Positions 1 through 64,000 of a DNA stretch of 64,000 nucleotides are shown here, in pieces (the stretch's first letter is position 1; the number at the start of each line of letters is the position of its first letter). The stretch lies in the IMG/VR virus record IMGVR_UViG_3300021375_002698. One strand, 5' to 3'. The notes beneath the pieces are model-generated. The model saw nothing but the letters and a program-made list of their open reading frames with translations, did not search any database and was not told the origin of the DNA. The DNA comes from a virus. The position numbers and the translations under genes are program-made.

Positions 1-151
1 TATCACAGCAAAACTTTGCTTTACTCATATTAGTACTAGAATCCACTTCTCTATGATCAAAGTCTCTTTGTAAATAATCTTCAGGCATAAATTCAGACTC
101 ATTTAATACACTTTTTATAATACTTCTTAACTTACTTTCAGTTATTTTCAT
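1..151 (-). CDS. Partial gene (runs off the window) with MKITESKLRSIIKSVLNES leader, putative virion/head protein
   Basis: Hand translation from ATG at 151 is open to position 1; GGAG SD upstream; leader matches that of 803..1408. Confidence 0.75.
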   Translation of the reverse strand, partial: MKITESKLRSIIKSVLNESEFMPEDYLQRDFDHREVDSSTNMSKAKFCCD

Positions 152-199
152 ATTAATCTCCTTAATTTTTTAATATATCTATATATTATCAGCAAAAAA

Positions 200-670
200 T
201 TACATTCTTAATTGCTTTATTTTACCATATGCTCTACTATAATTATTCTTTACCATCTCACAATTACTCTTTATACTCTCACAAAACGCTAATTTAAACT
301 CTTCATCAACTCGATCAACTAAACGAGAAACCTCAGACTTCCAATACTTCAAACAAGCGTGCGTTGAAGGTAAACTCTTAAAATTATCCTCACAACCTGA
401 TGATAAAGCATCACATATTTTATTCACTTCTTCTCTTGACAAGAACCCAAATCTAATTGAATCAACTAATGTACCGAAAAATCCTGTACTCACACTCATT
501 AACTTCATTACTTCAACCTTGGAACTAGCACCACTTATCTGATCCTTTGGCACCACAGAAGTCATAGTCTGTTTATCAATAGGATCAGGACTAGGTCTCA
601 TACTATATACGTCTTCACTTATCAAATCTCTCCAACTCTCAACTAATAATCTTGTCTCTTCTTTGTTCAT
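200..670 (-). CDS. Hypothetical protein with ETRLLVESWRDLISE leader
   Basis: ORF with GGAG SD; leader shared with 1480..1989. Confidence 0.7.
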   Translation of the reverse strand: MNKEETRLLVESWRDLISEDVYSMRPSPDPIDKQTMTSVVPKDQISGASSKVEVMKLMSVSTGFFGTLVDSIRFGFLSREEVNKICDALSSGCEDNFKSLPSTHACLKYWKSEVSRLVDRVDEEFKLAFCESIKSNCEMVKNNYSRAYGKIKQLRM

Positions 671-802
671 TACATTAACTCCTAATCAATCTTTATATGC
701 ATATAAATATGTTTAATCAATTCAATATGAAAAGTTTAACACAATTAAACGTCGTGACACAGGCGACACCCATCTCGATCAAAATTATCAAATATTTCCG
801 AC

Positions 803-1408
803 TTAAAATCGACCTCTGTCCATCATGTCTTTTTGACGCGCTTTTTCTTCAGATCTTTCTATACTTAAACGATCTAAATGATCTAAATTAGGTTTACCAT
901 ACTTATTTCCTCTTTTAGTAATTGCTTTGATATCATCGCTATAATGAATCTCTCTAGGATCTGTTCCATGGTAACCCGGTGCTGATTTATCTACAAAACT
1001 TTCGCCATCTAATCTTAACTTATAATGCGTATTACTTCCTGCTTCTTTAAAAACAATAATATTAATCTCACTTTTTAAGTCGCTATCTTCAATCACAAAT
1101 AAAGGAATCAAGGCTTTTGACTCATTCTTGTTAGCCCACTTGATATCTTCAACACTATCTGGACTTATTACTATTTCATTTGTATTGATTTGTTTACCCT
1201 TTAATAATTCTATAAGCTTGTCAGCTTCTTGTTCTCCCGCAATTATACCATGATCAGGAATAAAATCATACTTAAGACTTCTTGCTTCAGACTCGCTTAT
1301 CTCTTTACCTCTTTTACTTAAGTCTATATTACCTCTACTATTTTTACTAGCTGATTCTTTCAATATATTTCTTATAATTCTTCTTAATCTACTCTCAGTT
1401 ATTCTCAT
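803..1408 (-). CDS. Hypothetical protein with MRITESRLRRIIRNILKES leader, putative internal head protein
   Basis: ORF with AGGAG SD; shared leader motif. Confidence 0.75.
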   Translation of the reverse strand: MRITESRLRRIIRNILKESASKNSRGNIDLSKRGKEISESEARSLKYDFIPDHGIIAGEQEADKLIELLKGKQINTNEIVISPDSVEDIKWANKNESKALIPLFVIEDSDLKSEINIIVFKEAGSNTHYKLRLDGESFVDKSAPGYHGTDPREIHYSDDIKAITKRGNKYGKPNLDHLDRLSIERSEEKARQKDMMDRGRF

Positions 1409-1479
1409 ATTATCTCCTAATTAATATTTAATATAAATATATATATTCAATCAAATCACAAATATAAATTAAACAAGCA

Positions 1480-1989
1480 TCAACGTCGTGACACCCGAGA
1501 CACCCTACTCCACACAGTCGCTTCCCAACCATCACTATCATCAACATACTTTCGCCCAGTATCTACAAATCCAGCATTGCTAAACGCTCTCTTAGAAGAA
1601 ATATTGTCCACACCAATCAACAAATCAGCAGCTTCTCTACCCACAAAAAACTTCGATATCGCAATACTACCTATTCCTCTAATACTCTCCCTTACTTCAC
1701 TATCAATATAAATCGCACCCACTCTCCATCCACTTCTTTCTTCTCGAGGTGTCATAAACCCCACTAACTCGCCTTCATAATATATTCCCCCTCTTAAACG
1801 TCTACTATCATCAGGATATACAAAACCACTTATCTCACCATCTTCATCTCCCTTCATTAACAAATCGCTATCAATATCATCAGGATATGCTACTTCAACA
1901 TCTCCACTAGCAGCTATATCTATCTCTTCTCTTAATAACTTTCTCCATCCCTCAACTAATAGCTTCGTCTCTCTACAATTCATGCTCAT
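1480..1989 (-). CDS. GNAT-family acetyltransferase with head-type leader
   Basis: VGAIYIDSEVR..RGIGS (motif A) and N.SSKRAF.NAGF (motif B). Confidence 0.7.
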   Translation of the reverse strand: MSMNCRETKLLVEGWRKLLREEIDIAASGDVEVAYPDDIDSDLLMKGDEDGEISGFVYPDDSRRLRGGIYYEGELVGFMTPREERSGWRVGAIYIDSEVRESIRGIGSIAISKFFVGREAADLLIGVDNISSKRAFSNAGFVDTGRKYVDDSDGWEATVWSRVSRVSRR

Positions 1990-2258
1990 AAGTCGCTCTC
2001 TTTTCTTTTATCTATATATCAAAAAGTTATTCAAAAGTTCTCCCGAAAATTTTTGACCAAAAACTGAAAATTGGTTTATCAAAAAGCGCCGCAAACTACT
2101 ACGAAAAGCTATTTCTTTTCTTTCTACTCTTATCTATATACGTGACTCGTGGTGTTAGGGTAACGAAGAAAATACTTTTAAAAGTTGTGAGTGAGGAGAA
2201 GCGACAGCCGACTTAGGCGCGGCCCGTGTAAATTACTCACTGAGTTTGATATAATATA

Positions 2259-2312
2259 GGGGGCTTTTTAGGGGCCCAAAAAGGGCTACTAAGAGCCCCG
2301 GGGCTTTTGGCC
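2259..2312 (+). ncRNA. GC-rich hairpin directly downstream of promoter 2226 (candidate small RNA or origin element)
   Basis: GGGGCTTTTTAG pairs with CTAAGAGCCCC around an inner GCCC-AAAAA-GGGC stem; no ORF before the next promoter. Confidence 0.45.
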
Positions 2313-2344
2313 TAGTGTAAAATTTAAAATTTAATTGATATAAT

Positions 2345-2535
2345 CATCATGTAATAAATAATAAATAATAAAATTATTTAAAATAAAAAAAATAAAAAAT
2401 AAAAAAATTAAATATTATAAATCAGATATTAATATTAAATGTGTATTTTTAAAATATAATATATATAATATCAATATAATAAATAATAAATAAAAAAATT
2501 ATTTAAAATAATAAAATTAAATATTATAAAACTAT
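2345..2535. other. Almost pure A/T tract (possible DNA-unwinding element)
   Basis: About 190 nt with very few G/C. Confidence 0.5.
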
Positions 2536-2627
2536 AAAGATAGGAAATGAAGGAAAACGAGTGTAAAACGATGAGATCAGATAATACAATCATTATGTAA
2601 TTAATTAATATCTTTGAAAGGATATGT

Positions 2628-3299
2628 ATGAAACATCCACTAATACAAACTGTAATTGATAATGCTGAAACAAGAAAATTCCTTAAAGATCTATTCGAAA
2701 AGAATTTATCTGAGGGTAAAGATAAAACTTCTGTTTTAAGATTTGGGGAAGCCTTGATTGATATATTGAAAGATGAAGTCGGTTCATTAAAAGGAAAACG
2801 TGTAACATCTGGAGATACGGGTTGGCGAACTGAAATAAAATCAATGTTTTCGGGACGAGGAAGACAATGGATTAAAGTTGGAATTGATAAGGTGACACCG
2901 AGATTGGATAAATTTGATGAGGATGGAATTGACACATCAGAATATCGAAAATGGATTAAATCTAAGGATTATGCATGGATTAGATTTAATGGAGCTCGAA
3001 TTAATGATGGTGTAAATTGTGGAGGATTTGAGATAAGAACATCAGGATCCAAAATCGATCATCCGAAACAGTTATGTTATATACCGATGGATGAACTCAG
3101 TGAGGATAAAATCGAAAGATTATCAGGAACTCCCCATTCTATGAGTTTAGAAGTTATAACAGAAAAAGTTGAAGAGGAAACGATTGAGGAAACGATTGAG
3201 GAAAACACGAATCTGGACGAAGAGATTGATACAGAGGAAACAACTGGGGAAGTTACGAATGAAGACGAAGTAGATGAAGAAGATATATACTCTGTGTAA
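2628..3299 (+). CDS. Early paralog family GRGR/AWxRF/GSKxDHP, member 1, acidic tail
   Basis: Promoter 2561, GAAAGG SD; motifs shared with 8384, 28514, 30739. Confidence 0.85.
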   Translation: MKHPLIQTVIDNAETRKFLKDLFEKNLSEGKDKTSVLRFGEALIDILKDEVGSLKGKRVTSGDTGWRTEIKSMFSGRGRQWIKVGIDKVTPRLDKFDEDGIDTSEYRKWIKSKDYAWIRFNGARINDGVNCGGFEIRTSGSKIDHPKQLCYIPMDELSEDKIERLSGTPHSMSLEVITEKVEEETIEETIEENTNLDEEIDTEETTGEVTNEDEVDEEDIYSV

Positions 3300-3334
3300 T
3301 TAGGGTTTGGGTTGGGGATTGATGGATAAACGAC

Positions 3335-3422
3335 GATTAGATAAATGATTTGAAGTTACGATGATTAGATAAATGATTTGAAGTTACGATGATTAGATAA
3401 ATGATTTGAAGTTACGATGATT
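3335..3422 (+). repeat. Three perfect tandem 28-bp repeats GATTAGATAAATGATTTGAAGTTACGAT
   Basis: Units at 3335, 3363, 3391; no spacers. Confidence 0.95.
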
Positions 3423-3520
3423 CGTATCGTCAAACGTGTAAAAATTTGATTCTTTAATGTATAATATACATGTAAGGAAGGAAACAATATTTCAAGCAAC
3501 ATCACGATGAAAGGTTTAAT

Positions 3521-3766
3521 ATGATTTTTGTTTCAGTTGTACAACGTGGATATACAGAGTCGCAGTTATATGGTCCATTTAAAACAGTTGAAGAAGCGCG
3601 TCATGAATTTACTGATAGTGTTACACGAGGAGATGATGGTGACGAAACGAAGTATACATTTTTTGAAGTTAAAAATGAAGTGATGAAAGAAGTTGGATAT
3701 GTTTTGTTTTACGATGAGTGTGATGATAAAGATGATTTTAAGGAAGAATATTTTCTAAACGTGTAA
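3521..3766 (+). CDS. Hypothetical protein, paralog of 18702..18923
   Basis: Shared LYGPF.T.EEA and VG.VLF motifs; own promoter and SD. Confidence 0.8.
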   Translation: MIFVSVVQRGYTESQLYGPFKTVEEARHEFTDSVTRGDDGDETKYTFFEVKNEVMKEVGYVLFYDECDDKDDFKEEYFLNV

Positions 3767-3836
3767 TTTATGAAGTTGTTATATTATAATAACGATGTAA
3801 GGATAATTAATCAATTAACGACGAGAGGTTTATTTT

Positions 3837-3920
3837 ATGGATATTTATGGAATTTTATTAACAATCACAGTGACACTTCCAATGGCTGGGTTTATCTATC
3901 TGTTCTTGTTTGAACAATAA
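3837..3920 (+). CDS. 27-aa single-TM peptide MDIYGILLTITVTLPMAGFIYLFLFEQ
   Basis: Promoter 3761, GAGG SD; hand translation. Confidence 0.6.
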   Translation: MDIYGILLTITVTLPMAGFIYLFLFEQ

Positions 3921-3982
3921 ACGTTGTTTTGAGTTGTCATATTGAAAATATTTTTTAACTACTAACATTAGATGAGTGAGGT

Positions 3983-4171
3983 TTGTGTATGTTGATTTAT
4001 AAGATCCAGGCATTTTTGATTGTATTGTTTTTGTCTATATCTTTTCTTGGGTGTATATGTTTAGCTTATGATGCATATCTAGGTGACGAAGTTAATGTTG
4101 TGTGCTCTGGAGAGGTTTCAAGGAAAGACTGTGATGAGTATAAAGAGACTATTCGTAATCTTGATAGATGA
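3983..4171 (+). CDS. Small membrane/secreted protein
   Basis: GAGG SD; hydrophobic N-terminus. Confidence 0.6.
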   Translation: MCMLIYKIQAFLIVLFLSISFLGCICLAYDAYLGDEVNVVCSGEVSRKDCDEYKETIRNLDR

Positions 4172-4332
4172 CTTGATGTTACAAGGTTAGGATACGTCAT
4201 CTGTGATGTGTAAAATTTATTAATTAAATATTATAATCACCATGTAATAAATAATAAATTATTTAAAAATTAAATAAAAAAAATATTAATTATTATAAAT
4301 CTTTAAAATTTATAAATCTGAAAGGATTTAAT

Positions 4333-4527
4333 ATGAGTTCTGTTAAAATTCGTCAAGTATACATTGAATATCGTGATATGTCTGTTAGAGAGTTCGGTTA
4401 TGACTCTTTTGTAAAAGCTTTATCTCAATTCGTGACAAGAAACGCAGATTTAGGAGATATTGCGATTGCATCTCAGCTTGCTTACCGTTATCTTACTGAG
4501 CAAAGACAACATGATTATATAATTTGA
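4333..4527 (+). CDS. Hypothetical early protein
   Basis: Promoter 4208, GAAAGG SD. Confidence 0.7.
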   Translation: MSSVKIRQVYIEYRDMSVREFGYDSFVKALSQFVTRNADLGDIAIASQLAYRYLTEQRQHDYII

Positions 4528-4726
4528 TGTGACAAGGCTTGGATACGTTCATCAGCGATGTGTAAAATATAAATTTAAAATATTATAATATTTATGTAAT
4601 TAAGGAAAAACGAAAGGCACTATTTGTTAACTAAAGCACAAACTGTTTGCTTTGATATTGTTTTATTAATAATGTTAATTACAGTTTTAGTATATATATT
4701 ATCAACTTAGACTCACGAGTAAATTT

Positions 4727-4912
4727 ATGTTCAATTTATCTAAAGACTTAGTTTCGTTATCATTTAAAGTTAATAAACTAAGTTTTATGCAAACAGTATT
4801 TTTTGGTTTTAAATTATCAGTCAATCTTTTTGTTCTATCATTTCTGGTATCATTACCTTTTTACATTATTTCTAATGCTGCTGTGTTTATTGATTTGATG
4901 TTACAAGGCTAG
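4727..4912 (+). CDS. Hypothetical membrane protein
   Basis: Hydrophobic ORF ending within the palindromic element. Confidence 0.5.
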   Translation: MFNLSKDLVSLSFKVNKLSFMQTVFFGFKLSVNLFVLSFLVSLPFYIISNAAVFIDLMLQG

Positions 4913-5007
4913 GATACGTCATCTGCGATGTGTAAAATTTAATTTTTAATTGATATAATCTTTATGTAATTAAGGATTTAATATAAAATAATCTGAAAGG
5001 ATTTAAA

Positions 5008-5322
5008 ATGCAGGTTTTAAAAAATACAGCTAATAAAACGGGTTTTTTAAATAAGACTGTTGAACAACAAATCGAAGCGTTAGCTGAAGATTTTTGTAAC
5101 GGTATGGACTACGGTTATAAAATCGATTCAGTAAAAAAAGGCAAGAATGGCTTTTACACTGTATCAGTTGTTTGTCCAACTGGAGCTATGGCTGGTGTTT
5201 GTTTTATGTGGAACCCTGAAACTCAAACTGATTATTACCTTGGTGAGCCTATAGGCAATGAAACTTTTGAAATTCACCCAGCACTTTTCGAAGATTTCAA
5301 AGATTATGTTGTTAACGTGTAA
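5008..5322 (+). CDS. Hypothetical early protein
   Basis: Promoter 4930, GAAAGG SD. Confidence 0.8.
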   Translation: MQVLKNTANKTGFLNKTVEQQIEALAEDFCNGMDYGYKIDSVKKGKNGFYTVSVVCPTGAMAGVCFMWNPETQTDYYLGEPIGNETFEIHPALFEDFKDYVVNV

Positions 5323-5395
5323 TAAATTATTTGGTGTGATATAATTTTTATGTAATCAAGGATACAAACTAAAACAATCTGAAAGGATTTAAAAT

Positions 5396-5605
5396 ATGGA
5401 ATTTACGTATGAATCAGTTAACGATGCTTTAAATCGTCATCATCATAATCTTTCTGGTTACTGGTCTACTCTAGGCTGGGACGATAACATTGCGACGGTA
5501 GGTTATATGATGGAAGATGGAACTGAAGAAGACGTTACTGTAGATAAACAAGGAATTGTGCATGCTTCAGAAAAAGTAATGGCAGAGATGCAAGATATAG
5601 GTTAA
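5396..5605 (+). CDS. Hypothetical protein, paralog of 8095..8304
   Basis: Shared EFTY.S.N..L..HH.NL, LGWD..IATV.Y, EDVT.D, ASEK motifs. Confidence 0.85.
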   Translation: MEFTYESVNDALNRHHHNLSGYWSTLGWDDNIATVGYMMEDGTEEDVTVDKQGIVHASEKVMAEMQDIG

Positions 5606-5674
5606 CCTACATCGTGTAACTAAGTCTCTATTTGTTTTATAATTAATCACCACCCGCCAATAGAAGGATTCAAT

Positions 5675-6118
5675 ATGAATTTATCTCAATTAATTAAAAA
5701 TGCTAAACCAATAAATGATACCACAGTGTTAGGATCAGTCTGGACTGATAATAAAGATTTCTGTTCAACAGAGATGCTGAAGTCTGGCGAACAAATGTTA
5801 ACTGATATGGTTGAGTGTCAAGATCTCATTGCAACCTTAGACATCGCAGAAAAAACAAATGTTTCAATACCAAAACTATCAGCGAAATTAATTAAACAAG
5901 ATGATGACTGGGATTTTATCAAAGTAACGATTGAAAGCAAAATACCTGATGAATTTGCTAATCTCATGTGGGATATTCAAGAAGGTCGTTTCCCATCTTT
6001 GAGTTATCGTGAGAAAAAAAGTGAGTATATTACAACAATCAGAACAACATGGAGAATGGATAAATATATTTTATCTGCTGAAGATAATGTTAATATTATT
6101 AATGCAACCTTATCTTAA
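5675..6118 (+). CDS. Hypothetical early protein
   Basis: Promoter 5614, GAAGG SD. Confidence 0.8.
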   Translation: MNLSQLIKNAKPINDTTVLGSVWTDNKDFCSTEMLKSGEQMLTDMVECQDLIATLDIAEKTNVSIPKLSAKLIKQDDDWDFIKVTIESKIPDEFANLMWDIQEGRFPSLSYREKKSEYITTIRTTWRMDKYILSAEDNVNIINATLS

Positions 6119-6240
6119 TTGATTCGAGTCGTCAAGGTTAGGATACGTCATCTGCGATGTGTAAAATTTAATTTTTAATTGATATAATCTTTATGTAAAT
6201 AAGGATTACAATAACATTTTTAAAAGTAAAGGTATTTAAT

Positions 6241-6660
6241 ATGGAAAACGTTTTATCACTATTTAATATCAATCCTAAAAACCCAACGCTTTGCGAAACA
6301 ACAACTCTGGGCCAAGCGAAACGAGGAAATCGTCAGTTTTATGATACTCATCACAAAGTCTCATACATTACATATTTAAACGGATATGTTCGCCGGGAAA
6401 TTAAAGCAACCTACGTTTCACCTTATACAACAAGTCAAATATCTTATAAAGTTCAAGATCAGTTCGTTATTAACAAAAGAACAGCTACAAAACAAACATA
6501 TAAAGCGCCTAACGGATATGAATACTCATACACATCAACTGGAGTTATCAAAGAGCCTTGTGCCCAAAAGCGAATGGATATCATCGATCATCACTCATCT
6601 AACTACAGAGGATATAAAGGTCGATTCGCTAAACCAAATTATACTCTAATCTCTAGATGA
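6241..6660 (+). CDS. Hypothetical basic protein, paralog of 9542..9946
   Basis: Shared R.G....D and GYVRR.IK motifs; promoter 6159. Confidence 0.8.
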   Translation: MENVLSLFNINPKNPTLCETTTLGQAKRGNRQFYDTHHKVSYITYLNGYVRREIKATYVSPYTTSQISYKVQDQFVINKRTATKQTYKAPNGYEYSYTSTGVIKEPCAQKRMDIIDHHSSNYRGYKGRFAKPNYTLISR

Positions 6661-6773
6661 CTTGATGTCGCAAGACTAAGCAACGTCATCTCTTAAGTGT
6701 AAAATTTAATTTATAATTGATATAATCTTTATGTAAATAAGGATTCAATCCAAAATAATCTTAAAGGATTAAT

Positions 6774-7151
6774 ATGACTACTAAAGACTTACTAAACTCT
6801 ACGTATTTTCAAATCGATTATCGATCTCTCCCTTCTGGCATCGGTCATATCAACTACGAAAGTGGTGACGTCGTTCTTGTTACTGAATCTGATTCAGGTC
6901 CTAAAGATATGGAATGCGCAAGAAAAGTTATTCGAGAAGAATATCTTCCATCTTCAATTGATCACATCCCATTCAGTATGGGTGAGTATTGGGAAGCAGG
7001 CCAAGCAGCACTTGAAGCTATCTTAGAAACTCATGATGTTAAATATGTTATCGACTCTGAATTGTCTTATGAAGTGGAAGAAGATCTTGTAGAAGATATG
7101 GAATATCATATCTTTACACTGCAAAACTGGCTCAAAGCTAGAGCAGCCTAA
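6774..7151 (+). CDS. Hypothetical acidic protein
   Basis: Promoter 6697, AAAGG SD. Confidence 0.8.
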   Translation: MTTKDLLNSTYFQIDYRSLPSGIGHINYESGDVVLVTESDSGPKDMECARKVIREEYLPSSIDHIPFSMGEYWEAGQAALEAILETHDVKYVIDSELSYEVEEDLVEDMEYHIFTLQNWLKARAA

Positions 7152-7177
7152 CAAATTTACAAACAAAGGGTTTTATT

Positions 7178-7453
7178 ATGGATCATTTCAGTTTATATGG
7201 CAAAGATCAAATTGGGATTTGTAAAGATCATGAGCGTATATTAGAATTCGCTGATTGTATTTTATTATACGGCTACGCAATAAAAAGTGAGAATATAATT
7301 AAAGATATGAATAAATTTATTGACAATTGTTTAACAAAGCTACTAAGCGATAACTTAAACGATGGATGTCTTGTGTTAGACACTAAACGTGATTATGGAA
7401 TGTTTAAAAACAAAATACAATTAAATAAAATATTGTTAGAGAGTGTTGTTTAA
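7178..7453 (+). CDS. Hypothetical protein
   Basis: AAAGGG SD. Confidence 0.7.
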   Translation: MDHFSLYGKDQIGICKDHERILEFADCILLYGYAIKSENIIKDMNKFIDNCLTKLLSDNLNDGCLVLDTKRDYGMFKNKIQLNKILLESVV

Positions 7454-7551
7454 AATAACGTAGTATCAAGCTTATACAATAAATGACTTGATGTAACATC
7501 GCTTAGAGTCGTCAACGTGTAAATTGTTAAGTTAATTTTGTATAATATAAA

Positions 7552-7620
7552 TTGCATATTATCAGCAATAGAATTTTTTACTATTACTTTTATTATTTGA
7601 ATTGTAGATAATGTGAGCAA
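7552..7620 (+). ncRNA. Candidate ~70-nt hairpin RNA between two promoters
   Basis: TTGC-ATATTATC-AGCAAT pairs with ATTGT-A-GATAATGT-GA-GCAA; no SD/ORF. Confidence 0.4.
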
Positions 7621-7697
7621 TAAATTTTGTGTAAAATTTAATTTTTAATTGATATAATCATCATGTAATAAATAATAAAGATGGAAGGATTTAAAAT

Positions 7698-7973
7698 ATG
7701 GCTTCAATACGTACAACAAACATCGGAGATATTTTAACCATTAAAAAGATTGCTCAATACAATAAGATCTTAACAAATCACAGCGATCATCCTGAATGTG
7801 TTTATCCTAAAGTTACAGATGTTAATAGAATTTTAACAGTAGGTTCAAATTTAACTGTCATAGCTAAGGGAAAGTGTGAAACAAAGTGGGCAGAATCATA
7901 CGTTACTGTTAAAGATCACAATAACAATTCTTTCGATATCTTATCCAGCGATTTGCGAAGATTCTGCAAGTAA
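7698..7973 (+). CDS. Hypothetical protein (SH3-like beta pattern)
   Basis: Promoter 7629, GGAAGG SD. Confidence 0.75.
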   Translation: MASIRTTNIGDILTIKKIAQYNKILTNHSDHPECVYPKVTDVNRILTVGSNLTVIAKGKCETKWAESYVTVKDHNNNSFDILSSDLRRFCK

Positions 7974-8094
7974 CTCTCATTGTGTAAAATTTAATTTTTG
8001 GTTGATATAATCACCATGTAATTAATAATAAATTATTTAAAAATAATATTAATTATATAAATCTTTAAAATCTATAAATCTGAAAGGATTTAAT

Positions 8095-8304
8095 ATGAAA
8101 TTTGAATTTACTTATAACTCTATTAATCATATTTTATATAATCATCATCCTAATCTATGTTCATGGATGTCTTTAGGATGGGATAAAAAAATTGCTACTG
8201 TACAATACAAACTGAAAGATAATACTGTTGAGGATGTCACAATCGATCGTCAAGCCAATGTAACTGCATCAGAAAAGTTAATGGTTGAGATAAATGAAAG
8301 ATAA
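8095..8304 (+). CDS. Hypothetical protein, paralog of 5396..5605
   Basis: Sequence similarity; promoter 7982. Confidence 0.85.
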   Translation: MKFEFTYNSINHILYNHHPNLCSWMSLGWDKKIATVQYKLKDNTVEDVTIDRQANVTASEKLMVEINER

Positions 8305-8383
8305 TAACTTTTAAAGTGTAAAATTTAATTTTTGGTTGATATAATCATCATGTAATTAATAATAAATCTGAAAGGATTTAAAA

Positions 8384-9136
8384 ATGGATAATTTAAATAA
8401 TAAAGATTCTAACTCTAACTCTAACATCCACGAGGTTCTTATGAGCAACGAAACTCAAATCATCGAATTATTTCAGTCTTTTCTTTCTAACGGAGGCTCT
8501 CCTAAAGTTACAAGCTTTAAAAAGCATCTTGATTCACTCATTAATTCAAACATTAAACCTCTTTGCGTTCGTTCTGGAAAAGCACCAGACGGAGATGATT
8601 GGAGATCGGTGCTCAAAGCTTTATTCGGAGGTCGAGGTAAAAAATGGGTTCAAGTCTCTATAGATAACATCATTCCAACTCTTGATCAATTTGACGCTGA
8701 ATATTATGACACTTTAAAATACAGAGAGTTTATTAAAACTGCAGGATTCGCTTGGATTCGTTTCGCCGGTCCTAGAATGGATATGAATATCCAATCAGCT
8801 GCTTTCGAAGTTAGAACTAACGGATCTAAAATTGATCACCCTAAACAACTCCATTATATCCCAGTAGATAAAATTGAAGAGCTCACTGTTACTTTAAACG
8901 GAACTCCTCATTCACTAAAACTAGAATCAAACAACACTGAAGTTGAAACTGAAACTGAAACTGAAGTTGTAACTGAAACTGAAGTTGTAACTGAAGTTGA
9001 AACTGAAACTGAAACTGAAACTGAAACTGAAACTGAAGTTGAAACTGAAACTGAAGCTGATTCAGAATACACAATAGAAATGTTAGATGAAGACTTCTCA
9101 GACTTATATACAGATGAAGAGCTATTTAACGTATAG
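8384..9136 (+). CDS. Early paralog family member 2, (ET)n acidic tail
   Basis: FGGRGKKW, AWIRF, FEVRTNGSKIDHPKQL, GTPHS; promoter 8316. Confidence 0.85.
   Translation: MDNLNNKDSNSNSNIHEVLMSNETQIIELFQSFLSNGGSPKVTSFKKHLDSLINSNIKPLCVRSGKAPDGDDWRSVLKALFGGRGKKWVQVSIDNIIPTLDQFDAEYYDTLKYREFIKTAGFAWIRFAGPRMDMNIQSAAFEVRTNGSKIDHPKQLHYIPVDKIEELTVTLNGTPHSLKLESNNTEVETETETEVVTETEVVTEVETETETETETETEVETETEADSEYTIEMLDEDFSDLYTDEELFNV
8936..9060 (+). repeat. GAAACT hexamer repeat encoding a poly(Glu-Thr) tail
   Basis: Directly visible. Confidence 0.9.
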
Positions 9137-9161
9137 AATGACGTTATCATGCATTTCTTGA

Positions 9162-9201
9162 TTAATATCATTGTTTAAAAGATATCAGGTAATGATATTA
9201 A
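9162..9201. other. 11-bp perfect inverted repeat immediately before promoter 9204
   Basis: TTAATATCATT...AATGATATTAA. Confidence 0.7.
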
Positions 9202-9269
9202 ATGTGTAAATTAAAATGACTACTTATTATAATAACAATGTAAATCAAATTAAAAAAGGATTTTTCTTA

Positions 9270-9476
9270 ATGTTTTATTCTCATCTACAATCATTTGCGA
9301 TTGGAATTATCATCGCTTCTATAACATTTGTAATGTTTCTTCATCACAAAGAAAGCGAGGCGCAAATTAAAAAGACAAATGAAATGATTAAATATACTAA
9401 AGACGTGTGTATAAATCAAAGACCCAAGAATACAGAAACAAAACTTTGCGAGTTCTTAAAAAAGAAGTATTTATAA
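9270..9476 (+). CDS. Single-TM protein (start revised to ATG 9270)
   Basis: AAAGGA SD; promoter overlaps the track's longer start. Confidence 0.65.
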   Translation: MFYSHLQSFAIGIIIASITFVMFLHHKESEAQIKKTNEMIKYTKDVCINQRPKNTETKLCEFLKKKYL

Positions 9477-9541
9477 GTGTAAATACAATCTTAATTTAAT
9501 ATAATTCATATAACAGCTAATTTAATAAAGGCATAAAATTT

Positions 9542-9946
9542 ATGTTTAATACAAAACAATTCACTGATGTTACTTCTGACAAACAACGACGAAGTGGAAC
9601 AACATGTTACAGAGATAATAAAAATCCAGGCGTATTCTATACTTCACATTCAAGCGGTTATGTTCGTAGAGTAATCAAACTGAAGTCTGAACGTATTAAC
9701 AATTTAACAAATGAAAAGAAGACTAAAGAAATTCATACAAAATATCATATCAATCCATCGACTGTGAGCACTCATGAAAGTAACGACAATAAAAAATCAA
9801 TCAGCATTATGCTTCCAACAGAAAACATGCGTTTAAATCGAATTCAAACGCAAGCTGATAAGTTTAATAAAAAACGATTTGTTGCTAATTCGTCATGCGT
9901 TGTAATTAGAGATGACGAAATTATTATTACAACAATTGACGTATAA
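9542..9946 (+). CDS. Hypothetical basic protein, paralog of 6241..6660
   Basis: GYVRRVIK; promoter 9477. Confidence 0.8.
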   Translation: MFNTKQFTDVTSDKQRRSGTTCYRDNKNPGVFYTSHSSGYVRRVIKLKSERINNLTNEKKTKEIHTKYHINPSTVSTHESNDNKKSISIMLPTENMRLNRIQTQADKFNKKRFVANSSCVVIRDDEIIITTIDV

Positions 9947-9993
9947 AGGTTAAACTTGTACTTGATATTTGTTACAATACAAATATTAAATAT

Positions 9994-10066
9994 GGGCAGT
10001 TAGCCAAGCGGTTAAGGCTCCGGTCTCATAAACCGGCGATCCTCGGTTCAAATCCGAGACTGCCCA
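9994..10066 (+). tRNA. tRNA with CAT anticodon (Ile2/lysidine or elongator Met), no encoded CCA
   Basis: Acceptor GGGCAGT/ACTGCCC; anticodon arm CCGGT-CTCATAA-ACCGG; GGTTCAAATCC T-arm; lacks initiator features. Confidence 0.9.
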
Positions 10067-10121
10067 CTTATTTATCTAGTCTTTTAGATGAATAAATTAA
10101 ATATCTTATGAAAGGTTCATT

Positions 10122-10361
10122 ATGAATAAAGAAATTTTTAATACATATAAATCTCTAATAGTTTCAAATACTGTTGATGCTATTAGAGAATCTAAAAATA
10201 CAAACAAATGTTTAACTGAAGTATTATGCTCAAATCATAATAAAAGTACTGATGTTTACAATCAGTTAAATAAACAAATGGTTTCATCAAGCAATCCTAA
10301 CTATCCTTCTAAATCTGGCAATCCTAGCGGTCCAGGCAGAGGTAATTCTCCTAAGAAGTAA
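10122..10361 (+). CDS. Small protein with C-terminal NPNYPSKSGNPSGPGRGNSPKK
   Basis: GAAAGG SD; lies between tRNAs. Confidence 0.65.
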   Translation: MNKEIFNTYKSLIVSNTVDAIRESKNTNKCLTEVLCSNHNKSTDVYNQLNKQMVSSSNPNYPSKSGNPSGPGRGNSPKK

Positions 10362-10416
10362 AACATAAACAAGGTAAATTCTTATCTACAACCTTCAATA
10401 AAATGTAGATACACAT

Positions 10417-10488
10417 GCACTCGTAGCTCAGTGGAAGAGCAGTGGCCTTCTAAGCCATTGGTCGTAGGTTCAAATCCTACCGGGTGTA
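10417..10488 (+). tRNA. tRNA-Arg(TCT), no encoded CCA
   Basis: Cloverleaf; anticodon arm GTGGC-CTTCTAA-GCCAT. Confidence 0.93.
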
Positions 10489-10585
10489 CTAAGTTTCATA
10501 TAACTTTTATTTCTATACAAAAATATAAAATAAATTAATAGCTGATGGTGGTACATTAAACTATTACTTATATGAAACTCCTTAA

Positions 10586-10658
10586 GGATTGTTAGCTCAA
10601 TCGGTAGAGCAGTGGACTTTTAATCCATTGGTTCTGGGTTCGAGTCCCAGACGATCCA
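10586..10658 (+). tRNA. tRNA-Lys(TTT), no encoded CCA
   Basis: Cloverleaf; anticodon arm GTGGA-CTTTTAA-TCCAT. Confidence 0.93.
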
Positions 10659-10696
10659 ATCATATAAGTCATCTTAACTAAAAAAAGGAAATCTTT

Positions 10697-10981
10697 ATGA
10701 AAGATATCAATTTACCTGATAATATCTCACTTATCAACAAAACAATAAATTGCTTCAATCATCAATACCCAAACTTCGATGCGCTTGATGTTGATGATTT
10801 CTTCTCAAATGACTATAAACAATATCACTATCAGGCTTTCATCTCTGATAACGGAAACGTCACACTTGAATTCCCAATAACTGCAGACTCAAACCCAGCT
10901 TCTATAGTCATATCAAAAGAATCAAAAACAATCAAAACTAATCACTCTTTCAAAAAAGAACTAGAAAGAGTAAATAGATAA
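10697..10981 (+). CDS. Hypothetical protein
   Basis: AAAGGA SD. Confidence 0.7.
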   Translation: MKDINLPDNISLINKTINCFNHQYPNFDALDVDDFFSNDYKQYHYQAFISDNGNVTLEFPITADSNPASIVISKESKTIKTNHSFKKELERVNR

Positions 10982-11431
10982 CGAATCACTTATTTTTTAG
11001 TCTCTCACCCCCTGCAAAACTAGATAAAATACAGCGCTACTCAAAACAGAACTGCCCTCAAAATAATTCACGCTCCACAAACTTCTACTACCCTTCGTAT
11101 CGTCAAACACTTCTCACGTAATTCTGTGCTGCCCTATCTAATTTAACACTATCACTTCCAACACATATAACACTCTATCTACTTTCACATAGATCTAGTC
11201 GCAAAGAATAAAATGATAACAATAATATCCACTATAAATAACACAATTTTCTACTCTACATTCATTCTTGTAGGTAACTCATTCCTCTATAACGAATACA
11301 ATCAACTTCATCTATCAGTACTAATCATAACATCAGTTATAGACGCAACTATAGACTAATCCACTACGTGTAATTTTAATAACTATATTGTTATAATAAC
11401 AATGTAAATACCCAATATAAAAGGATAAATT

Positions 11432-11659
11432 ATGGAAAATTACTTGATTTATGTTTACAATATCTGCTGGCCTTCAACAGATAAACACGCTTTCTACAAC
11501 TGCAAAAACATTCCCACTCACTCTTATGTGAAAATACCAAAAGATACTTTCTCTAACGACACAGAACGAAATGTCTTCATTGACTTCATTCTTCTTAATA
11601 ACACGGGAATAAAACCCCTCACATACACATACTCTCTTGAATATGTCTGCCACCTCTAA
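11432..11659 (+). CDS. Hypothetical protein
   Basis: Promoter 11368, AAAGGA SD. Confidence 0.75.
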   Translation: MENYLIYVYNICWPSTDKHAFYNCKNIPTHSYVKIPKDTFSNDTERNVFIDFILLNNTGIKPLTYTYSLEYVCHL

Positions 11660-11677
11660 ACAGAAAGGTTTTCAATC

Positions 11678-11908
11678 ATGAATCCAATTATCAAAGTCAA
11701 AGGTACTGACGGTACTCTATACACTGTCTTCACTTCTCACATTATCTTCTACGAAAGCGTTTCAAAACCTTACTATGATTCCGAAGAACACACATGGCGA
11801 GATTCCGAAGAAGGGTCAATCATACACCTATCTAATAACTTCAACCCTATCAAAGTTACTCAAACTAAAGATGAATTAGATAAACAAATCAACACTTTAA
11901 TAGAATAA
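11678..11908 (+). CDS. Hypothetical protein
   Basis: GAAAGG SD. Confidence 0.75.
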   Translation: MNPIIKVKGTDGTLYTVFTSHIIFYESVSKPYYDSEEHTWRDSEEGSIIHLSNNFNPIKVTQTKDELDKQINTLIE

Positions 11909-11909
11909 A

Positions 11910-12260
11910 AAACAATAAACAGCTACACTCAGCATCAAAACGTTTCGCGCGCCTTGTCCTGTGTTGTAGTTTGAGATATACATCTGTGTATCTGGTTTAG
12001 CGTCTGTAAGTGTTTTGATAAGAGTATGATAAAACATATTGTATTGTTTTTAGAGTGTATCTGAGTTTAAGTTGTACCATTTGTTATTTATGATGTAGTA
12101 TTATTTGCAGGAGTTAGTGAGTGATATGTGTTATAAGTGTTTGTTATATTGGTTGAGTGTATTTGGAGTATATTTTGTATTGTATATGTTATTGGAGATA
12201 TTATATAGTTGAGATTTATTTTTAGTTTCTTTTGAAGGGTTTAAAGATGAATAATATTAG
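11910..12260. other. Intergenic GC-skew inversion centred on AAACGTTT-CGCGCG palindromes (candidate origin or terminal-repeat boundary)
   Basis: 11821-11940 has 26 C/7 G; 12121-12240 has 1 C/29 G (hand count); no change of gene strand. Confidence 0.6.
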
Positions 12261-12342
12261 TGTGTAATATATTGTTTATGTATATTATAATATAGTTGTG
12301 GGGAAGGAAATAATAATTTTAACTGCTTTTGAAAGGTTTGAT

Positions 12343-12675
12343 ATGAAGATTATAGTTGCTTGGAAATTTGGATTGAGAGATCGTGCTGCTAATGGCGAGT
12401 TAAAGAATCATTATATTTCTAATGTTCATGAATATGATGATTTAGATTCTGACGAGAAAGAGATGTTACATGATGCATATGCAAAAGCTATTGGAGTTCC
12501 TGTTACTATTGACTTGAAAGAGTTATTTAATCATCTTGCTACTTTTGAGTTAGAACATTTGTCTAATTACAGTATACATGATGCTTTGCATTTGAAGTAC
12601 TGTTGGGAAGTTGATGGTTTTTTAAAGTTAGATGAAGACGAAGACTATGGAGACAGGTGGAATAAATTAAATTGA
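12343..12675 (+). CDS. Hypothetical protein (start revised)
   Basis: ATG after the leader repeat. Confidence 0.75.
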   Translation: MKIIVAWKFGLRDRAANGELKNHYISNVHEYDDLDSDEKEMLHDAYAKAIGVPVTIDLKELFNHLATFELEHLSNYSIHDALHLKYCWEVDGFLKLDEDEDYGDRWNKLN

Positions 12676-12736
12676 TTGAGAGAATATAAGTGTTGGAAGG
12701 AAATAATATTTTTAACTGCTTTTGAAAGGTTTTATT

Positions 12737-12919
12737 ATGGTTGACAATAATGAAGAGAATAGAGTTAAGTTAGCTGACAAGGTATTTGAGAATATGGATA
12801 AAGATGAGATTAGATTATTAGCTTATAAGAGTTTATTGAAGATTTATATTCATAGTCCTGTTGTTTTTGAGCATGATTGGAATCAAGAGTTTTCTGATGT
12901 TATTGATTTAAGTGAGTAG
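12737..12919 (+). CDS. Hypothetical protein (start revised)
   Basis: ATG after the leader repeat. Confidence 0.7.
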   Translation: MVDNNEENRVKLADKVFENMDKDEIRLLAYKSLLKIYIHSPVVFEHDWNQEFSDVIDLSE

Positions 12920-12953
12920 ATTTTATTTTTAACTGCTTTTGAAAGGTTTAAAC

Positions 12954-13307
12954 ATGAAAATCTTAAATATAACTGGATATAGTTTTAGTAATCCTGACCG
13001 GGTTTTTTATAATGGTGTTAGTGAAGCTGAAATGTTGAATAAGTTAGGCTTAGTAGACGGTAGAACTCTTGAGAATAGTTTGATTAGTCATTTAACTGAC
13101 TGGGTTAATTACAAGAAGATTTTAGATAGTTTTAAAGAAGAGGGTTTTACTCATATTACAAATGATGATGATTCTGTGAATATTATTCATGGTAATAGAG
13201 AAGCTTTGCTTGAAGATCCTATAGATAATGAGATTCAGCGTGCGAGCAAGGGAATAGAACATGTATTATCTCTAGGCAGAATTGATTCTACACAATTAGA
13301 CTTTTGA
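12954..13307 (+). CDS. Hypothetical protein (start revised)
   Basis: ATG after the leader repeat. Confidence 0.75.
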   Translation: MKILNITGYSFSNPDRVFYNGVSEAEMLNKLGLVDGRTLENSLISHLTDWVNYKKILDSFKEEGFTHITNDDDSVNIIHGNREALLEDPIDNEIQRASKGIEHVLSLGRIDSTQLDF

Positions 13308-13336
13308 TTTTTTTAACTACTTTTGAAAGGTTTAAC

Positions 13337-14400
13337 ATGAAATACTTTTTTTTTTACTTTCTTCGAGTGCTTTTTGTAAAGAAAAGATAACATCACATAT
13401 ACAAGCAAATGAGTTTTCTATAGTTGAGCAAATTGTTATAAGAGATAATTTTAATTTATCTCTTCATAAGCTGTTTGGTATGAAGTATAAGATTTTAACT
13501 AGTGAAACAGTATATGAAGAGATAAAAAAGTCAAATTTAAAAATTGAATATGATCAGCAAGAATGTAATTTAAGTTTAGCAAAAAAACTAAAAGCAAAGT
13601 TTTCTTTTATTATTAAAGTTAGAAAAGCAAACAAAAAATATTATACTGTAATAGAGCTTTACAGAATAAAAGATAATGTTTTAATAGACGGATTTAAAGA
13701 AAGTTTTACAGCAAGTAAGAAAAATAGAATGAAGCGCCTTAGTAATGTAATAGAAAAAAATATTTTTAAGTTTAAGTCTAAACTTCTACAAGTTAAATTT
13801 TTAGTTAACAAAAAGATTAGTAACAAAAAGATTAGTAACAAAAAGATTAGTAACAAAAAGATTAGTAGCAAAAAGATTAGTAGCAAAAAGATTAGCAGAC
13901 TACGAACTACATTGAGTGACTTAAAAAAGTATTATCTAGGAAATAGTAGTAAAGATTATAGTAAAAGTTTAAAAAAAGAGTATTCTGATGTTTTATTTGA
14001 AAATAACGTTATATACTCTTTGCTTATAGTCGCAGGAATTACTTTTACTATTAGCGGTTTAGTTTTATTAAAAAAAGCTAAAGAAGATATAAGCAGCAAT
14101 CAAGAAGTTAATTCTATTATTTATCGTAATGGTGAAAAGAAAAAAGTTGTTAGTAGTGTTTTTTTATTTACTGGGTTAATAACAATTATTACTAGCGTAG
14201 CATTTTCTTTGGAGTGTAATAATTTTATAAAAAATGTTTATGAGAACAAATATTTTTTAAATGAAAATAAAACAAAAACTTGCTTATATAATTCAAATAA
14301 AATGAACAGAAAGCTTAATGTTAGTGTTAAAGACAGTATTAGATTTAATTTAAAAGCAAATCGAAAAAGTCTTCAAGGACTTATTACTTTTAAGTTCTAA
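13337..14400 (+). CDS. Envelope protein (signal peptide, TolB-N/DUF2380-like domain, NKKIS repeats, 2 TM) with a frameshift in a T10 tract
   Basis: ATG 13337 follows the leader repeat; one extra T in 13346-13355 joins it in frame to 13480..14400. Confidence 0.6.
13807..13896 (+). repeat. Six 15-bp tandem repeats (NKKIS/SKKIS)
   Basis: A(A/G)CAAAAAGATTAG(T/C) x6. Confidence 0.95.
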
Positions 14401-14524
14401 TAGCTTTAGAGCTTCAAAGAGAAAGTTGGTAATTCACGTGTAAATAATTTATAATATATTGTATAATATAAGTGTGGAGAAGGAAATAATAATTTTATTT
14501 TTAACAGCTTTTGAAAGGCTTAAT

Positions 14525-14785
14525 ATGAGATATGAAAATGAAACAGGCAATAGAGCTTTGGGCATGTATGTTAATTCAGAACATGTAGATGTGTCTAAAG
14601 AACTTTTGATTGACATAATTCAGCAAATTGTAAAGAACTGTTATAATGATGGCTTTGATGAAATATGTTCTGATGATCATGCTGTAGTAGGAATGATTAA
14701 ATTATTTATGGATGTTGCTGATGAAACAGGATATCATAGATTACAAAGCGACTTGCAAAAGTTGTATACACATTATGACATATGA
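14525..14785 (+). CDS. Hypothetical protein, recent duplicate of 19373..19651
   Basis: GNRALGMYVNSEHVDVSKEL identical in both. Confidence 0.85.
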   Translation: MRYENETGNRALGMYVNSEHVDVSKELLIDIIQQIVKNCYNDGFDEICSDDHAVVGMIKLFMDVADETGYHRLQSDLQKLYTHYDI

Positions 14786-15234
14786 GGGTCAACATTATGA
14801 GAAAGCATATTGCATTTTTAGTTTTTGCACCGTATGGTGATTCTTCTAGTCAAGTTAATGAAGAAAAGAATAAGAAGTTGATGATAGAGCTTAAAGAAGG
14901 TTATTATAACAATCCTAGGCTTTTTGGTCCTGGGCTTAGTCATAGCGTAAGATTAGATAGATTGATATCGTTAGTTAGAGATAAGAATGGAGAAGACGTT
15001 TTAAATACACATACGTTTTGGTATGCGAATACGTTGAAGGATAATTATGAGAAGAGTGGAGTAGTACCTTGGGATGATGTTTGTGAATGTATTTATCACC
15101 CTAGCAAGAGTGAAGATCAAGAAAGAGTAGAGATGTCTGATGAAGATTTTGATAACATGTGGAGAAACGAAATAGCTATGGAAACTGGGATGTTATATGG
15201 AATAGATGCGTATAACGACATAAGAGGATATTGA
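14782..15234 (+). CDS. Hypothetical protein
   Basis: ORF with overlapping start. Confidence 0.7.
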   Translation: MRVNIMRKHIAFLVFAPYGDSSSQVNEEKNKKLMIELKEGYYNNPRLFGPGLSHSVRLDRLISLVRDKNGEDVLNTHTFWYANTLKDNYEKSGVVPWDDVCECIYHPSKSEDQERVEMSDEDFDNMWRNEIAMETGMLYGIDAYNDIRGY

Positions 15235-15269
15235 TATTTTATCTTTAACAGCTTTTGAAAGGTTTTGAT

Positions 15270-15845
15270 ATGACGTTGGTAGAAAAAACTAACAATATTA
15301 GTTTATTAATTGAGGAAAGTAAAAAGTTAGTATTAGGAAAATGTAGTGCGGGAGTATTTGTAAGATATAATAATACAGGTACTTTCTTAGAAAAATATAA
15401 AGAAAAGATTGGTAAAGCAATTCACCTTGAATGGCATGTAGGAAGTAATAAACCTCATAAAGATTCTGAAAAGTGTGTAACTTGCTGTTTTCATGTTGAA
15501 GAACGGGTGTCTCAAATTAATTGGGAACGAATAGTATACTCTGATCTTTTTAAAAAGTTCGAAGAGTTAGTGCTTCATGACATAGAGTTATTTGATAAAG
15601 ACTTAATCTTAATCAAGGAAACACCCAGTACGTTTGATTGCAGAAATCATCTTCGTCATGGAAAAAGTACTAGAGCTTATTGGATAGGATTTGAGTTTTC
15701 AAAAAAAGAAAATTTTGAAAGTAGAATATCTGATGTTGTTTTATATTCGTATGTTTTTAGTAATATTATTAACAATCATATCTGGTTAATAAAAGGATTG
15801 ATTACATCAAACCATAGCTCACTTATACAAAAAAGATTAATTTGA
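15270..15845 (+). CDS. Hypothetical protein flanked by ~35-bp direct repeats
   Basis: TTGATATTTTATCTTTAAC(A/T)GCTTTTGAAAGGTTT at 15231 and 15842. Confidence 0.75.
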   Translation: MTLVEKTNNISLLIEESKKLVLGKCSAGVFVRYNNTGTFLEKYKEKIGKAIHLEWHVGSNKPHKDSEKCVTCCFHVEERVSQINWERIVYSDLFKKFEELVLHDIELFDKDLILIKETPSTFDCRNHLRHGKSTRAYWIGFEFSKKENFESRISDVVLYSYVFSNIINNHIWLIKGLITSNHSSLIQKRLI

Positions 15846-15881
15846 TATTTTATCTTTAACTGCTTTTGAAAGGTTTAAATT

Positions 15882-16874
15882 ATGAAAAACAATGCTGTTT
15901 GTTCTTTTATTCTAAATATTGCTATTTTACAATTTACTGGTTGCTCTTCCTTAGTAGACTCTGGACCAGAGCCGCTTTCTAAAGAGGAGTTTGTAAAAGA
16001 AATTACTACAAATATTTTAAGAAACATTGACAAAGAAAATGAAGTTTCTATCAATGTTTCGCAATTAGAAAAAGAAGAGAATGGTTCCATTGGGTCAAAG
16101 GGTGAAACAGGTCCAGTAGGTGAAACAGGCCCAAGAGGTGAAACAGGTCCAAGAGGTGAAACAGGTCCAAGAGGTGAAACAGGTCCAAGAGGTGAAACAG
16201 GTCCAAGAGGTGAAACAGGTCCAAGAGGTGAAACAGGTCCAGTAGGTCCAGCGCCTAACATTGAAGAAATACTCTCAGAATTACAATTGCAAAACAATAC
16301 ACAACAATTGCCACAAGGTCTTGAACCTTTCTCAACATATAAAATAACAGATGAAGGTGAGATTGTTGGAAAGTTAATTAGCAGATATCATAATTTTAGA
16401 AGATACAGCTACAGCACAGACCAGCATACAATGGACATGTGTGAAAACTGGAACATTGCAGTTTATAATGAAGAAGAACAGCAGGTTAAGAAAATTCATT
16501 TTGATACATGTATTAATCAAAAACTTTCAACTTACATGGGATGGGATCCTTGTAGATCTTATACAGGATGGTGGAAGCGACATTCTAATTCATACTTGCA
16601 AGAATATACAACACCAGAAAATGCAAGATGTTCTCATGAGGTTACAGGTGAAAGAGACAATACTTATGAATACTTCAAAGACATAATGCAAAGATGGGTC
16701 ATGTCAGCAGGTAAGCATATTAAATTAAACAATTCTTACTATAAAGTCACAGATACTGAAAGAGTTTATACTGAATTTGTAAATGGTTCGAATACAGTTG
16801 GAGTTCCTCACAAACTTGTCCTTATTTTAGAGTATGTTGGTGAAGAAATAGAAGGTAATGAGTATATTCATTAA
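15882..16874 (+). CDS. Collagen-like repeat lipoprotein
   Basis: Signal with FTGC lipobox; (GETGPR/V)x8. Confidence 0.8.
16101..16244 (+). repeat. Eight 18-bp collagen-coding repeats
   Basis: GGTGAAACAGG(T/C)CCA(AGA/GTA). Confidence 0.95.
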
Positions 16875-16925
16875 TTAGATAAACATGACTATTATTTAAA
16901 CTATTTTACATTGTAAGGAGCAATA

Positions 16926-17474
16926 ATGAAGTATGTTGTTTATATTGTTTTGATGACGTTATCTGCTACAGGCTTCTGCAAAAAGAGTCTGGAAAAATTT
17001 AATTGCAGCAGTCAATGTGGTATCGTTAAGAACAAAAGACTTAAGTTGGGAGATACTGTGATTTATCATGGTGATATGTATGTATTAAGTGATTTAATAA
17101 ATAGTAAGACTTTGTATCCAAGACTAACTTTAGCAATAATTGATAAAAGTTGTGATAATGCTTATATCAACTGGTTAACTTTGAACAAAGACAAGATTGA
17201 GACGATTGATATTAAAAAATACAAATTTGGCAGATTTTTGGAGGAAGAGGCTGAAATTAAAATTCACTTGATGAAAGTTAAAGAGAACAATCCAGATACT
17301 GAATATGTTGTTGTTATAAGCTCAATGTATTTGTTTCGTTTTTATATAGACTTACATAACTTTAATCTTAAAAAATCAAAGTTATTAACTTTTGGAAGTA
17401 AATCTAAGAAAGTATCATTCAAGTATTTTAGTTTGTTTAACAAAACAATTGATGTTACTCATGAGTGTAAATAA
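16926..17474 (+). CDS. Secreted hypothetical protein
   Basis: AAGGAG SD; signal peptide. Confidence 0.75.
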   Translation: MKYVVYIVLMTLSATGFCKKSLEKFNCSSQCGIVKNKRLKLGDTVIYHGDMYVLSDLINSKTLYPRLTLAIIDKSCDNAYINWLTLNKDKIETIDIKKYKFGRFLEEEAEIKIHLMKVKENNPDTEYVVVISSMYLFRFYIDLHNFNLKKSKLLTFGSKSKKVSFKYFSLFNKTIDVTHECK

Positions 17475-17552
17475 ATTATTATATATTGTATAATATAAGT
17501 GTGGGGAAGGAAATAATAATTTTATTTTTAACAGCTTTTGAAAGGTTTTAGA

Positions 17553-17810
17553 ATGTATGATTTTGAAAGTTTTAGAGATGAGTATAGATTTTTAATTTTA
17601 GGATATATTGCAAGTGGTGAGAAAAGTTATCATGATGTATGTGAGCTTATTAATGTTTGTGACTTATACAAAGATCATTTAATTTCTGCAGATGAGATCA
17701 TAATCATGATTTTAGAGTTGGAAGTAGATCAAGATATTATATACAATGAAGACTCTGATACATGGGCATTGAATTCACTAAGTGTAAATATTGAATATTG
17801 TGATGTATAA
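17553..17810 (+). CDS. Small acidic winged-helix-like protein, paralog of 20810..21022
   Basis: Shared RDE.R..IL.YI, I..ELE.. and W pattern. Confidence 0.7.
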   Translation: MYDFESFRDEYRFLILGYIASGEKSYHDVCELINVCDLYKDHLISADEIIIMILELEVDQDIIYNEDSDTWALNSLSVNIEYCDV

Positions 17811-17866
17811 TTCTTATGTAAGGAATTATTCAATAAATTTTTTAACAACTTTTTTGGAGTTACGTT

Positions 17867-18166
17867 ATGAGTAGAAGATATACTAATTTATTAATTGATG
17901 ATATTGAGAATAGTTTGTTAACAAGAAAATTTATTCTTGACAATCTATTAGAATGGTTAAGTGAAGATGAAGTTGAAGAGTTTGCTAAAAGCAAAATTTA
18001 CACAGAAGATGAAGATGCAGATGAAGATGAAGTTGAAGACATGTACACAGTTTGGGTTGGTGGTACTGAAGTTGTTGATAATTATGTTTCTTATAAAACA
18101 GCTAAAGAAATAAGGAACAAATTCAAGAGTGAAGGATACGATGACGTTATTATATCTATAGCTTAA
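17867..18166 (+). CDS. Acidic hypothetical protein
   Basis: Promoter 17782, GGAG SD. Confidence 0.75.
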   Translation: MSRRYTNLLIDDIENSLLTRKFILDNLLEWLSEDEVEEFAKSKIYTEDEDADEDEVEDMYTVWVGGTEVVDNYVSYKTAKEIRNKFKSEGYDDVIISIA

Positions 18167-18199
18167 AGACTATATTTGATAATTATAGGGAATGTTTAA

Positions 18200-18664
18200 A
18201 TGAAATTTAAAAAAATTAAAGTATCACTTCTCTTCTGTATCTGCATATTGCTTGATGTAAGTTATACTATGTCTAGACCTGAGATAAACTGTAAAATAGA
18301 AGTCAAAAAAGGCGAGTGGAGTAATTGTGAGGCAGAGAAGAAAAGGAAGAAAAAAGTTTTGTACAAATTTTCTAGACTGTTTTTAGACTGCATAAACGAG
18401 AAAATAGATAAAGATGATTTGACAAAGCAAAAAACATTTGTAAATTGTGAATCGTTTTTTGCTTTGTATTACTTTTATAAATTCAAAAAGCCGTGGGATC
18501 AATCATCTGCTTTTTTTAATCTTAAAGATGTTATTAAAAAAATGATTGATGATGAGCATGAAGGTGTGGTTCTTTGTGTTTATAAAGATACATATTGTTT
18601 TAGAACAGCTCCAGTAGGAAGCTTAAGAAACAATTGTCAGATTCATCCTGTTTTATGCAAATAA
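18200..18664 (+). CDS. Cys-rich secreted hypothetical protein
   Basis: Signal peptide; many Cys. Confidence 0.7.
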   Translation: MKFKKIKVSLLFCICILLDVSYTMSRPEINCKIEVKKGEWSNCEAEKKRKKKVLYKFSRLFLDCINEKIDKDDLTKQKTFVNCESFFALYYFYKFKKPWDQSSAFFNLKDVIKKMIDDEHEGVVLCVYKDTYCFRTAPVGSLRNNCQIHPVLCK

Positions 18665-18701
18665 TTTTAGAAAGTTTTTTATTTTTCTTGAAAGGTTATG
18701 T

Positions 18702-18923
18702 ATGTTTTTTGTTACGTTTTCTGTTAAAGACTCTTATGAAGTTCAAGATCTTTTTGGTCCTTTTATTAGTTTAGATGAAGCAAAAGAAAAAGTTATAGGT
18801 GATGGATACAGTATAGATGGATCTTACTTTTCTTTTTTCAGGATAAGTCATGGAGGTTCAGATAAGCTGTTAAAAGTTGGACATGTTTTATTTCATAATA
18901 AAAGTATAGAAGAGATTTTTTAA
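18702..18923 (+). CDS. Hypothetical protein, paralog of 3521..3766
   Basis: LFGPFISLDEA. Confidence 0.75.
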   Translation: MFFVTFSVKDSYEVQDLFGPFISLDEAKEKVIGDGYSIDGSYFSFFRISHGGSDKLLKVGHVLFHNKSIEEIF

Positions 18924-19006
18924 GTAAGGAGAAAGATATACGATGGAGAAAATGTAGTAGTAGTAAATTATATCGATGATTTGTAATTTAAAAAAGGATT
19001 ATTAGA

Positions 19007-19294
19007 TTGAGTATTTTAGTAAATAAATTTCCGTTACATGATGGTATAAGAGTGATTCCTGAGAAAACATCTATTAAATATACTAAAACTTACACGGGTT
19101 ATATACCTTATCATGGTCGTATTGTATATGATATTACATGTGAAGTTGCAGGACATGATTTTGTAATTTCATGTTCAAAAGATGTAGAAGATAATATGGA
19201 TTTGATTCGGGTAAACAATATTATACGTAATGACTTTTTATTACCGCTTTATTGGAAAGACGTGTTTGATGAAAAGTTTCCGTTAATCGTGTAA
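19007..19294 (+). CDS. Hypothetical protein
   Basis: AAAGGA SD; ends GTG TAA on the next promoter. Confidence 0.7.
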   Translation: MSILVNKFPLHDGIRVIPEKTSIKYTKTYTGYIPYHGRIVYDITCEVAGHDFVISCSKDVEDNMDLIRVNNIIRNDFLLPLYWKDVFDEKFPLIV

Positions 19295-19372
19295 TATTTT
19301 TTATTAATATATTATAATATCATTGTAAGGAATTATTAAATAATATTTTTAACAGCTTTTGAAAGGCTTAAT

Positions 19373-19651
19373 ATGAGATGTAAAAATGAAATGGGAAATA
19401 GAGCTTTAGGTATGTATGTTAACAGTGAACATGTAGATGTGTCTAAAGAGTTAATAATTGATATAGTTCGTCAAATAGTAAAGAACTGTCATAATGATGG
19501 CTTTGATGAGATTGAAGCTGATGATTATTCTGAAGCAGGAATGATTAAACTATTTATGGAAGTTGCTAATGAAATAGGATATCATAGATTACAAAGAGAC
19601 TTGCAAAGTTTGTCTACAGGTTATAACTTCTGTTGTAGTAATTGTAAGTAG
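19373..19651 (+). CDS. Hypothetical protein, duplicate of 14525..14785
   Basis: High similarity. Confidence 0.85.
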   Translation: MRCKNEMGNRALGMYVNSEHVDVSKELIIDIVRQIVKNCHNDGFDEIEADDYSEAGMIKLFMEVANEIGYHRLQRDLQSLSTGYNFCCSNCK

Positions 19652-19690
19652 GAATAATATTTTCAACAACTTTTGAAAGGAGACTTTATT

Positions 19691-20500
19691 ATGGCTAGAA
19701 ACTTGAAAGTTTGGTCGTCATTAAACTACAGCAAAGAAAGCAAAAGTAGAAGTAATCAATACCAAAACACTATGTCTTCATTATTATTAAGCCTTCGCAA
19801 TGATAACAATGAGTACAGTAGAATGAGCAATAAGAATACAAGTCCTGACGTAATAAAAGCATATAAACATGCTATCAACAAGAGAATAGCAAAGTTAAGA
19901 GAGTTAAACAAGGGTAAAAACTGCCCTTTCGAAAGAATTCAAGAAGTCGAATATGGGAAGAAAAAAGTGGAGTATAAGGAGACTTTGTTTTTTATAGAAT
20001 ACCCGCAACCAAATTCTTCCTTAGCATATCAAAGGTCACATATAATTGACTTTAATGTTTTAAGCAAATTAAATAAAAGTGTTGTCTATGGAAAATTATC
20101 GTTATATAGTTTAGCGTTATTACTTTGGACTTTAGAGATGACATGCTGTTATGCAGATTCAACTAAAGAAAACAAAGAGCACCCTAAAAACAAAGACATC
20201 TCAGTAAGCAGTGGGTGGGAAAATGAACTGCCAGGAATTAATAATGTGAATGTTTATTTGAAAGAAGCAGGCGGTAAAAGTAGATTAATAAGCACAAAGG
20301 AATTCTTAGATATTAGAAAAGAGCTGTACGAAATTAAAGAATCGTTGACTAATGATATCAAAAAAAATCTAAACAATACAGAAGAGATATTCAACAAGTA
20401 CAGTAGGATTTTTTCTATGATATCTTTGTCTAGTGGTATAGCAATGGACTCTAGTATATTAGATAAAATAGTTAATAATATAGTTGATTTAATGATATAG
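19691..20500 (+). CDS. Hypothetical basic protein (start revised)
   Basis: AAAGGAG SD. Confidence 0.75.
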   Translation: MARNLKVWSSLNYSKESKSRSNQYQNTMSSLLLSLRNDNNEYSRMSNKNTSPDVIKAYKHAINKRIAKLRELNKGKNCPFERIQEVEYGKKKVEYKETLFFIEYPQPNSSLAYQRSHIIDFNVLSKLNKSVVYGKLSLYSLALLLWTLEMTCCYADSTKENKEHPKNKDISVSSGWENELPGINNVNVYLKEAGGKSRLISTKEFLDIRKELYEIKESLTNDIKKNLNNTEEIFNKYSRIFSMISLSSGIAMDSSILDKIVNNIVDLMI

Positions 20501-20554
20501 TTGATTTATCTGTCTACAGTTTTGTTTTTAACAACTTTTGCGGAGTCTATTTGT

Positions 20555-20707
20555 ATGAATAAAAAAGATAAGATTAGAATTGTTAAACATTCACTTACTG
20601 TTATAGAAGAGATGCAAGTTAGAATAATAGTTGTATTTTTGTTTGTACTGACTATCGTTATAACTTTTTGTCTTGCTACTCTTTTATATAACTATTTATT
20701 TAGTTAA
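20555..20707 (+). CDS. Small single-TM protein (start revised)
   Basis: GGAG SD within a leader variant. Confidence 0.55.
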   Translation: MNKKDKIRIVKHSLTVIEEMQVRIIVVFLFVLTIVITFCLATLLYNYLFS

Positions 20708-20809
20708 GATAAAATAAATTTATAAGTGTAATATGCAATATTGCAATGTATAATATACATGCAAGGAATTATTAAATAATATTTTTAACTTCATTTGAAA
20801 GATTTAATT

Positions 20810-21022
20810 ATGACAGTTTTAAAAGACATAAGAGATGAGTTTCGTTCTAGCATTTTAGAGTATATTCAAGATAATGACTGTTCGCTTGATGAGATTATTG
20901 AGCAAGTACCGCATGTTCCAATGGATGCTTTGTATAGTATTCTTGACGAATTAGAAGAAGAACAAGAAGTTATACATGATGTTGATCAAGATGTCTGGAG
21001 CATACATCCAGCAAACTTATAA
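20810..21022 (+). CDS. Small acidic winged-helix-like protein, paralog of 17553
   Basis: Promoter 20726; similarity. Confidence 0.7.
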   Translation: MTVLKDIRDEFRSSILEYIQDNDCSLDEIIEQVPHVPMDALYSILDELEEEQEVIHDVDQDVWSIHPANL

Positions 21023-21092
21023 AGTTTATTATTCGTATGATACACATATTGTATCGTCAATTATTTCATTCTATTTAAAAAAGGTAAGAAAC

Positions 21093-21434
21093 ATGTTCGA
21101 AGTAAATATTACACATAAACATTACTCAGAAGATATAATCAATTTATTATGTTCAGGTTTTGAAGGCGGAATTAATTATTGGGCGTCTGTTGTGCTTGAA
21201 GGCGGAAAGCATTGGTACGATATTGAGAATCCTGATTGGTGCGTTGCTGTATATGATAATGAAACTGATGACTTGTTAGGAAGACTTAATATATCATCAC
21301 TTCAGTCTGGATTAAAGACAATGCATGATATTGCGCCTAGTCATTATAACAACTTGTTAAAAGAGGATTGTGATGCTATTACAGGTGATGTATTTATACA
21401 GTGTTGTTTGTTTGATGAAATAGTTTACGGTTAG
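21093..21434 (+). CDS. Phage hypothetical protein (EGGINYWA ... DVFIQ..LFDEIVYG)
   Basis: AAAGG SD at revised start. Confidence 0.75.
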   Translation: MFEVNITHKHYSEDIINLLCSGFEGGINYWASVVLEGGKHWYDIENPDWCVAVYDNETDDLLGRLNISSLQSGLKTMHDIAPSHYNNLLKEDCDAITGDVFIQCCLFDEIVYG

Positions 21435-21437
21435 GAA

Positions 21438-21755
21438 TTGTTAATGTTTTTAACTACAAAGTTAAACCTTGTTGTTACTAGCAATGGTAAAGACTATTAT
21501 GAATTGCCTGCTAACTCTAACATAAAACTTTTAAGTGTAGAAGACTTTTACGATGTTAATAGCGAAACTATTCACTATAATTTAAATTGTAATATTATGA
21601 ATGGAGGATTTATAATAAACTGTAAACGATTTAGCAAAGAAAGTGATTTGGTTGTTAGAAACTCTGGTTATAGCAGTGTTTATCTTAATGATTTTCTTAG
21701 AGCGTGGTGTGATGTGTTTAAAGAAGAAGTACCAGATATTCTTCGTGTAAAATAA
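21438..21755 (+). CDS. Hypothetical protein
   Basis: AGGA SD. Confidence 0.65.
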   Translation: MLMFLTTKLNLVVTSNGKDYYELPANSNIKLLSVEDFYDVNSETIHYNLNCNIMNGGFIINCKRFSKESDLVVRNSGYSSVYLNDFLRAWCDVFKEEVPDILRVK

Positions 21756-21828
21756 AAAATTGTAGTGTATAATCTATATGCAAGGAATTATTAAATAATA
21801 TTTTTAACTGCTTTTGAAAGGTTTAATT

Positions 21829-22257
21829 ATGAGCAAGACTCCTATCCCTAATATTCTTAGTAATATAACTGCTGAAGATGCATGTGATATGATTTACAAC
21901 AGAATGTTAACAGATCTTCAATATCAGGAAAAGATTATAGTTAATGAGCAATATATGGCTGATGTTTTTTTAGATCCAGGTGAAAATACTCGATATCGTT
22001 TTAAAGAACTATATTCAAACAAAAACAACATCCCAAAAGACATTGATGATTATGAAGATGTGTACGAAGAATATCCAGCACTTTCTTTTATTGAAGAAAG
22101 AGTTTGTGAGAAAGATGGTGTTGAAATAGTTATAAATATGGGATTAAACTTTATGAGTGTGTATCATAGATACTTTGACTGTGATATGCCCAAAGAAGAA
22201 ACAGCTTATGGAAAGTTTATTGATATTATCAATGAAGGTGGCATTTACGCAATTTAA
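21829..22257 (+). CDS. Acidic hypothetical protein (start revised)
   Basis: Promoter 21745 and leader repeat. Confidence 0.75.
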   Translation: MSKTPIPNILSNITAEDACDMIYNRMLTDLQYQEKIIVNEQYMADVFLDPGENTRYRFKELYSNKNNIPKDIDDYEDVYEEYPALSFIEERVCEKDGVEIVINMGLNFMSVYHRYFDCDMPKEETAYGKFIDIINEGGIYAI

Positions 22258-22279
22258 AATAAAGGAATAATTATAGTGA

Positions 22280-22753
22280 ATGTTATTTAAAAGTAATAGA
22301 AAGAGATATAAGAATAATAAGATGCTTAATTTTCATTTCAAGAACCACAAAAAAGAAGAAAACTGGATAAATTCATTTATAAATTCAGGTTACTCGTTCA
22401 ACAAAGATGACTGTTGTGATGAAGTTGCTGTTATTATCTGTAAAGAGCTAATAGATAGAAAAGTAATAGACTTTGAAGTCATCGAAGGTTGGTTATGGGT
22501 TGACAATAAAAGAAAGCCGATTTCACATACGTGGATAGAGTTTAATGATGGAATGGTAATTGACCCTGTGTGCAGAATCAATTTAATGGAAAAGCATACT
22601 GAAGTGATTAGAGTTGATGGTCATACAAAAGTAAAGTATATACAAGGAAGTAAATTAAAAGACTCTTTTGAGTGGTTTGAAGAAAAAGTATACAACAGTC
22701 AAGAGTATATTGATAAGTATACATTATTAGAGCTGTTTAATAACATTAACTAA
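22280..22753 (+). CDS. Transglutaminase/papain-like fold protein
   Basis: DCC ... EGW ... HTWIE ... IDP (Cys-His-Asp spacing). Confidence 0.55.
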   Translation: MLFKSNRKRYKNNKMLNFHFKNHKKEENWINSFINSGYSFNKDDCCDEVAVIICKELIDRKVIDFEVIEGWLWVDNKRKPISHTWIEFNDGMVIDPVCRINLMEKHTEVIRVDGHTKVKYIQGSKLKDSFEWFEEKVYNSQEYIDKYTLLELFNNIN

Positions 22754-22778
22754 TCTTTTTACTTTTAAAACTAGGAAT

Positions 22779-23018
22779 TTGTTCATGGTAAATAAAAAAA
22801 TTAGTCAAACAAATCAATTTCAAAACATTCTATTTAAAGTACAAGTATTTGAATCTAATGGAAGTTGTATAGAAATGCATTGCCTGGGCAAAAGCGATGT
22901 TTATAGTTTTATTGAAGAACAAAAGTTATTGATTGGTTTGTCAAGATATCAAGGATACAAATGTGTTCCTATAAAATTATCGATATTTGCAAAAAGTGTT
23001 TTTAATAAAAAAAGTTAA
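22779..23018 (+). CDS. Hypothetical protein
   Basis: AGGA SD. Confidence 0.55.
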   Translation: MFMVNKKISQTNQFQNILFKVQVFESNGSCIEMHCLGKSDVYSFIEEQKLLIGLSRYQGYKCVPIKLSIFAKSVFNKKS

Positions 23019-23050
23019 AACGATATAAGTTTATTTAAAAAAGGATTACT

Positions 23051-23290
23051 ATGAAAATTGCAACGTGGAAGATTCCTGAAAGCTTTTCAGCAGATAGAAA
23101 TGTCTCAATGACTTGCAGAATTAAACATTATAGATTTGACATGAATCATTTCTTGATTGACAACACGCAAATTGTACCAACAGTGCAGACAACAAAAAAC
23201 GTATTGTATTCATACGACTTCTTCAGCGCTGTATTAGCTGTTGATGAAAACTCTTATGTAAAGCATACTGAATTTAATTCAGCACCTTGA
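23051..23290 (+). CDS. Hypothetical protein
   Basis: AAGGA SD. Confidence 0.65.
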   Translation: MKIATWKIPESFSADRNVSMTCRIKHYRFDMNHFLIDNTQIVPTVQTTKNVLYSYDFFSAVLAVDENSYVKHTEFNSAP

Positions 23291-23386
23291 CATACCAATT
23301 GTGTAAAAAAAAATATAATTTATTTATAATTTTTTTGTTAGGAATTATAAATAAATTCAAACAATTAATTAAAAAAGGAATTTAAA

Positions 23387-23545
23387 ATGGATCTTTTATT
23401 TACATACGCTTTTTTTATATTTGTATTCGCTTCGTTTATTATTACTATTTTATTTATAGACAGCAATCCAGAGGTATCTTTGCTTATTTGGTGTTGCGTT
23501 GTTTTATATACAGTAATAGATATCTTAAGAAAGAGTGAATTGTAA
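23387..23545 (+). CDS. 52-aa two-TM protein
   Basis: Promoter 23301, AAAGGA SD; hand translation. Confidence 0.65.
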   Translation: MDLLFTYAFFIFVFASFIITILFIDSNPEVSLLIWCCVVLYTVIDILRKSEL

Positions 23546-23641
23546 AAGTATCTTAGTGTATATGCATTTAAGCTATGTTGAGTATGTGTATAAAAAAGTA
23601 TGTGATGTACATAAAATACCAGTTTTTTGTAGGACTAAATA

Positions 23642-23890
23642 ATGATTAAAATCAAGCAAAACATGACATCTATAAAAAGGTTATTAAAAATGAACGTTAA
23701 TCAAGAAGAAATAAAAAAGCTCAGTTTTTCATTGAACAATTTCATAGAAAACAAGAGTTGTATAGTTGACATTACAATTAACAATAAGTCTTTAAAAATA
23801 AAGCGCAGTGATGACTTATATTTTATAGAAGATTACGGATGGACAAGCGCGTTTGGAATATATTGCAAAATCACGAACAAGTATGATTAA
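23642..23890 (+). CDS. Hypothetical protein
   Basis: AGGA SD. Confidence 0.6.
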   Translation: MIKIKQNMTSIKRLLKMNVNQEEIKKLSFSLNNFIENKSCIVDITINNKSLKIKRSDDLYFIEDYGWTSAFGIYCKITNKYD

Positions 23891-24175
23891 AGAATAAATC
23901 TTAAGTGTGCTGAATTATATTGTAGACTTAAATAAACTATAAGTAAGTTATTTAAATTAAAAACAGCGCAGTAAGAAGTATCTTAGACTTAAAAGTACGA
24001 TATAGTTGTTACACTTAAAGATAAACTTTGTTTTAATAAAGCTTAACAATTTTTTATTTGAGTAAACAAACTTTGAATTTTCAAATAAAAAGACTGTTGT
24101 ACAATTAAAGAGTGTAATTTTTTATAATATTTTTTATAATATTATTGTAAATAAAAAAAGTCATTAGGAGAAAAA

Positions 24176-24325
24176 ATGTTAGACTTATTAATTTTAATAT
24201 TTATGATGTCAACTGCTTATGTAGCAGGTATTACTGTTTACATTAAACATGATGATATAAAGAAATCAGTACTTGCATTTTTAGTTATTCAGTTAACTTT
24301 CGTATATTGTTCTTTTTACATATAA
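24176..24325 (+). CDS. 49-aa two-TM protein
   Basis: Promoter 24112, AGGAG SD; hand translation. Confidence 0.65.
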   Translation: MLDLLILIFMMSTAYVAGITVYIKHDDIKKSVLAFLVIQLTFVYCSFYI

Positions 24326-24339
24326 AGGAGGAAAAAATT

Positions 24340-24549
24340 ATGAGTAATGATACATATAGATTTAAAATGATAATGAAAGAAATGGAATTCTTGCTAGAAG
24401 AAGCTTATGAAATTCTTCCAAATGGATCACATTGTTCTTCTTTATCATATAGTACATGGTATTCTATAATAAAGTCAGCAATTCATGATGAAGAAGAAAA
24501 TGAATATGATATGAATGAAGCATTAAAACAACTAAATTCTTTAGAATAG
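24340..24549 (+). CDS. Hypothetical protein (start revised)
   Basis: AGGAGG SD. Confidence 0.7.
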   Translation: MSNDTYRFKMIMKEMEFLLEEAYEILPNGSHCSSLSYSTWYSIIKSAIHDEEENEYDMNEALKQLNSLE

Positions 24550-24551
24550 AA

Positions 24552-25091
24552 GTGGATATTATGGAAAACTCAAAATCAAAATATACAGCTTTGTCTGGCA
24601 ATACACTACCTAACAAAGACATCATGTCATTCGTTGCAGAGTATGCTAAAGATACAAGTTTCAGCATCCTTGATTGGGGCGCAGGAAAAGGTCGTCATAC
24701 TAAAGCGTTAAGATCATTAGGTTATAAGGTGTGGAGCTATGATCCTTACAACGGAAAAGATACAGAAGATGGTTATAATAATGTCTCTAGCAGATTACCA
24801 ACAGAAAAACATGACTTGGTCTTTTCTTCTTACGTTTTAAATGTTATACATGAATGTGATTTAGATAAAAATATAAAAGTGATGGAAAGCTTTACAAAGA
24901 GCAATGGAATTATTTGTCACAAAGTTCGCGAAGATAGTGAATTAATTAATAAAACTGTTAAAGCTAAATGTAAGTCAGTATTAGGCAAAAGAGGAAGCAT
25001 ACAGAGACTAATTCTTCAAACAGACTTGAGTGACTACAAAAGAGACAAAAAAAGAAAGATTTATTTCAAAAAGATTGAAAGAAAGAAATGA
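24552..25091 (+). CDS. Class I SAM-dependent methyltransferase
   Basis: ILDWGAGKGR, YDPY, SSYVLNVI. Confidence 0.8.
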   Translation: MDIMENSKSKYTALSGNTLPNKDIMSFVAEYAKDTSFSILDWGAGKGRHTKALRSLGYKVWSYDPYNGKDTEDGYNNVSSRLPTEKHDLVFSSYVLNVIHECDLDKNIKVMESFTKSNGIICHKVREDSELINKTVKAKCKSVLGKRGSIQRLILQTDLSDYKRDKKRKIYFKKIERKK

Positions 25092-25092
25092 T

Positions 25093-25389
25093 ATGAGTAT
25101 TTCAAATTCAATAAATAAGTATACGAAGACTGCTGTTATATTTTTCATAATAGGTAAACTTTTGTTTATACCTACTGTGATCAGCATTTTTGATAGAGAC
25201 CAAGAATCATACACATTATTAATTACCTTGTATATATATGCTATTACATCGTCAATACTCTTTTCTTTGTATGGATCATATAAGATGAATAATATGAACA
25301 AATCAAAAGAATTAAAAAGTAGTGACAACGGGACTTTTTTAATAAAAGTAAAGAATGGTAATATAATCGAAGTTTTGCAAAATATATAA
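25093..25389 (+). CDS. Two-TM membrane protein (start revised)
   Basis: Two hydrophobic segments. Confidence 0.6.
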   Translation: MSISNSINKYTKTAVIFFIIGKLLFIPTVISIFDRDQESYTLLITLYIYAITSSILFSLYGSYKMNNMNKSKELKSSDNGTFLIKVKNGNIIEVLQNI

Positions 25390-25412
25390 CACATTATAGA
25401 AAAGAGTATTTA

Positions 25413-25667
25413 ATGTGTAAGAGTGTTTTGTTTAATTTTTTTCTTTTGGTAATCATTTTTTTAAGTTTATATAATGAGTATCTTTTAACTACTAAATGCA
25501 AAATCTACTTAAGGAAAAAAGATTTAGTAATTAATAAGTCAAAAAAAATAGAAGACTTTTCAACGCTATCTAGCATTAAAACAAATAGTAGTAGTGCAAA
25601 GAGAATGATTTATAAAGCATCACATGTAAAAAAAACTTTTAATAATCAAATTTATTTAAAAAACTAA
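25413..25667 (+). CDS. Single-TM hypothetical protein
   Basis: N-terminal hydrophobic helix. Confidence 0.5.
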   Translation: MCKSVLFNFFLLVIIFLSLYNEYLLTTKCKIYLRKKDLVINKSKKIEDFSTLSSIKTNSSSAKRMIYKASHVKKTFNNQIYLKN

Positions 25668-25676
25668 GGTTAGTAT

Positions 25677-26207
25677 ATGAGATATTCACTTTCTGAAAAA
25701 GAAGCTTGTTTAGCATTTAAAGTTGCAAATGCTAGAATGAGTAAAGCTAGAGAAAATAATATATTTGAAAACAAGAAATCAAAAAAACATTCAAGCTTTT
25801 TTATAGACTACAATGGCGCTGCTGGTGAAATTGCTTTTTTAGGTTTAATGTTGTCGGAAAAAATAATTTCAAACATAGAATATGATAAAAACTTAAAGCT
25901 TATTACATCGAGTCAAATAAAGTCAGCGTTTAAAGGAAAAGATGACGGTGACTTAGTAATAAAGAATATAAACATTGATGTAAAAACAAGTGTTTATAGC
26001 AGCGCGCATCTCTGGATTACAGAGAATAAAAAGTATACATCTTTAATTGATGGGTATGTTTTAATGACAGGTAACGTTGAAAAGTCTTATAATTTTTTTT
26101 ATAAGGGCTATTTATCACATAGTTTTGTTTTAAAAAACTGGAACAATACAACTTCAAAAACGAGTGGAAAATTTAGTCAAAAAGATTTAACAAATCTACC
26201 ATTCTAA
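25677..26207 (+). CDS. PD-(D/E)XK nuclease-like protein
   Basis: GAAGE.A ... DGDL ... IDVKT. Confidence 0.6.
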   Translation: MRYSLSEKEACLAFKVANARMSKARENNIFENKKSKKHSSFFIDYNGAAGEIAFLGLMLSEKIISNIEYDKNLKLITSSQIKSAFKGKDDGDLVIKNINIDVKTSVYSSAHLWITENKKYTSLIDGYVLMTGNVEKSYNFFYKGYLSHSFVLKNWNNTTSKTSGKFSQKDLTNLPF

Positions 26208-26220
26208 GAAAGGTTGAGCT

Positions 26221-26385
26221 ATGTCAAAAAAAAACGTAGAGTGTAGTTTATGTAAAAAAAACATGGACTTTTATATTCATGACTGTGGTAAATCAATTAG
26301 TATGTATTACGGGTGTAAAACATGTGAAGACTACTGCGGAAAGTGTAAAGTTAAAACAAACAAAAAGGATCAGACTAATGCTTGA
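26221..26385 (+). CDS. 54-aa Cys-rich Zn-finger-like protein
   Basis: CSLC, CKTC, CGKC; AAGG SD; hand translation. Confidence 0.6.
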   Translation: MSKKNVECSLCKKNMDFYIHDCGKSISMYYGCKTCEDYCGKCKVKTNKKDQTNA

Positions 26386-26731
26386 GAACATTGTAACGTA
26401 TAAACTTGTAAGTTTTTTTAAAGATACATTTAATTTGTATTATGAAGTAGAAGATTTTAGGAATAATAATTTTAAACCCTTCTTTAATGCTGATCACTAC
26501 AAAGACTTTGACATTTTTATAGTTTCTTTCCCTGTAAAGAGTTCTATAGAATGCGCTGAAGTTAGAATCAGATTAAAAAATATTAGTTATGTATTAAAAG
26601 ACACACATGATATTGAAATTAATTTTAAAAATATAGTTTTTGATTATAATAAACACTTTGAGAATGAAGTTGTATCGATAAATAATATGTCTGTAGAAGA
26701 AGTTTTTGAAAATGAATCATTGTTTTGTTAG
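26378..26731 (+). CDS. Hypothetical protein (start revised)
   Basis: AAGGA SD before ATG 26378. Confidence 0.65.
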   Translation: MLENIVTYKLVSFFKDTFNLYYEVEDFRNNNFKPFFNADHYKDFDIFIVSFPVKSSIECAEVRIRLKNISYVLKDTHDIEINFKNIVFDYNKHFENEVVSINNMSVEEVFENESLFC

Positions 26732-26991
26732 AAAGGAAAAATTATGTATTGTTATTATGACTACTTTCTAGAAATTTGTTTGTGTATAGAATTGATTAAT
26801 GTATAAAGGGACTTGAAATGATTACTGAAAATATTGTTATAAGATGTGAAAAAGAAAAGAAATACTATGCTAGCTGCATTGAAAAGATTAATGAAGCATT
26901 AGTTGAGTATGAAAAAAAAAAGAAAGTAAAAGATGATAGCAACAACTTGCCTAGAGGTTATAAATTCTTTAAGATGTCTAAAGTATAACGT

Positions 26992-27792
26992 TTATATTTT
27001 TAAAAAGTTTAGTATATCAGCTCTTGTTGCGCCTAATGAAAGATTAGATTTACTATAAGACACATTTATGTTTCCACACACATAACCATTAGCATTATAA
27101 ACAGCAGACCCAGAGCTTCCTGGTAATGATTCTATTGTATAAAGATTAGTCTTTACTTTTTTATTTTCTTGACTATCTAGATATATACCTGAAAAATTTC
27201 CTTCTCTAAATGGTGCTGATCTTTTGCTATAAAAACCACCTGATGCTGAAATGTTGTATATTCTTTCGCCATACTTACACTCAACATTATTGACTAAGGA
27301 CTTAACTCCCCACTCTTTAATAGTAGTAAATTTACATAAGTCAGTATTATGATCTTTTTTTACTATTTTATCAAAGATATATCTGTTTCCAAAAAAGTCT
27401 TTAATGTAAATTTCAGGAATAATATTTATTTTTTCTTTTACATCTTTACTGTTAAAAACATTTGATATTACTGCTGCAGAAATTATAGAATCTTTTATCA
27501 TTTTAAACTGCTTAGGATCTTTAAACTTTATTGACTCTTCACAAACATGTTCAGAAGTTAGTAGTACTGTTTTATTTTTTTGATGATCAACTATAAACGA
27601 AGAAGCTCTCATGAAGGGTCCATCAATTATTTTACTCATCAAACGTAAAGCAAGCAAATCAACTGTGTCTTTGTTTATTGCAGTTACTTTAATACCGACG
27701 TGAATCATACCAAAAGATTTCTTCATGTGATCTACAGGAATGACTATATCACTAGAGATAATTAAAAAAATAGAAATAATAAATTTAAACAT
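26992..27792 (-). CDS. Secreted trypsin-like serine protease
   Basis: LTSEHVC, DLC, PGSSGS triad motifs; signal peptide. Confidence 0.85.
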   Translation of the reverse strand: MFKFIISIFLIISSDIVIPVDHMKKSFGMIHVGIKVTAINKDTVDLLALRLMSKIIDGPFMRASSFIVDHQKNKTVLLTSEHVCEESIKFKDPKQFKMIKDSIISAAVISNVFNSKDVKEKINIIPEIYIKDFFGNRYIFDKIVKKDHNTDLCKFTTIKEWGVKSLVNNVECKYGERIYNISASGGFYSKRSAPFREGNFSGIYLDSQENKKVKTNLYTIESLPGSSGSAVYNANGYVCGNINVSYSKSNLSLGATRADILNFLKI

Positions 27793-27839
27793 TATAGGCC
27801 TTTTTTAGTGTAACTTTTGTTTACTTATATTATAATATA

Positions 27840-28199
27840 TTGATGAGGAGATTAAAATTGAATAAATTTATATTAATTATAGTAACTTCAGCAATATTTA
27901 GTTGCACTAGTAATAGTAGATTAAAAGAAAAGCGCTTTTTAAGAAGTTGCAGCGCTGAAACTAAAATTAAAGATATTGTAATCAACAAACTTTATAGAAA
28001 AGTAAAAGTTATAAATGCACTATTGGAAGAGAAAAGAAAAGATAGAACAGAAAAAAAGCATAAATCTGATATTCTTTTCTCTAGACTAAAAACTTGCAGA
28101 AAAGGATTACTAGACTGCAAAGTAAAAAGATATAGACAATTAGAGTATAACAAGCTGTTAAAAGACCAAATAGAAAGTGAAGTTTGCAATGAAAACTAA
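27840..28199 (+). CDS. Putative coiled-coil lipoprotein
   Basis: IFSC lipobox-like; promoter 27808. Confidence 0.55.
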   Translation: MMRRLKLNKFILIIVTSAIFSCTSNSRLKEKRFLRSCSAETKIKDIVINKLYRKVKVINALLEEKRKDRTEKKHKSDILFSRLKTCRKGLLDCKVKRYRQLEYNKLLKDQIESEVCNEN

Positions 28200-28440
28200 C
28201 GTTAATAATAAAACAAAAGAAGATGATTTAGTAATGCCTGAAAAGTTTATAATGCTTATGGTTTCCGAAAACGGAAAATATTATTGGATTACTTCTTCAA
28301 ACATATCTGAAAAGCAAAAAGATGTTCTAAGTAGAGTTCATGCTGTTATTGAAAAGCCTTCTTATATTTTGCTTGTTATATTATACATTGAAATTTATTT
28401 GTTAAGCTTTTTCACGTATGTTAAGAGCATATTTAAGTAA
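28177..28440 (+). CDS. Membrane hypothetical protein
   Basis: C-terminal TM. Confidence 0.55.
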   Translation: MKFAMKTNVNNKTKEDDLVMPEKFIMLMVSENGKYYWITSSNISEKQKDVLSRVHAVIEKPSYILLVILYIEIYLLSFFTYVKSIFK

Positions 28441-28513
28441 TTTAATTGTGTGTAATAATTTATAAATTTATAATATAATAATTTTGTAACATATACTCTT
28501 TGGAGGAATTTTA

Positions 28514-29065
28514 ATGAGCAATAAAAATCAAATCAAAAATCGCCATAAGGGGAGAGGAAATACTTGGCTCAAGATAAAAAATGATACAAATGCATACCAG
28601 AAGATTTTAAACATTATATCTTCTGTTGACTCTAAAAAGATAGTATCTTATTTTGAAAAAGCAGGCTATGCGTGGGTTAGATTTTCTAAAGTAAATAAAG
28701 ATGAAACTGGAATGTATGAAATAAGATACAGAGGCTCAAAGCTAGACCATCCAGACTGCACGATTAACTTAGAGTGGAAAGAAATAAATAGCTTCGAGCT
28801 TTTAGGAAACACTCCTGTAAAGTTATATCTTGAAACAAAAGAAAGCAAAAAAGAAGTTAAAACAAATGATAATAAAGAAGTTATCACAATCGTTAAAGAA
28901 AGTGTTAAGAGCAAGCGTAACATTGAAGACAATAAAGCTTGTATCAAAGAAAGAATAGATAGTGCAAGAAATGTTAAACCTGTTCGCTCAACGCAGAAAG
29001 AACTAGACGTGTGGAATAGTTGGTGTAGAATAAATGGTATATTTAATTCTGAAGAAGAAATTTAG
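28514..29065 (+). CDS. Early paralog family member 3
   Basis: GRGNTW, AWVRF, YEIRYRGSKLDHP, NTP; promoter 28450. Confidence 0.85.
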   Translation: MSNKNQIKNRHKGRGNTWLKIKNDTNAYQKILNIISSVDSKKIVSYFEKAGYAWVRFSKVNKDETGMYEIRYRGSKLDHPDCTINLEWKEINSFELLGNTPVKLYLETKESKKEVKTNDNKEVITIVKESVKSKRNIEDNKACIKERIDSARNVKPVRSTQKELDVWNSWCRINGIFNSEEEI

Positions 29066-29216
29066 ATAGATGATTGTGCATGTTTTATTTATCTTTTGGC
29101 TTTACTGGATTCTTAATACAAATAATGATACTTTAAGTTCAGAAGAGCTTGTTTTTAAAATATTTACAGGTTTTCTATTGTTTACTTTAAACAACGTTCT
29201 ATAGAGGTGGTATTGA

Positions 29217-30110
29217 ATGAAATACAAAAAGATGAAAATAGATGATAGCTTTTTAAAGTATATAAGTAAGTGGAGTAAAGATGCAAGTTGCATTTTAGAC
29301 TATTGCTTGAACAACAGTCTATGGATTGCAGGAGGGTTTGCAAGAGAAGTATACAGAATAAATGTTATTAAAGAAAATGCAGATATAAAAATAGAAAATT
29401 ACTTTTTTAACAAATCAGGTGATATTGATTTGTTTGGAAAGAAAGCTGATTTGGTTTACAATACTGAATACTTTGCAAACACAGAAAGTAATAATGACTT
29501 TACTTTTCATGAAAGTTTATACACTAGCAATATTGTCTTTTCGTGCGTTAAAAAGCTAAGAGAAAAAGACAAATTAAATTCAGCTATTAGATCAGGAATT
29601 GCATTGCAGATTGTAAATAAAATAGATCATGAAAATATTTTTGATTGTCTAGCAAGTTTTGATATAACTAATTCTAAGTATTGTATCTATAAAGAAAACA
29701 ATAACTTTTTTTTGACGTTTGATGAAGATGCAGAGTATTATGACAGTAGAAAAGAGTTAGATATAAGTCATAGCGATACTCCTTATCTTGCGCAAAGAGT
29801 AACAAAGTATATCAAAAGGAAAGATTTAAACAAGATTTCAAAAAGAAGTAGAGATAAAATAAAAGAATTTTTTGTTAATGTAATATCAAACAAGTGGAAT
29901 AAACATATTAAAGTTCAGACATTTAATGAATTATCAAATATCCATGCTGACATTATTCGACTTGACAAAATAATTAAGTTAACAGAAGAAGAAATTATTA
30001 TAATGTTGGGTAAGATTAATACTTTAATTTACAATGACGACTATACATATTTTGTATCAAAAGATTGGGCGTCTGAAACTATTTTGAGAGGTGTGAAGAA
30101 TGAAAAATAA
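29217..30110 (+). CDS. Nucleotidyltransferase (CCA-adding/poly(A) polymerase head-like)
   Basis: WIAGGFAR, GDIDLF, SFDIT. Confidence 0.65.
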   Translation: MKYKKMKIDDSFLKYISKWSKDASCILDYCLNNSLWIAGGFAREVYRINVIKENADIKIENYFFNKSGDIDLFGKKADLVYNTEYFANTESNNDFTFHESLYTSNIVFSCVKKLREKDKLNSAIRSGIALQIVNKIDHENIFDCLASFDITNSKYCIYKENNNFFLTFDEDAEYYDSRKELDISHSDTPYLAQRVTKYIKRKDLNKISKRSRDKIKEFFVNVISNKWNKHIKVQTFNELSNIHADIIRLDKIIKLTEEEIIIMLGKINTLIYNDDYTYFVSKDWASETILRGVKNEK

Positions 30111-30420
30111 AGAAGTTAAAAAAGGTGATATGATATATTACAAAGGAATATCAGGAGGTGCTTACATTATTGTTTGTGATAGATCTAAAAAATCTTTTTT
30201 TGCTCCAAACAAGAAAGGCATTAACGTAAAAGGCGAGAAATTTCCTTTATTGAAATATGAAAAGTTTAGTATTGTTTCTTTTGACATAGTAGGTAAAGAA
30301 ACAAAAGATTACAATGTAAATATTTCTTTGACTAGACTTATAGCTGGAGGACAAACTTTCATTATAAGTCAAGATAGTCTTTACAATTACTTTGCTGTTG
30401 AAGAAAGCAGATTCCATTGA
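30100..30420 (+). CDS. Hypothetical protein
   Basis: GAGG SD. Confidence 0.65.
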   Translation: MKNKEVKKGDMIYYKGISGGAYIIVCDRSKKSFFAPNKKGINVKGEKFPLLKYEKFSIVSFDIVGKETKDYNVNISLTRLIAGGQTFIISQDSLYNYFAVEESRFH

Positions 30421-30671
30421 AAGTTAAAGTTGGAGACCTTTTGTGGGTTACACTAAAGCATGCTTGCAACGAGTATGGATATGGTAAAGTAACTGAAGTA
30501 TGGGAAGATATTGAAGTGGGTGTTTGTTTTGAGTTTTTTTGTCAAGTCAATGGTGGATTAAGAATGGGTTTAGAAAAAAATATAATAGACAAGCCTAATT
30601 TAAGAATGACGTCTAAATTGTTTGAGCAAAGAAAGTTATATAGCGAGATGTTAAAAAAGAAAAACAAGTAA
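30417..30671 (+). CDS. Small SH3/KOW-like protein
   Basis: KVGDLLWV ... YGKVTEV. Confidence 0.65.
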   Translation: MKVKVGDLLWVTLKHACNEYGYGKVTEVWEDIEVGVCFEFFCQVNGGLRMGLEKNIIDKPNLRMTSKLFEQRKLYSEMLKKKNK

Positions 30672-30738
30672 TACTTTTATAGTGTAATTTTTAAATTATA
30701 GTATTATAATAATAAAAACAACCAAGAAAGATTTTAAC

Positions 30739-31356
30739 ATGGACATTCAATCAATTAGAAAAATAATTTTTCCTGCTGTTTCTGATGTAGTTTCTAAGTT
30801 AGAAGAAGAAAATCATAGTATTAAAATTACATTTCTTCGTGAAATATTCAATGAAGCTATTAATGGCGCACTTAATATTAGTCATACAAATAATACAAGC
30901 ATCAAAGCTATGTTTTCTGGTAGAGGCAGAGCTTGGGCATCAACTACAGTATCAAATGATAATCCAGTCTGGATCAGTATTAGACATACATTAAGTAAAG
31001 AGATATTATATAGTGATCCTTCTTCTAAGCAATATAAAGAATGTACTAATTTGTTAGATACTTTTGAATCAGCTGGTTTTGCTTGGATGAGATTTGATTC
31101 TGTTTCTAAAAACAATTTAAGATTTAAGTTAAGAACAAAAGGCTCTAAGTTAGAGCATCATATTAAATTTTACACGGACAGCTGTTATATAAGCAGAGGA
31201 TATATAAAAAACTTAGAAGGTGTTCCTCATAGATTAGGATTAGAATCAGGTAATTTCGAAGAAGAAAACGTTGTCAAAGAAGTTATTGAAAAGCCTGTAA
31301 GTAAAGAAGAGTTACATTCTGTTGGAATAAAAACATTAGAAGATATATTGTCTTAA
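30739..31356 (+). CDS. Early paralog family member 4
   Basis: MFSGRGRAW, AWMRF, RTKGSKLEH, GVPH; promoter 30682. Confidence 0.85.
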   Translation: MDIQSIRKIIFPAVSDVVSKLEEENHSIKITFLREIFNEAINGALNISHTNNTSIKAMFSGRGRAWASTTVSNDNPVWISIRHTLSKEILYSDPSSKQYKECTNLLDTFESAGFAWMRFDSVSKNNLRFKLRTKGSKLEHHIKFYTDSCYISRGYIKNLEGVPHRLGLESGNFEEENVVKEVIEKPVSKEELHSVGIKTLEDILS

Positions 31357-31371
31357 CATATAGGGGTAATC

Positions 31372-31620
31372 ATGAGTCATAAAGAAGAAGTTAATCATCC
31401 ATCACATTATTTGAAAGGCTCAGGCTTTGAAGTAATTGATGTTGTGAATGCTTGGGATTTAAACTTTCAGTTAGCAAATGCAATAAAATACATTGCTCGC
31501 TCTGGGAAAAAAGACCCTAACAAAGTCATTCAAGACTTAGAAAAGTCAATTTGGTATATAAAATATGAAATTGATAGAATAAGTAACAATAAAAATATTT
31601 TAAAAAAAGAAAGAGAGTAA
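31372..31620 (+). CDS. DUF3310 family (T7 gp1.7-like) protein
   Basis: VNHPSHY, EVID, NAIKYI.R.GKK, DLEK..WY. Confidence 0.85.
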   Translation: MSHKEEVNHPSHYLKGSGFEVIDVVNAWDLNFQLANAIKYIARSGKKDPNKVIQDLEKSIWYIKYEIDRISNNKNILKKERE

Positions 31621-31627
31621 GTTAGTA

Positions 31628-31810
31628 ATGAGAGTAAAAATAAAATGGGATCTTGCTGATACTGGGTTTGAAGGATTTCTCTATGAAGAAGCGATTAGAG
31701 ATCTAGGACTACCTAAAACTCTTTCATTAAGCTTAGAAGAAGATGAAGAAGTAGAGTCATATTTGCAACAAGAGTATGGATTTTACGTAGAGTCTTGGGA
31801 AGAAGATTAA
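31628..31810 (+). CDS. Small acidic protein
   Basis: IKWD ... LP ... YGF.V. Confidence 0.7.
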   Translation: MRVKIKWDLADTGFEGFLYEEAIRDLGLPKTLSLSLEEDEEVESYLQQEYGFYVESWEED

Positions 31811-31836
31811 CTTTTAATTTCAACATATAAAAAGAG

Positions 31837-32367
31837 TTGGTTGCTGCTATGAGAGATAGAATTTTAAAAAAGTTTAAAGATGTAAGTCATAAATGGTTTT
31901 ATTTAAATATTAAAGATACAGCTTTTAATATTGTTTTAAGTGATATAACAAGTGCAATTCAAGAGGGTGATATAACAGCAAATGATGCTATAAAGTTAGT
32001 TATGTCATTTAAAGAAAAAGAAAAAGCGTTTATAAAACTTAAGAACGTTAAAGGCAGAAATGATATTATATGCTCATGTGAGTTAATTACAAAAGACAAC
32101 AAGAAAATTAAAACTACAGTCTCTGGTAATGTTATTTTAAACAGGTGTGTCTTAATTGAGGGAACACCAAAGAAATTAAAGTTATATAAACAGAAAAGCG
32201 CTAACTTTAAAAATTGGATAAAACCAGATGACAATTTCACAGACGAATTTAAAATGCCTATAGAAGAAGAGCTTACTGAAGACGGTTATTATCTTTATAA
32301 ATCTTTTTGTCTAGAGCTTAAAAGATTAAATATCACAGCAAAAGAATACTATAAAAGGTTTTGCTAA
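31837..32367 (+). CDS. Divergent member 5 of the early paralog family
   Basis: KWF, AFIKL, EGTPKKLKL align with 28514. Confidence 0.55.
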   Translation: MVAAMRDRILKKFKDVSHKWFYLNIKDTAFNIVLSDITSAIQEGDITANDAIKLVMSFKEKEKAFIKLKNVKGRNDIICSCELITKDNKKIKTTVSGNVILNRCVLIEGTPKKLKLYKQKSANFKNWIKPDDNFTDEFKMPIEEELTEDGYYLYKSFCLELKRLNITAKEYYKRFC

Positions 32368-32441
32368 TAGCGCCAGTCTATTTTTTTCAAGTAATGATAT
32401 ATAAACATTAGAATTATAGAAAATACGTAAGGACAGCCATT

Positions 32442-32657
32442 ATGAATTCTGGAGCGCTGTGTTTAGTAAATGAAAAAGATCTGTTGTATGGATATATCTT
32501 TAGTGATGATAATCATAAAAACTTTACTAGAGTAAAAGTAGAGACAGGAGTTTATTTAGTTATAAAAATTTTCCCAGATAAATTTTATGAAATTCTTGTT
32601 GATAAAAAAATTGTTATGGTGAAACTTGAAGACAAATTTATTAAAGGATATAGTTAA
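32442..32657 (+). CDS. Small beta-rich protein
   Basis: AAGGA SD. Confidence 0.6.
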   Translation: MNSGALCLVNEKDLLYGYIFSDDNHKNFTRVKVETGVYLVIKIFPDKFYEILVDKKIVMVKLEDKFIKGYS

Positions 32658-32675
32658 TATAGGGAGGTCTTTATC

Positions 32676-32915
32676 ATGAAAAATCTTGTTTTAAGTATTT
32701 CAAAAGAAAATAAGTCTTTTGATATTGTCAAAGATGAAACTATTCTTATATTTGAAAATGTAACAGCTTACGAAGAAGAAATTATATCAATGATTGAAGA
32801 AAACAAAATTAGTTATTTAGAACTTGAAAGTTTAGTAAAAAGTTGGGGTGGCAAATTAAAGTCTGTCAAGCTAAAAATGATTATTAACGAGTATTATAAA
32901 AGTATAGAAAAGTAG
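32676..32915 (+). CDS. Hypothetical protein
   Basis: GGAGG SD. Confidence 0.7.
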   Translation: MKNLVLSISKENKSFDIVKDETILIFENVTAYEEEIISMIEENKISYLELESLVKSWGGKLKSVKLKMIINEYYKSIEK

Positions 32916-32935
32916 TGCTAAATTGAAAGAAAAAA

Positions 32936-33331
32936 ATGTTTACAAAACAATACTATAGAAATCTTATTAATTCAAATTCTTCAAGTCTTAATCCGATTGA
33001 TGAATTAGTAAAATCAGTTTTCCTAAACAGAAAACCAAAAAAAGATTTTATTATAAACACTAGCAATTCAATTTTATCAAAAACGCTTTATGGATATGAA
33101 TATAAAACAATAGCTGTAGGACTTGATCAAGAAGAGATAGAAGTTTATATTCAAGACTCACACCTGTTCATACATACAAAAGAATTGACTAGAGAAGATA
33201 ATATTGCTGATCCTTTTAAAGTTATTATTAATCATAAAATAAAGTTAAAAGACAAAGTTGATGAAGACAATATAATTTCACAACTCTCTAATGGCGTGCT
33301 TAAAGTTATAGTTCCCTTTAAAACTTTCTAG
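32936..33331 (+). CDS. Hsp20/alpha-crystallin small heat-shock protein
   Basis: GLDQEEIEV ... VDEDNI..QLSNGVLKVIVP. Confidence 0.8.
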   Translation: MFTKQYYRNLINSNSSSLNPIDELVKSVFLNRKPKKDFIINTSNSILSKTLYGYEYKTIAVGLDQEEIEVYIQDSHLFIHTKELTREDNIADPFKVIINHKIKLKDKVDEDNIISQLSNGVLKVIVPFKTF

Positions 33332-33380
33332 AATATCGTAACTAATTTTATTTAACATTAAAGTCTGTATAAATAAATTT

Positions 33381-33407
33381 AAAGCCAGGATTTATCCTGG
33401 TTTTTTT
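33381..33407 (+). terminator. Intrinsic terminator at the convergence of the two transcription blocks
   Basis: AAAGCCAGGA-TTTA-TCCTGG-T7. Confidence 0.85.
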
Positions 33408-33410
33408 GTT

Positions 33411-33596
33411 TTAAATAAACTTAATATTTTTCTTGTGTACACAGTAACAGTTTCTTTCTATGAAGACATTATAATATTCATGAAATTGTTTCGATTTGTT
33501 AAGTACTATACATACTTTTTGATTTTTGTACCCTAAGTTTATAATTCCTAATGATGATTTATTTTCTTTTATTTTACTCACTATAATACCCTTCAT
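33411..33596 (-). CDS. Small SH3-like protein
   Basis: AGGA SD. Confidence 0.55.
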   Translation of the reverse strand: MKGIIVSKIKENKSSLGIINLGYKNQKVCIVLNKSKQFHEYYNVFIERNCYCVHKKNIKFI

Positions 33597-33649
33597 TTCG
33601 TCAAATTCCTGCTGTTTCTAGTTACTTTGTATTAGTCTTAAGTGCTATT

Positions 33650-33991
33650 TTATTTTATAGCTATCACGTTAGTTTTAGAAATCTTTTTTTGTTTTAAAGT
33701 CTCAGATAACATTACTTTTAAAAAAGTATCTTTGACATCTAAGACTATACCTTTTTCTTTATACACTTTGTTCATAATACAAAAAACAAGATCACCCTTT
33801 TCTATAGACTCTTCTTGTTTAGTATTTTCTTTTGTCAGTAGCTCTAAAGAAAACTTTTTAAAAATAAAATTATGTTCTATGTCTTTTAATTTAACAATAG
33901 CATGTGTATTGTTAACTTCTTCAATGAACATCTTATATAACTTACTCATACCTGAGTACTTTAAATATACCCTGTCACCTTTAGAAAACAT
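33650..33991 (-). CDS. Tandem SH3/KOW-like protein
   Basis: KGDRV and KGDLV repeats. Confidence 0.65.
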   Translation of the reverse strand: MFSKGDRVYLKYSGMSKLYKMFIEEVNNTHAIVKLKDIEHNFIFKKFSLELLTKENTKQEESIEKGDLVFCIMNKVYKEKGIVLDVKDTFLKVMLSETLKQKKISKTNVIAIK

Positions 33992-35008
33992 TTATTTTTT
34001 AAATTCTTTTCCTCTTCTATAATCTCTTCTTGCGACTTGCATTCCATCTTGAGATCTTCCTATTGCTGATTGATTATAGTTGAATTGATTAGCTTTATTT
34101 CTTCTTTCTTTATTTGGGTCTTTTCTCATGAAAGGTAATGCTGCTAAATATGAAGCTGACCTGGCTATTTTTTCTATTTCATTAAGTGTTATTGTCTTAT
34201 AGTCAGGATTAATATACTCTTTATTGTCGTTATAATATTCAGAAAGACATCTTTTCAAAGCATCAAAAGTTATACTTTCAATACCCTCTTCTCCTAATGT
34301 TAATTTTTCGCTTTCACTAAAATATCTTTCTAGAATATTTATAATTTTATCACTGCCGTCTTCAATAATTGAGTCTATAAGATTTTCTATTTTTTCTGAT
34401 AGCTTTGCATTCATTTCTCTTTCATGAACTTTACCACTAACTGCTCCTGTCAAATCTAAAATACCTGTAAATCCTGCTTGTCTATATGATCTTAGTCTTT
34501 GATCTTCAGAATAGTATCTTTTAAATAACTTATCATTATAACTTTGAACTTTAGCATCAATTGATGAATAGTTAACTGTGTCTAAAAGTATAAAAGTTCC
34601 TAAGTCATTATATCCTTGACTTTTTAATAATTTATCATGTGGGTCTTTTACTTTGTTTATTGTGCTTTGAATAAATACAGGATCAAAAGACTTGTTTTTT
34701 ATTATTCTTGAAACTAAGAATGGATCTACAGATGTTCTATTTAATCCGCTTGGTTTTCCTTCTATGTCAATAAAACTTTCATATTTTTCGCTAGAAGGAA
34801 CTCTTACTTTAATAAATTCTTTTTCATATCGCTGTATGTTTGGATTTTTTCCATCATAAAGAACAATAAAATATTCTCCTGACTGTTTTCTTTCAATAAC
34901 ACCCATATTTAAATCTTCTAGATTAGCTTGACCTCTTCTACTTCTTCTACTAAGTCTTGATTCAATCAGTAAAGATATATATTCTTTTATTAAGTTTGCG
35001 TTACTCAT
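33992..35008 (-). CDS. Hypothetical protein with LIKEYISLLIES leader
   Basis: Long ORF; leader motif. Confidence 0.75.
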   Translation of the reverse strand: MSNANLIKEYISLLIESRLSRRSRRGQANLEDLNMGVIERKQSGEYFIVLYDGKNPNIQRYEKEFIKVRVPSSEKYESFIDIEGKPSGLNRTSVDPFLVSRIIKNKSFDPVFIQSTINKVKDPHDKLLKSQGYNDLGTFILLDTVNYSSIDAKVQSYNDKLFKRYYSEDQRLRSYRQAGFTGILDLTGAVSGKVHEREMNAKLSEKIENLIDSIIEDGSDKIINILERYFSESEKLTLGEEGIESITFDALKRCLSEYYNDNKEYINPDYKTITLNEIEKIARSASYLAALPFMRKDPNKERRNKANQFNYNQSAIGRSQDGMQVARRDYRRGKEFKK

Positions 35009-35669
35009 TAATATTCCTTTTATTGTTTCTTTTAATATAATTATTAAGAAAAATACAAAAAGCTAAAAAAACAAAAAACATAAAATTAAATCTACTTTTA
35101 GCTAATAAAGTATTGCAAGATTCTTCATGCCTATATGCGTCATCACTACTTAAATTATTTGATATTTTAGGACTACTATCAAATATCTCTTCAGGATCAC
35201 GAGGTTGTTGTCTGTTTAATTCTTCAAAACAATATGAATTACCAAATTGATATGGACAATCATCATCAGAATTTAAAATATTGTCATCATCAATATCTTC
35301 ATCACAACTATCACCAGCTCCATCGCCATCAATATCAGACTGATCTTCATTCCATTCAAAAAGACAATTATCACAAATATCACCAGCTCCATCGCCATCT
35401 CGATCAGTCTGCTCTGGATTAGATATTCTCATGCAATTATCACTAGGATCTTCAATACCATCATCATCAAAGTCATCAGCATGTTGGTATGTATCGCCTA
35501 AGTCTGTATTTGATATTAATATAGAACCACCTCCAGATTGTCCACCTCCTCCACTTTGCTCAGGTGTACCACAATCACCAAAGTTGTTGTCACATTCATA
35601 TCCTTGTCCATATGATATATTAAGTGTAAATAAAATAAAAATTAAACAGATGATCATTTTGTTAATCAT
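35001..35669 (-). CDS. Thrombospondin type-3 repeat surface protein (MtsC-like) with C-terminal Cys-TM-basic anchor
   Basis: Signal peptide; DxDxDGxGDxCDNC repeats; SC followed by TM and KRNNKR. Confidence 0.8.
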   Translation of the reverse strand: MINKMIICLIFILFTLNISYGQGYECDNNFGDCGTPEQSGGGGQSGGGSILISNTDLGDTYQHADDFDDDGIEDPSDNCMRISNPEQTDRDGDGAGDICDNCLFEWNEDQSDIDGDGAGDSCDEDIDDDNILNSDDDCPYQFGNSYCFEELNRQQPRDPEEIFDSSPKISNNLSSDDAYRHEESCNTLLAKSRFNFMFFVFLAFCIFLNNYIKRNNKRNINE

Positions 35670-35791
35670 TTCAATATCCTTTCAGCTATAAAGCATAGTT
35701 TATTCCAATTAAGCATTTATTGTACTTGAGAAAAGCCTGTCATGTTTTCTTTAATCATGTTTCATTCTTTTCTATAACTCTTTTTCAAATA

Positions 35792-38056
35792 TTAACTTAA
35801 AATAAGTTTAATATATTTTCTTAAATATAAGTCTACATTTTCATTTGTATTTAAGACTTCAACGTATTTTTCAGAAAAAGCTTTTTTGACTTCTTCAGCA
35901 TTATATAAATATGATTCATCATCTATGTAATCATAAATATTTTTTAAATCAATAGTCTCTAGCCCTAAGTCCTTTAAGTCTAATCGCTTAGATAACGAAA
36001 CAAGAAGTTTAGACTTAAGTTTTCCTGATTCTATTATATTTCTTAATACTCTTACAATAGTTTCTTTACTAAATGTATTTAAATCTTTTCTTTTAGTAAT
36101 TTCATATTTTTGTTTATAAGATCTTCCCTTAGAAATTTCTAACAATTCTTCTTCTTCAATATCATCTTTTCTAGCTGCTATTATTAAAGGATGTTTAGAA
36201 TATTTATTTTTTTTAGCTTCTTTGCTTACTTCCTTATTTTCATGTCTATATAAATTTTCAAGTATATCGACAGGAACTCTTTTACACTTTGCTAATTCTA
36301 AAGATATCATTGTTCTATCTATAGATGTACCAATTGAATCGTCTAAAGACATGTCATATATTTTTTTGTACATCTTAGCAGGTAATTTTTCATGATTAAT
36401 AAACAGGCTATAAATCATCACTATGTCATATTTTGCATCCTCATTTTGATACAAGCTGTCAAAGAAAGCATTCAACAAGTCATCAGGAAAATACTTATCT
36501 TGTAATATAATCTCTATTTCATTATAGCTAATACTTTCAAAAGGAAAATCTACAAAAAACTGGTAAACACTTTTATTTTTTCTTGCGTCTTCTGTTATAT
36601 AAGTGTAAAAATGATCTGCAAATAAAGCAGGTTCTTCTGAAATTAAATTTTCAATTATATCTGTAAAAGATTCTTTTGTTTTACTATCTAATTTATCATA
36701 TTTATTTGTGCTAATTATATTGAAGCATACTCTATGTTCCATTTCTTCAATTTCAAAGTCGTATTCAAATTCTAGATTAAATAGATGTTCTTTGTTAATT
36801 ACTGAAGACACTATATCAATAGGACAATTTAAATTTTGAAGTAGTGATTTTATAACATTTTGATCTTGTTCTTTTTCTAATATACTTCTTATCAACTCAC
36901 TATCTAAAGACTTTGAATTTATACCTATGTTTTTTAATTTTACATTATCTTGATAATATAAATATTCAGCAATCTCTTTGCCTTCGATAGAATAATTAGA
37001 TATTTGTCTAGCTTCACTTACAAACAAGTCTAAGTTGCTTTCATTTGCTTTTTTCATATCTTTAAACTGGACTAATGTAATAGATTTATAATATTCTTCA
37101 GGAGTAATTTCTTGTTTATCATCTTTTTCTGCATCTTTATAAATTATATCATAAACATCTCCTAAAGATTCTTTTATTTTGGTCTCGTCAATAGGATTAT
37201 TAAATACATTTACTGTTGCTGTTCCTTTTTGTAGTGATATATTACTTCCTTTTTTAGCAAAACTTACACACATTTTATAGTCGTTTTTTTCTTTACTTGT
37301 ACTTTTTCTAATACAATAATACATATGAAGATTTAATTGTCTATGATAATTTAAAAACATATTACGTTCACTAACAGTTGAAGTGCACCAAGTCATATTT
37401 CCTGTATGCTTTCCTGAACCATCTACTTCTTTGTTAAATGTAGTATCATATACTAATCTGCTACCATTCCAATAGGATCTAGATAGTGATATTGAACCTT
37501 TAATAGTTCTAGGATAACATACAATCCAGTCACTTGAACTTTCATTAACAATGACATCAAATTCTTTAGTATTTCCTGAAGATTCTGAAAAATTACTTTC
37601 ATTTAAACACTTAATAAATAACTTTGTATTAAGTTTAATTTCGTTTTTTGCTTCTAAATATTTTAAAAGATCATCATATGAAGCAGTTTTTTCTTCTAAA
37701 GCCCTCTTAAGATTAATTCTACTTCCGCCAGGAACTCTAACAGTCAAGTCTTCACCTTTTGAAAATTGAGGTAAAACATGAATTAAGTAGTCTTTAAACA
37801 AAGAGACTACATCGTACATACTGTGTTTACCTTCTTTTAGAGTATTATGAACAATATCTAAAAAAACAGCGTCTTGTCTAAGTTTATTTCTAATCTTAGG
37901 ATCAGGATTGTTTATGTAAAAATCCCATTCTTCTTCTGTTACTTTTTGTGGGCTTGAACTAACAAATTCTTTTTTGATATCATCTATTTTAGATTCTATA
38001 AGTAGTGCACTATTTAAAAATTTTTTCCACTCTAACATGACTTCTTTTATACTCAA
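35792..38056 (-). CDS. Large protein with head-type leader, TWC motif and C-terminal helical repeats
   Basis: MLEWKKFL..LLIES; TWCTS; NLNCPIDI and VPVDILENL repeats. Confidence 0.75.
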   Translation of the reverse strand: MSIKEVMLEWKKFLNSALLIESKIDDIKKEFVSSSPQKVTEEEWDFYINNPDPKIRNKLRQDAVFLDIVHNTLKEGKHSMYDVVSLFKDYLIHVLPQFSKGEDLTVRVPGGSRINLKRALEEKTASYDDLLKYLEAKNEIKLNTKLFIKCLNESNFSESSGNTKEFDVIVNESSSDWIVCYPRTIKGSISLSRSYWNGSRLVYDTTFNKEVDGSGKHTGNMTWCTSTVSERNMFLNYHRQLNLHMYYCIRKSTSKEKNDYKMCVSFAKKGSNISLQKGTATVNVFNNPIDETKIKESLGDVYDIIYKDAEKDDKQEITPEEYYKSITLVQFKDMKKANESNLDLFVSEARQISNYSIEGKEIAEYLYYQDNVKLKNIGINSKSLDSELIRSILEKEQDQNVIKSLLQNLNCPIDIVSSVINKEHLFNLEFEYDFEIEEMEHRVCFNIISTNKYDKLDSKTKESFTDIIENLISEEPALFADHFYTYITEDARKNKSVYQFFVDFPFESISYNEIEIILQDKYFPDDLLNAFFDSLYQNEDAKYDIVMIYSLFINHEKLPAKMYKKIYDMSLDDSIGTSIDRTMISLELAKCKRVPVDILENLYRHENKEVSKEAKKNKYSKHPLIIAARKDDIEEEELLEISKGRSYKQKYEITKRKDLNTFSKETIVRVLRNIIESGKLKSKLLVSLSKRLDLKDLGLETIDLKNIYDYIDDESYLYNAEEVKKAFSEKYVEVLNTNENVDLYLRKYIKLILS

Positions 38057-38168
38057 TTAAATTTTCCTTGCGTTCTTATAATAATTATATAACATCACAA
38101 GCTTTTTTAAATACTTGTATATACAGCCTACTGTTTCGTCAAATCATATCATGACTTTTACTCAATAT

Positions 38169-38194
38169 AAAAAAACCAGCAATAAGCTGCTGGC
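38169..38194 (-). terminator. Intrinsic terminator (minus strand)
   Basis: Minus strand CCAGC-N8-GCTGG-T7. Confidence 0.65.
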
Positions 38195-38221
38195 ATTATA
38201 ATAATAATTAATTTATTAGCT

Positions 38222-38389
38222 TTATATTTTCCTTAAAGCAGATTCTGCTACTGTATCTGTTCCGTTATAGAATAAGCATAAACAATCAATTATAGTATCC
38301 CATCTACTATAATCTTTTTTCAATACTATCACAGGAATATCATGATACAAACATAAATCACCTACTTTTATTTTTACTTCATTGTTCAT
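38222..38389 (-). CDS. 55-aa SH3-like protein (MNNEVKIKVGDL...)
   Basis: Hand translation. Confidence 0.55.
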   Translation of the reverse strand: MNNEVKIKVGDLCLYHDIPVIVLKKDYSRWDTIIDCLCLFYNGTDTVAESALRKI

Positions 38390-38567
38390 TTTTTATACTC
38401 GTTAAACTAAATGATGTTATTAGATCTATAACGTCTGAAGGAAATAAACATTTATAAACACAAGCATCAGAGTTTTTAACAATTATCATAGAATTTATAA
38501 CAACATATATGTTCTTTCTAGGGTAGAAAACTAATTCTTGCGCTTTAAACTTCTCTTTTGTTTCCAT
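38379..38567 (-). CDS. Small SH3-like protein
   Basis: Overlapping ORF in operon. Confidence 0.55.
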   Translation of the reverse strand: METKEKFKAQELVFYPRKNIYVVINSMIIVKNSDACVYKCLFPSDVIDLITSFSLTSIKNEQ

Positions 38568-39852
38568 GAATAACTTTTATGACTGGAAATCTTAAAGAAA
38601 ATTCTCCATTTTGATTTTGTGATTCTTCAAAGTATTGCACTGTTATTGTTTTTTCTTTAATTAAATCTTGATTTTTGTAAAAATCTTGTCTTTGCTGAAT
38701 TGTAAAACCACTTCCTACGTTTACTTTATTTCCTTTATGCTCTATGATTACAGCTGTAAGCATATCTTCTTCTATTTCTTTACCACTCTTTACGTATCTA
38801 AAAGGACCAACTGTAATATCTTTTACGATATATTCAGCGTCATGAAACTTTTTAACTTTTAAAATGTCGTTAGATCTTTTACCTTTATATAAATCATTCT
38901 TTCTTAACATAAGACCTTCCCAGCCAAGCTCTATAGCCTTGCTGTTTAATTCATCAAATTCATTCCAATTGTTTACAGGAATTTGTGATAAAAGTTTAAC
39001 ATGCGTTAAATCTATATCAGTATTGTATATAATGTTGCTTAATGCCATTGTTCTTTGAGAAAAAGTGCCAGCTTCACCATAACCCTTACTAAACATTCTG
39101 TAAGGGATATAATCAAATACTTGAAATAAACCGTTTTCAATTGTGTGGTTTTTTCTATTTATTTCTTTCATTATACTCTGGAAGTCTTCGTTATTATTAT
39201 TATCAACAATACACATTTCCCCATCATAAACTACATTTTTAAAGCCAAGAGACTCAATTTCTTTTTCTACAAAAGATAACGTATGAAATTGTTTTCCTGC
39301 TCTTGAATATGATTTTGCTTTTCCTTTTTCGTCGACTACAATAATACAGCGAACACCGTCAAGTTTTCTTGATACATACCAAACATCTTTATCTAAATCA
39401 ACTTTCTTTTTTGTTTTTTCGTCAAACTTATTTGCTAAAGCTACATTAAAAGTTGGAATTAGACTAGGAATTGCTTTGTTAATTAGCTTTACAGAAGCTC
39501 TAATCTTAAGATTTCTTTCAAGAATTAAGTAAAACAATTCTTTATAGTCTTTATTGTTTAGAATAAATCCGTTTACTTCTTCTATAGCTTTATGACCTGT
39601 AATTAATCTTTGATTTAAAGATTCAAGCAGCTCAAACATAGAACTAAATTTTGTGCTTTCATTACACAACTCTTTGTTTTTTTCTATACTTTTGCTCTTT
39701 AAGTTATATTGCAAAAAACTGTTATACGTATAATAAAGTATTTTTTTAATATCATCACTACAGCTTTTTAAAACTTTTACTTTATTATTAGAAGAAGTTG
39801 ACTTATTCATTTCTTCTAAAAAATTATTTACTTCGTTTATATTTAACAGCAT
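38545..39852 (-). CDS. lig: ATP-dependent DNA ligase
   Basis: KLDGVR, YDGE, FDYI, EGLMLR, ILKVK, LRFP. Confidence 0.95.
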   Translation of the reverse strand: MLLNINEVNNFLEEMNKSTSSNNKVKVLKSCSDDIKKILYYTYNSFLQYNLKSKSIEKNKELCNESTKFSSMFELLESLNQRLITGHKAIEEVNGFILNNKDYKELFYLILERNLKIRASVKLINKAIPSLIPTFNVALANKFDEKTKKKVDLDKDVWYVSRKLDGVRCIIVVDEKGKAKSYSRAGKQFHTLSFVEKEIESLGFKNVVYDGEMCIVDNNNNEDFQSIMKEINRKNHTIENGLFQVFDYIPYRMFSKGYGEAGTFSQRTMALSNIIYNTDIDLTHVKLLSQIPVNNWNEFDELNSKAIELGWEGLMLRKNDLYKGKRSNDILKVKKFHDAEYIVKDITVGPFRYVKSGKEIEEDMLTAVIIEHKGNKVNVGSGFTIQQRQDFYKNQDLIKEKTITVQYFEESQNQNGEFSLRFPVIKVIHGNKREV

Positions 39853-40100
39853 TCTTCTTCTTCGTACAAATCGGTTTGAGCTGATATTGCAACAGCTTCT
39901 AGAAATTCTCTTGCATAGAAAGAAAGTCTTTTATCAGAAAACTTATAGTCTTTCAATACTTTATTAACTCTTCTAATTGCATCTTCAGGGGAAGATGACT
40001 CAAAAACATAACCTACATTTTTTACGTCATAGTCTCTTAGCCCATGTTTGTCTAACGTAAATCTATATCTATATCTTTTTAACATTTTTTTCCTTATCAA
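39843..40100 (-). CDS. Hypothetical protein
   Basis: ORF in operon. Confidence 0.6.
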   Translation of the reverse strand: MIRKKMLKRYRYRFTLDKHGLRDYDVKNVGYVFESSSPEDAIRRVNKVLKDYKFSDKRLSFYAREFLEAVAISAQTDLYEEEECC

Positions 40101-40284
40101 ATTGTATATCTTTTAGCAGCATTTTCAGCTGATTGGTTAGAGTTAAAGTTGCCAATAAATGTCCATCCTTTTGACCACTTATTAACAGCTTGATGATATA
40201 ACTTAAAATTATCATTTTCTTTTATTATTTTAAATGTTTCTTGTTTAAAATTATATAACATTGTTTTACCTTTTACAAAATTTA

Positions 40285-41562
40285 TTATTTCATGTTTATT
40301 AAAATATCATTGCTGTCATGTTTAAAGCCTAGTTTATTTCCAGGAATTATTAACCAACATCTCTTAACTCCAGTTGATATTTTAGGTTTTGCTGCACAGC
40401 CGTCAGTAAAGATTATATACCCATCAAACTTTTTTCTATTTTTAATAGCATGTTTTGTAACGCAATCAAAACAAGTTCCACCGCAATAACCTCTATCTAA
40501 AGTTACACGTTTACCTTTTTTCCAAAGAAAGCCAAGCTTTTCATTAACTACAGTATCAAACTTGTAAACATAAAAGTCTGTTTTCTTACTTAATGTTTCT
40601 AACTCTGAGTAAAATTTATACAGAACATCATCAGACATAGATCCACTTTCATCAATGTATATAGAAATTGAAGGTCTATAAGACTTTTTAATTCCAGGAT
40701 GAATGCCGGGATATTTCCTGTTCATTCTTTTGTTTGATGAAACTCTTTCGTTTTTTCTTGTAAACCCACAAAATCTTTTTAGAATATCTTCCCATTTTAT
40801 CTTTCTAGATATGAGCTTGTTAAATTCTTTTTGATATTCATAAGAAATAGATCCCCAACCTTTACTCTCACCTTCTTTAACAGCTTCTTTTAATACATCT
40901 TTAATTTTTTGACCTATGATATCTTTTTCATTGTCATCTAAAATTCCCCAGCCATCATGATTATCAAAGCCAAGTTGAGTCTCTGATTCTGTCATTTCTT
41001 TTATTTTATCATCCGATATAAGCTCTTTAAAATAAAATTCTGATGTTTTGTTTACTGGTAAGCTACGAAGTTTATTAGACATATATCTGTAATTTTCTAT
41101 AGCTTCTTTACTCATTTTACTCATATCTTCATTTGTAAGAGGAGTAAGTCTTTTTCCGGGTATTAAACCACCGTCAGGAAGCTCTTCAGCGGGAATAATA
41201 GAATTTATTGCAAGATCAGCTGCATAATTCCATATCATATGAGGTTCTTTTTTTCTTTCTGTAGTATGCTTAAATACTAGATGAAGACACTCATGTTTTA
41301 ATAATCCAATAACTTTTTTAGGTTCTAAACTAGATAAAAAATTTCTATTCCACCATAATGTTAGTTCTCCATCTTGACATAATACTCCTGCTGTTGGTAT
41401 TAACTTAGTTTCAACTTTATTAAGACTTCTTAAAATCCTACTGTAAAAAGGTTCTTCCATTAATAAGTTTAAAAGATGCTTTGAAAGCTTAAAACTTTCT
41501 AACTCTTCTTTAGTCGCTTCTCTTTTTATTTTAATAATATCATTTGAAGTTGAATTTTTCAT
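40285..41562 (-). CDS. HEXXH metallopeptidase-like plus VWA-like domain protein (DUF2201 type)
   Basis: HECLH, WNYAADLAIN, IDESGSM, GGT, IFTDG. Confidence 0.85.
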   Translation of the reverse strand: MKNSTSNDIIKIKREATKEELESFKLSKHLLNLLMEEPFYSRILRSLNKVETKLIPTAGVLCQDGELTLWWNRNFLSSLEPKKVIGLLKHECLHLVFKHTTERKKEPHMIWNYAADLAINSIIPAEELPDGGLIPGKRLTPLTNEDMSKMSKEAIENYRYMSNKLRSLPVNKTSEFYFKELISDDKIKEMTESETQLGFDNHDGWGILDDNEKDIIGQKIKDVLKEAVKEGESKGWGSISYEYQKEFNKLISRKIKWEDILKRFCGFTRKNERVSSNKRMNRKYPGIHPGIKKSYRPSISIYIDESGSMSDDVLYKFYSELETLSKKTDFYVYKFDTVVNEKLGFLWKKGKRVTLDRGYCGGTCFDCVTKHAIKNRKKFDGYIIFTDGCAAKPKISTGVKRCWLIIPGNKLGFKHDSNDILINMK

Positions 41563-41619
41563 TGTATGCCTCCTGATTTATTATATAATTTCATTAATAT
41601 AAATTACACATATGAAATA

Positions 41620-42711
41620 CTAAGCTTCTGAGCTTATTAAATCTTTATTTTCAGTAATTATTTCAATTAGCTTTTTACCTATATGATGATGAAAATTTTG
41701 AATATTTTCTATATTTCTTCCTTTTGAAATACATGACCAAAGATGAACTGTCATTTCATCAGAAATAATATTAGACAACATTGATACGTTTTTTGCTTGA
41801 GATAAGTCCCACTTATTGTCAGCTGAGTGTTCTCCTAATCTTTCAATTAGAGAGTTTATTTTATCATTAGACATTTTTACTATTTTTGTTCTACACATTT
41901 CAAAGCTCTTCAAAAGATCTTCAGGCTTAACAGAAATTTCAAATTTCGAAACATAATCAACGAATTCAATTGAAGTTTCTTTCCCTAAGAAACCTTGAGA
42001 AAGAGAATATAACATTGATATATTCTCTTTACTCTTATCTTCTAAGTCTATATTACTATATTTTATTGATTCATCAAGTCTTGTCCAAGATGCAGGAGTT
42101 GGAAAAACATTACCCGGTTGGATTTTAGTAAGATCTGGCGATAAGTTTGATTTCCTAGTTTTAAGAAAGCTAATAATTATACTACTGATTTTACTTTTAT
42201 TCGCCCACTCTTCCCAATCATCAAAATTTGATTCTAAGTCTATAGTCCAAAACCTTCTTAACAATGCAGGATCCATTTCATTAACATCATATTCAGCTCC
42301 ATGATTAACAGCAGCAAATATTCTAGTGTTTGGATGGATATTATATGGTCTACCTTCTTCATCATTGCCTAGCTGTCTATCGAGAACAATTTGAAAAAAT
42401 GATTGTTGGACTGCAGGCAATGATCTATTTAACTCGTCTAAGAAAAGAATAACAGGCTCGTTACAAGCTCTAACAAACCAAGAAGGCATACAAAAAGTCA
42501 TAATACCTTTTTTCTTCATCCCTTCAATATCTGGATACCCTAGATCACCTTCAGACATTGTTGATCCTCTTACATCAATTAAAGGTAAGTTTACTTCTTC
42601 AGCTATCTGGCCAACTATAGCAGACTTACCAACCCCAGTTTGTGCTCTTATTAATATAGCTATATGCGGTGGCAAGCTAGATGAAATTTCTTTAAAAGTT
42701 TTAATATTCAT
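41620..42711 (-). CDS. MoxR-like AAA+ ATPase
   Basis: GVGKS, LFLDELNR, MDPALLRRF. Confidence 0.9.
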   Translation of the reverse strand: MNIKTFKEISSSLPPHIAILIRAQTGVGKSAIVGQIAEEVNLPLIDVRGSTMSEGDLGYPDIEGMKKKGIMTFCMPSWFVRACNEPVILFLDELNRSLPAVQQSFFQIVLDRQLGNDEEGRPYNIHPNTRIFAAVNHGAEYDVNEMDPALLRRFWTIDLESNFDDWEEWANKSKISSIIISFLKTRKSNLSPDLTKIQPGNVFPTPASWTRLDESIKYSNIDLEDKSKENISMLYSLSQGFLGKETSIEFVDYVSKFEISVKPEDLLKSFEMCRTKIVKMSNDKINSLIERLGEHSADNKWDLSQAKNVSMLSNIISDEMTVHLWSCISKGRNIENIQNFHHHIGKKLIEIITENKDLISSEA

Positions 42712-42781
42712 TATTATTACCTTGTTTGTTTAATTAATTATAATATATTATATTGCTTGTTTGAATGAAATTACACAATTA

Positions 42782-43117
42782 TTATTTAAGCGTATATTGT
42801 GTAATTATTATTAACACACTTAGCAGCGTGCATATAAAGTTTTTAAAAGTTACAGGGCTTTCATTTAAAAATACATAAGATAAAACAGGAAAAATAAGGT
42901 AAGAAAAGCCAAAAAAAATAAATCTTGTTGACCAAACAGAACCAAACTTATCCGTAAAATACGTCCAAGATAATAAGTAAAAGTATCCAATAGGTATTGA
43001 AAATACTAATGCTGAAAGTATTTCTTTACCTTTCCACCATGGAATTATATATTGTAAGTTTTGTTGAAAAAAAGCGAATATAGATCCTAGTATGTATAAC
43101 AATAGAGCATGTATCAT
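42782..43117 (-). CDS. Small 4-TM membrane protein (SMR/DMT-like)
   Basis: Four hydrophobic segments; FLNE. Confidence 0.65.
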   Translation of the reverse strand: MIHALLLYILGSIFAFFQQNLQYIIPWWKGKEILSALVFSIPIGYFYLLSWTYFTDKFGSVWSTRFIFFGFSYLIFPVLSYVFLNESPVTFKNFICTLLSVLIIITQYTLK

Positions 43118-43870
43118 CTACTTAGATGATCCAACTCTTGCAACTTCTACAAAACCTCTAGAGCTTAAGTCCATAAAAAAAGTCCAGCCTGCGCCACCGA
43201 ATCTGTTCTTTACAGTTTCTAGAACTCTGTAACCTTTAAAGTCTTCATCTTTTTTCTCTATAGACAAATGAAGCATTGCGTCTACAATATGCTTTAGTTT
43301 TTGAGATCCCGCCATATTTCCACTTTTATTTACTTGACCTATAACAATAACGTTAACGTAGTTATCTTTAGCATAATTAGTCAACATCTGCAATGATCTT
43401 ACTGCGCTTTGATTGTTTACATGCTCTTCGCCATATTTACCATCATTAAGTGTCTGTAAAGAGTCAACTATCAAAAAGAATTGTTTATCAGGATAAACTG
43501 ATCTTAACTTTGAACATTGACTTAGCAGTTTTGGAACGTATGACTCTTGACCTGCAACAAATCCGTACATAAGCTCTAGTCTTTCACATGTCATTTTTAC
43601 TTGATACAAGCTTTCTTCTGCTGTGTTAAAAAGACACGCATGACCTTGTCCCGTTAAGGCATTTGCAAGTTCTAACATTAATGTAGTTTTTCCTGCGCCT
43701 GGTTCTCCTGTAAATAAGGTCATTGTAGATGGAGTAAATCCTTCTCCACCAAACGCATCATCTATGTACTTAATGCCGCATTTATACCTTTCTCTTAATT
43801 TTTTAGGTACTGTAAGATCAAGAATATTACACCCAAAGTTAATATCGTCTCTTTTTATGTTAAGCTTCAT
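43118..43870 (-). CDS. RadA/Sms-like RecA-fold ATPase (core domain only)
   Basis: GEPGAGKTT, AEES, IVDSLQT, KNRFG. Confidence 0.85.
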   Translation of the reverse strand: MKLNIKRDDINFGCNILDLTVPKKLRERYKCGIKYIDDAFGGEGFTPSTMTLFTGEPGAGKTTLMLELANALTGQGHACLFNTAEESLYQVKMTCERLELMYGFVAGQESYVPKLLSQCSKLRSVYPDKQFFLIVDSLQTLNDGKYGEEHVNNQSAVRSLQMLTNYAKDNYVNVIVIGQVNKSGNMAGSQKLKHIVDAMLHLSIEKKDEDFKGYRVLETVKNRFGGAGWTFFMDLSSRGFVEVARVGSSK

Positions 43871-43974
43871 GAGCAATCCTTAGCTTTTTTTTAAATAATT
43901 TACTTGATTATTATAAGTTAATTGTAATAAAAATTACACATTATAGAGTTTACTATTTATTTGCAAAAAGCTTG

Positions 43975-44289
43975 TTAAAGCTTCTTTAGTCTACATCCTT
44001 CAAAAGTTGAAGCTATATTTTCTACAAAAACTAAGTAACAGTCTTTTTGTACTTTTCTACTAGAGTATGTATCATAAGAATCAATAATTAGTCCAATCTT
44101 TCCAGAATGTTTAATATAAACTAGTTCATTTACTATAAAGTTATATTTATGTATTATAGACTTTTTACTAAAATTTTCGTTCTTTATTGCTTTCTTTGAC
44201 TCAGACTTAGTTTTTTTTCTTAATGACTTCAGTCTAGATTGACCTATCTTTTCTTTTACTTCTAACAAATCTTTCTTGCTGTATGACAT
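43975..44289 (-). CDS. SH3-like protein
   Basis: AGGAG SD. Confidence 0.65.
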   Translation of the reverse strand: MSYSKKDLLEVKEKIGQSRLKSLRKKTKSESKKAIKNENFSKKSIIHKYNFIVNELVYIKHSGKIGLIIDSYDTYSSRKVQKDCYLVFVENIASTFEGCRLKKL

Positions 44290-44341
44290 AAAATCTTCTC
44301 CTGCATATAAGTGTAACTATGGATTTTTTTGTATACGTTTT

Positions 44342-44815
44342 CTAACTAGTTCTAATAATATCAATATTTATCTTGTTTTTATAAACTTCTTTTAGTCCAA
44401 ACTTAACATAAGACATTATACAATTAGTTTTTATTTTATTGTAAACTTCTAAATCTATGTCATGCATCAAAGTGTAAGAAAGATTTTTACCTAAGCTCCA
44501 AGCTAGTATCTCTTCATTGAGCACAGATATAAAGTCTTTTTTAGTTTTTATTAGATCTTGATTAGAATTTTGCATTTTCAAGCTTTTTATTGATAAGCTT
44601 TCCATATCTAGCCTTGCATGTCCAGATTCATGTATTAATGAAAAATATCTTTCTCGCCATTGATTGTTTTTGTTAATAATAATCTTTCTTAACGCTGGAA
44701 ACCAATAATCGCCATCAGTATCATAAGATAGCGATACGTCTATTTCAAAATTGTCTTCTAAGTATTTTGATACTTCATAAAAATATTTTTTGTATTCACT
44801 CATTAAATTTATCAC
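44342..44815 (-). CDS. HEXXH metallopeptidase (ImmA/IrrE-like)
   Basis: LIHESGH ... EEILAW. Confidence 0.7.
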   Translation of the reverse strand: MINLMSEYKKYFYEVSKYLEDNFEIDVSLSYDTDGDYWFPALRKIIINKNNQWRERYFSLIHESGHARLDMESLSIKSLKMQNSNQDLIKTKKDFISVLNEEILAWSLGKNLSYTLMHDIDLEVYNKIKTNCIMSYVKFGLKEVYKNKINIDIIRTS

Positions 44816-44857
44816 CTTTCACAGTGATTATAAAATTAAAAAATTAAATTTTACACA

Positions 44858-45496
44858 TTAAAGATATTTCTTTAAAATATTTACAACTTTGTTTTTAACT
44901 CTGTAAATAAATAAAGCATTCTTAACTTTAATTGGTTTGTTGTTTTGTTTACATGATAATTTTGAAAAGTTAAAGTAATTAATCCAAAAGTCAACTCTTT
45001 TTTTATACCAAGTATTACATCTACCATAAAAGCCACTATTATGATGACATGCATGAAGATCTTTCTTATCCATCATTTTCAGTAACCTTTTCATAGTATT
45101 TACTGAGTACTTTACTTTTCTTAATTTGTTACATTCACTTTGAATTTGTTTTTGAAATTTATTTTCTTTCCAGTTTCTAAACCCACCTTTTCTTCTAAAC
45201 AGTGGATAACTATATCTTGCATGAATTTGAAATGTTCCACATGCCTTGCCTCTATCTCCTGTCCTTACATTAGGTCTAAGTCTGGATTCAATCCAACTTA
45301 TTGCTAATATTCTTGAGTCTACGTCATTATCCTTCCACGAATGTTTTAAAATGCTTTCAAGTCTTTTTCTTTTCTCTGGATACGCTTTTATAATTTTCCA
45401 TTCTTTTTTTGACTTTTTAATTTCAGTCCCAGATGCTTTTGTCATAGCATCAACCATACAATTAAAACTCAGAGCATATAATAAAATATAATACAT
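44858..45496 (-). CDS. Lytic transglycosylase/lysozyme-like protein
   Basis: IESR, GD.G.ACGTFQI, HNSG; hydrophobic N-terminus. Confidence 0.7.
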   Translation of the reverse strand: MYYILLYALSFNCMVDAMTKASGTEIKKSKKEWKIIKAYPEKRKRLESILKHSWKDNDVDSRILAISWIESRLRPNVRTGDRGKACGTFQIHARYSYPLFRRKGGFRNWKENKFQKQIQSECNKLRKVKYSVNTMKRLLKMMDKKDLHACHHNSGFYGRCNTWYKKRVDFWINYFNFSKLSCKQNNKPIKVKNALFIYRVKNKVVNILKKYL

Positions 45497-45505
45497 AATC
45501 TCTCC

Positions 45506-45718
45506 TTAGTCGTAAATTCTCATCAAATCACCAGATGGGTATGATACTCTTTCTAAAGAGCCGTCAGATTTCTTGTACTCTAACACAATGTAAACTCTCG
45601 CATCAGTAGTGCCACCAATTGTCATTTGATTATTCTTTGTTGTATTAATCTCTACAACAGTTCCCACTCTATTCATAGACATAAAGTGCGCTGCTTTAAA
45701 ACCTTTTTTAAACATAAA
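45506..45718 (-). CDS. Small SH3-like protein (start revised)
   Basis: GAGGAG SD; promoter 45772. Confidence 0.65.
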   Translation of the reverse strand, partial: FMFKKGFKAAHFMSMNRVGTVVEINTTKNNQMTIGGTTDARVYIVLEYKKSDGSLERVSYPSGDLMRIYD

Positions 45719-45779
45719 ATGCTCCTCAATATTTGTATTAAACACTTAATTATAAAAAATAATACAAATATTTACACAA

Positions 45780-46238
45780 CTATTTGCCTAAATCACCCAT
45801 CATGCTAGGATCTAATGCTTTGTGCTCTCCCGCTTCACCAGACTTTGCCTCTCTAACAATCCTATATGAACAACCGCTGCTTTTTAATGATTTGTTAAAG
45901 TGTTTAACAATTATATCTTCACCTGGGTTTATATTCAACTCTTTGCTATTTAAAAACTCCATAAAATCTTCTATAGCATTCATAAAGCCAGGAATTTCAG
46001 ACTGCCAATCTGATTTTTTAATTTGATTACGTATGCCGCGACCTGTATCTATCATATCAAATATATTTAATACAGCTTCTCCATAAGGTATTGCGCTTAA
46101 TCCTAAACGAGCTGCCTGTGATATTGATCCTTTAACACTTTTGTCAACATATCTAGATGTATAATCATCAGGATTTACTTGTGACTCGTTTAGCACTTCT
46201 CTTACAAGTTCTCTAATTTCCGATTCTGTTACTCTCAT
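45780..46238 (-). CDS. Protein with MRVTESEIRELVREVLNES leader (start revised)
   Basis: AAGGAG SD; leader motif. Confidence 0.75.
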   Translation of the reverse strand: MRVTESEIRELVREVLNESQVNPDDYTSRYVDKSVKGSISQAARLGLSAIPYGEAVLNIFDMIDTGRGIRNQIKKSDWQSEIPGFMNAIEDFMEFLNSKELNINPGEDIIVKHFNKSLKSSGCSYRIVREAKSGEAGEHKALDPSMMGDLGK

Positions 46239-46735
46239 AGTCCACACTCCTTCATGGCGTTGATAACATTGATAATTGATTGCAATGCTGATGTTTGACA
46301 TGTTGCACCAGTTGCTGATAATATTGGTTGCAAAACTTGCTGAATAGACTCAGGGTCTGACATATAATAACTTCCACATGCATGATAAGAATTCTGGCAA
46401 GGTACACTATTAACTGAATTGTCTGAATACTCTCTGTACTTATCAAGAGTTTCAGGATAAGCAGCATGATAATCAATATGATCTGCATATTCTTGTGTTG
46501 TTACAGTACCGTCATTGTCTACATCAAAGTGATTATATAATTCATCTTTACTTACAATACCGCTATCATCTGTTTGCAGTGGTTCATGATCATCATATGT
46601 GTTTTCAATATAACTATTACATTCACAAGGATCACATTTACAATCACAGCATAGCTCGTAATTTTCTTTAATAATAGTATTTAAAAAATTTCTAGTTAAA
46701 CGTCTTTCATCTATTTTGTTTATTTTATTCATCAT
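46235..46735 (-). CDS. EF-hand, Cys-rich protein
   Basis: DVDNDGTVTTQE; CCDCKCDPCEC. Confidence 0.7.
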   Translation of the reverse strand: MMNKINKIDERRLTRNFLNTIIKENYELCCDCKCDPCECNSYIENTYDDHEPLQTDDSGIVSKDELYNHFDVDNDGTVTTQEYADHIDYHAAYPETLDKYREYSDNSVNSVPCQNSYHACGSYYMSDPESIQQVLQPILSATGATCQTSALQSIINVINAMKECGL

Positions 46736-46781
46736 ATAAATCTTTCTGTATATGATATAAATATATCTTTATAGTGAAAGT

Positions 46782-47933
46782 TTATTTTTTGTTTTGTGCT
46801 TGATCATGTGATTCTTTCCTTGAGATTCCATTTTTAATCATTTTATTCATTTCAAACTGTGAATTTACTTTATGCGTGTATTTATCACAATTGTCTTTAG
46901 CATTTTCTGGAAAACACTGTAAATTTTCAATAACTTCATTTAACTTTTTAAGTGTATAACATGCTATATGTGCTGAATCTTTGAAAATAATTCTTTCGCT
47001 AGAAGAATGTGATATATCTCTTTCTAGCAATGTTAAACAATTATCTATTGCAGTTTGAAAATATGATTTATAAAGTCTTGATAAACCACAAATATTTTCA
47101 GTTAGAATTGGATTTTTCTTATGAGGCATTGAGCTAGATCCTTTTTGCCCTTTTCTAAAAGGTTCAGCCATCTCATTAATACCATCAATACTATAAATTC
47201 TTATATCATAAGCTATTTTTTCAACTGCTAATATAGTCTTTAATATTGCATAAAAATAGTCTAAGTAAACGTCTCTAGAAACAATTTGAGATGATCTTAT
47301 AGGCTTTAGTCCTAATGATTGTAATGCATTAAATTCGTTTTGTTTTGTATTAGTTGTATAATTTCCTGACGGACCTGATAGTTTTCCATGCGAAATTGTT
47401 GATTTTACTCTTGTTATTTCATCATAAGCTCTTCTTAGCTGAAATATCCATCTACTAAATATATTTTCATAAGTCTGAATTTCAGCAGACTTGCCGTGTG
47501 TTCTAGCTAGAATGTTTGAGTCTGCATGTTTTGACTTTAAAAGTCTTGTTGTATTGTACAAAAGTATATTAAAGTAATTGTTTATTTCTTTTAAACTCTC
47601 TACACACATTAAACTTAAAGATGTATCAAGAACGTCTGAAGATGTTAATCCATAATGTAGCCATCTACCACTATTATCAGGAATTGATTCTTCCAACATT
47701 TGAACAAAAGCTTGTAGATCGTGTCTAGTTTCTGTCTCTATTTCTTTCCATCTATCAACATCTATTTTAACGTTTTCTTTGATTGTTAAAAACTCTTCTT
47801 CAGATATTGTTTTTTCTGTAATGTTCCCGACAAGCGAAGATAAATGTGCTAATTCTACTTTGAGCCAAGTATCAAGCTTGTTTTTTGTTGACCATATATT
47901 GTTTATTTCTTTTACTTTATAGCGAGGTATCAT
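46782..47933 (-). CDS. purB: Adenylosuccinate lyase
   Basis: MIPRY, HYGLTSSD, RTHG, GSSSMPHKKNP, ERDISHSS.ER. Confidence 0.95.
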   Translation of the reverse strand: MIPRYKVKEINNIWSTKNKLDTWLKVELAHLSSLVGNITEKTISEEEFLTIKENVKIDVDRWKEIETETRHDLQAFVQMLEESIPDNSGRWLHYGLTSSDVLDTSLSLMCVESLKEINNYFNILLYNTTRLLKSKHADSNILARTHGKSAEIQTYENIFSRWIFQLRRAYDEITRVKSTISHGKLSGPSGNYTTNTKQNEFNALQSLGLKPIRSSQIVSRDVYLDYFYAILKTILAVEKIAYDIRIYSIDGINEMAEPFRKGQKGSSSMPHKKNPILTENICGLSRLYKSYFQTAIDNCLTLLERDISHSSSERIIFKDSAHIACYTLKKLNEVIENLQCFPENAKDNCDKYTHKVNSQFEMNKMIKNGISRKESHDQAQNKK

Positions 47934-48076
47934 TATTCATCCTATTACTTTTAAATTTTTCTTTGAAATTATTGCTATGTTTTTTTTCATGAGAACTTTA
48001 TAATAATCATGTGCTCCAATTTTGTCTAATATCAAGACATACTCTTGAGCATAGCGTGCATATGCTAATTTACCTT

Positions 48077-49276
48077 TTAAATTTTTACTTCCCACTTTAT
48101 TTGTCCTCTATTTGGGCCTGTTGTATAAGTTATATTTTTGATCCCAGTTTTAAATTTAATTATCTTAAGTAGGTTTACAAATGATTTATCATCTAATGAA
48201 ACGTCGTCTATCTTAGATATTTCATATAAGCCATTATCAGCGTATACGTAAGGTTTAGCTATGTTTGTAAAGACGTCTGTTTTTGTTAAGCAAATATGAG
48301 TAACACCATTTCTTCTTATCGATTCATTAACTTCATCAAGGTCGAGCCAGCCACACTTTCTCGGTCTGCCTGTTGTTGCACCAAATTCTTTTCCATGAAA
48401 CGCTAATACTTTTTCATCTTCATCATTACATCTAGACTCAAATTTTCCTGCTCCTACTTTTGTCTTGTAAGCTTTGATTACACCTATTACTTCATTTATC
48501 TGATTATGATTGAGTCCTGTTGATATCATCGCTCCCCCTACTGACGGTGATGATGAAGTTACATTAGGATAATTAGTTGATGTTATATCTAAGCCAGTGC
48601 CTTGTGCTCCTTCTAATAGGATATTTTTATTTTGCGAGTAAAGATTCTGTATTAAATTGTCATCATAACTTACGTAATCTTTTAAAAAGTTTATTGATTC
48701 ATAAAAGTTGTCTAAATAGTACCTAAAGTAAGTGTATATTTCTTTATAAACTATCGGACTTTTATTAAAAAGTCGTGTTTCAGAAGTGAATTTAAAAAAT
48801 CTATTTTCAATTTCATTATAACAAACTTTAGGGTTTTTAATTACATCTCTAATAAGCAAAGAGTCTCTTGCGTAATATGAAGAGTATGCGGGTCCTATTC
48901 CTTTTGCAGTTGTACCAATCTTACTCTGATACTTTGATCTGTCTATTAAAATATGTACTGGTTCTATAACTGGACACAGAGATGAAAGCGTGAGTCTTTT
49001 CTTTGAAACATTAAGTAATTTTATCTCTTCGTATAAATCAACAACATTTACTACGCAACCTTTTGATATTATTGATATCTTGTCTTCATTAAGTACACCT
49101 ACAGGCAAAATGTGTGTTACAAATTTTTTTCCTCTTTCATCGTATACAGTATGACCTGCATTACCACCGCCTTGAAATCTTACAATTACATTTGCCCATG
49201 TTTGACATAAATCGTCAACAATACGACCTTTACCTTCATCTCCATGTTGGAGACCTAATACTAATTTAACTGGCAT
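48077..49276 (-). CDS. purA: Adenylosuccinate synthetase (start revised)
   Basis: GDEGKG, QGGGNAGHT, GIGPAY, EGAQG, FGATTGRPR. Confidence 0.95.
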   Translation of the reverse strand: MPVKLVLGLQHGDEGKGRIVDDLCQTWANVIVRFQGGGNAGHTVYDERGKKFVTHILPVGVLNEDKISIISKGCVVNVVDLYEEIKLLNVSKKRLTLSSLCPVIEPVHILIDRSKYQSKIGTTAKGIGPAYSSYYARDSLLIRDVIKNPKVCYNEIENRFFKFTSETRLFNKSPIVYKEIYTYFRYYLDNFYESINFLKDYVSYDDNLIQNLYSQNKNILLEGAQGTGLDITSTNYPNVTSSSPSVGGAMISTGLNHNQINEVIGVIKAYKTKVGAGKFESRCNDEDEKVLAFHGKEFGATTGRPRKCGWLDLDEVNESIRRNGVTHICLTKTDVFTNIAKPYVYADNGLYEISKIDDVSLDDKSFVNLLKIIKFKTGIKNITYTTGPNRGQIKWEVKI

Positions 49277-49280
49277 AATC

Positions 49281-58985: not shown

Positions 58986-59730
58986 TTATTCTACTCCACA
59001 TTTCTTCTGTCATTGGAAAACAATTTATATCAGTTTCGCTTTCTTCTATTCCAAATCTAAGTCTTATTATTTTCTCTTCCTTTGAAGATAAAAGCTTCAA
59101 GCTGTTTTTGATAATACTTATAAGTTCTTTGTTTTCTAGATTTTTTTCAGGATTAATAAAAACACTGTTATCTTCTATTTTATTTATTAATGACTTTTTG
59201 TCTTCTTTTTCTTCATTGTTATCTAGATAAAACAAAGATTTATTCGCTTTAAGTGTGTACTTTATCTTTTTTAGGTTTTCGCCAGTTTCTTTAGATATTT
59301 CTTCTAAAGAGGGCGTATAACCTTTATTAGACTCACAAGATTTTATATAGCTTTTTATATTGTTATTTAGAATTCTAGAATGAGTTGGGACTTTAATACT
59401 AGTTTCGTTTTCGTTTATAAACTTTATGATTGCTTCTTTAATCCACCAAGTTGCGTAAGTACTAAACTTATAACCTAGTTCAGGATCAAATCTATCTACA
59501 GCTTTTATAAGCCCAGTGCTGCTTTCCTGAACTAAATCATTAAAATCAAAATTATTTCTATGATACTTTTTTGCAATAGATATAACAAGTCTATAATTAG
59601 ACTCAATCAGTTTTTTTCTTGCTAGCGAATTTCCTTTTTTAGCTTCTTTAGAAAGTTTAACTTCTTGTTCTTTTGTAAGTAGAGGATTTTTTTTTATAAT
59701 ATCTATAAAAGATCTGCTCAGTGAAGTCAT
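58960..59730 (-). CDS. Sigma70 (RpoD/RpoS-like) factor truncated after region 4.1
   Basis: LIESNYRLVISIAKKY, DLVQE, FDPELGYKFSTYATWWI, EEKIIRLRFGI. Confidence 0.9.
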   Translation of the reverse strand: MTSLSRSFIDIIKKNPLLTKEQEVKLSKEAKKGNSLARKKLIESNYRLVISIAKKYHRNNFDFNDLVQESSTGLIKAVDRFDPELGYKFSTYATWWIKEAIIKFINENETSIKVPTHSRILNNNIKSYIKSCESNKGYTPSLEEISKETGENLKKIKYTLKANKSLFYLDNNEEKEDKKSLINKIEDNSVFINPEKNLENKELISIIKNSLKLLSSKEEKIIRLRFGIEESETDINCFPMTEEMWSRINEEVRISK

Positions 59731-59763
59731 ATGATGCTCCTTCTTTGTTTAACTTTATTATAT

Positions 59764-59928
59764 TCATAAGTCAATTATTATTACACGTATTGACTCTTTT
59801 TCTTCTTTAGCTTCCACTTTTTGATTGAAGTATTTAGTATACTCCGGAATTTCTAATTGAATAAAAGGTCTTTCTTCACTTTCTTTTTTCGTGTATGCTT
59901 CTTGTAAGTGTTCAAATACAGGTTTCAT
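59764..59928 (-). CDS. Small protein ERPFIQLEIP ... RVIIIDL (start revised)
   Basis: AGGAG SD. Confidence 0.7.
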   Translation of the reverse strand: MKPVFEHLQEAYTKKESEERPFIQLEIPEYTKYFNQKVEAKEEKESIRVIIIDL

Positions 59929-59947
59929 ATATCTCCTAATGTGTATA

Positions 59948-61582
59948 TTAATACATATCATCTGATAATTGTACTAATTGTACGTCGTTTGAGTAGCTTT
60001 GATTATTTAATACTATACAACCTACAGACAATAAACTGTTTGCAACACTCGCAGCATTCTTTATTGCTGTAGTTGTAACTTTAAGCGGGTCTATAATACC
60101 TACATCAATCATATCAACATATTCTTCTGTTCTTACATTAAAGCCTCTATTCCAATCATGACTTTCTTTAATCATCTCGAAAATGTAATCAACAGGTTGA
60201 TCAGCATTTTTAAGAATTGTTTTTAATGGAGACATGCAAGCATCTGCTAATACTTTTATAACTGTCTTTTCAAGGAGTGATTCTTCGTTAGTGGCATCTT
60301 TTAAGAATTTAATCCCAGCTTTTGCTAAAGCAATTCCGCCACCCGGAAGAAATCCACTTTCAATAGCAGCTTTAGTGGCATGCAAAGCGTCATCTATTCT
60401 GTCAACAAGCTCAAGCAATTCAGACTCAGTGTTTGCGCCTATCGATAAAACAGCAACAACACCTTTATTGATAATTAGCCTTTGCTTTAAAAATGCCTCT
60501 TCTTCCTTAGAGAGATTTTTATCTTCAAGCTTTTTCTCTATAGAACTTGAGATATCTTTAGAGTCTTGACAAGAAGAACACTCAACAAATAGAGTAGTAT
60601 CATGAGTTGTTTCTATTTTTTTACAGCTTCCTAAATCTGATAGCACTAAATTGTTAATTTCTTCTTCATCAATATCATTGAAAACTTTTGTTCCTAATGC
60701 CTTTGATAAATCATTTAAAATCATGTTTCTTTTTTCACCATAAAAAGGTGCCCTGATTGCGCATATCTCTAAAAGACCTTTTGAAACGTTAGCTATTAAA
60801 GCTTGAATTGCTTCTTGATCATAGTCATTAGCAATTATAAACAAAGGCTTTTTAGACTGATGTGCTTTTTCAAGTATTGGTAAAATGTCTGTTAAGGATT
60901 TTAATTTACAAGACATCATTAAAACTAGAGGATCCTCTAATGAAACTTTAGACTTTTCATTGTCATTGATAAAGTATGGAGAAACATATCCTCTAGATAG
61001 CTTGATACCTCTAACTAGATTTAATTCTGTGTTTGTTGTCTTTGATTTTTCAACTGTTACTAAACCAGAAGAACCAACTTCAGACATTGCATTTGCAATT
61101 AAGTCACCAATATATTCATCACCATTAGCAGATATACAAGCAACCTGTTTAATCTCATCGTTAGATGAAACATTTTTTGCTTTAGACTCAAGAAATTTTA
61201 CAAGATCTTCAACTTTATCTGAAAGTATTGTTGTAAACTCTGAAGGTGAGCCTATTCCTGTTTGTAATGCTTGAGAAGATTTAAAGTATATTTCTTTAGC
61301 TAATACTGTAGAAGTTGTACTTCCATCACCCGCAACAGATGCAGTATTTTCGCTTGCTTGCTTTAAAAGATTTGCCCCTAGCGCTTCTACTCTATCAGGC
61401 AAATTTATATGTTTTGCAACAGTTGCGCCATCTTTTGTCAAATGAGGCGGTTCGTTATGTTTCTCAATAAGCACTAATTTACCTTTAGGTCCCATTGTAA
61501 TTGAAACTGCATCACATAATTGCTTAACGCCACTTTTAAGTAAACCTTGCGCTAAGCTGTTAAAATAAATAGTATCAGACAT
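59948..61582 (-). CDS. groEL: Phage GroEL-like chaperonin
   Basis: TMGPKG, TKDGATVA, AGDGSTT, RGYVSPYF, PGGG, GIIDP. Confidence 0.95.
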   Translation of the reverse strand: MSDTIYFNSLAQGLLKSGVKQLCDAVSITMGPKGKLVLIEKHNEPPHLTKDGATVAKHINLPDRVEALGANLLKQASENTASVAGDGSTTSTVLAKEIYFKSSQALQTGIGSPSEFTTILSDKVEDLVKFLESKAKNVSSNDEIKQVACISANGDEYIGDLIANAMSEVGSSGLVTVEKSKTTNTELNLVRGIKLSRGYVSPYFINDNEKSKVSLEDPLVLMMSCKLKSLTDILPILEKAHQSKKPLFIIANDYDQEAIQALIANVSKGLLEICAIRAPFYGEKRNMILNDLSKALGTKVFNDIDEEEINNLVLSDLGSCKKIETTHDTTLFVECSSCQDSKDISSSIEKKLEDKNLSKEEEAFLKQRLIINKGVVAVLSIGANTESELLELVDRIDDALHATKAAIESGFLPGGGIALAKAGIKFLKDATNEESLLEKTVIKVLADACMSPLKTILKNADQPVDYIFEMIKESHDWNRGFNVRTEEYVDMIDVGIIDPLKVTTTAIKNAASVANSLLSVGCIVLNNQSYSNDVQLVQLSDDMY

Positions 61583-61583
61583 A

Positions 61584-61793
61584 CTAACCTTTCAATAATT
61601 GTTTTTCACTCTTAGTTTCGTTGATTTGATTACTTTGATCTATTTTAATAGATATCATTCTTTTCTCATTTGAAATAATGTTTTTTGCAAAAAATAAATC
61701 ACCTACTTGAACAACTACTTCTTGTTCAGAAATAACATTTCTATCTCTCATGTTTTTTAGCATATTGCTATCTAATACTTTTTCAATTGACAT
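61584..61793 (-). CDS. Hypothetical protein
   Basis: GGAG SD. Confidence 0.65.
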   Translation of the reverse strand: MSIEKVLDSNMLKNMRDRNVISEQEVVVQVGDLFFAKNIISNEKRMISIKIDQSNQINETKSEKQLLKG

Positions 61794-62607
61794 TAATATT
61801 CTCCCATAAATTATCAAATGTTTTTGTAAATTTGTTCCATGACTTTTCTTTATCAGTCATGGAACTAAAATTATAATTTTCAAATATTCGCTTTAAATCG
61901 TTCCACTTGCTTTTCTTTGTTTCATTAAAGTAAGTTATATTTTCTACTTCACTTTTTAAATCATGAAGTCTTATCATCTCAATATTGTGATCAAGCTTTT
62001 CTCTATAACCTTCTGTTAATAAGAAATTGTCTAGTAAATTGTTATCTAAACACATTTTTTTAGCTTTTTTATCACCTATTCCTGAAAACCCTTTTATGTT
62101 GTCTGAGTCGTCACCTTTTAAAGCTTTCCAGAGTACATAATCATATTCAGCTTTTTCAAGATACATCTTTCTAACTGGATTGTACAATTTTATATTTTTA
62201 TCAATACATTGTATAAAGTCTGTGTCTGAAGATATTATTGTTACTTCATCGTTGACTTTATTATGCTTGTTTGCTAAATATCCAATAACATCATCACATT
62301 CATAGTCTTTATGTTTAACTAGAATAACTGGAAAAAATTCATTTAATATATTTATTATTTCATTTCTCTGAAAGTTGAAGTTATCATCATCGCTATATTT
62401 TCTTTGACCTTTATAATCAGGAGACATCTCTAGTCTTTTCTTAGGTCTACCCTCAAGTACTAAGTAAGCAATATCAGGACTCATTTTTTCAATTAGTGGT
62501 CTTAAGCTTCTAAAAAAATTAAATATAGTTGAATAATCACCTTTATTCATACCAGAGTATCTTGCTCTATAAAATAGATTATATCCATCAAGTAATAGAA
62601 TTTTCAT
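61783..62607 (-). CDS. 5'-3' exonuclease/flap endonuclease (PolI N-terminal or T4 RNase H-like)
   Basis: LLDGYN, YKGQR, ECDD, SSDTD, GDDSDNIKG..GIG. Confidence 0.9.
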   Translation of the reverse strand: MKILLLDGYNLFYRARYSGMNKGDYSTIFNFFRSLRPLIEKMSPDIAYLVLEGRPKKRLEMSPDYKGQRKYSDDDNFNFQRNEIINILNEFFPVILVKHKDYECDDVIGYLANKHNKVNDEVTIISSDTDFIQCIDKNIKLYNPVRKMYLEKAEYDYVLWKALKGDDSDNIKGFSGIGDKKAKKMCLDNNLLDNFLLTEGYREKLDHNIEMIRLHDLKSEVENITYFNETKKSKWNDLKRIFENYNFSSMTDKEKSWNKFTKTFDNLWENINVN

Positions 62608-63023
62608 GTTTTTTTTTCCATGTTTAAAGGATTAATGTTATTAATATCAATTTTACCAATTTGACCGTCACCTAAGTCTACTTTTATAATATCTTCTTCT
62701 AACACTTTGTTGTCTGTCAAGACATTAATTGTTTCTTTTGCTTTGAAAAACTTTTCCTCTAAGACTTCAGACGTATAAATCATACTTGAAATTGCGCTAT
62801 TTGCATTTTCTGTTAGCTTGCTTTTCACTTCTTTAATAGACTCATATATATTATCTAACTTTTCAATGCTAATGTTTGTTTTTTTACTGTTTGGAAGTTC
62901 TAATGTATATTTTATAGTTTCACCTTCTAAAGTTTTAGTAACAACTTGCTCTACAACTTTAACTGGTAGCACTTTATGTTTTTTTTCTAAGATTGTATAT
63001 AGTACTTGACCAACACTATACAT
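62604..63023 (-). CDS. Hypothetical protein
   Basis: GGAGG SD. Confidence 0.75.
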   Translation of the reverse strand: MYSVGQVLYTILEKKHKVLPVKVVEQVVTKTLEGETIKYTLELPNSKKTNISIEKLDNIYESIKEVKSKLTENANSAISSMIYTSEVLEEKFFKAKETINVLTDNKVLEEDIIKVDLGDGQIGKIDINNINPLNMEKKT

Positions 63024-63034
63024 ATCAACCTCCT

Positions 63035-63373
63035 TTATGTTAAGTTATTATTTGAATTTGTTGTTGTTTGTTTAGCTTTTTCTTTACTTTCTTCTATATC
63101 TTCTAAGCCTAAACCAACGCTTCTAATTTTATTATATGTTTCAATAGTAAGTCTTTCTTTTAAAACAGACATATTCGCATACATATGAACAGTTAAGTCT
63201 ACTTCTTGCTCAACTTCTTCTTTAATATCTCTAATTTCACACATAAAAAGTGCAGAAGGCATTAGTTTGTCTTCTGGAACTTTTACAAAAGGTAAACCTC
63301 TAGTTAAACCTTCTCCGTCCTCTTCGTAAAAAATTTCTGGAATCCACTTATCTATCATTTTTATCGCTTTCAT
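63035..63373 (-). CDS. Hypothetical protein
   Basis: ORF in operon. Confidence 0.7.
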   Translation of the reverse strand: MKAIKMIDKWIPEIFYEEDGEGLTRGLPFVKVPEDKLMPSALFMCEIRDIKEEVEQEVDLTVHMYANMSVLKERLTIETYNKIRSVGLGLEDIEESKEKAKQTTTNSNNNLT

Positions 63374-63632
63374 AATGTTTGTATTTTTCTTCTAACTTAA
63401 GTCTTATATTTGTTTCTTTATAATAATCTTCTATTAATTTTTTTTCATTATTGTTTAATGAATGCTTTTTTGTATAATGATGTCTAGTTGAAAAAAGTGT
63501 TCTAACTTCTGGGCTTGAGTATCTTAAGACATACTTTTTAACAAAAAGCCAGTTTTCCTCTTTATAATACTCACCTATTTCAAGCATTAAAGCTAAAATG
63601 TTTTTATACTTTTCTTCTTCTGTCTTAAACAT
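63348..63632 (-). CDS. Hypothetical protein
   Basis: AAGGA SD. Confidence 0.65.
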   Translation of the reverse strand: MFKTEEEKYKNILALMLEIGEYYKEENWLFVKKYVLRYSSPEVRTLFSTRHHYTKKHSLNNNEKKLIEDYYKETNIRLKLEEKYKHYESDKNDR

Positions 63633-63929
63633 TTACATCCTTATAGGTAGTAAAGGTGGTAATAATTCTATCTCTTTTATTTTATTATATACAGAATTGA
63701 AATTTTTTACAATTTTATAATTTATTTTATTTTCTATGTCATAAATACTATAATCATAAACTTCACTATTTAAATTATTTAAATAATTGCAAAGCTCTTT
63801 ACAAATATAGATAGATATGATATCATATTTTATTAAATTAAGTTTATAATCTAAAATCAACTCACTGTTTTCAACAATCATTGTATATAATTCTATAGAA
63901 TTATAATATTTTTTTTTATTTTTATACAC
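63633..63929 (-). CDS. Hypothetical protein
   Basis: ORF in operon. Confidence 0.5.
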   Translation of the reverse strand: MYKNKKKYYNSIELYTMIVENSELILDYKLNLIKYDIISIYICKELCNYLNNLNSEVYDYSIYDIENKINYKIVKNFNSVYNKIKEIELLPPLLPIRM

Positions 63930-64000
63930 AATTTTTTTATATATATTGACTTTTTTGTCTGAAAGAAGATCTTTAATCTTTAATGTTTTTTTTTCCTTTG

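What the first reader, a model, noticed from the sequence alone, without database searches (positions are those of the whole stretch)
2226..11400. Cassette array A: palindrome, promoter and leader units in front of unrelated small ORFs
Seen: almost every ORF has its own GTGTAA-N17/18-TATAAT promoter. Six promoters are preceded by a ~36-bp imperfect palindrome (AGATGAC...GTCATCT type). About 65 bp are near-identical between ~4905-4970 and ~6133-6198, and ~110-125 bp between 4208-4335 and 7982-8097, yet the downstream ORFs are unrelated. Known: T4-type PeSL (promoter early stem-loop) cassettes mediate modular gene shuffling. Inference: a recombination-driven gene capture and shuffling platform with its own signature element; no integrase is visible in the window.
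Basis: partly seen in the sequence, partly recalled or inferred. Interest (0 to 1): 0.8.

Follow-up and report, generated by a model that had tools for sequence, protein, structure and literature searches.

The report
Shuffling promoter-gene cassettes in marine phage
An uncultured 237-kb marine phage carries a 9-kb row of tiny unknown genes, most with its own copy of an unusual promoter, and related phages have moved, lost, gained and swapped these genes at the promoter copies, much as already described for T4-type phages.

Summary
GTGTAA-N17/18-TATAAT occurs 36 times in the window against 0.16 expected, and 418 times on the gene strand against 1 on the other in 79 related marine contigs. Eighteen copies head the small ORFs of 2226-11400. 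The near-identical stretches are real: a 60-nt exact run, and an 80% identical promoter-leader pair.

The "palindrome" is a conserved 36-40-bp sequence, not a selected hairpin. In 26 copies, 72.5% of cells pair against 72.8% in shuffles. The array has no plus-strand terminators.

Relatives at 70-88% identity differ in gene order and content. Homology blocks end in the promoter unit or at the ribosome site (49 of 61 ends in 25% of the length). Both ends of one moved cassette map inside the element-promoter unit. Promoters in the variable centre resemble each other more than their orthologues. The same junctions recur in independent assemblies.

Best reading: a hyperplastic, probably early, gene region shuffled by general homologous recombination between repeated promoter and leader units. 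It works like T4 PeSL cassettes but lacks their stem-loop terminator and sigma70-type -35 box. I found no evidence for a dedicated recombinase.

This scan has already reported the same arrays in other genomes of this phage clade.

The parts
2226..2255 (+). First promoter copy at the head of the array (GTGTAA-N18-TATAAT)
   Evidence: conserved in L002, L003, L004, L007 and L008
2256..2312 (+). GC-rich hairpin element transcribed from the first promoter
   Evidence: fold -31.7 kcal/mol, z -2.45; conserved, with 4 compensated pairs in 6 sequences
2315..2344 (+). Promoter copy followed by a 215-nt AT-rich leader; the leader holds a degenerate second promoter-leader copy at about 2439-2528
   Evidence: family D1; relatives L001 and L004 carry an F2-type gene here
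2561..2590 (+). Promoter variant (-10 box TACAAT) directly before F1a
   Evidence: the orthologues have TATAAT
2628..3299 (+). F1a, 223 aa, first gene of the array; it has an acidic repeat tail and belongs to a four-member family in the window
   Evidence: no Pfam or PHROG hit
3330..3432 (+). Three tandem 28-bp repeats running into a variant of the upstream element (3402-3432)
   Evidence: D8, D11; relatives have a single copy
3436..3465 (+). Backbone promoter before ORF 3521-3766 (81 aa)
   Evidence: orthologue identity 0.98 against best paralogue 0.78
3761..3790 (+). Backbone promoter before peptide 3837-3920 and ORF 3989-4171
4166..4237 (+). Upstream element (4166-4203) plus promoter (4208-4237); left boundary of the mobile 4333 cassette
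4333..4527 (+). ORF, 64 aa; its cassette lies before 4727 here and after 4727 in lineages B and C
4517..4589 (+). Upstream element (4517-4555) plus promoter (4560-4589); right boundary of the 4333 cassette
4624..4912 (+). Membrane peptide 4624-4710 and ORF 4727-4912 (61 aa); relatives carry an extra gene (n2) between them
4888..4959 (+). Upstream element plus promoter; shares a 60-nt exact run with 6139-6198
5008..5322 (+). ORF, 104 aa; present in L055, absent from L061 and from lineage B
5317..5345 (+). Promoter with the lineage-C type spacer; identical, together with the 45 nt upstream, to the L055 copy
5396..5605 (+). F2a, 69 aa; in lineages B and C its orthologue sits directly upstream of F1b instead
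5614..6118 (+). Promoter (5614-5643) and ORF 5675-6118 (147 aa), rare among the relatives
6117..6188 (+). Upstream element plus promoter
6241..6660 (+). F3a, 139 aa; it lies before 6774 here and after 6774 in L055 and L061
6655..6726 (+). Upstream element plus promoter
6774..7453 (+). ORF 6774-7151 (125 aa) and ORF 7178-7453 (91 aa); the second has no promoter of its own and no relative outside its own >=90% cluster, apart from one near-identical copy
7481..7658 (+). Upstream element (7481-7514) and two promoters (7517-7546, 7629-7658)
7698..7973 (+). ORF, 91 aa; widespread in the clade and found on either side of 6774 in different relatives
7982..8304 (+). Promoter and leader (80% identical to 4200-4340) followed by F2b (8095-8304, 69 aa)
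8316..9136 (+). Promoter followed by F1b (8384-9136, 250 aa, with a Thr/Glu/Val repeat tail)
   Evidence: (D3)
9204..9946 (+). Promoter, ORF 9270-9476, backbone promoter 9477-9505, then F3b (9542-9946, 134 aa)
9994..10658 (+). tRNA-Met, ORF 10122-10361, tRNA-Arg and tRNA-Lys; the ORF between the tRNAs is absent in L012
10697..11397 (+). ORF 10697-10981, a C-rich non-coding stretch, and promoter 11368-11397

Best explanation
Region 2226-11400 is the hyperplastic, probably early ('host-takeover'-like) gene block of an uncultured, low-GC, 237.5-kb marine phage.

Each small ORFan gene, or pair of genes, carries its own copy of a clade-wide promoter. The promoter is GTGTAA, 17-18 nt, then TATAAT; in this array the -10 box is often extended to TGnTATAAT. 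A conserved start-of-transcript box (nTGTAA, 4 nt after the -10 box) and a conserved ribosome site (CTGAAAGGATTTAAAATG) follow. A subset of promoters also carries a conserved 36-40-bp upstream element.

There are no terminators, so transcription accumulates along the row.

These regulatory units are repeated every 300-900 bp and share exact runs of 23-60 nt. They therefore serve as portable homology for ordinary homologous recombination, both within a genome and between co-infecting relatives. Crossovers in them excise, insert, transpose and replace whole promoter-gene cassettes, and they homogenise the promoters themselves by gene conversion.

Shown: the motif statistics, the rearrangements, where the homology breaks fall, the concerted evolution, and the absence of a hairpin or terminator.

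Inferred: promoter activity, early timing, which sigma factor reads GTGTAA, and that recombination itself (rather than selection on random events) places the breaks.
For: Promoter motif:
- It occurs 36 times against 0.16 expected.
- It is present in 74 of 79 related loci, 418 times on the gene strand against 1 on the other.
- All array ORFs lack Pfam and PHROG hits.

Gene order differs between the window, lineage B (L004/L012, L002, L003) and lineage C (L055, L061, L029, L007):
- The 4333 cassette is transposed.
- The order of 6774 and F3a is inverted.
- F2a is relocated.
- Several cassettes are gained, lost or replaced.

Where the homology breaks fall:
- 49 of 61 homology-block ends lie in the promoter unit or within 20 nt before a start codon, which together make up 25% of the length.
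- Both ends of the 4333 cassette map inside the element-promoter unit.

Homogenisation of the repeats:
- Centre promoters: orthologue identity 0.66-0.92 is below the best same-genome paralogue, 0.85-0.98.
- Backbone promoters behave the opposite way.
- Spacer-only identity is 0.66 for orthologues against 0.77 for paralogues.
- Exact repeats of 23-60 nt exist between units.

Independent support for the junctions:
- L004 and L012 are 99.8% identical over 2.9 kb and come from different assemblies.
- L002 shares lineage B's 4727-to-4333 junction, and L003 its order as far as 4727.
- L055 and L061 share the lineage C junctions.

Other:
- The mechanism was described for T4-type phages (PMC2839356; PMC4122927).
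- A 5'-3' exonuclease and a RecA/DnaB-superfamily ATPase are encoded in the window.
Against: - No transcript, circle or read-level evidence is available, and promoter function is inferred from sequence alone.
- Breaks at gene boundaries are also what selection would leave after random recombination.
- Some indels end cleanly at tRNA genes, with no repeat involved.
- Nearly all intergenic DNA here is repeat, so the test 'repeat versus unique intergenic' has little power: 49 of 51 non-interior ends against 80% expected.
- The homology-block ends are not independent events.
- The window's own gene order is confirmed only indirectly by other contigs.
Confidence: 0.75

Rival explanations
1. Selection only. 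The repeated units are alike because strong promoters and ribosome sites are constrained. The differences between relatives come from illegitimate recombination anywhere, and selection keeps only the events that end between genes.
For: The indel of ORF 10122 ends exactly at tRNA gene borders without any repeat. ORF 7178 follows 6774 with no repeat between them. Clade-wide conservation of GTGTAA and TATAAT shows functional constraint.
Against: - Homogenisation affects the unconstrained spacer, and it is lineage-specific: AATTTAATTTTTAATTGA in the window against TAAATTATTTGGTGTGA in lineage C, before orthologous genes.
- There is a 60-nt exact run in a genome whose orthologues are only about 80% identical.
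- The transposed cassette carries the element-promoter unit at both ends.
Confidence: 0.1
2. Site-specific system. The upstream element (TGAYTYGA...CGTCA) is an attC-like recombination site used by a dedicated recombinase or nuclease encoded elsewhere in the 237-kb genome.
For: The element sits at cassette 3' ends, overlaps the stop codons of upstream ORFs in different frames, has a short inverted repeat, and is confined to the most plastic part of the array.
Against: - There is no covariation, and pairing is no better than in shuffles: 72.5% against 72.8%.
- Fold z-scores run from -2.0 to +1.0.
- The loop sequence is as conserved as the arms.
- Only 6-7 of about 19 junctions carry it, and rearrangements also occur at junctions without it and at ribosome sites.
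- Lineage C has degenerate copies.
- No integrase was found among about 50 window ORFs scanned.
- Intragenic mosaics point to general recombination.
Confidence: 0.07
3. Assembly artefact. The different gene orders are chimeric joins made by short-read assemblers at the 60-120-bp repeats.
For: All relatives are metagenome contigs. Many contigs end inside or next to the array. The repeats are as long as typical k-mers.
Against: - The same non-window junctions recur in independent assemblies whose sequences differ.
- The 4727-to-4333 junction is in L004, L012 and L002.
- The 4333-to-6774 and 6774-to-F3a junctions are in L055 and L061.
- The F3a-to-F2 and F2-to-F1b junctions are in L055 and L029.
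Confidence: 0.03

Closest known systems
PeSL (promoter-early stem-loop) cassettes of T4-type phages (Arbiol et al. 2010, PMC2839356; Comeau et al. 2014, PMC4122927)
   Same: - A repeated promoter, leader and Shine-Dalgarno unit of about 100 bp stands in front of small ORFans in a hyperplastic region.
- ORFs that differ between relatives are flanked by the units.
- Exchange occurs by recombination in the units, and no integrase is involved.
- The unit sequence is subgroup-specific.
   Different: - There is no stable stem-loop and no terminator.
- The -35 box is GTGTAA rather than a TTGACA-like hexamer.
- The phage is an uncultured marine jumbo phage in which no T4 core gene was recognised in the window.
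- An extra conserved 36-40-bp upstream element is present.
- Mini-circles were not tested.
Host-takeover / pre-early gene clusters of large virulent phages, such as the SPO1 host-takeover module and the T5 pre-early region (from my own knowledge, not checked here)
   Same: A dense one-strand row of very small genes of unknown function, many with their own strong promoter and strong ribosome site, at the head of a transcription direction.
   Different: Those clusters lie in terminal redundancies, and the location here could not be tested. Repeat-mediated shuffling is not their defining feature.
Integron gene-cassette arrays
   Same: One-strand arrays of small, unrelated ORFs with an imperfect inverted repeat at cassette 3' ends.
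   Different: Here every cassette has its own promoter, the inverted repeat is not structurally conserved, no integrase was seen, and the breakpoints are spread over promoter, leader and ribosome site.
GTGTAA promoter-cassette arrays reported earlier by this scan in other genomes of the same marine giant-phage clade (e1-5363178, e1-5363193)
   Same: The same promoter motif, the same cassette architecture, and the same conclusion of PeSL-like shuffling.
   Different: This is a different genome. What this report adds:
- the test of the upstream element (not a hairpin);
- the measurement of concerted evolution;
- mapped cassette boundaries.

Membership tests
PeSL cassettes (T4-type phages) | The same promoter motif is repeated in front of small ORFans, clustered in a variable region | tested here: met
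   36 copies against 0.16 expected, 18 of them in the 9-kb array; the ORFs have no family hits. Promoter activity itself was not tested.
PeSL cassettes (T4-type phages) | The promoter matches or approaches the sigma70 consensus (TTGACA/TTTACW/TTGYVH-N17-TATAAT) | tested here: not met
   The -10 box is TATAAT, but the -35 box is GTGTAA and the spacer is mostly 18 nt. TTGACA-type sites are not enriched: 54 against 62.6 expected.
PeSL cassettes (T4-type phages) | A stable stem-loop in the unit acts as terminator or attenuator | tested here: not met
   Fold z-scores are -2.0 to +1.0. The 7-bp stem pairs in 72.5% of cells against 72.8% in shuffles, with no covariation. No plus-strand terminator-like site exists in 1900-12400.
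PeSL cassettes (T4-type phages) | ORFs that differ between close relatives are flanked by the units, and exchange points lie in them | tested here: met
PeSL cassettes (T4-type phages) | Mini-circles are formed by recombination between neighbouring units | not testable with these tools
   This needs outward PCR or reads.
PeSL cassettes (T4-type phages) | The carrier is a T4-type myovirus | tested here: inconclusive
   No T4 core gene was recognised among the window ORFs scanned. Only 64 of 237 kb were seen. The best GroEL match is 39.6%, to a Flavobacterium phage.
Integron cassette array | attC sites: imperfect palindromes conserved in structure rather than in sequence | tested here: not met
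   The element is conserved in sequence, loop included, and shows no covariation.
Integron cassette array | An adjacent tyrosine-recombinase integrase, and promoterless cassettes read from one Pc promoter | tested here: not met
   No recombinase domain was found in about 50 scanned ORFs of the window. Each cassette has its own promoter.
Terminal-repeat host-takeover module (SPO1/T5 type) | Location inside a long terminal repeat | not testable with these tools
   No whole genome is held, and read coverage is not available.

The most novel reading that the evidence does not exclude
The GTGTAA promoter, leader and ribosome-site unit may be read by the phage's own two-piece sigma factor. It would then be a private 'plug-and-play' expression and recombination standard shared by a whole clade of marine jumbo phages. 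Any gene flanked by it could be exchanged between distant members and be expressed at once. The conserved upstream element would be a dedicated regulatory or recombination signal of the most mobile cassettes.
Probability: 0.2. Interest if true: 0.6.

Novelty: new variant of a known kind. Interest (0 to 1): 0.4.

Why it matters
- It extends promoter-repeat-mediated modular gene shuffling, so far documented for T4-type phages, to an uncultured clade of marine jumbo phages. These use a different promoter code and no stem-loop terminator. The stem-loop therefore seems dispensable; what matters is dispersed regulatory homology.
- It gives a concrete explanation for why metagenome assemblies of these phages break in this region.
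- It explains how these phages' early ORFan repertoire, probably host-takeover or anti-defence genes, turns over quickly.
- The measured within-genome homogenisation of promoters is direct sequence evidence that the repeats recombine.

Tried and rejected
- Phage collection, 10-kb megablast and tblastn of the 754-aa ORF: no match.
- IMG/VR scans with the promoter consensus and with F1b: nothing.
The long contigs behind P0004 and P0008, and the 1682-bp contig that may confirm the window's own order, could therefore not be fetched.
- No whole genome is held for the window. The record behind L021 could not be searched.
- Rfam found only the three tRNAs.
- Hairpin or terminator reading of the 'palindrome': rejected.
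- 'ATGTAA = leaderless start-stop mini-ORF' after the -10 box: rejected. The box is nTGyrr in 23 of 36 copies and includes ATGCAA and GTGTGG.
- AlphaFold2 of F1a gave pLDDT 56.5, too poor for a fold search, so none was run.
- The RecA-like ATPase at 43118-43876 could not be assigned as a recombinase rather than a DnaB-like helicase.
- A literature search for GTGTAA phage promoters found nothing relevant.


Full report
**What the window is**

The window is low-GC DNA, 25-33%. It encodes:
- a GroEL-type chaperonin;
- adenylosuccinate synthetase-like and lyase-like proteins;
- an IMP dehydrogenase / GMP reductase-family enzyme;
- an ATP-dependent ligase;
- an AAA_5 ATPase next to a DUF2201 protein;
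- a sigma factor with regions 1.2, 2 and 3;
- a 5'-3' exonuclease;
- three tRNAs.

There is no close match in the phage collection. The best GroEL match is 39.6%, to Flavobacterium phages. The window's proteins lie on a contig of 237,550 bp, and relatives lie on contigs of up to 277,787 bp from marine metagenomes. It is therefore an uncultured marine jumbo phage. No whole genome is held for it.

**Check of the observation**

GTGTAA-N16-19-TATAAT occurs 36 times against 0.16 expected, always on the coding strand. Eighteen copies lie in 2226-11400. The spacer is 18 nt in 28 copies and 17 nt in 8.

The array-A copies mostly read TGATATAAT, an extended -10 box. Twenty-three of the 36 copies carry nTGyrr exactly 4 nt after the -10 box, and 15 of those read ATGTAA.

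Canonical TTGACA-type sites are not enriched, and there is no plus-strand terminator-like site in 1900-12400.

The upstream element is present at 4166, 4517, 4888, 6117, 6655 and 7481, with a variant at 3402.

- 4910-4969 and 6139-6198 are identical over 60 nt.
- The promoter-leader pair 4200-4340 and 7974-8102 is 80% identical.

**The 'palindrome' is not a hairpin**

- Only two window copies have the full 7-bp arms.
- RNA folds are no better than shuffles, with z from -2.0 to +1.0.
- In 26 distinct copies from the window and relatives, the proposed stem pairs in 72.5% of cells against 72.8% in shuffles. The covariation score is 0.138 against 0.142.
- Only the 4-bp core TGAY/CGTCA is kept, and that is through sequence conservation. 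The 'loop' (TTGATGTnnCAAGGCTWGGATA) is as conserved as the arms.

The element always abuts a promoter, with CGTCA lying 2-9 nt before GTGTAA. It overlaps the ends of upstream ORFs in different frames, so it acts as DNA or RNA and not as coding sequence. Its role is open. My ranking is:
1. an upstream promoter-associated protein-binding site;
2. a passive junction remnant;
3. an RNA processing site or a recombination signal.

**Relatives**

IMG/VR held nothing. The first array protein, F1a, has 31 homologues. One scan of the metagenome contigs returned 79 loci.

The promoter motif is present in 74 of the 79 loci: 418 copies on the gene strand and 1 on the other. It is therefore a clade-wide signal, kept even where F1 proteins are only 37% identical. 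Across the clade the architecture is the same: a divergent junction, three or four stacked promoters, F1, and then a variable row of small genes.

**Gene content and order**

| Lineage | Order |
|---|---|
| Window | F1a, 3521, pep, 3989, 4333, pep, 4727, 5008, F2a, 5675, F3a, 6774, 7178, 7698, F2b, F1b, 9270, F3b |
| B (L004+L012; L002 and L003 cover it from F1a as far as 4727 and differ in detail) | F2b-type, F1a, 3521, 3989, pep, n2, 4727, 4333, n51, n21, 6774, F2a-type, F1b, n22, 9216, F3b |
| C (L007, L055, L061, L029) | F1a, 3521, n77-79, n2, 4727, (5008), n127, 4333, 6774, F3a, F2a-type, F1b, n22, F3b |

So, among phages whose shared DNA is 70-88% identical:
- the 4333 cassette is transposed;
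- the order of 6774 and F3a is inverted;
- F2a is relocated;
- many cassettes are present in one lineage only.

ORF 7178 has no relative outside its own >=90% cluster in 5.8 billion proteins. At deeper divergence, 6774 and 7698 also occur in both orders.

**Where the breaks are**

Homology blocks end at three kinds of place:
- the 5' edge of the element or of the promoter;
- 14-22 nt after the -10 box;
- about 17 nt before the start codon, or at the start codon.

Of 61 lineage-distinct block ends, 49 lie in the promoter unit (-45 to +25) or within 20 nt before a start codon. Those zones make up 25% of the length. Most of the ten ORF-interior ends are in the variable acidic tails of the F1 genes, and two are in F2b.

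Three-way alignments bound both ends of the 4333 transposition to the element-promoter unit:
- To the left, the window follows the '3989' copy of L002 up to GTGTAAAATTTA.
- From the spacer onward, it follows the '4333' copy.

**Concerted evolution**

Backbone promoters (3436, 3761, 9477) behave as ordinary orthologues, with identity 0.92-0.98 to lineage B against 0.69-0.78 to the best paralogue.

Promoters of the plastic centre (4208-8345) do the opposite. Orthologue identity is 0.66-0.92, against 0.85-0.98 to the best paralogue in the same genome. The spacer, which is not expected to be constrained, is lineage-specific:
- AATTTAATTTTTAATTGA in the window;
- TAAATTATTTGGTGTGA in lineage C, before the same genes.

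Spacer-only identity is 0.66 for orthologues against 0.77 for window paralogues (Wilcoxon p about 8e-4; the pairs are not independent).

One window promoter, 5317, has the lineage-C spacer. Together with the 45 nt upstream of it, it is identical to the L055 copy, which suggests import by recombination.

Exact repeats of 23-60 nt between units are, from general knowledge of minimal homology requirements, long enough for homologous recombination.

**Control for assembly artefacts**

L004 and L012 come from different assemblies and are 99.8% identical over 2.9 kb. L002 shares their 4727-to-4333 junction, and L003 shares the order as far as 4727, where its contig ends; both differ from them in sequence. 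L055 and L061 share the lineage C junctions, and L029 shares F3a-F2-F1b.

The window's own order has only indirect support: F3a-like and 7178-like proteins are reported on one 1682-bp contig.

**Limits**

- Breaks between genes are also what selection leaves behind after random events.
- The indel of ORF 10122 ends at tRNA gene borders with no repeat.
- The F2 gene of L029 is an intragenic mosaic: its 5' part is 90% identical to the window's F2a, and its 3' part is 93% identical to lineage B.

Recombination is thus general. The repeats are preferred, viable exchange points rather than exclusive ones.

**Comparison with what is known**

PeSLs of T4-type phages are about 100-bp units made of a sigma70-like early promoter plus a stable stem-loop terminator. 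They sit in front of ORFans in hyperplastic regions, and recombination between them deletes, inserts and circularises ORFs (PMC2839356; PMC4122927).

This array works the same way but fails two defining features: the stem-loop/terminator and the sigma70-type -35 box. It also sits in a different kind of phage. I therefore file it as a new variant of a known kind, not as a PeSL. An integron-like reading fails on attC structure, integrase and promoterless cassettes.

This scan has already reported the same GTGTAA cassette arrays in other genomes of this clade. The present report agrees with them. It adds the hairpin test, the concerted-evolution measurement and the mapped boundaries.

Noticed in passing
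window 2256-2312: A GC-rich structured element of about 57 nt, in a 29% GC genome, lies between the first two promoters. It folds at -31.7 kcal/mol (z -2.45). It is conserved in five relatives, with 4 compensated pairs. It could be a small RNA, an attenuator or an insulator at the head of the array.
   Followed up: partly
window 3330-3422: The 5' half of the upstream-element variant is triplicated in tandem as 28-bp units. The four closest relatives have a single copy, so this is a window-specific slippage or unequal-exchange event.
   Followed up: yes
all 36 promoters of the window (for example 4238-4247): A conserved box nTGyrr, usually ATGTAA, lies exactly 4 nt after the -10 box in 23 of 36 promoters. 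It resembles the -35 box GTGTAA and is often followed by an AAGGA repeat at the start of the transcript. Its meaning is unknown.
   Followed up: partly
window 12262-23330: A second set of cassettes has longer shared leaders. About 55 nt are near-identical after promoters 12262, 14438 and 17465, and another shared leader follows promoters 17782-21773. The cassette architecture therefore continues well beyond 11400.
   Followed up: no
window 10980-12260: This stretch is strongly C-rich and G-poor on the coding strand (GC skew -0.26), between G-rich neighbours, although the genes stay on the plus strand. At 11097-11111 it contains a 15-nt copy of the 3' end of the element variant, with no promoter after it.
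   Followed up: no
window 2628-3299, 8384-9136, 28514-29065, 30739-31356: This is a four-member protein family (F1), present in all 79 related loci and usually the first gene behind stacked promoters. It has invariant W/R/G motifs and a variable acidic repeat tail. The AlphaFold2 model was poor (pLDDT 56.5).
   Followed up: partly
L029 915-1124 against window 5396-5605 and L004 13891-14100: The F2 gene of L029 is an intragenic mosaic. Its first 135 nt are 90% identical to the window's F2a, and its last 75 nt are 93% identical to lineage B.
   Followed up: yes
window 7178-7453: This 91-aa ORF has no relative outside its own >=90% cluster in the 5.8-billion-protein collection, apart from one near-identical copy. 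It is also the only array gene that follows its neighbour without a promoter or repeat.
   Followed up: yes
window 46782-50324 (minus strand): A block of purine-nucleotide genes: adenylosuccinate lyase-like, adenylosuccinate synthetase-like, and an IMP dehydrogenase / GMP reductase-family gene. Whether the synthetase is of the PurZ kind used for modified bases was not examined.
   Followed up: no
window 9994-10658 against L012 and L029: The DNA between the tRNA genes varies. ORF 10122 is absent in L012, where tRNA-Met abuts tRNA-Arg. The Arg-Lys spacer is missing in L029. The endpoints fall at the tRNA gene borders.
   Followed up: partly

What the first reader, a model, noticed from the sequence alone, without database searches (positions are those of the whole stretch)
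11820..12260. Abrupt GC-skew flip without a change of gene strand
Seen: C-rich left (26 C/7 G in 11821-11940) and G-rich right (29 G/1 C in 12121-12240), switching within ~30 nt at AAACGTTT-CGCGCG, with a nearby AGATATAC/GTGTATCT hairpin. Genes on both sides are plus-strand, so coding bias cannot explain it, and the skew fades over a few kb. Inference: a replication origin or a fixed genome end or nick site. It also separates cassette arrays A and B.
Basis: partly seen in the sequence, partly recalled or inferred. Interest (0 to 1): 0.7.

Follow-up and report, generated by a model that had tools for sequence, protein, structure and literature searches.

The report
Conserved strand-bias flip in marine phage
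In an uncultured marine jumbo phage the DNA switches from C-rich to G-rich at one fixed point between genes on the same strand. Three related phages show the same switch, always paired with a second one about 9 kb away, so it most likely marks a place where DNA copying starts (an origin or the edge of a long terminal repeat).

Summary
The switch lies at 11,941/11,942. It is the largest skew jump in the window (delta 1.08; the largest of 200 shuffles is 0.63) and reaches synonymous sites: third-position GC skew goes from -0.7 to -0.86 in four plus-strand ORFs on the left to +0.43 to +0.76 on the right.

It is not a mis-join. Three independently assembled relatives (60-75% protein identity) show the same flip between same-strand ORFs. 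In each it is paired with a second C-to-G flip 8.7-9.8 kb upstream (window 2,141/2,142). The pair brackets a GC-richer, promoter-dense early block. In the complete 239.5-kb relative these are the only two such flips, and the cumulative-skew minimum falls on them.

Four-fold sites show excess A>G and C>T on the strand running 5'->3' away from the flip, which is a single-strand-exposure footprint. Transcription cannot explain it.

Best reading (0.4): a fixed start site for DNA synthesis, one edge of an origin zone. Main rival (0.3): the right edge of a collapsed ~9.8-kb terminal repeat. This needs reads and could not be tested.

Other first readers noted the same pair of flips on overlapping windows of this same genome, not on other DNA.

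The parts
10697..11908 (+). Left arm: four small plus-strand ORFs (10697-10981, 11213-11359, 11432-11659, 11678-11908) with C-rich, G-poor third codon positions. A phage-type promoter lies at 11368-11397.
   Evidence: Third-position G/C counts are 3/25, 1/13, 5/28 and 3/23. ORF 11432-11659 has a 56%-identical homologue in the same position in L076.
11938..11955 (+). Switch point: an A-run followed by GTTTCGCGCGCCTT. It contains TCGCG (11945) and CGCGCCTT, which is AAGGCGCG on the minus strand (11948-11955).
   Evidence: TCGCG occurs twice on the plus strand of the 64-kb window, and at 20 sites in 239.5 kb of G002. It sits exactly at this flip in the window, in G002 (214824) and in L076 (14330), each time after an A-run. 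It is absent in G004. WAGGCGCG occurs only twice in the window, at the two flips, in inverted orientation (0.11 expected).
11956..12261 (+). Non-coding G/T-rich, nearly C-free tract to the right of the switch. It lies upstream of the next promoter.
   Evidence: Base counts are. No ORF lies here and no terminator-like site was found.
12213..12342 (+). First, degenerate copy of the array B leader with a 6-codon mini-ORF (12248-12268). It is followed by the promoter GTGTAA-N18-TATAAT (12262-12291) and a second leader copy.
   Evidence: Repeat families D4, D6, D12 and D16; promoter scan; sequence.
12343..13307 (+). Right arm: the first plus-strand ORFs (12343-12675, 12737-12919, 12954-13307), with G/T-rich, C-poor third positions.
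   Evidence: Third-position G/C counts are 20/8, 15/2 and 17/9, with T in excess.
2142..11941 (+). The ~9.8-kb early block between the two flips. All its genes are plus-strand. It holds 19 of the window's 38 phage-type promoters and three tRNA genes. Third-position skew runs from +0.46 to +0.62 at the left to about -0.8 at the right.
   Evidence: Equivalent blocks are G002 206,080-214,830, L076 ~5,300-14,400 and G004 ~88,450-97,350.
1990..2627 (.). Partner flip 1 (switch at 2,141/2,142) in a gene-free region where transcription diverges. It holds the conserved TTCTCCSGAAA motif (about 2038-2050), TAGGCGCG (2214-2221), a promoter (2226-2255), a GC-rich hairpin (about 2260-2310) and a ~250-nt tract of 9-12% GC.
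   Evidence: delta 0.86-0.89. The hairpin gives -15.2 kcal/mol, z -1.8. The motifs are conserved in L076, G002 and G004.

Best explanation
Position ~11,942 is one of two fixed sites, about 9.8 kb apart (the other at ~2,142), from which DNA synthesis repeatedly starts and runs outward on both sides. Each start peels off the parental strand that runs 5'->3' away from the site. The time that strand spends single-stranded leaves deamination-type changes on it (A>G and C>T). This makes it G/T-rich, and it makes the plus strand on the opposite side C/A-rich. I read the pair as the two edges of the phage's replication-initiation zone, which sits at the genome's main point of divergent transcription and encloses the early-gene block. 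Inside the block both strands are exposed, so the skew largely cancels and GC content rises. Outside the block only one strand is exposed, so the skew becomes extreme and decays over 1-3 kb. Shown: the flip itself, its reach into synonymous sites, the substitution pattern, the pairing, the conservation, and the uniqueness within a complete genome. Inferred: that single-strand exposure during initiation of DNA synthesis is the cause, and that the sites are origins rather than ends.
For: (1) The polarity of both GC and AT skew is that of diverging forks. (2) Pooled four-fold degenerate sites from four genomes give: baseline A .39 C .05 G .07 T .50; left of the flip C .19 G .03; right of the flip G .14 C .03. 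Both transition types therefore fall on the strand that points away from the flip. (3) The bias depends on position, not on the gene. ORFs to the right of the flip share no homology among the four genomes, yet all are G3-rich, with GC3 skew of +0.69 to +1.0 in the first ORF (+0.43 in the window). The left ORFs are at -0.48 to -0.86. (4) In the complete 239.5-kb relative G002 only two sites exceed delta 0.7, at 206,080 and 214,835. The cumulative skew minimum is at 214,599 (raw) or 206,077 (detrended). The flip-2 ORF pair is the top outlier of 232 same-strand pairs (z 4.7). (5) Genes run away from the block on both sides. (6) Flip 1 carries a promoter, a structured GC-rich transcript and a 9-12% GC tract, which resembles the promoter-plus-unwinding-element origins of T4 and T7 (the comparison with T4 and T7 is from general knowledge). 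(7) The large terminase is of the T4 gp17 type (33-39% identity to Flavobacterium phage immuto and to cyanomyoviruses). That type usually packages by headful, without fixed ends. (8) Transcription is excluded. All 38 phage-type promoters lie on the coding strand and none is antisense near the flip. The flip sits 310 nt upstream of the next promoter, with no terminator between.
Against: No iterons, DnaA-box-like repeats, promoter or marked unwinding element were found at flip 2 itself. An ordinary origin gives a step in skew that lasts a whole replichore, not a peak that decays in 1-3 kb. The model also needs two initiation sites, conserved at 9-10 kb spacing, for no stated reason. The cumulative-skew minimum is confounded by gene orientation. 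In G002 and G004 the inner side of flip 1 has little positive skew. Nothing here measures replication.
Confidence: 0.4

Rival explanations
1. The flip is the right-hand boundary of a ~9.8-kb direct terminal repeat (2,142-11,941) that short-read assembly collapsed into one copy, as happens for T5 and SPO1. The terminase makes staggered nicks at the two boundaries of the concatemer junction. Fill-in synthesis displaces the plus strand from the left edge and the minus strand from the right edge, which gives the in-block gradient. Genome ends that invade a sister repeat prime synthesis outward into unique DNA, which gives the outer arms.
For: There are two sharp boundaries 8.7-9.8 kb apart in all four genomes. 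The block is the promoter-densest early region (19 promoters in 9.2 kb), like the T5 and SPO1 repeats (T5 annotation; otherwise general knowledge). The in-block third-position skew falls steadily from about +0.5 to about -0.8, as the fill-in model predicts. The rare 8-mer WAGGCGCG occurs only at the two flips, inverted. The polymerase is family A, as in T5 and SPO1, and a RecA is present. A circular assembly with a 141-nt end overlap fits a collapsed repeat.
Against: The large terminase is T4-like, not of the T5 or SPO1 long-repeat type. T5 and SPO1 themselves show no comparable same-strand flip at their repeat boundaries. There is no extended bracket repeat between the two flips in any genome. 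The 8-mer is not mirror-symmetric about the two switch points. No contig of any relative ends at a flip. Two separate processes are needed to explain the inner and outer arms.
Confidence: 0.3
2. The flip is a site-specific single-strand nick, like the fixed nicks of T5 DNA at GCGC-containing sites. Nick-primed strand displacement or nick translation then exposes the strand downstream of the nick.
For: A CpG-rich motif that is very rare in this genome (TTCGCGCGCC, which contains GCGC) sits exactly at the switch. It recurs at flip 2 in G002 and L076. The T5 nick consensus, as annotated in the T5 record, is Pu|GCGC.
Against: One nick exposes one strand on one side only, but the footprint here has two sides. 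The motif is absent in G004. Nicks cannot be seen in sequence. The window holds 54 GCGC sites, and none of the others has a flip.
Confidence: 0.1
3. The flip is transcription-coupled mutation or R-loop formation. The non-template strand of heavily transcribed early genes loses C and gains G and T.
For: The outer arms do point in the direction of transcription: minus-strand genes lie left of flip 1 and plus-strand genes lie right of flip 2.
Against: The ORFs left of flip 2 are plus-strand, have their own plus-strand promoter (11368) and still have the opposite bias. The G/T-rich tract begins 310 nt upstream of the next promoter. There is no antisense promoter of the phage type and no terminator-like site.
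Confidence: 0.05
4. The flip is a mosaic junction: two gene modules of different origin and composition that happen to abut, or an inserted block that splits an older divergent region.
For: Different repeat families lie on the two sides. The block has a distinct GC content, 0.36-0.53 in G002 against 0.28 overall.
Against: The same skew profile recurs in four genomes whose genes at the junction are mostly unrelated. The bias forms smooth gradients centred on the flips and includes non-coding DNA.
Confidence: 0.05
5. The flip is an assembly chimera or mis-join at 11.94 kb.
For: None beyond the abruptness of the change.
Against: Three other assemblies from different samples have the same two flips in the same gene order.
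Confidence: 0.01

Closest known systems
GC-skew switch at bacterial and phage replication origins (minimum of cumulative skew)
   Same: It has the same polarity (C>G and A>T on the left, G>C and T>A on the right). It lies at the global cumulative-skew minimum of the complete relative. Genes point away from it.
   Different: The bias is far stronger (|skew| 0.7-1.0 at synonymous sites) and decays within 1-3 kb instead of lasting a whole replichore. There are two switches 9-10 kb apart. No initiator-binding repeats were found.
Single-strand-time gradient of the vertebrate mitochondrial heavy strand (strand-displacement replication)
   Same: Both A>G and C>T build up on the displaced strand, graded with distance from the start site. 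The effect is visible at four-fold sites.
   Different: The system is entirely different: a 240-kb dsDNA phage. The gradient spans only a few kb and is two-sided. This is a resemblance in mechanism only.
Long terminal repeats of T5 (10.2 kb) and SPO1 (13.2 kb) with pre-early or host-takeover genes
   Same: A block of 9-10 kb packed with strong early promoters and small genes, with sharp boundaries. The DNA polymerase is family A.
   Different: The terminase is T4-like. T5 and SPO1 show no such same-strand skew flip at their repeat boundaries. Duplication of the block at the genome ends has not been shown.
T4 oriF/oriG and the T7 primary origin (a promoter followed by a DNA-unwinding element)
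   Same: Flip 1 has a promoter, a short structured transcript without an ORF, and a ~250-nt tract of 9-12% GC.
   Different: Flip 2, the finding itself, has no promoter or marked AT tract at the switch. The known origins of this type are not marked by local skew flips.
Fixed single-strand nicks of T5 DNA (Pu|GCGC)
   Same: A rare GCGC-containing motif lies exactly at the switch and recurs in two relatives.
   Different: The footprint is two-sided. The motif is missing in one relative. No nick has been demonstrated.

Membership tests
Replication origin marked by a GC-skew switch | Skew changes sign with C>G to the left and G>C to the right, independent of gene strand | tested here: met
   The same holds in three relatives.
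Replication origin marked by a GC-skew switch | Global minimum of cumulative skew in the complete genome | tested here: met
   The G002 minimum is at 214,599 (raw) or 206,077 (detrended), which are the two flips. This is confounded by gene orientation.
Replication origin marked by a GC-skew switch | Initiator-binding repeats or an unwinding element at the site | tested here: inconclusive
   There are no iterons at flip 2. An AT tract and a promoter are present at flip 1 in the window and in L076, but not clearly in G002 or G004.
Replication origin marked by a GC-skew switch | Nascent-strand or copy-number peak at the site | not testable with these tools
   No reads or replication data were available.
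Long direct terminal repeat (T5/SPO1 type) | The same sequence is present at both physical ends; twofold read depth; read-start pile-ups at the boundaries | not testable with these tools
No contig ends at a flip.
Long direct terminal repeat (T5/SPO1 type) | The block carries early or host-takeover genes with dense strong promoters | tested here: met
   There are 19 phage-type promoters in 2,226-11,397, and the block consists of small ORFan genes.
Long direct terminal repeat (T5/SPO1 type) | The large terminase groups with long-repeat packagers | tested here: not met
   The best matches are T4 gp17-type terminases: immuto and Mel-JY01 at 39%, cyanomyoviruses at about 33%.
Long direct terminal repeat (T5/SPO1 type) | Known members show a comparable compositional flip at the repeat boundary | tested here: not met
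   T5 boundary at 10,219: |skew| is at most 0.26 in 500-nt bins and there is no same-strand flip. SPO1: the largest jump, 0.43, is at 13,968, next to a minus-strand gene at the repeat boundary.
T4 oriF/oriG-type R-loop origin | A promoter immediately followed by an unwinding element at the initiation site | tested here: not met
   This is for flip 2: the nearest downstream promoter is 310 nt away, and the nearest upstream one is at 11,368. Flip 1 is inconclusive.
T5-type fixed nick site | A GCGC-containing consensus at the site | tested here: met
   TTCGCGCGCC lies at 11,943-11,952. The T5 consensus is as annotated.
T5-type fixed nick site | A physical interruption of one strand in virion DNA | not testable with these tools
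   This needs virion DNA.

The most novel reading that the evidence does not exclude
This lineage of uncultured marine jumbo phages carries a near-saturated, nucleotide-sharp single-strand-exposure footprint around two fixed sites. These sites are cut or nicked by a site-specific enzyme that recognises the conserved A-run|TTCGCG junction. The 9-10 kb block between them would then be a replication bubble or terminal repeat of a kind not described for phages with T4-type terminases. If so, composition alone could map initiation or cleavage sites to the base in phages that have never been cultured.
Probability: 0.3. Interest if true: 0.7.

Novelty: new variant of a known kind. Interest (0 to 1): 0.55.

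Why it matters
Origins and physical ends are almost never known for uncultured phages. Here a purely compositional signal pins two candidate sites to within a few bases, and the signal is conserved across a clade of ~240-kb marine phages. It is strong: 74 G against 4 C, and 39 G against 0 C, at the third positions of single genes. A bias that strong means a long or frequent single-stranded state near these sites, which says something about how these phages start copying or cutting their DNA. It also warns annotators that codon usage in this group depends on a gene's position, not only on its history. The prediction can be tested cheaply by re-mapping existing metagenome reads.

Tried and rejected
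- No near-identical DNA in cultured phages, and no genome is held for the window.
- The ORFs that flank the flip have no Pfam or PHROG family and no relatives in IMG/VR.
- Only tRNAs were found by Rfam.
- Pattern scans of IMG/VR returned only the L076 contig for the flip-1 25-mer and nothing for the array B leader.
- The A2 profile scan added no new genome.
- The metagenome scan gave closer relatives that cover flip 1 only.
- The scan of bacterial genomes found nothing.
- Bracket repeats shared by the two flips were not supported beyond one rare 8-mer in the window.
- The hairpin at 11,974-11,993 is not significant.
- A cluster of contig ends just past the ligase gene looked at first like a physical end. 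It is a hypervariable island where assemblies break.
- I considered a 2-aminoadenine (Z) genome, which could boost A>G. I dropped it because the enzyme is PurA-like (317 bits) rather than PurZ-like (117 bits).
- More distant contigs that share only the PurB gene lack this terminase, so I did not use them.
- Models based on 5'->3' end resection predict the opposite sign of skew inside the block, so I rejected them.

Full report
**What the window is.** It is an AT-rich (about 28% GC) stretch of a large uncultured phage. Minus-strand genes fill 1-1,989. A 31-kb run of small plus-strand genes fills 2,628-33,331. Mostly minus-strand genes follow, including an ATP-dependent DNA ligase, PurA-, PurB- and GuaC-like enzymes, GroEL and a sigma factor. 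No cultured phage shares DNA with it. Relatives at 60-75% protein identity exist in marine IMG/VR contigs. One of them, G002 (IMGVR_UViG_3300033183_000491), is complete. It is 239,550 bp with a 141-nt end overlap, which indicates a circular assembly, and it is syntenic with the window.

**The observation.** Skew in 200-nt windows runs from -0.60 at 11.0-11.2 kb and -0.31 at 11.7-11.9 kb to +0.75 and +0.91 at 12.0-12.3 kb. AT skew changes from about +0.15 to -0.29. The change happens at ...CAAAAC|GTTTCGCGCGCC (11,941/11,942). With 400-nt arms the jump is 1.08, the largest in the window; 200 shuffles of the G/C labels reach at most 0.63.

The ORFs on both sides are plus-strand. A phage-type promoter at 11,368 drives the last two left-hand ORFs. 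The bias reaches synonymous sites. Third-position G/C counts are 3/25, 1/13, 5/28 and 3/23 on the left, and 20/8, 15/2 and 17/9 on the right. Among 84 same-strand neighbouring ORF pairs this is the top outlier (z 3.9).

**It is one of a pair.** A second C-to-G flip lies at 2,141/2,142 (delta 0.86-0.89), where minus-strand genes meet plus-strand genes. Between the two flips lie 9.8 kb that hold:
- 19 of the window's 38 GTGTA-N18/19-TAWAAT promoters (0.64 expected by chance);
- the array A repeats;
- three tRNA genes.

Inside this block third-position skew falls steadily from +0.46 and +0.62 at the left, through about 0, to about -0.8 at the right.

**Relatives.** The same architecture is present in three other assemblies.

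| Genome | Flip 1 | Flip 2 |
|---|---|---|
| G002 | 206,080 | 214,780-214,835 |
| L076/L103 (IMGVR_UViG_3300030118_007125) | ~5,300 | ~14,400 |
| G004 (IMGVR_UViG_3300035145_003993) | ~88,450 | ~97,350 |

- In each genome, plus-strand ORFs flank flip 2. Third-position skew jumps from about -0.5 to -0.7 up to +0.69 to +1.0. One G002 gene has 74 G against 4 C at third positions, and one G004 gene has 39 G against 0 C.
- In the whole G002 genome these are the only two sites with delta above 0.7. The flip-2 ORF pair is the top outlier of 232 same-strand pairs (z 4.7).
- The cumulative skew minimum in G002 is at 214,599 (raw) or 206,077 (detrended).
- The block is richer in GC than the rest of the genome: up to 0.53 in G002 against 0.28 overall.
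- ORFs to the right of flip 2 share no homology among the four genomes. Left-hand ORFs are shared only within the two sub-lineages. The composition therefore follows position, not gene history.

**What kind of bias it is.** I pooled four-fold degenerate sites from the four genomes.

| Position | A | C | G | T |
|---|---|---|---|---|
| Baseline | .39 | .05 | .07 | .50 |
| Left of flip 2 | .34 | .19 | .03 | .43 |
| Right of flip 2 | .33 | .03 | .14 | .51 |

On the right the plus strand has gained G at the expense of A and has lost C. On the left the same has happened to the minus strand. So A>G and C>T build up on whichever strand runs 5'->3' away from the flip, and the effect fades over 1-3 kb. 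This is the footprint expected from time spent single-stranded, as on the displaced heavy strand of vertebrate mitochondrial DNA (established knowledge; a resemblance in mechanism only). If both strands are exposed inside the block, the skew cancels and GC content rises, which is what is seen.

**What it is not.**
- *Transcription.* The left ORFs are transcribed rightward yet carry the opposite bias. The G/T-rich tract begins 310 nt upstream of the next promoter (12,262). No antisense promoter of the phage type and no terminator-like site were found.
- *5'->3' end resection.* These models predict the opposite sign of skew inside the block.
- *A general property of long terminal repeats.* T5 and SPO1 show no same-strand flip at their repeat boundaries.
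- *A property of the nearest cultured terminase relative.* Flavobacterium phage immuto has no such pair of flips.

**Sequence at the switch.** TCGCG is very rare: two plus-strand sites in 64 kb and 20 in 239.5 kb. Yet it lies exactly at flip 2 in the window (11,945), in G002 (214,824) and in L076 (14,330), each time after an A-run. G004 lacks it. WAGGCGCG occurs only twice in the window, at 2,214 (+) and 11,948 (-), which are the two flips. There is no extended direct or inverted similarity between the two flips in any genome, and the 8-mers are not mirror-symmetric about the two switch points.

Flip 1 is better conserved. It has a TTCTCCSGAAA motif, a promoter and a GC-rich hairpin transcript in all four genomes. 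In the window and in L076 it also has a tract of very low GC (9-12% in the window, about 16% in L076).

**Origin or end?** The footprint says that DNA synthesis starts at each flip and runs outward both ways.

Evidence that favours origins:
- the cumulative-skew minimum falls on the flips;
- genes point away from the block on both sides;
- flip 1 has a promoter followed by an AT tract;
- the large terminase is of the T4 gp17 type, which usually means headful packaging without fixed ends.

Evidence that favours a collapsed ~9.8-kb terminal repeat:
- the boundaries are paired and sharp;
- the block is early and dense in promoters;
- the in-block gradient matches a staggered-nick and fill-in model;
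- the rare inverted 8-mer marks both flips;
- the polymerase is family A and a RecA is present, with no family B polymerase.

No contig of any relative ends at a flip. That is not informative, however, because a collapsed repeat assembles straight through. I put 0.4 on an origin zone, 0.3 on a repeat boundary and 0.1 on a nick site. Transcription-coupled bias, a mosaic junction and a mis-join together get about 0.1.

**Earlier notes.** Other first-stage notes on overlapping windows of this same genome had pointed to the second flip, the GC-rich inverted motif and the flip-1 promoter/hairpin/AT tract. I re-tested each of these here. None of the notes concerns other DNA.

Noticed in passing
window 46782-50324 (-): Three adjacent genes for purine interconversion: PurB-like adenylosuccinate lyase (46782-47933), PurA-like adenylosuccinate synthase (48077-49339; PurA 317 bits against PurZ 117 bits) and a GMP reductase/IMPDH-family enzyme (49281-50324). 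Together they could turn GMP into AMP, which would suit a 28% GC genome. The cluster is conserved in dozens of IMG/VR contigs.
   Followed up: partly
window 2628-3299 and 8384-9136 (+): Two paralogous proteins of unknown family lie inside the block (shared motifs GRG..W, LD.FDE.G.DT, GSKIDHPKQL). They are conserved in L076, G002 and several Tara/IMG metagenome contigs, and both have acidic repeat tails.
   Followed up: partly
window 2260-2310 (+); L071 6140-6215; L076 5315-5365: The first promoter of the block fires into a GC-rich hairpin cluster with no ORF (GGGGCCC...GCCCCGGGGC). The cluster is conserved in all four genomes although its surroundings are AT-rich. It is a candidate small RNA or origin primer.
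   Followed up: partly
window ~2038-2050; L071 ~5910-5925 and ~6095-6105: A palindrome-like motif, TTCTCCSGAAA(W)TTTT, is conserved just left of flip 1 in all four genomes. G002 and G004 have a second, looser copy just right of the flip (exact in G002, one C short in G004).
   Followed up: no
whole window: There are 38 matches to GTGTA-N18/19-TAWAAT (0.64 expected), every one on the local coding strand. The -35 box is unusual and may be read by the phage's own sigma factor (58960-59730).
   Followed up: partly
window 35792-38056 (-): A 754-aa ORF with no family is absent at this position in G002 and G005. Several relatives' contigs end just past the neighbouring ligase gene, so this is a hypervariable island where assemblies break.
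   Followed up: partly
window 15882-16874 (+), 13791-13910, 8918-9085: Repeats inside genes: a collagen-like run of period 9 and 18 nt (GxY), a 15-nt tandem array, and an ACTGAA(A/G)TTGAA array encoding a Thr/Glu-rich tail.
   Followed up: no
window 26992-27792 (-): A single minus-strand gene sits inside the plus-strand run and gives the only strong negative skew jump in the window (-0.73 at 27,014).
   Followed up: no
window 12248-12268 (+): A degenerate first copy of the array B leader is followed by a 6-codon mini-ORF (MNNISV). Its stop codon is the GTGTAA box of the next promoter.
   Followed up: no
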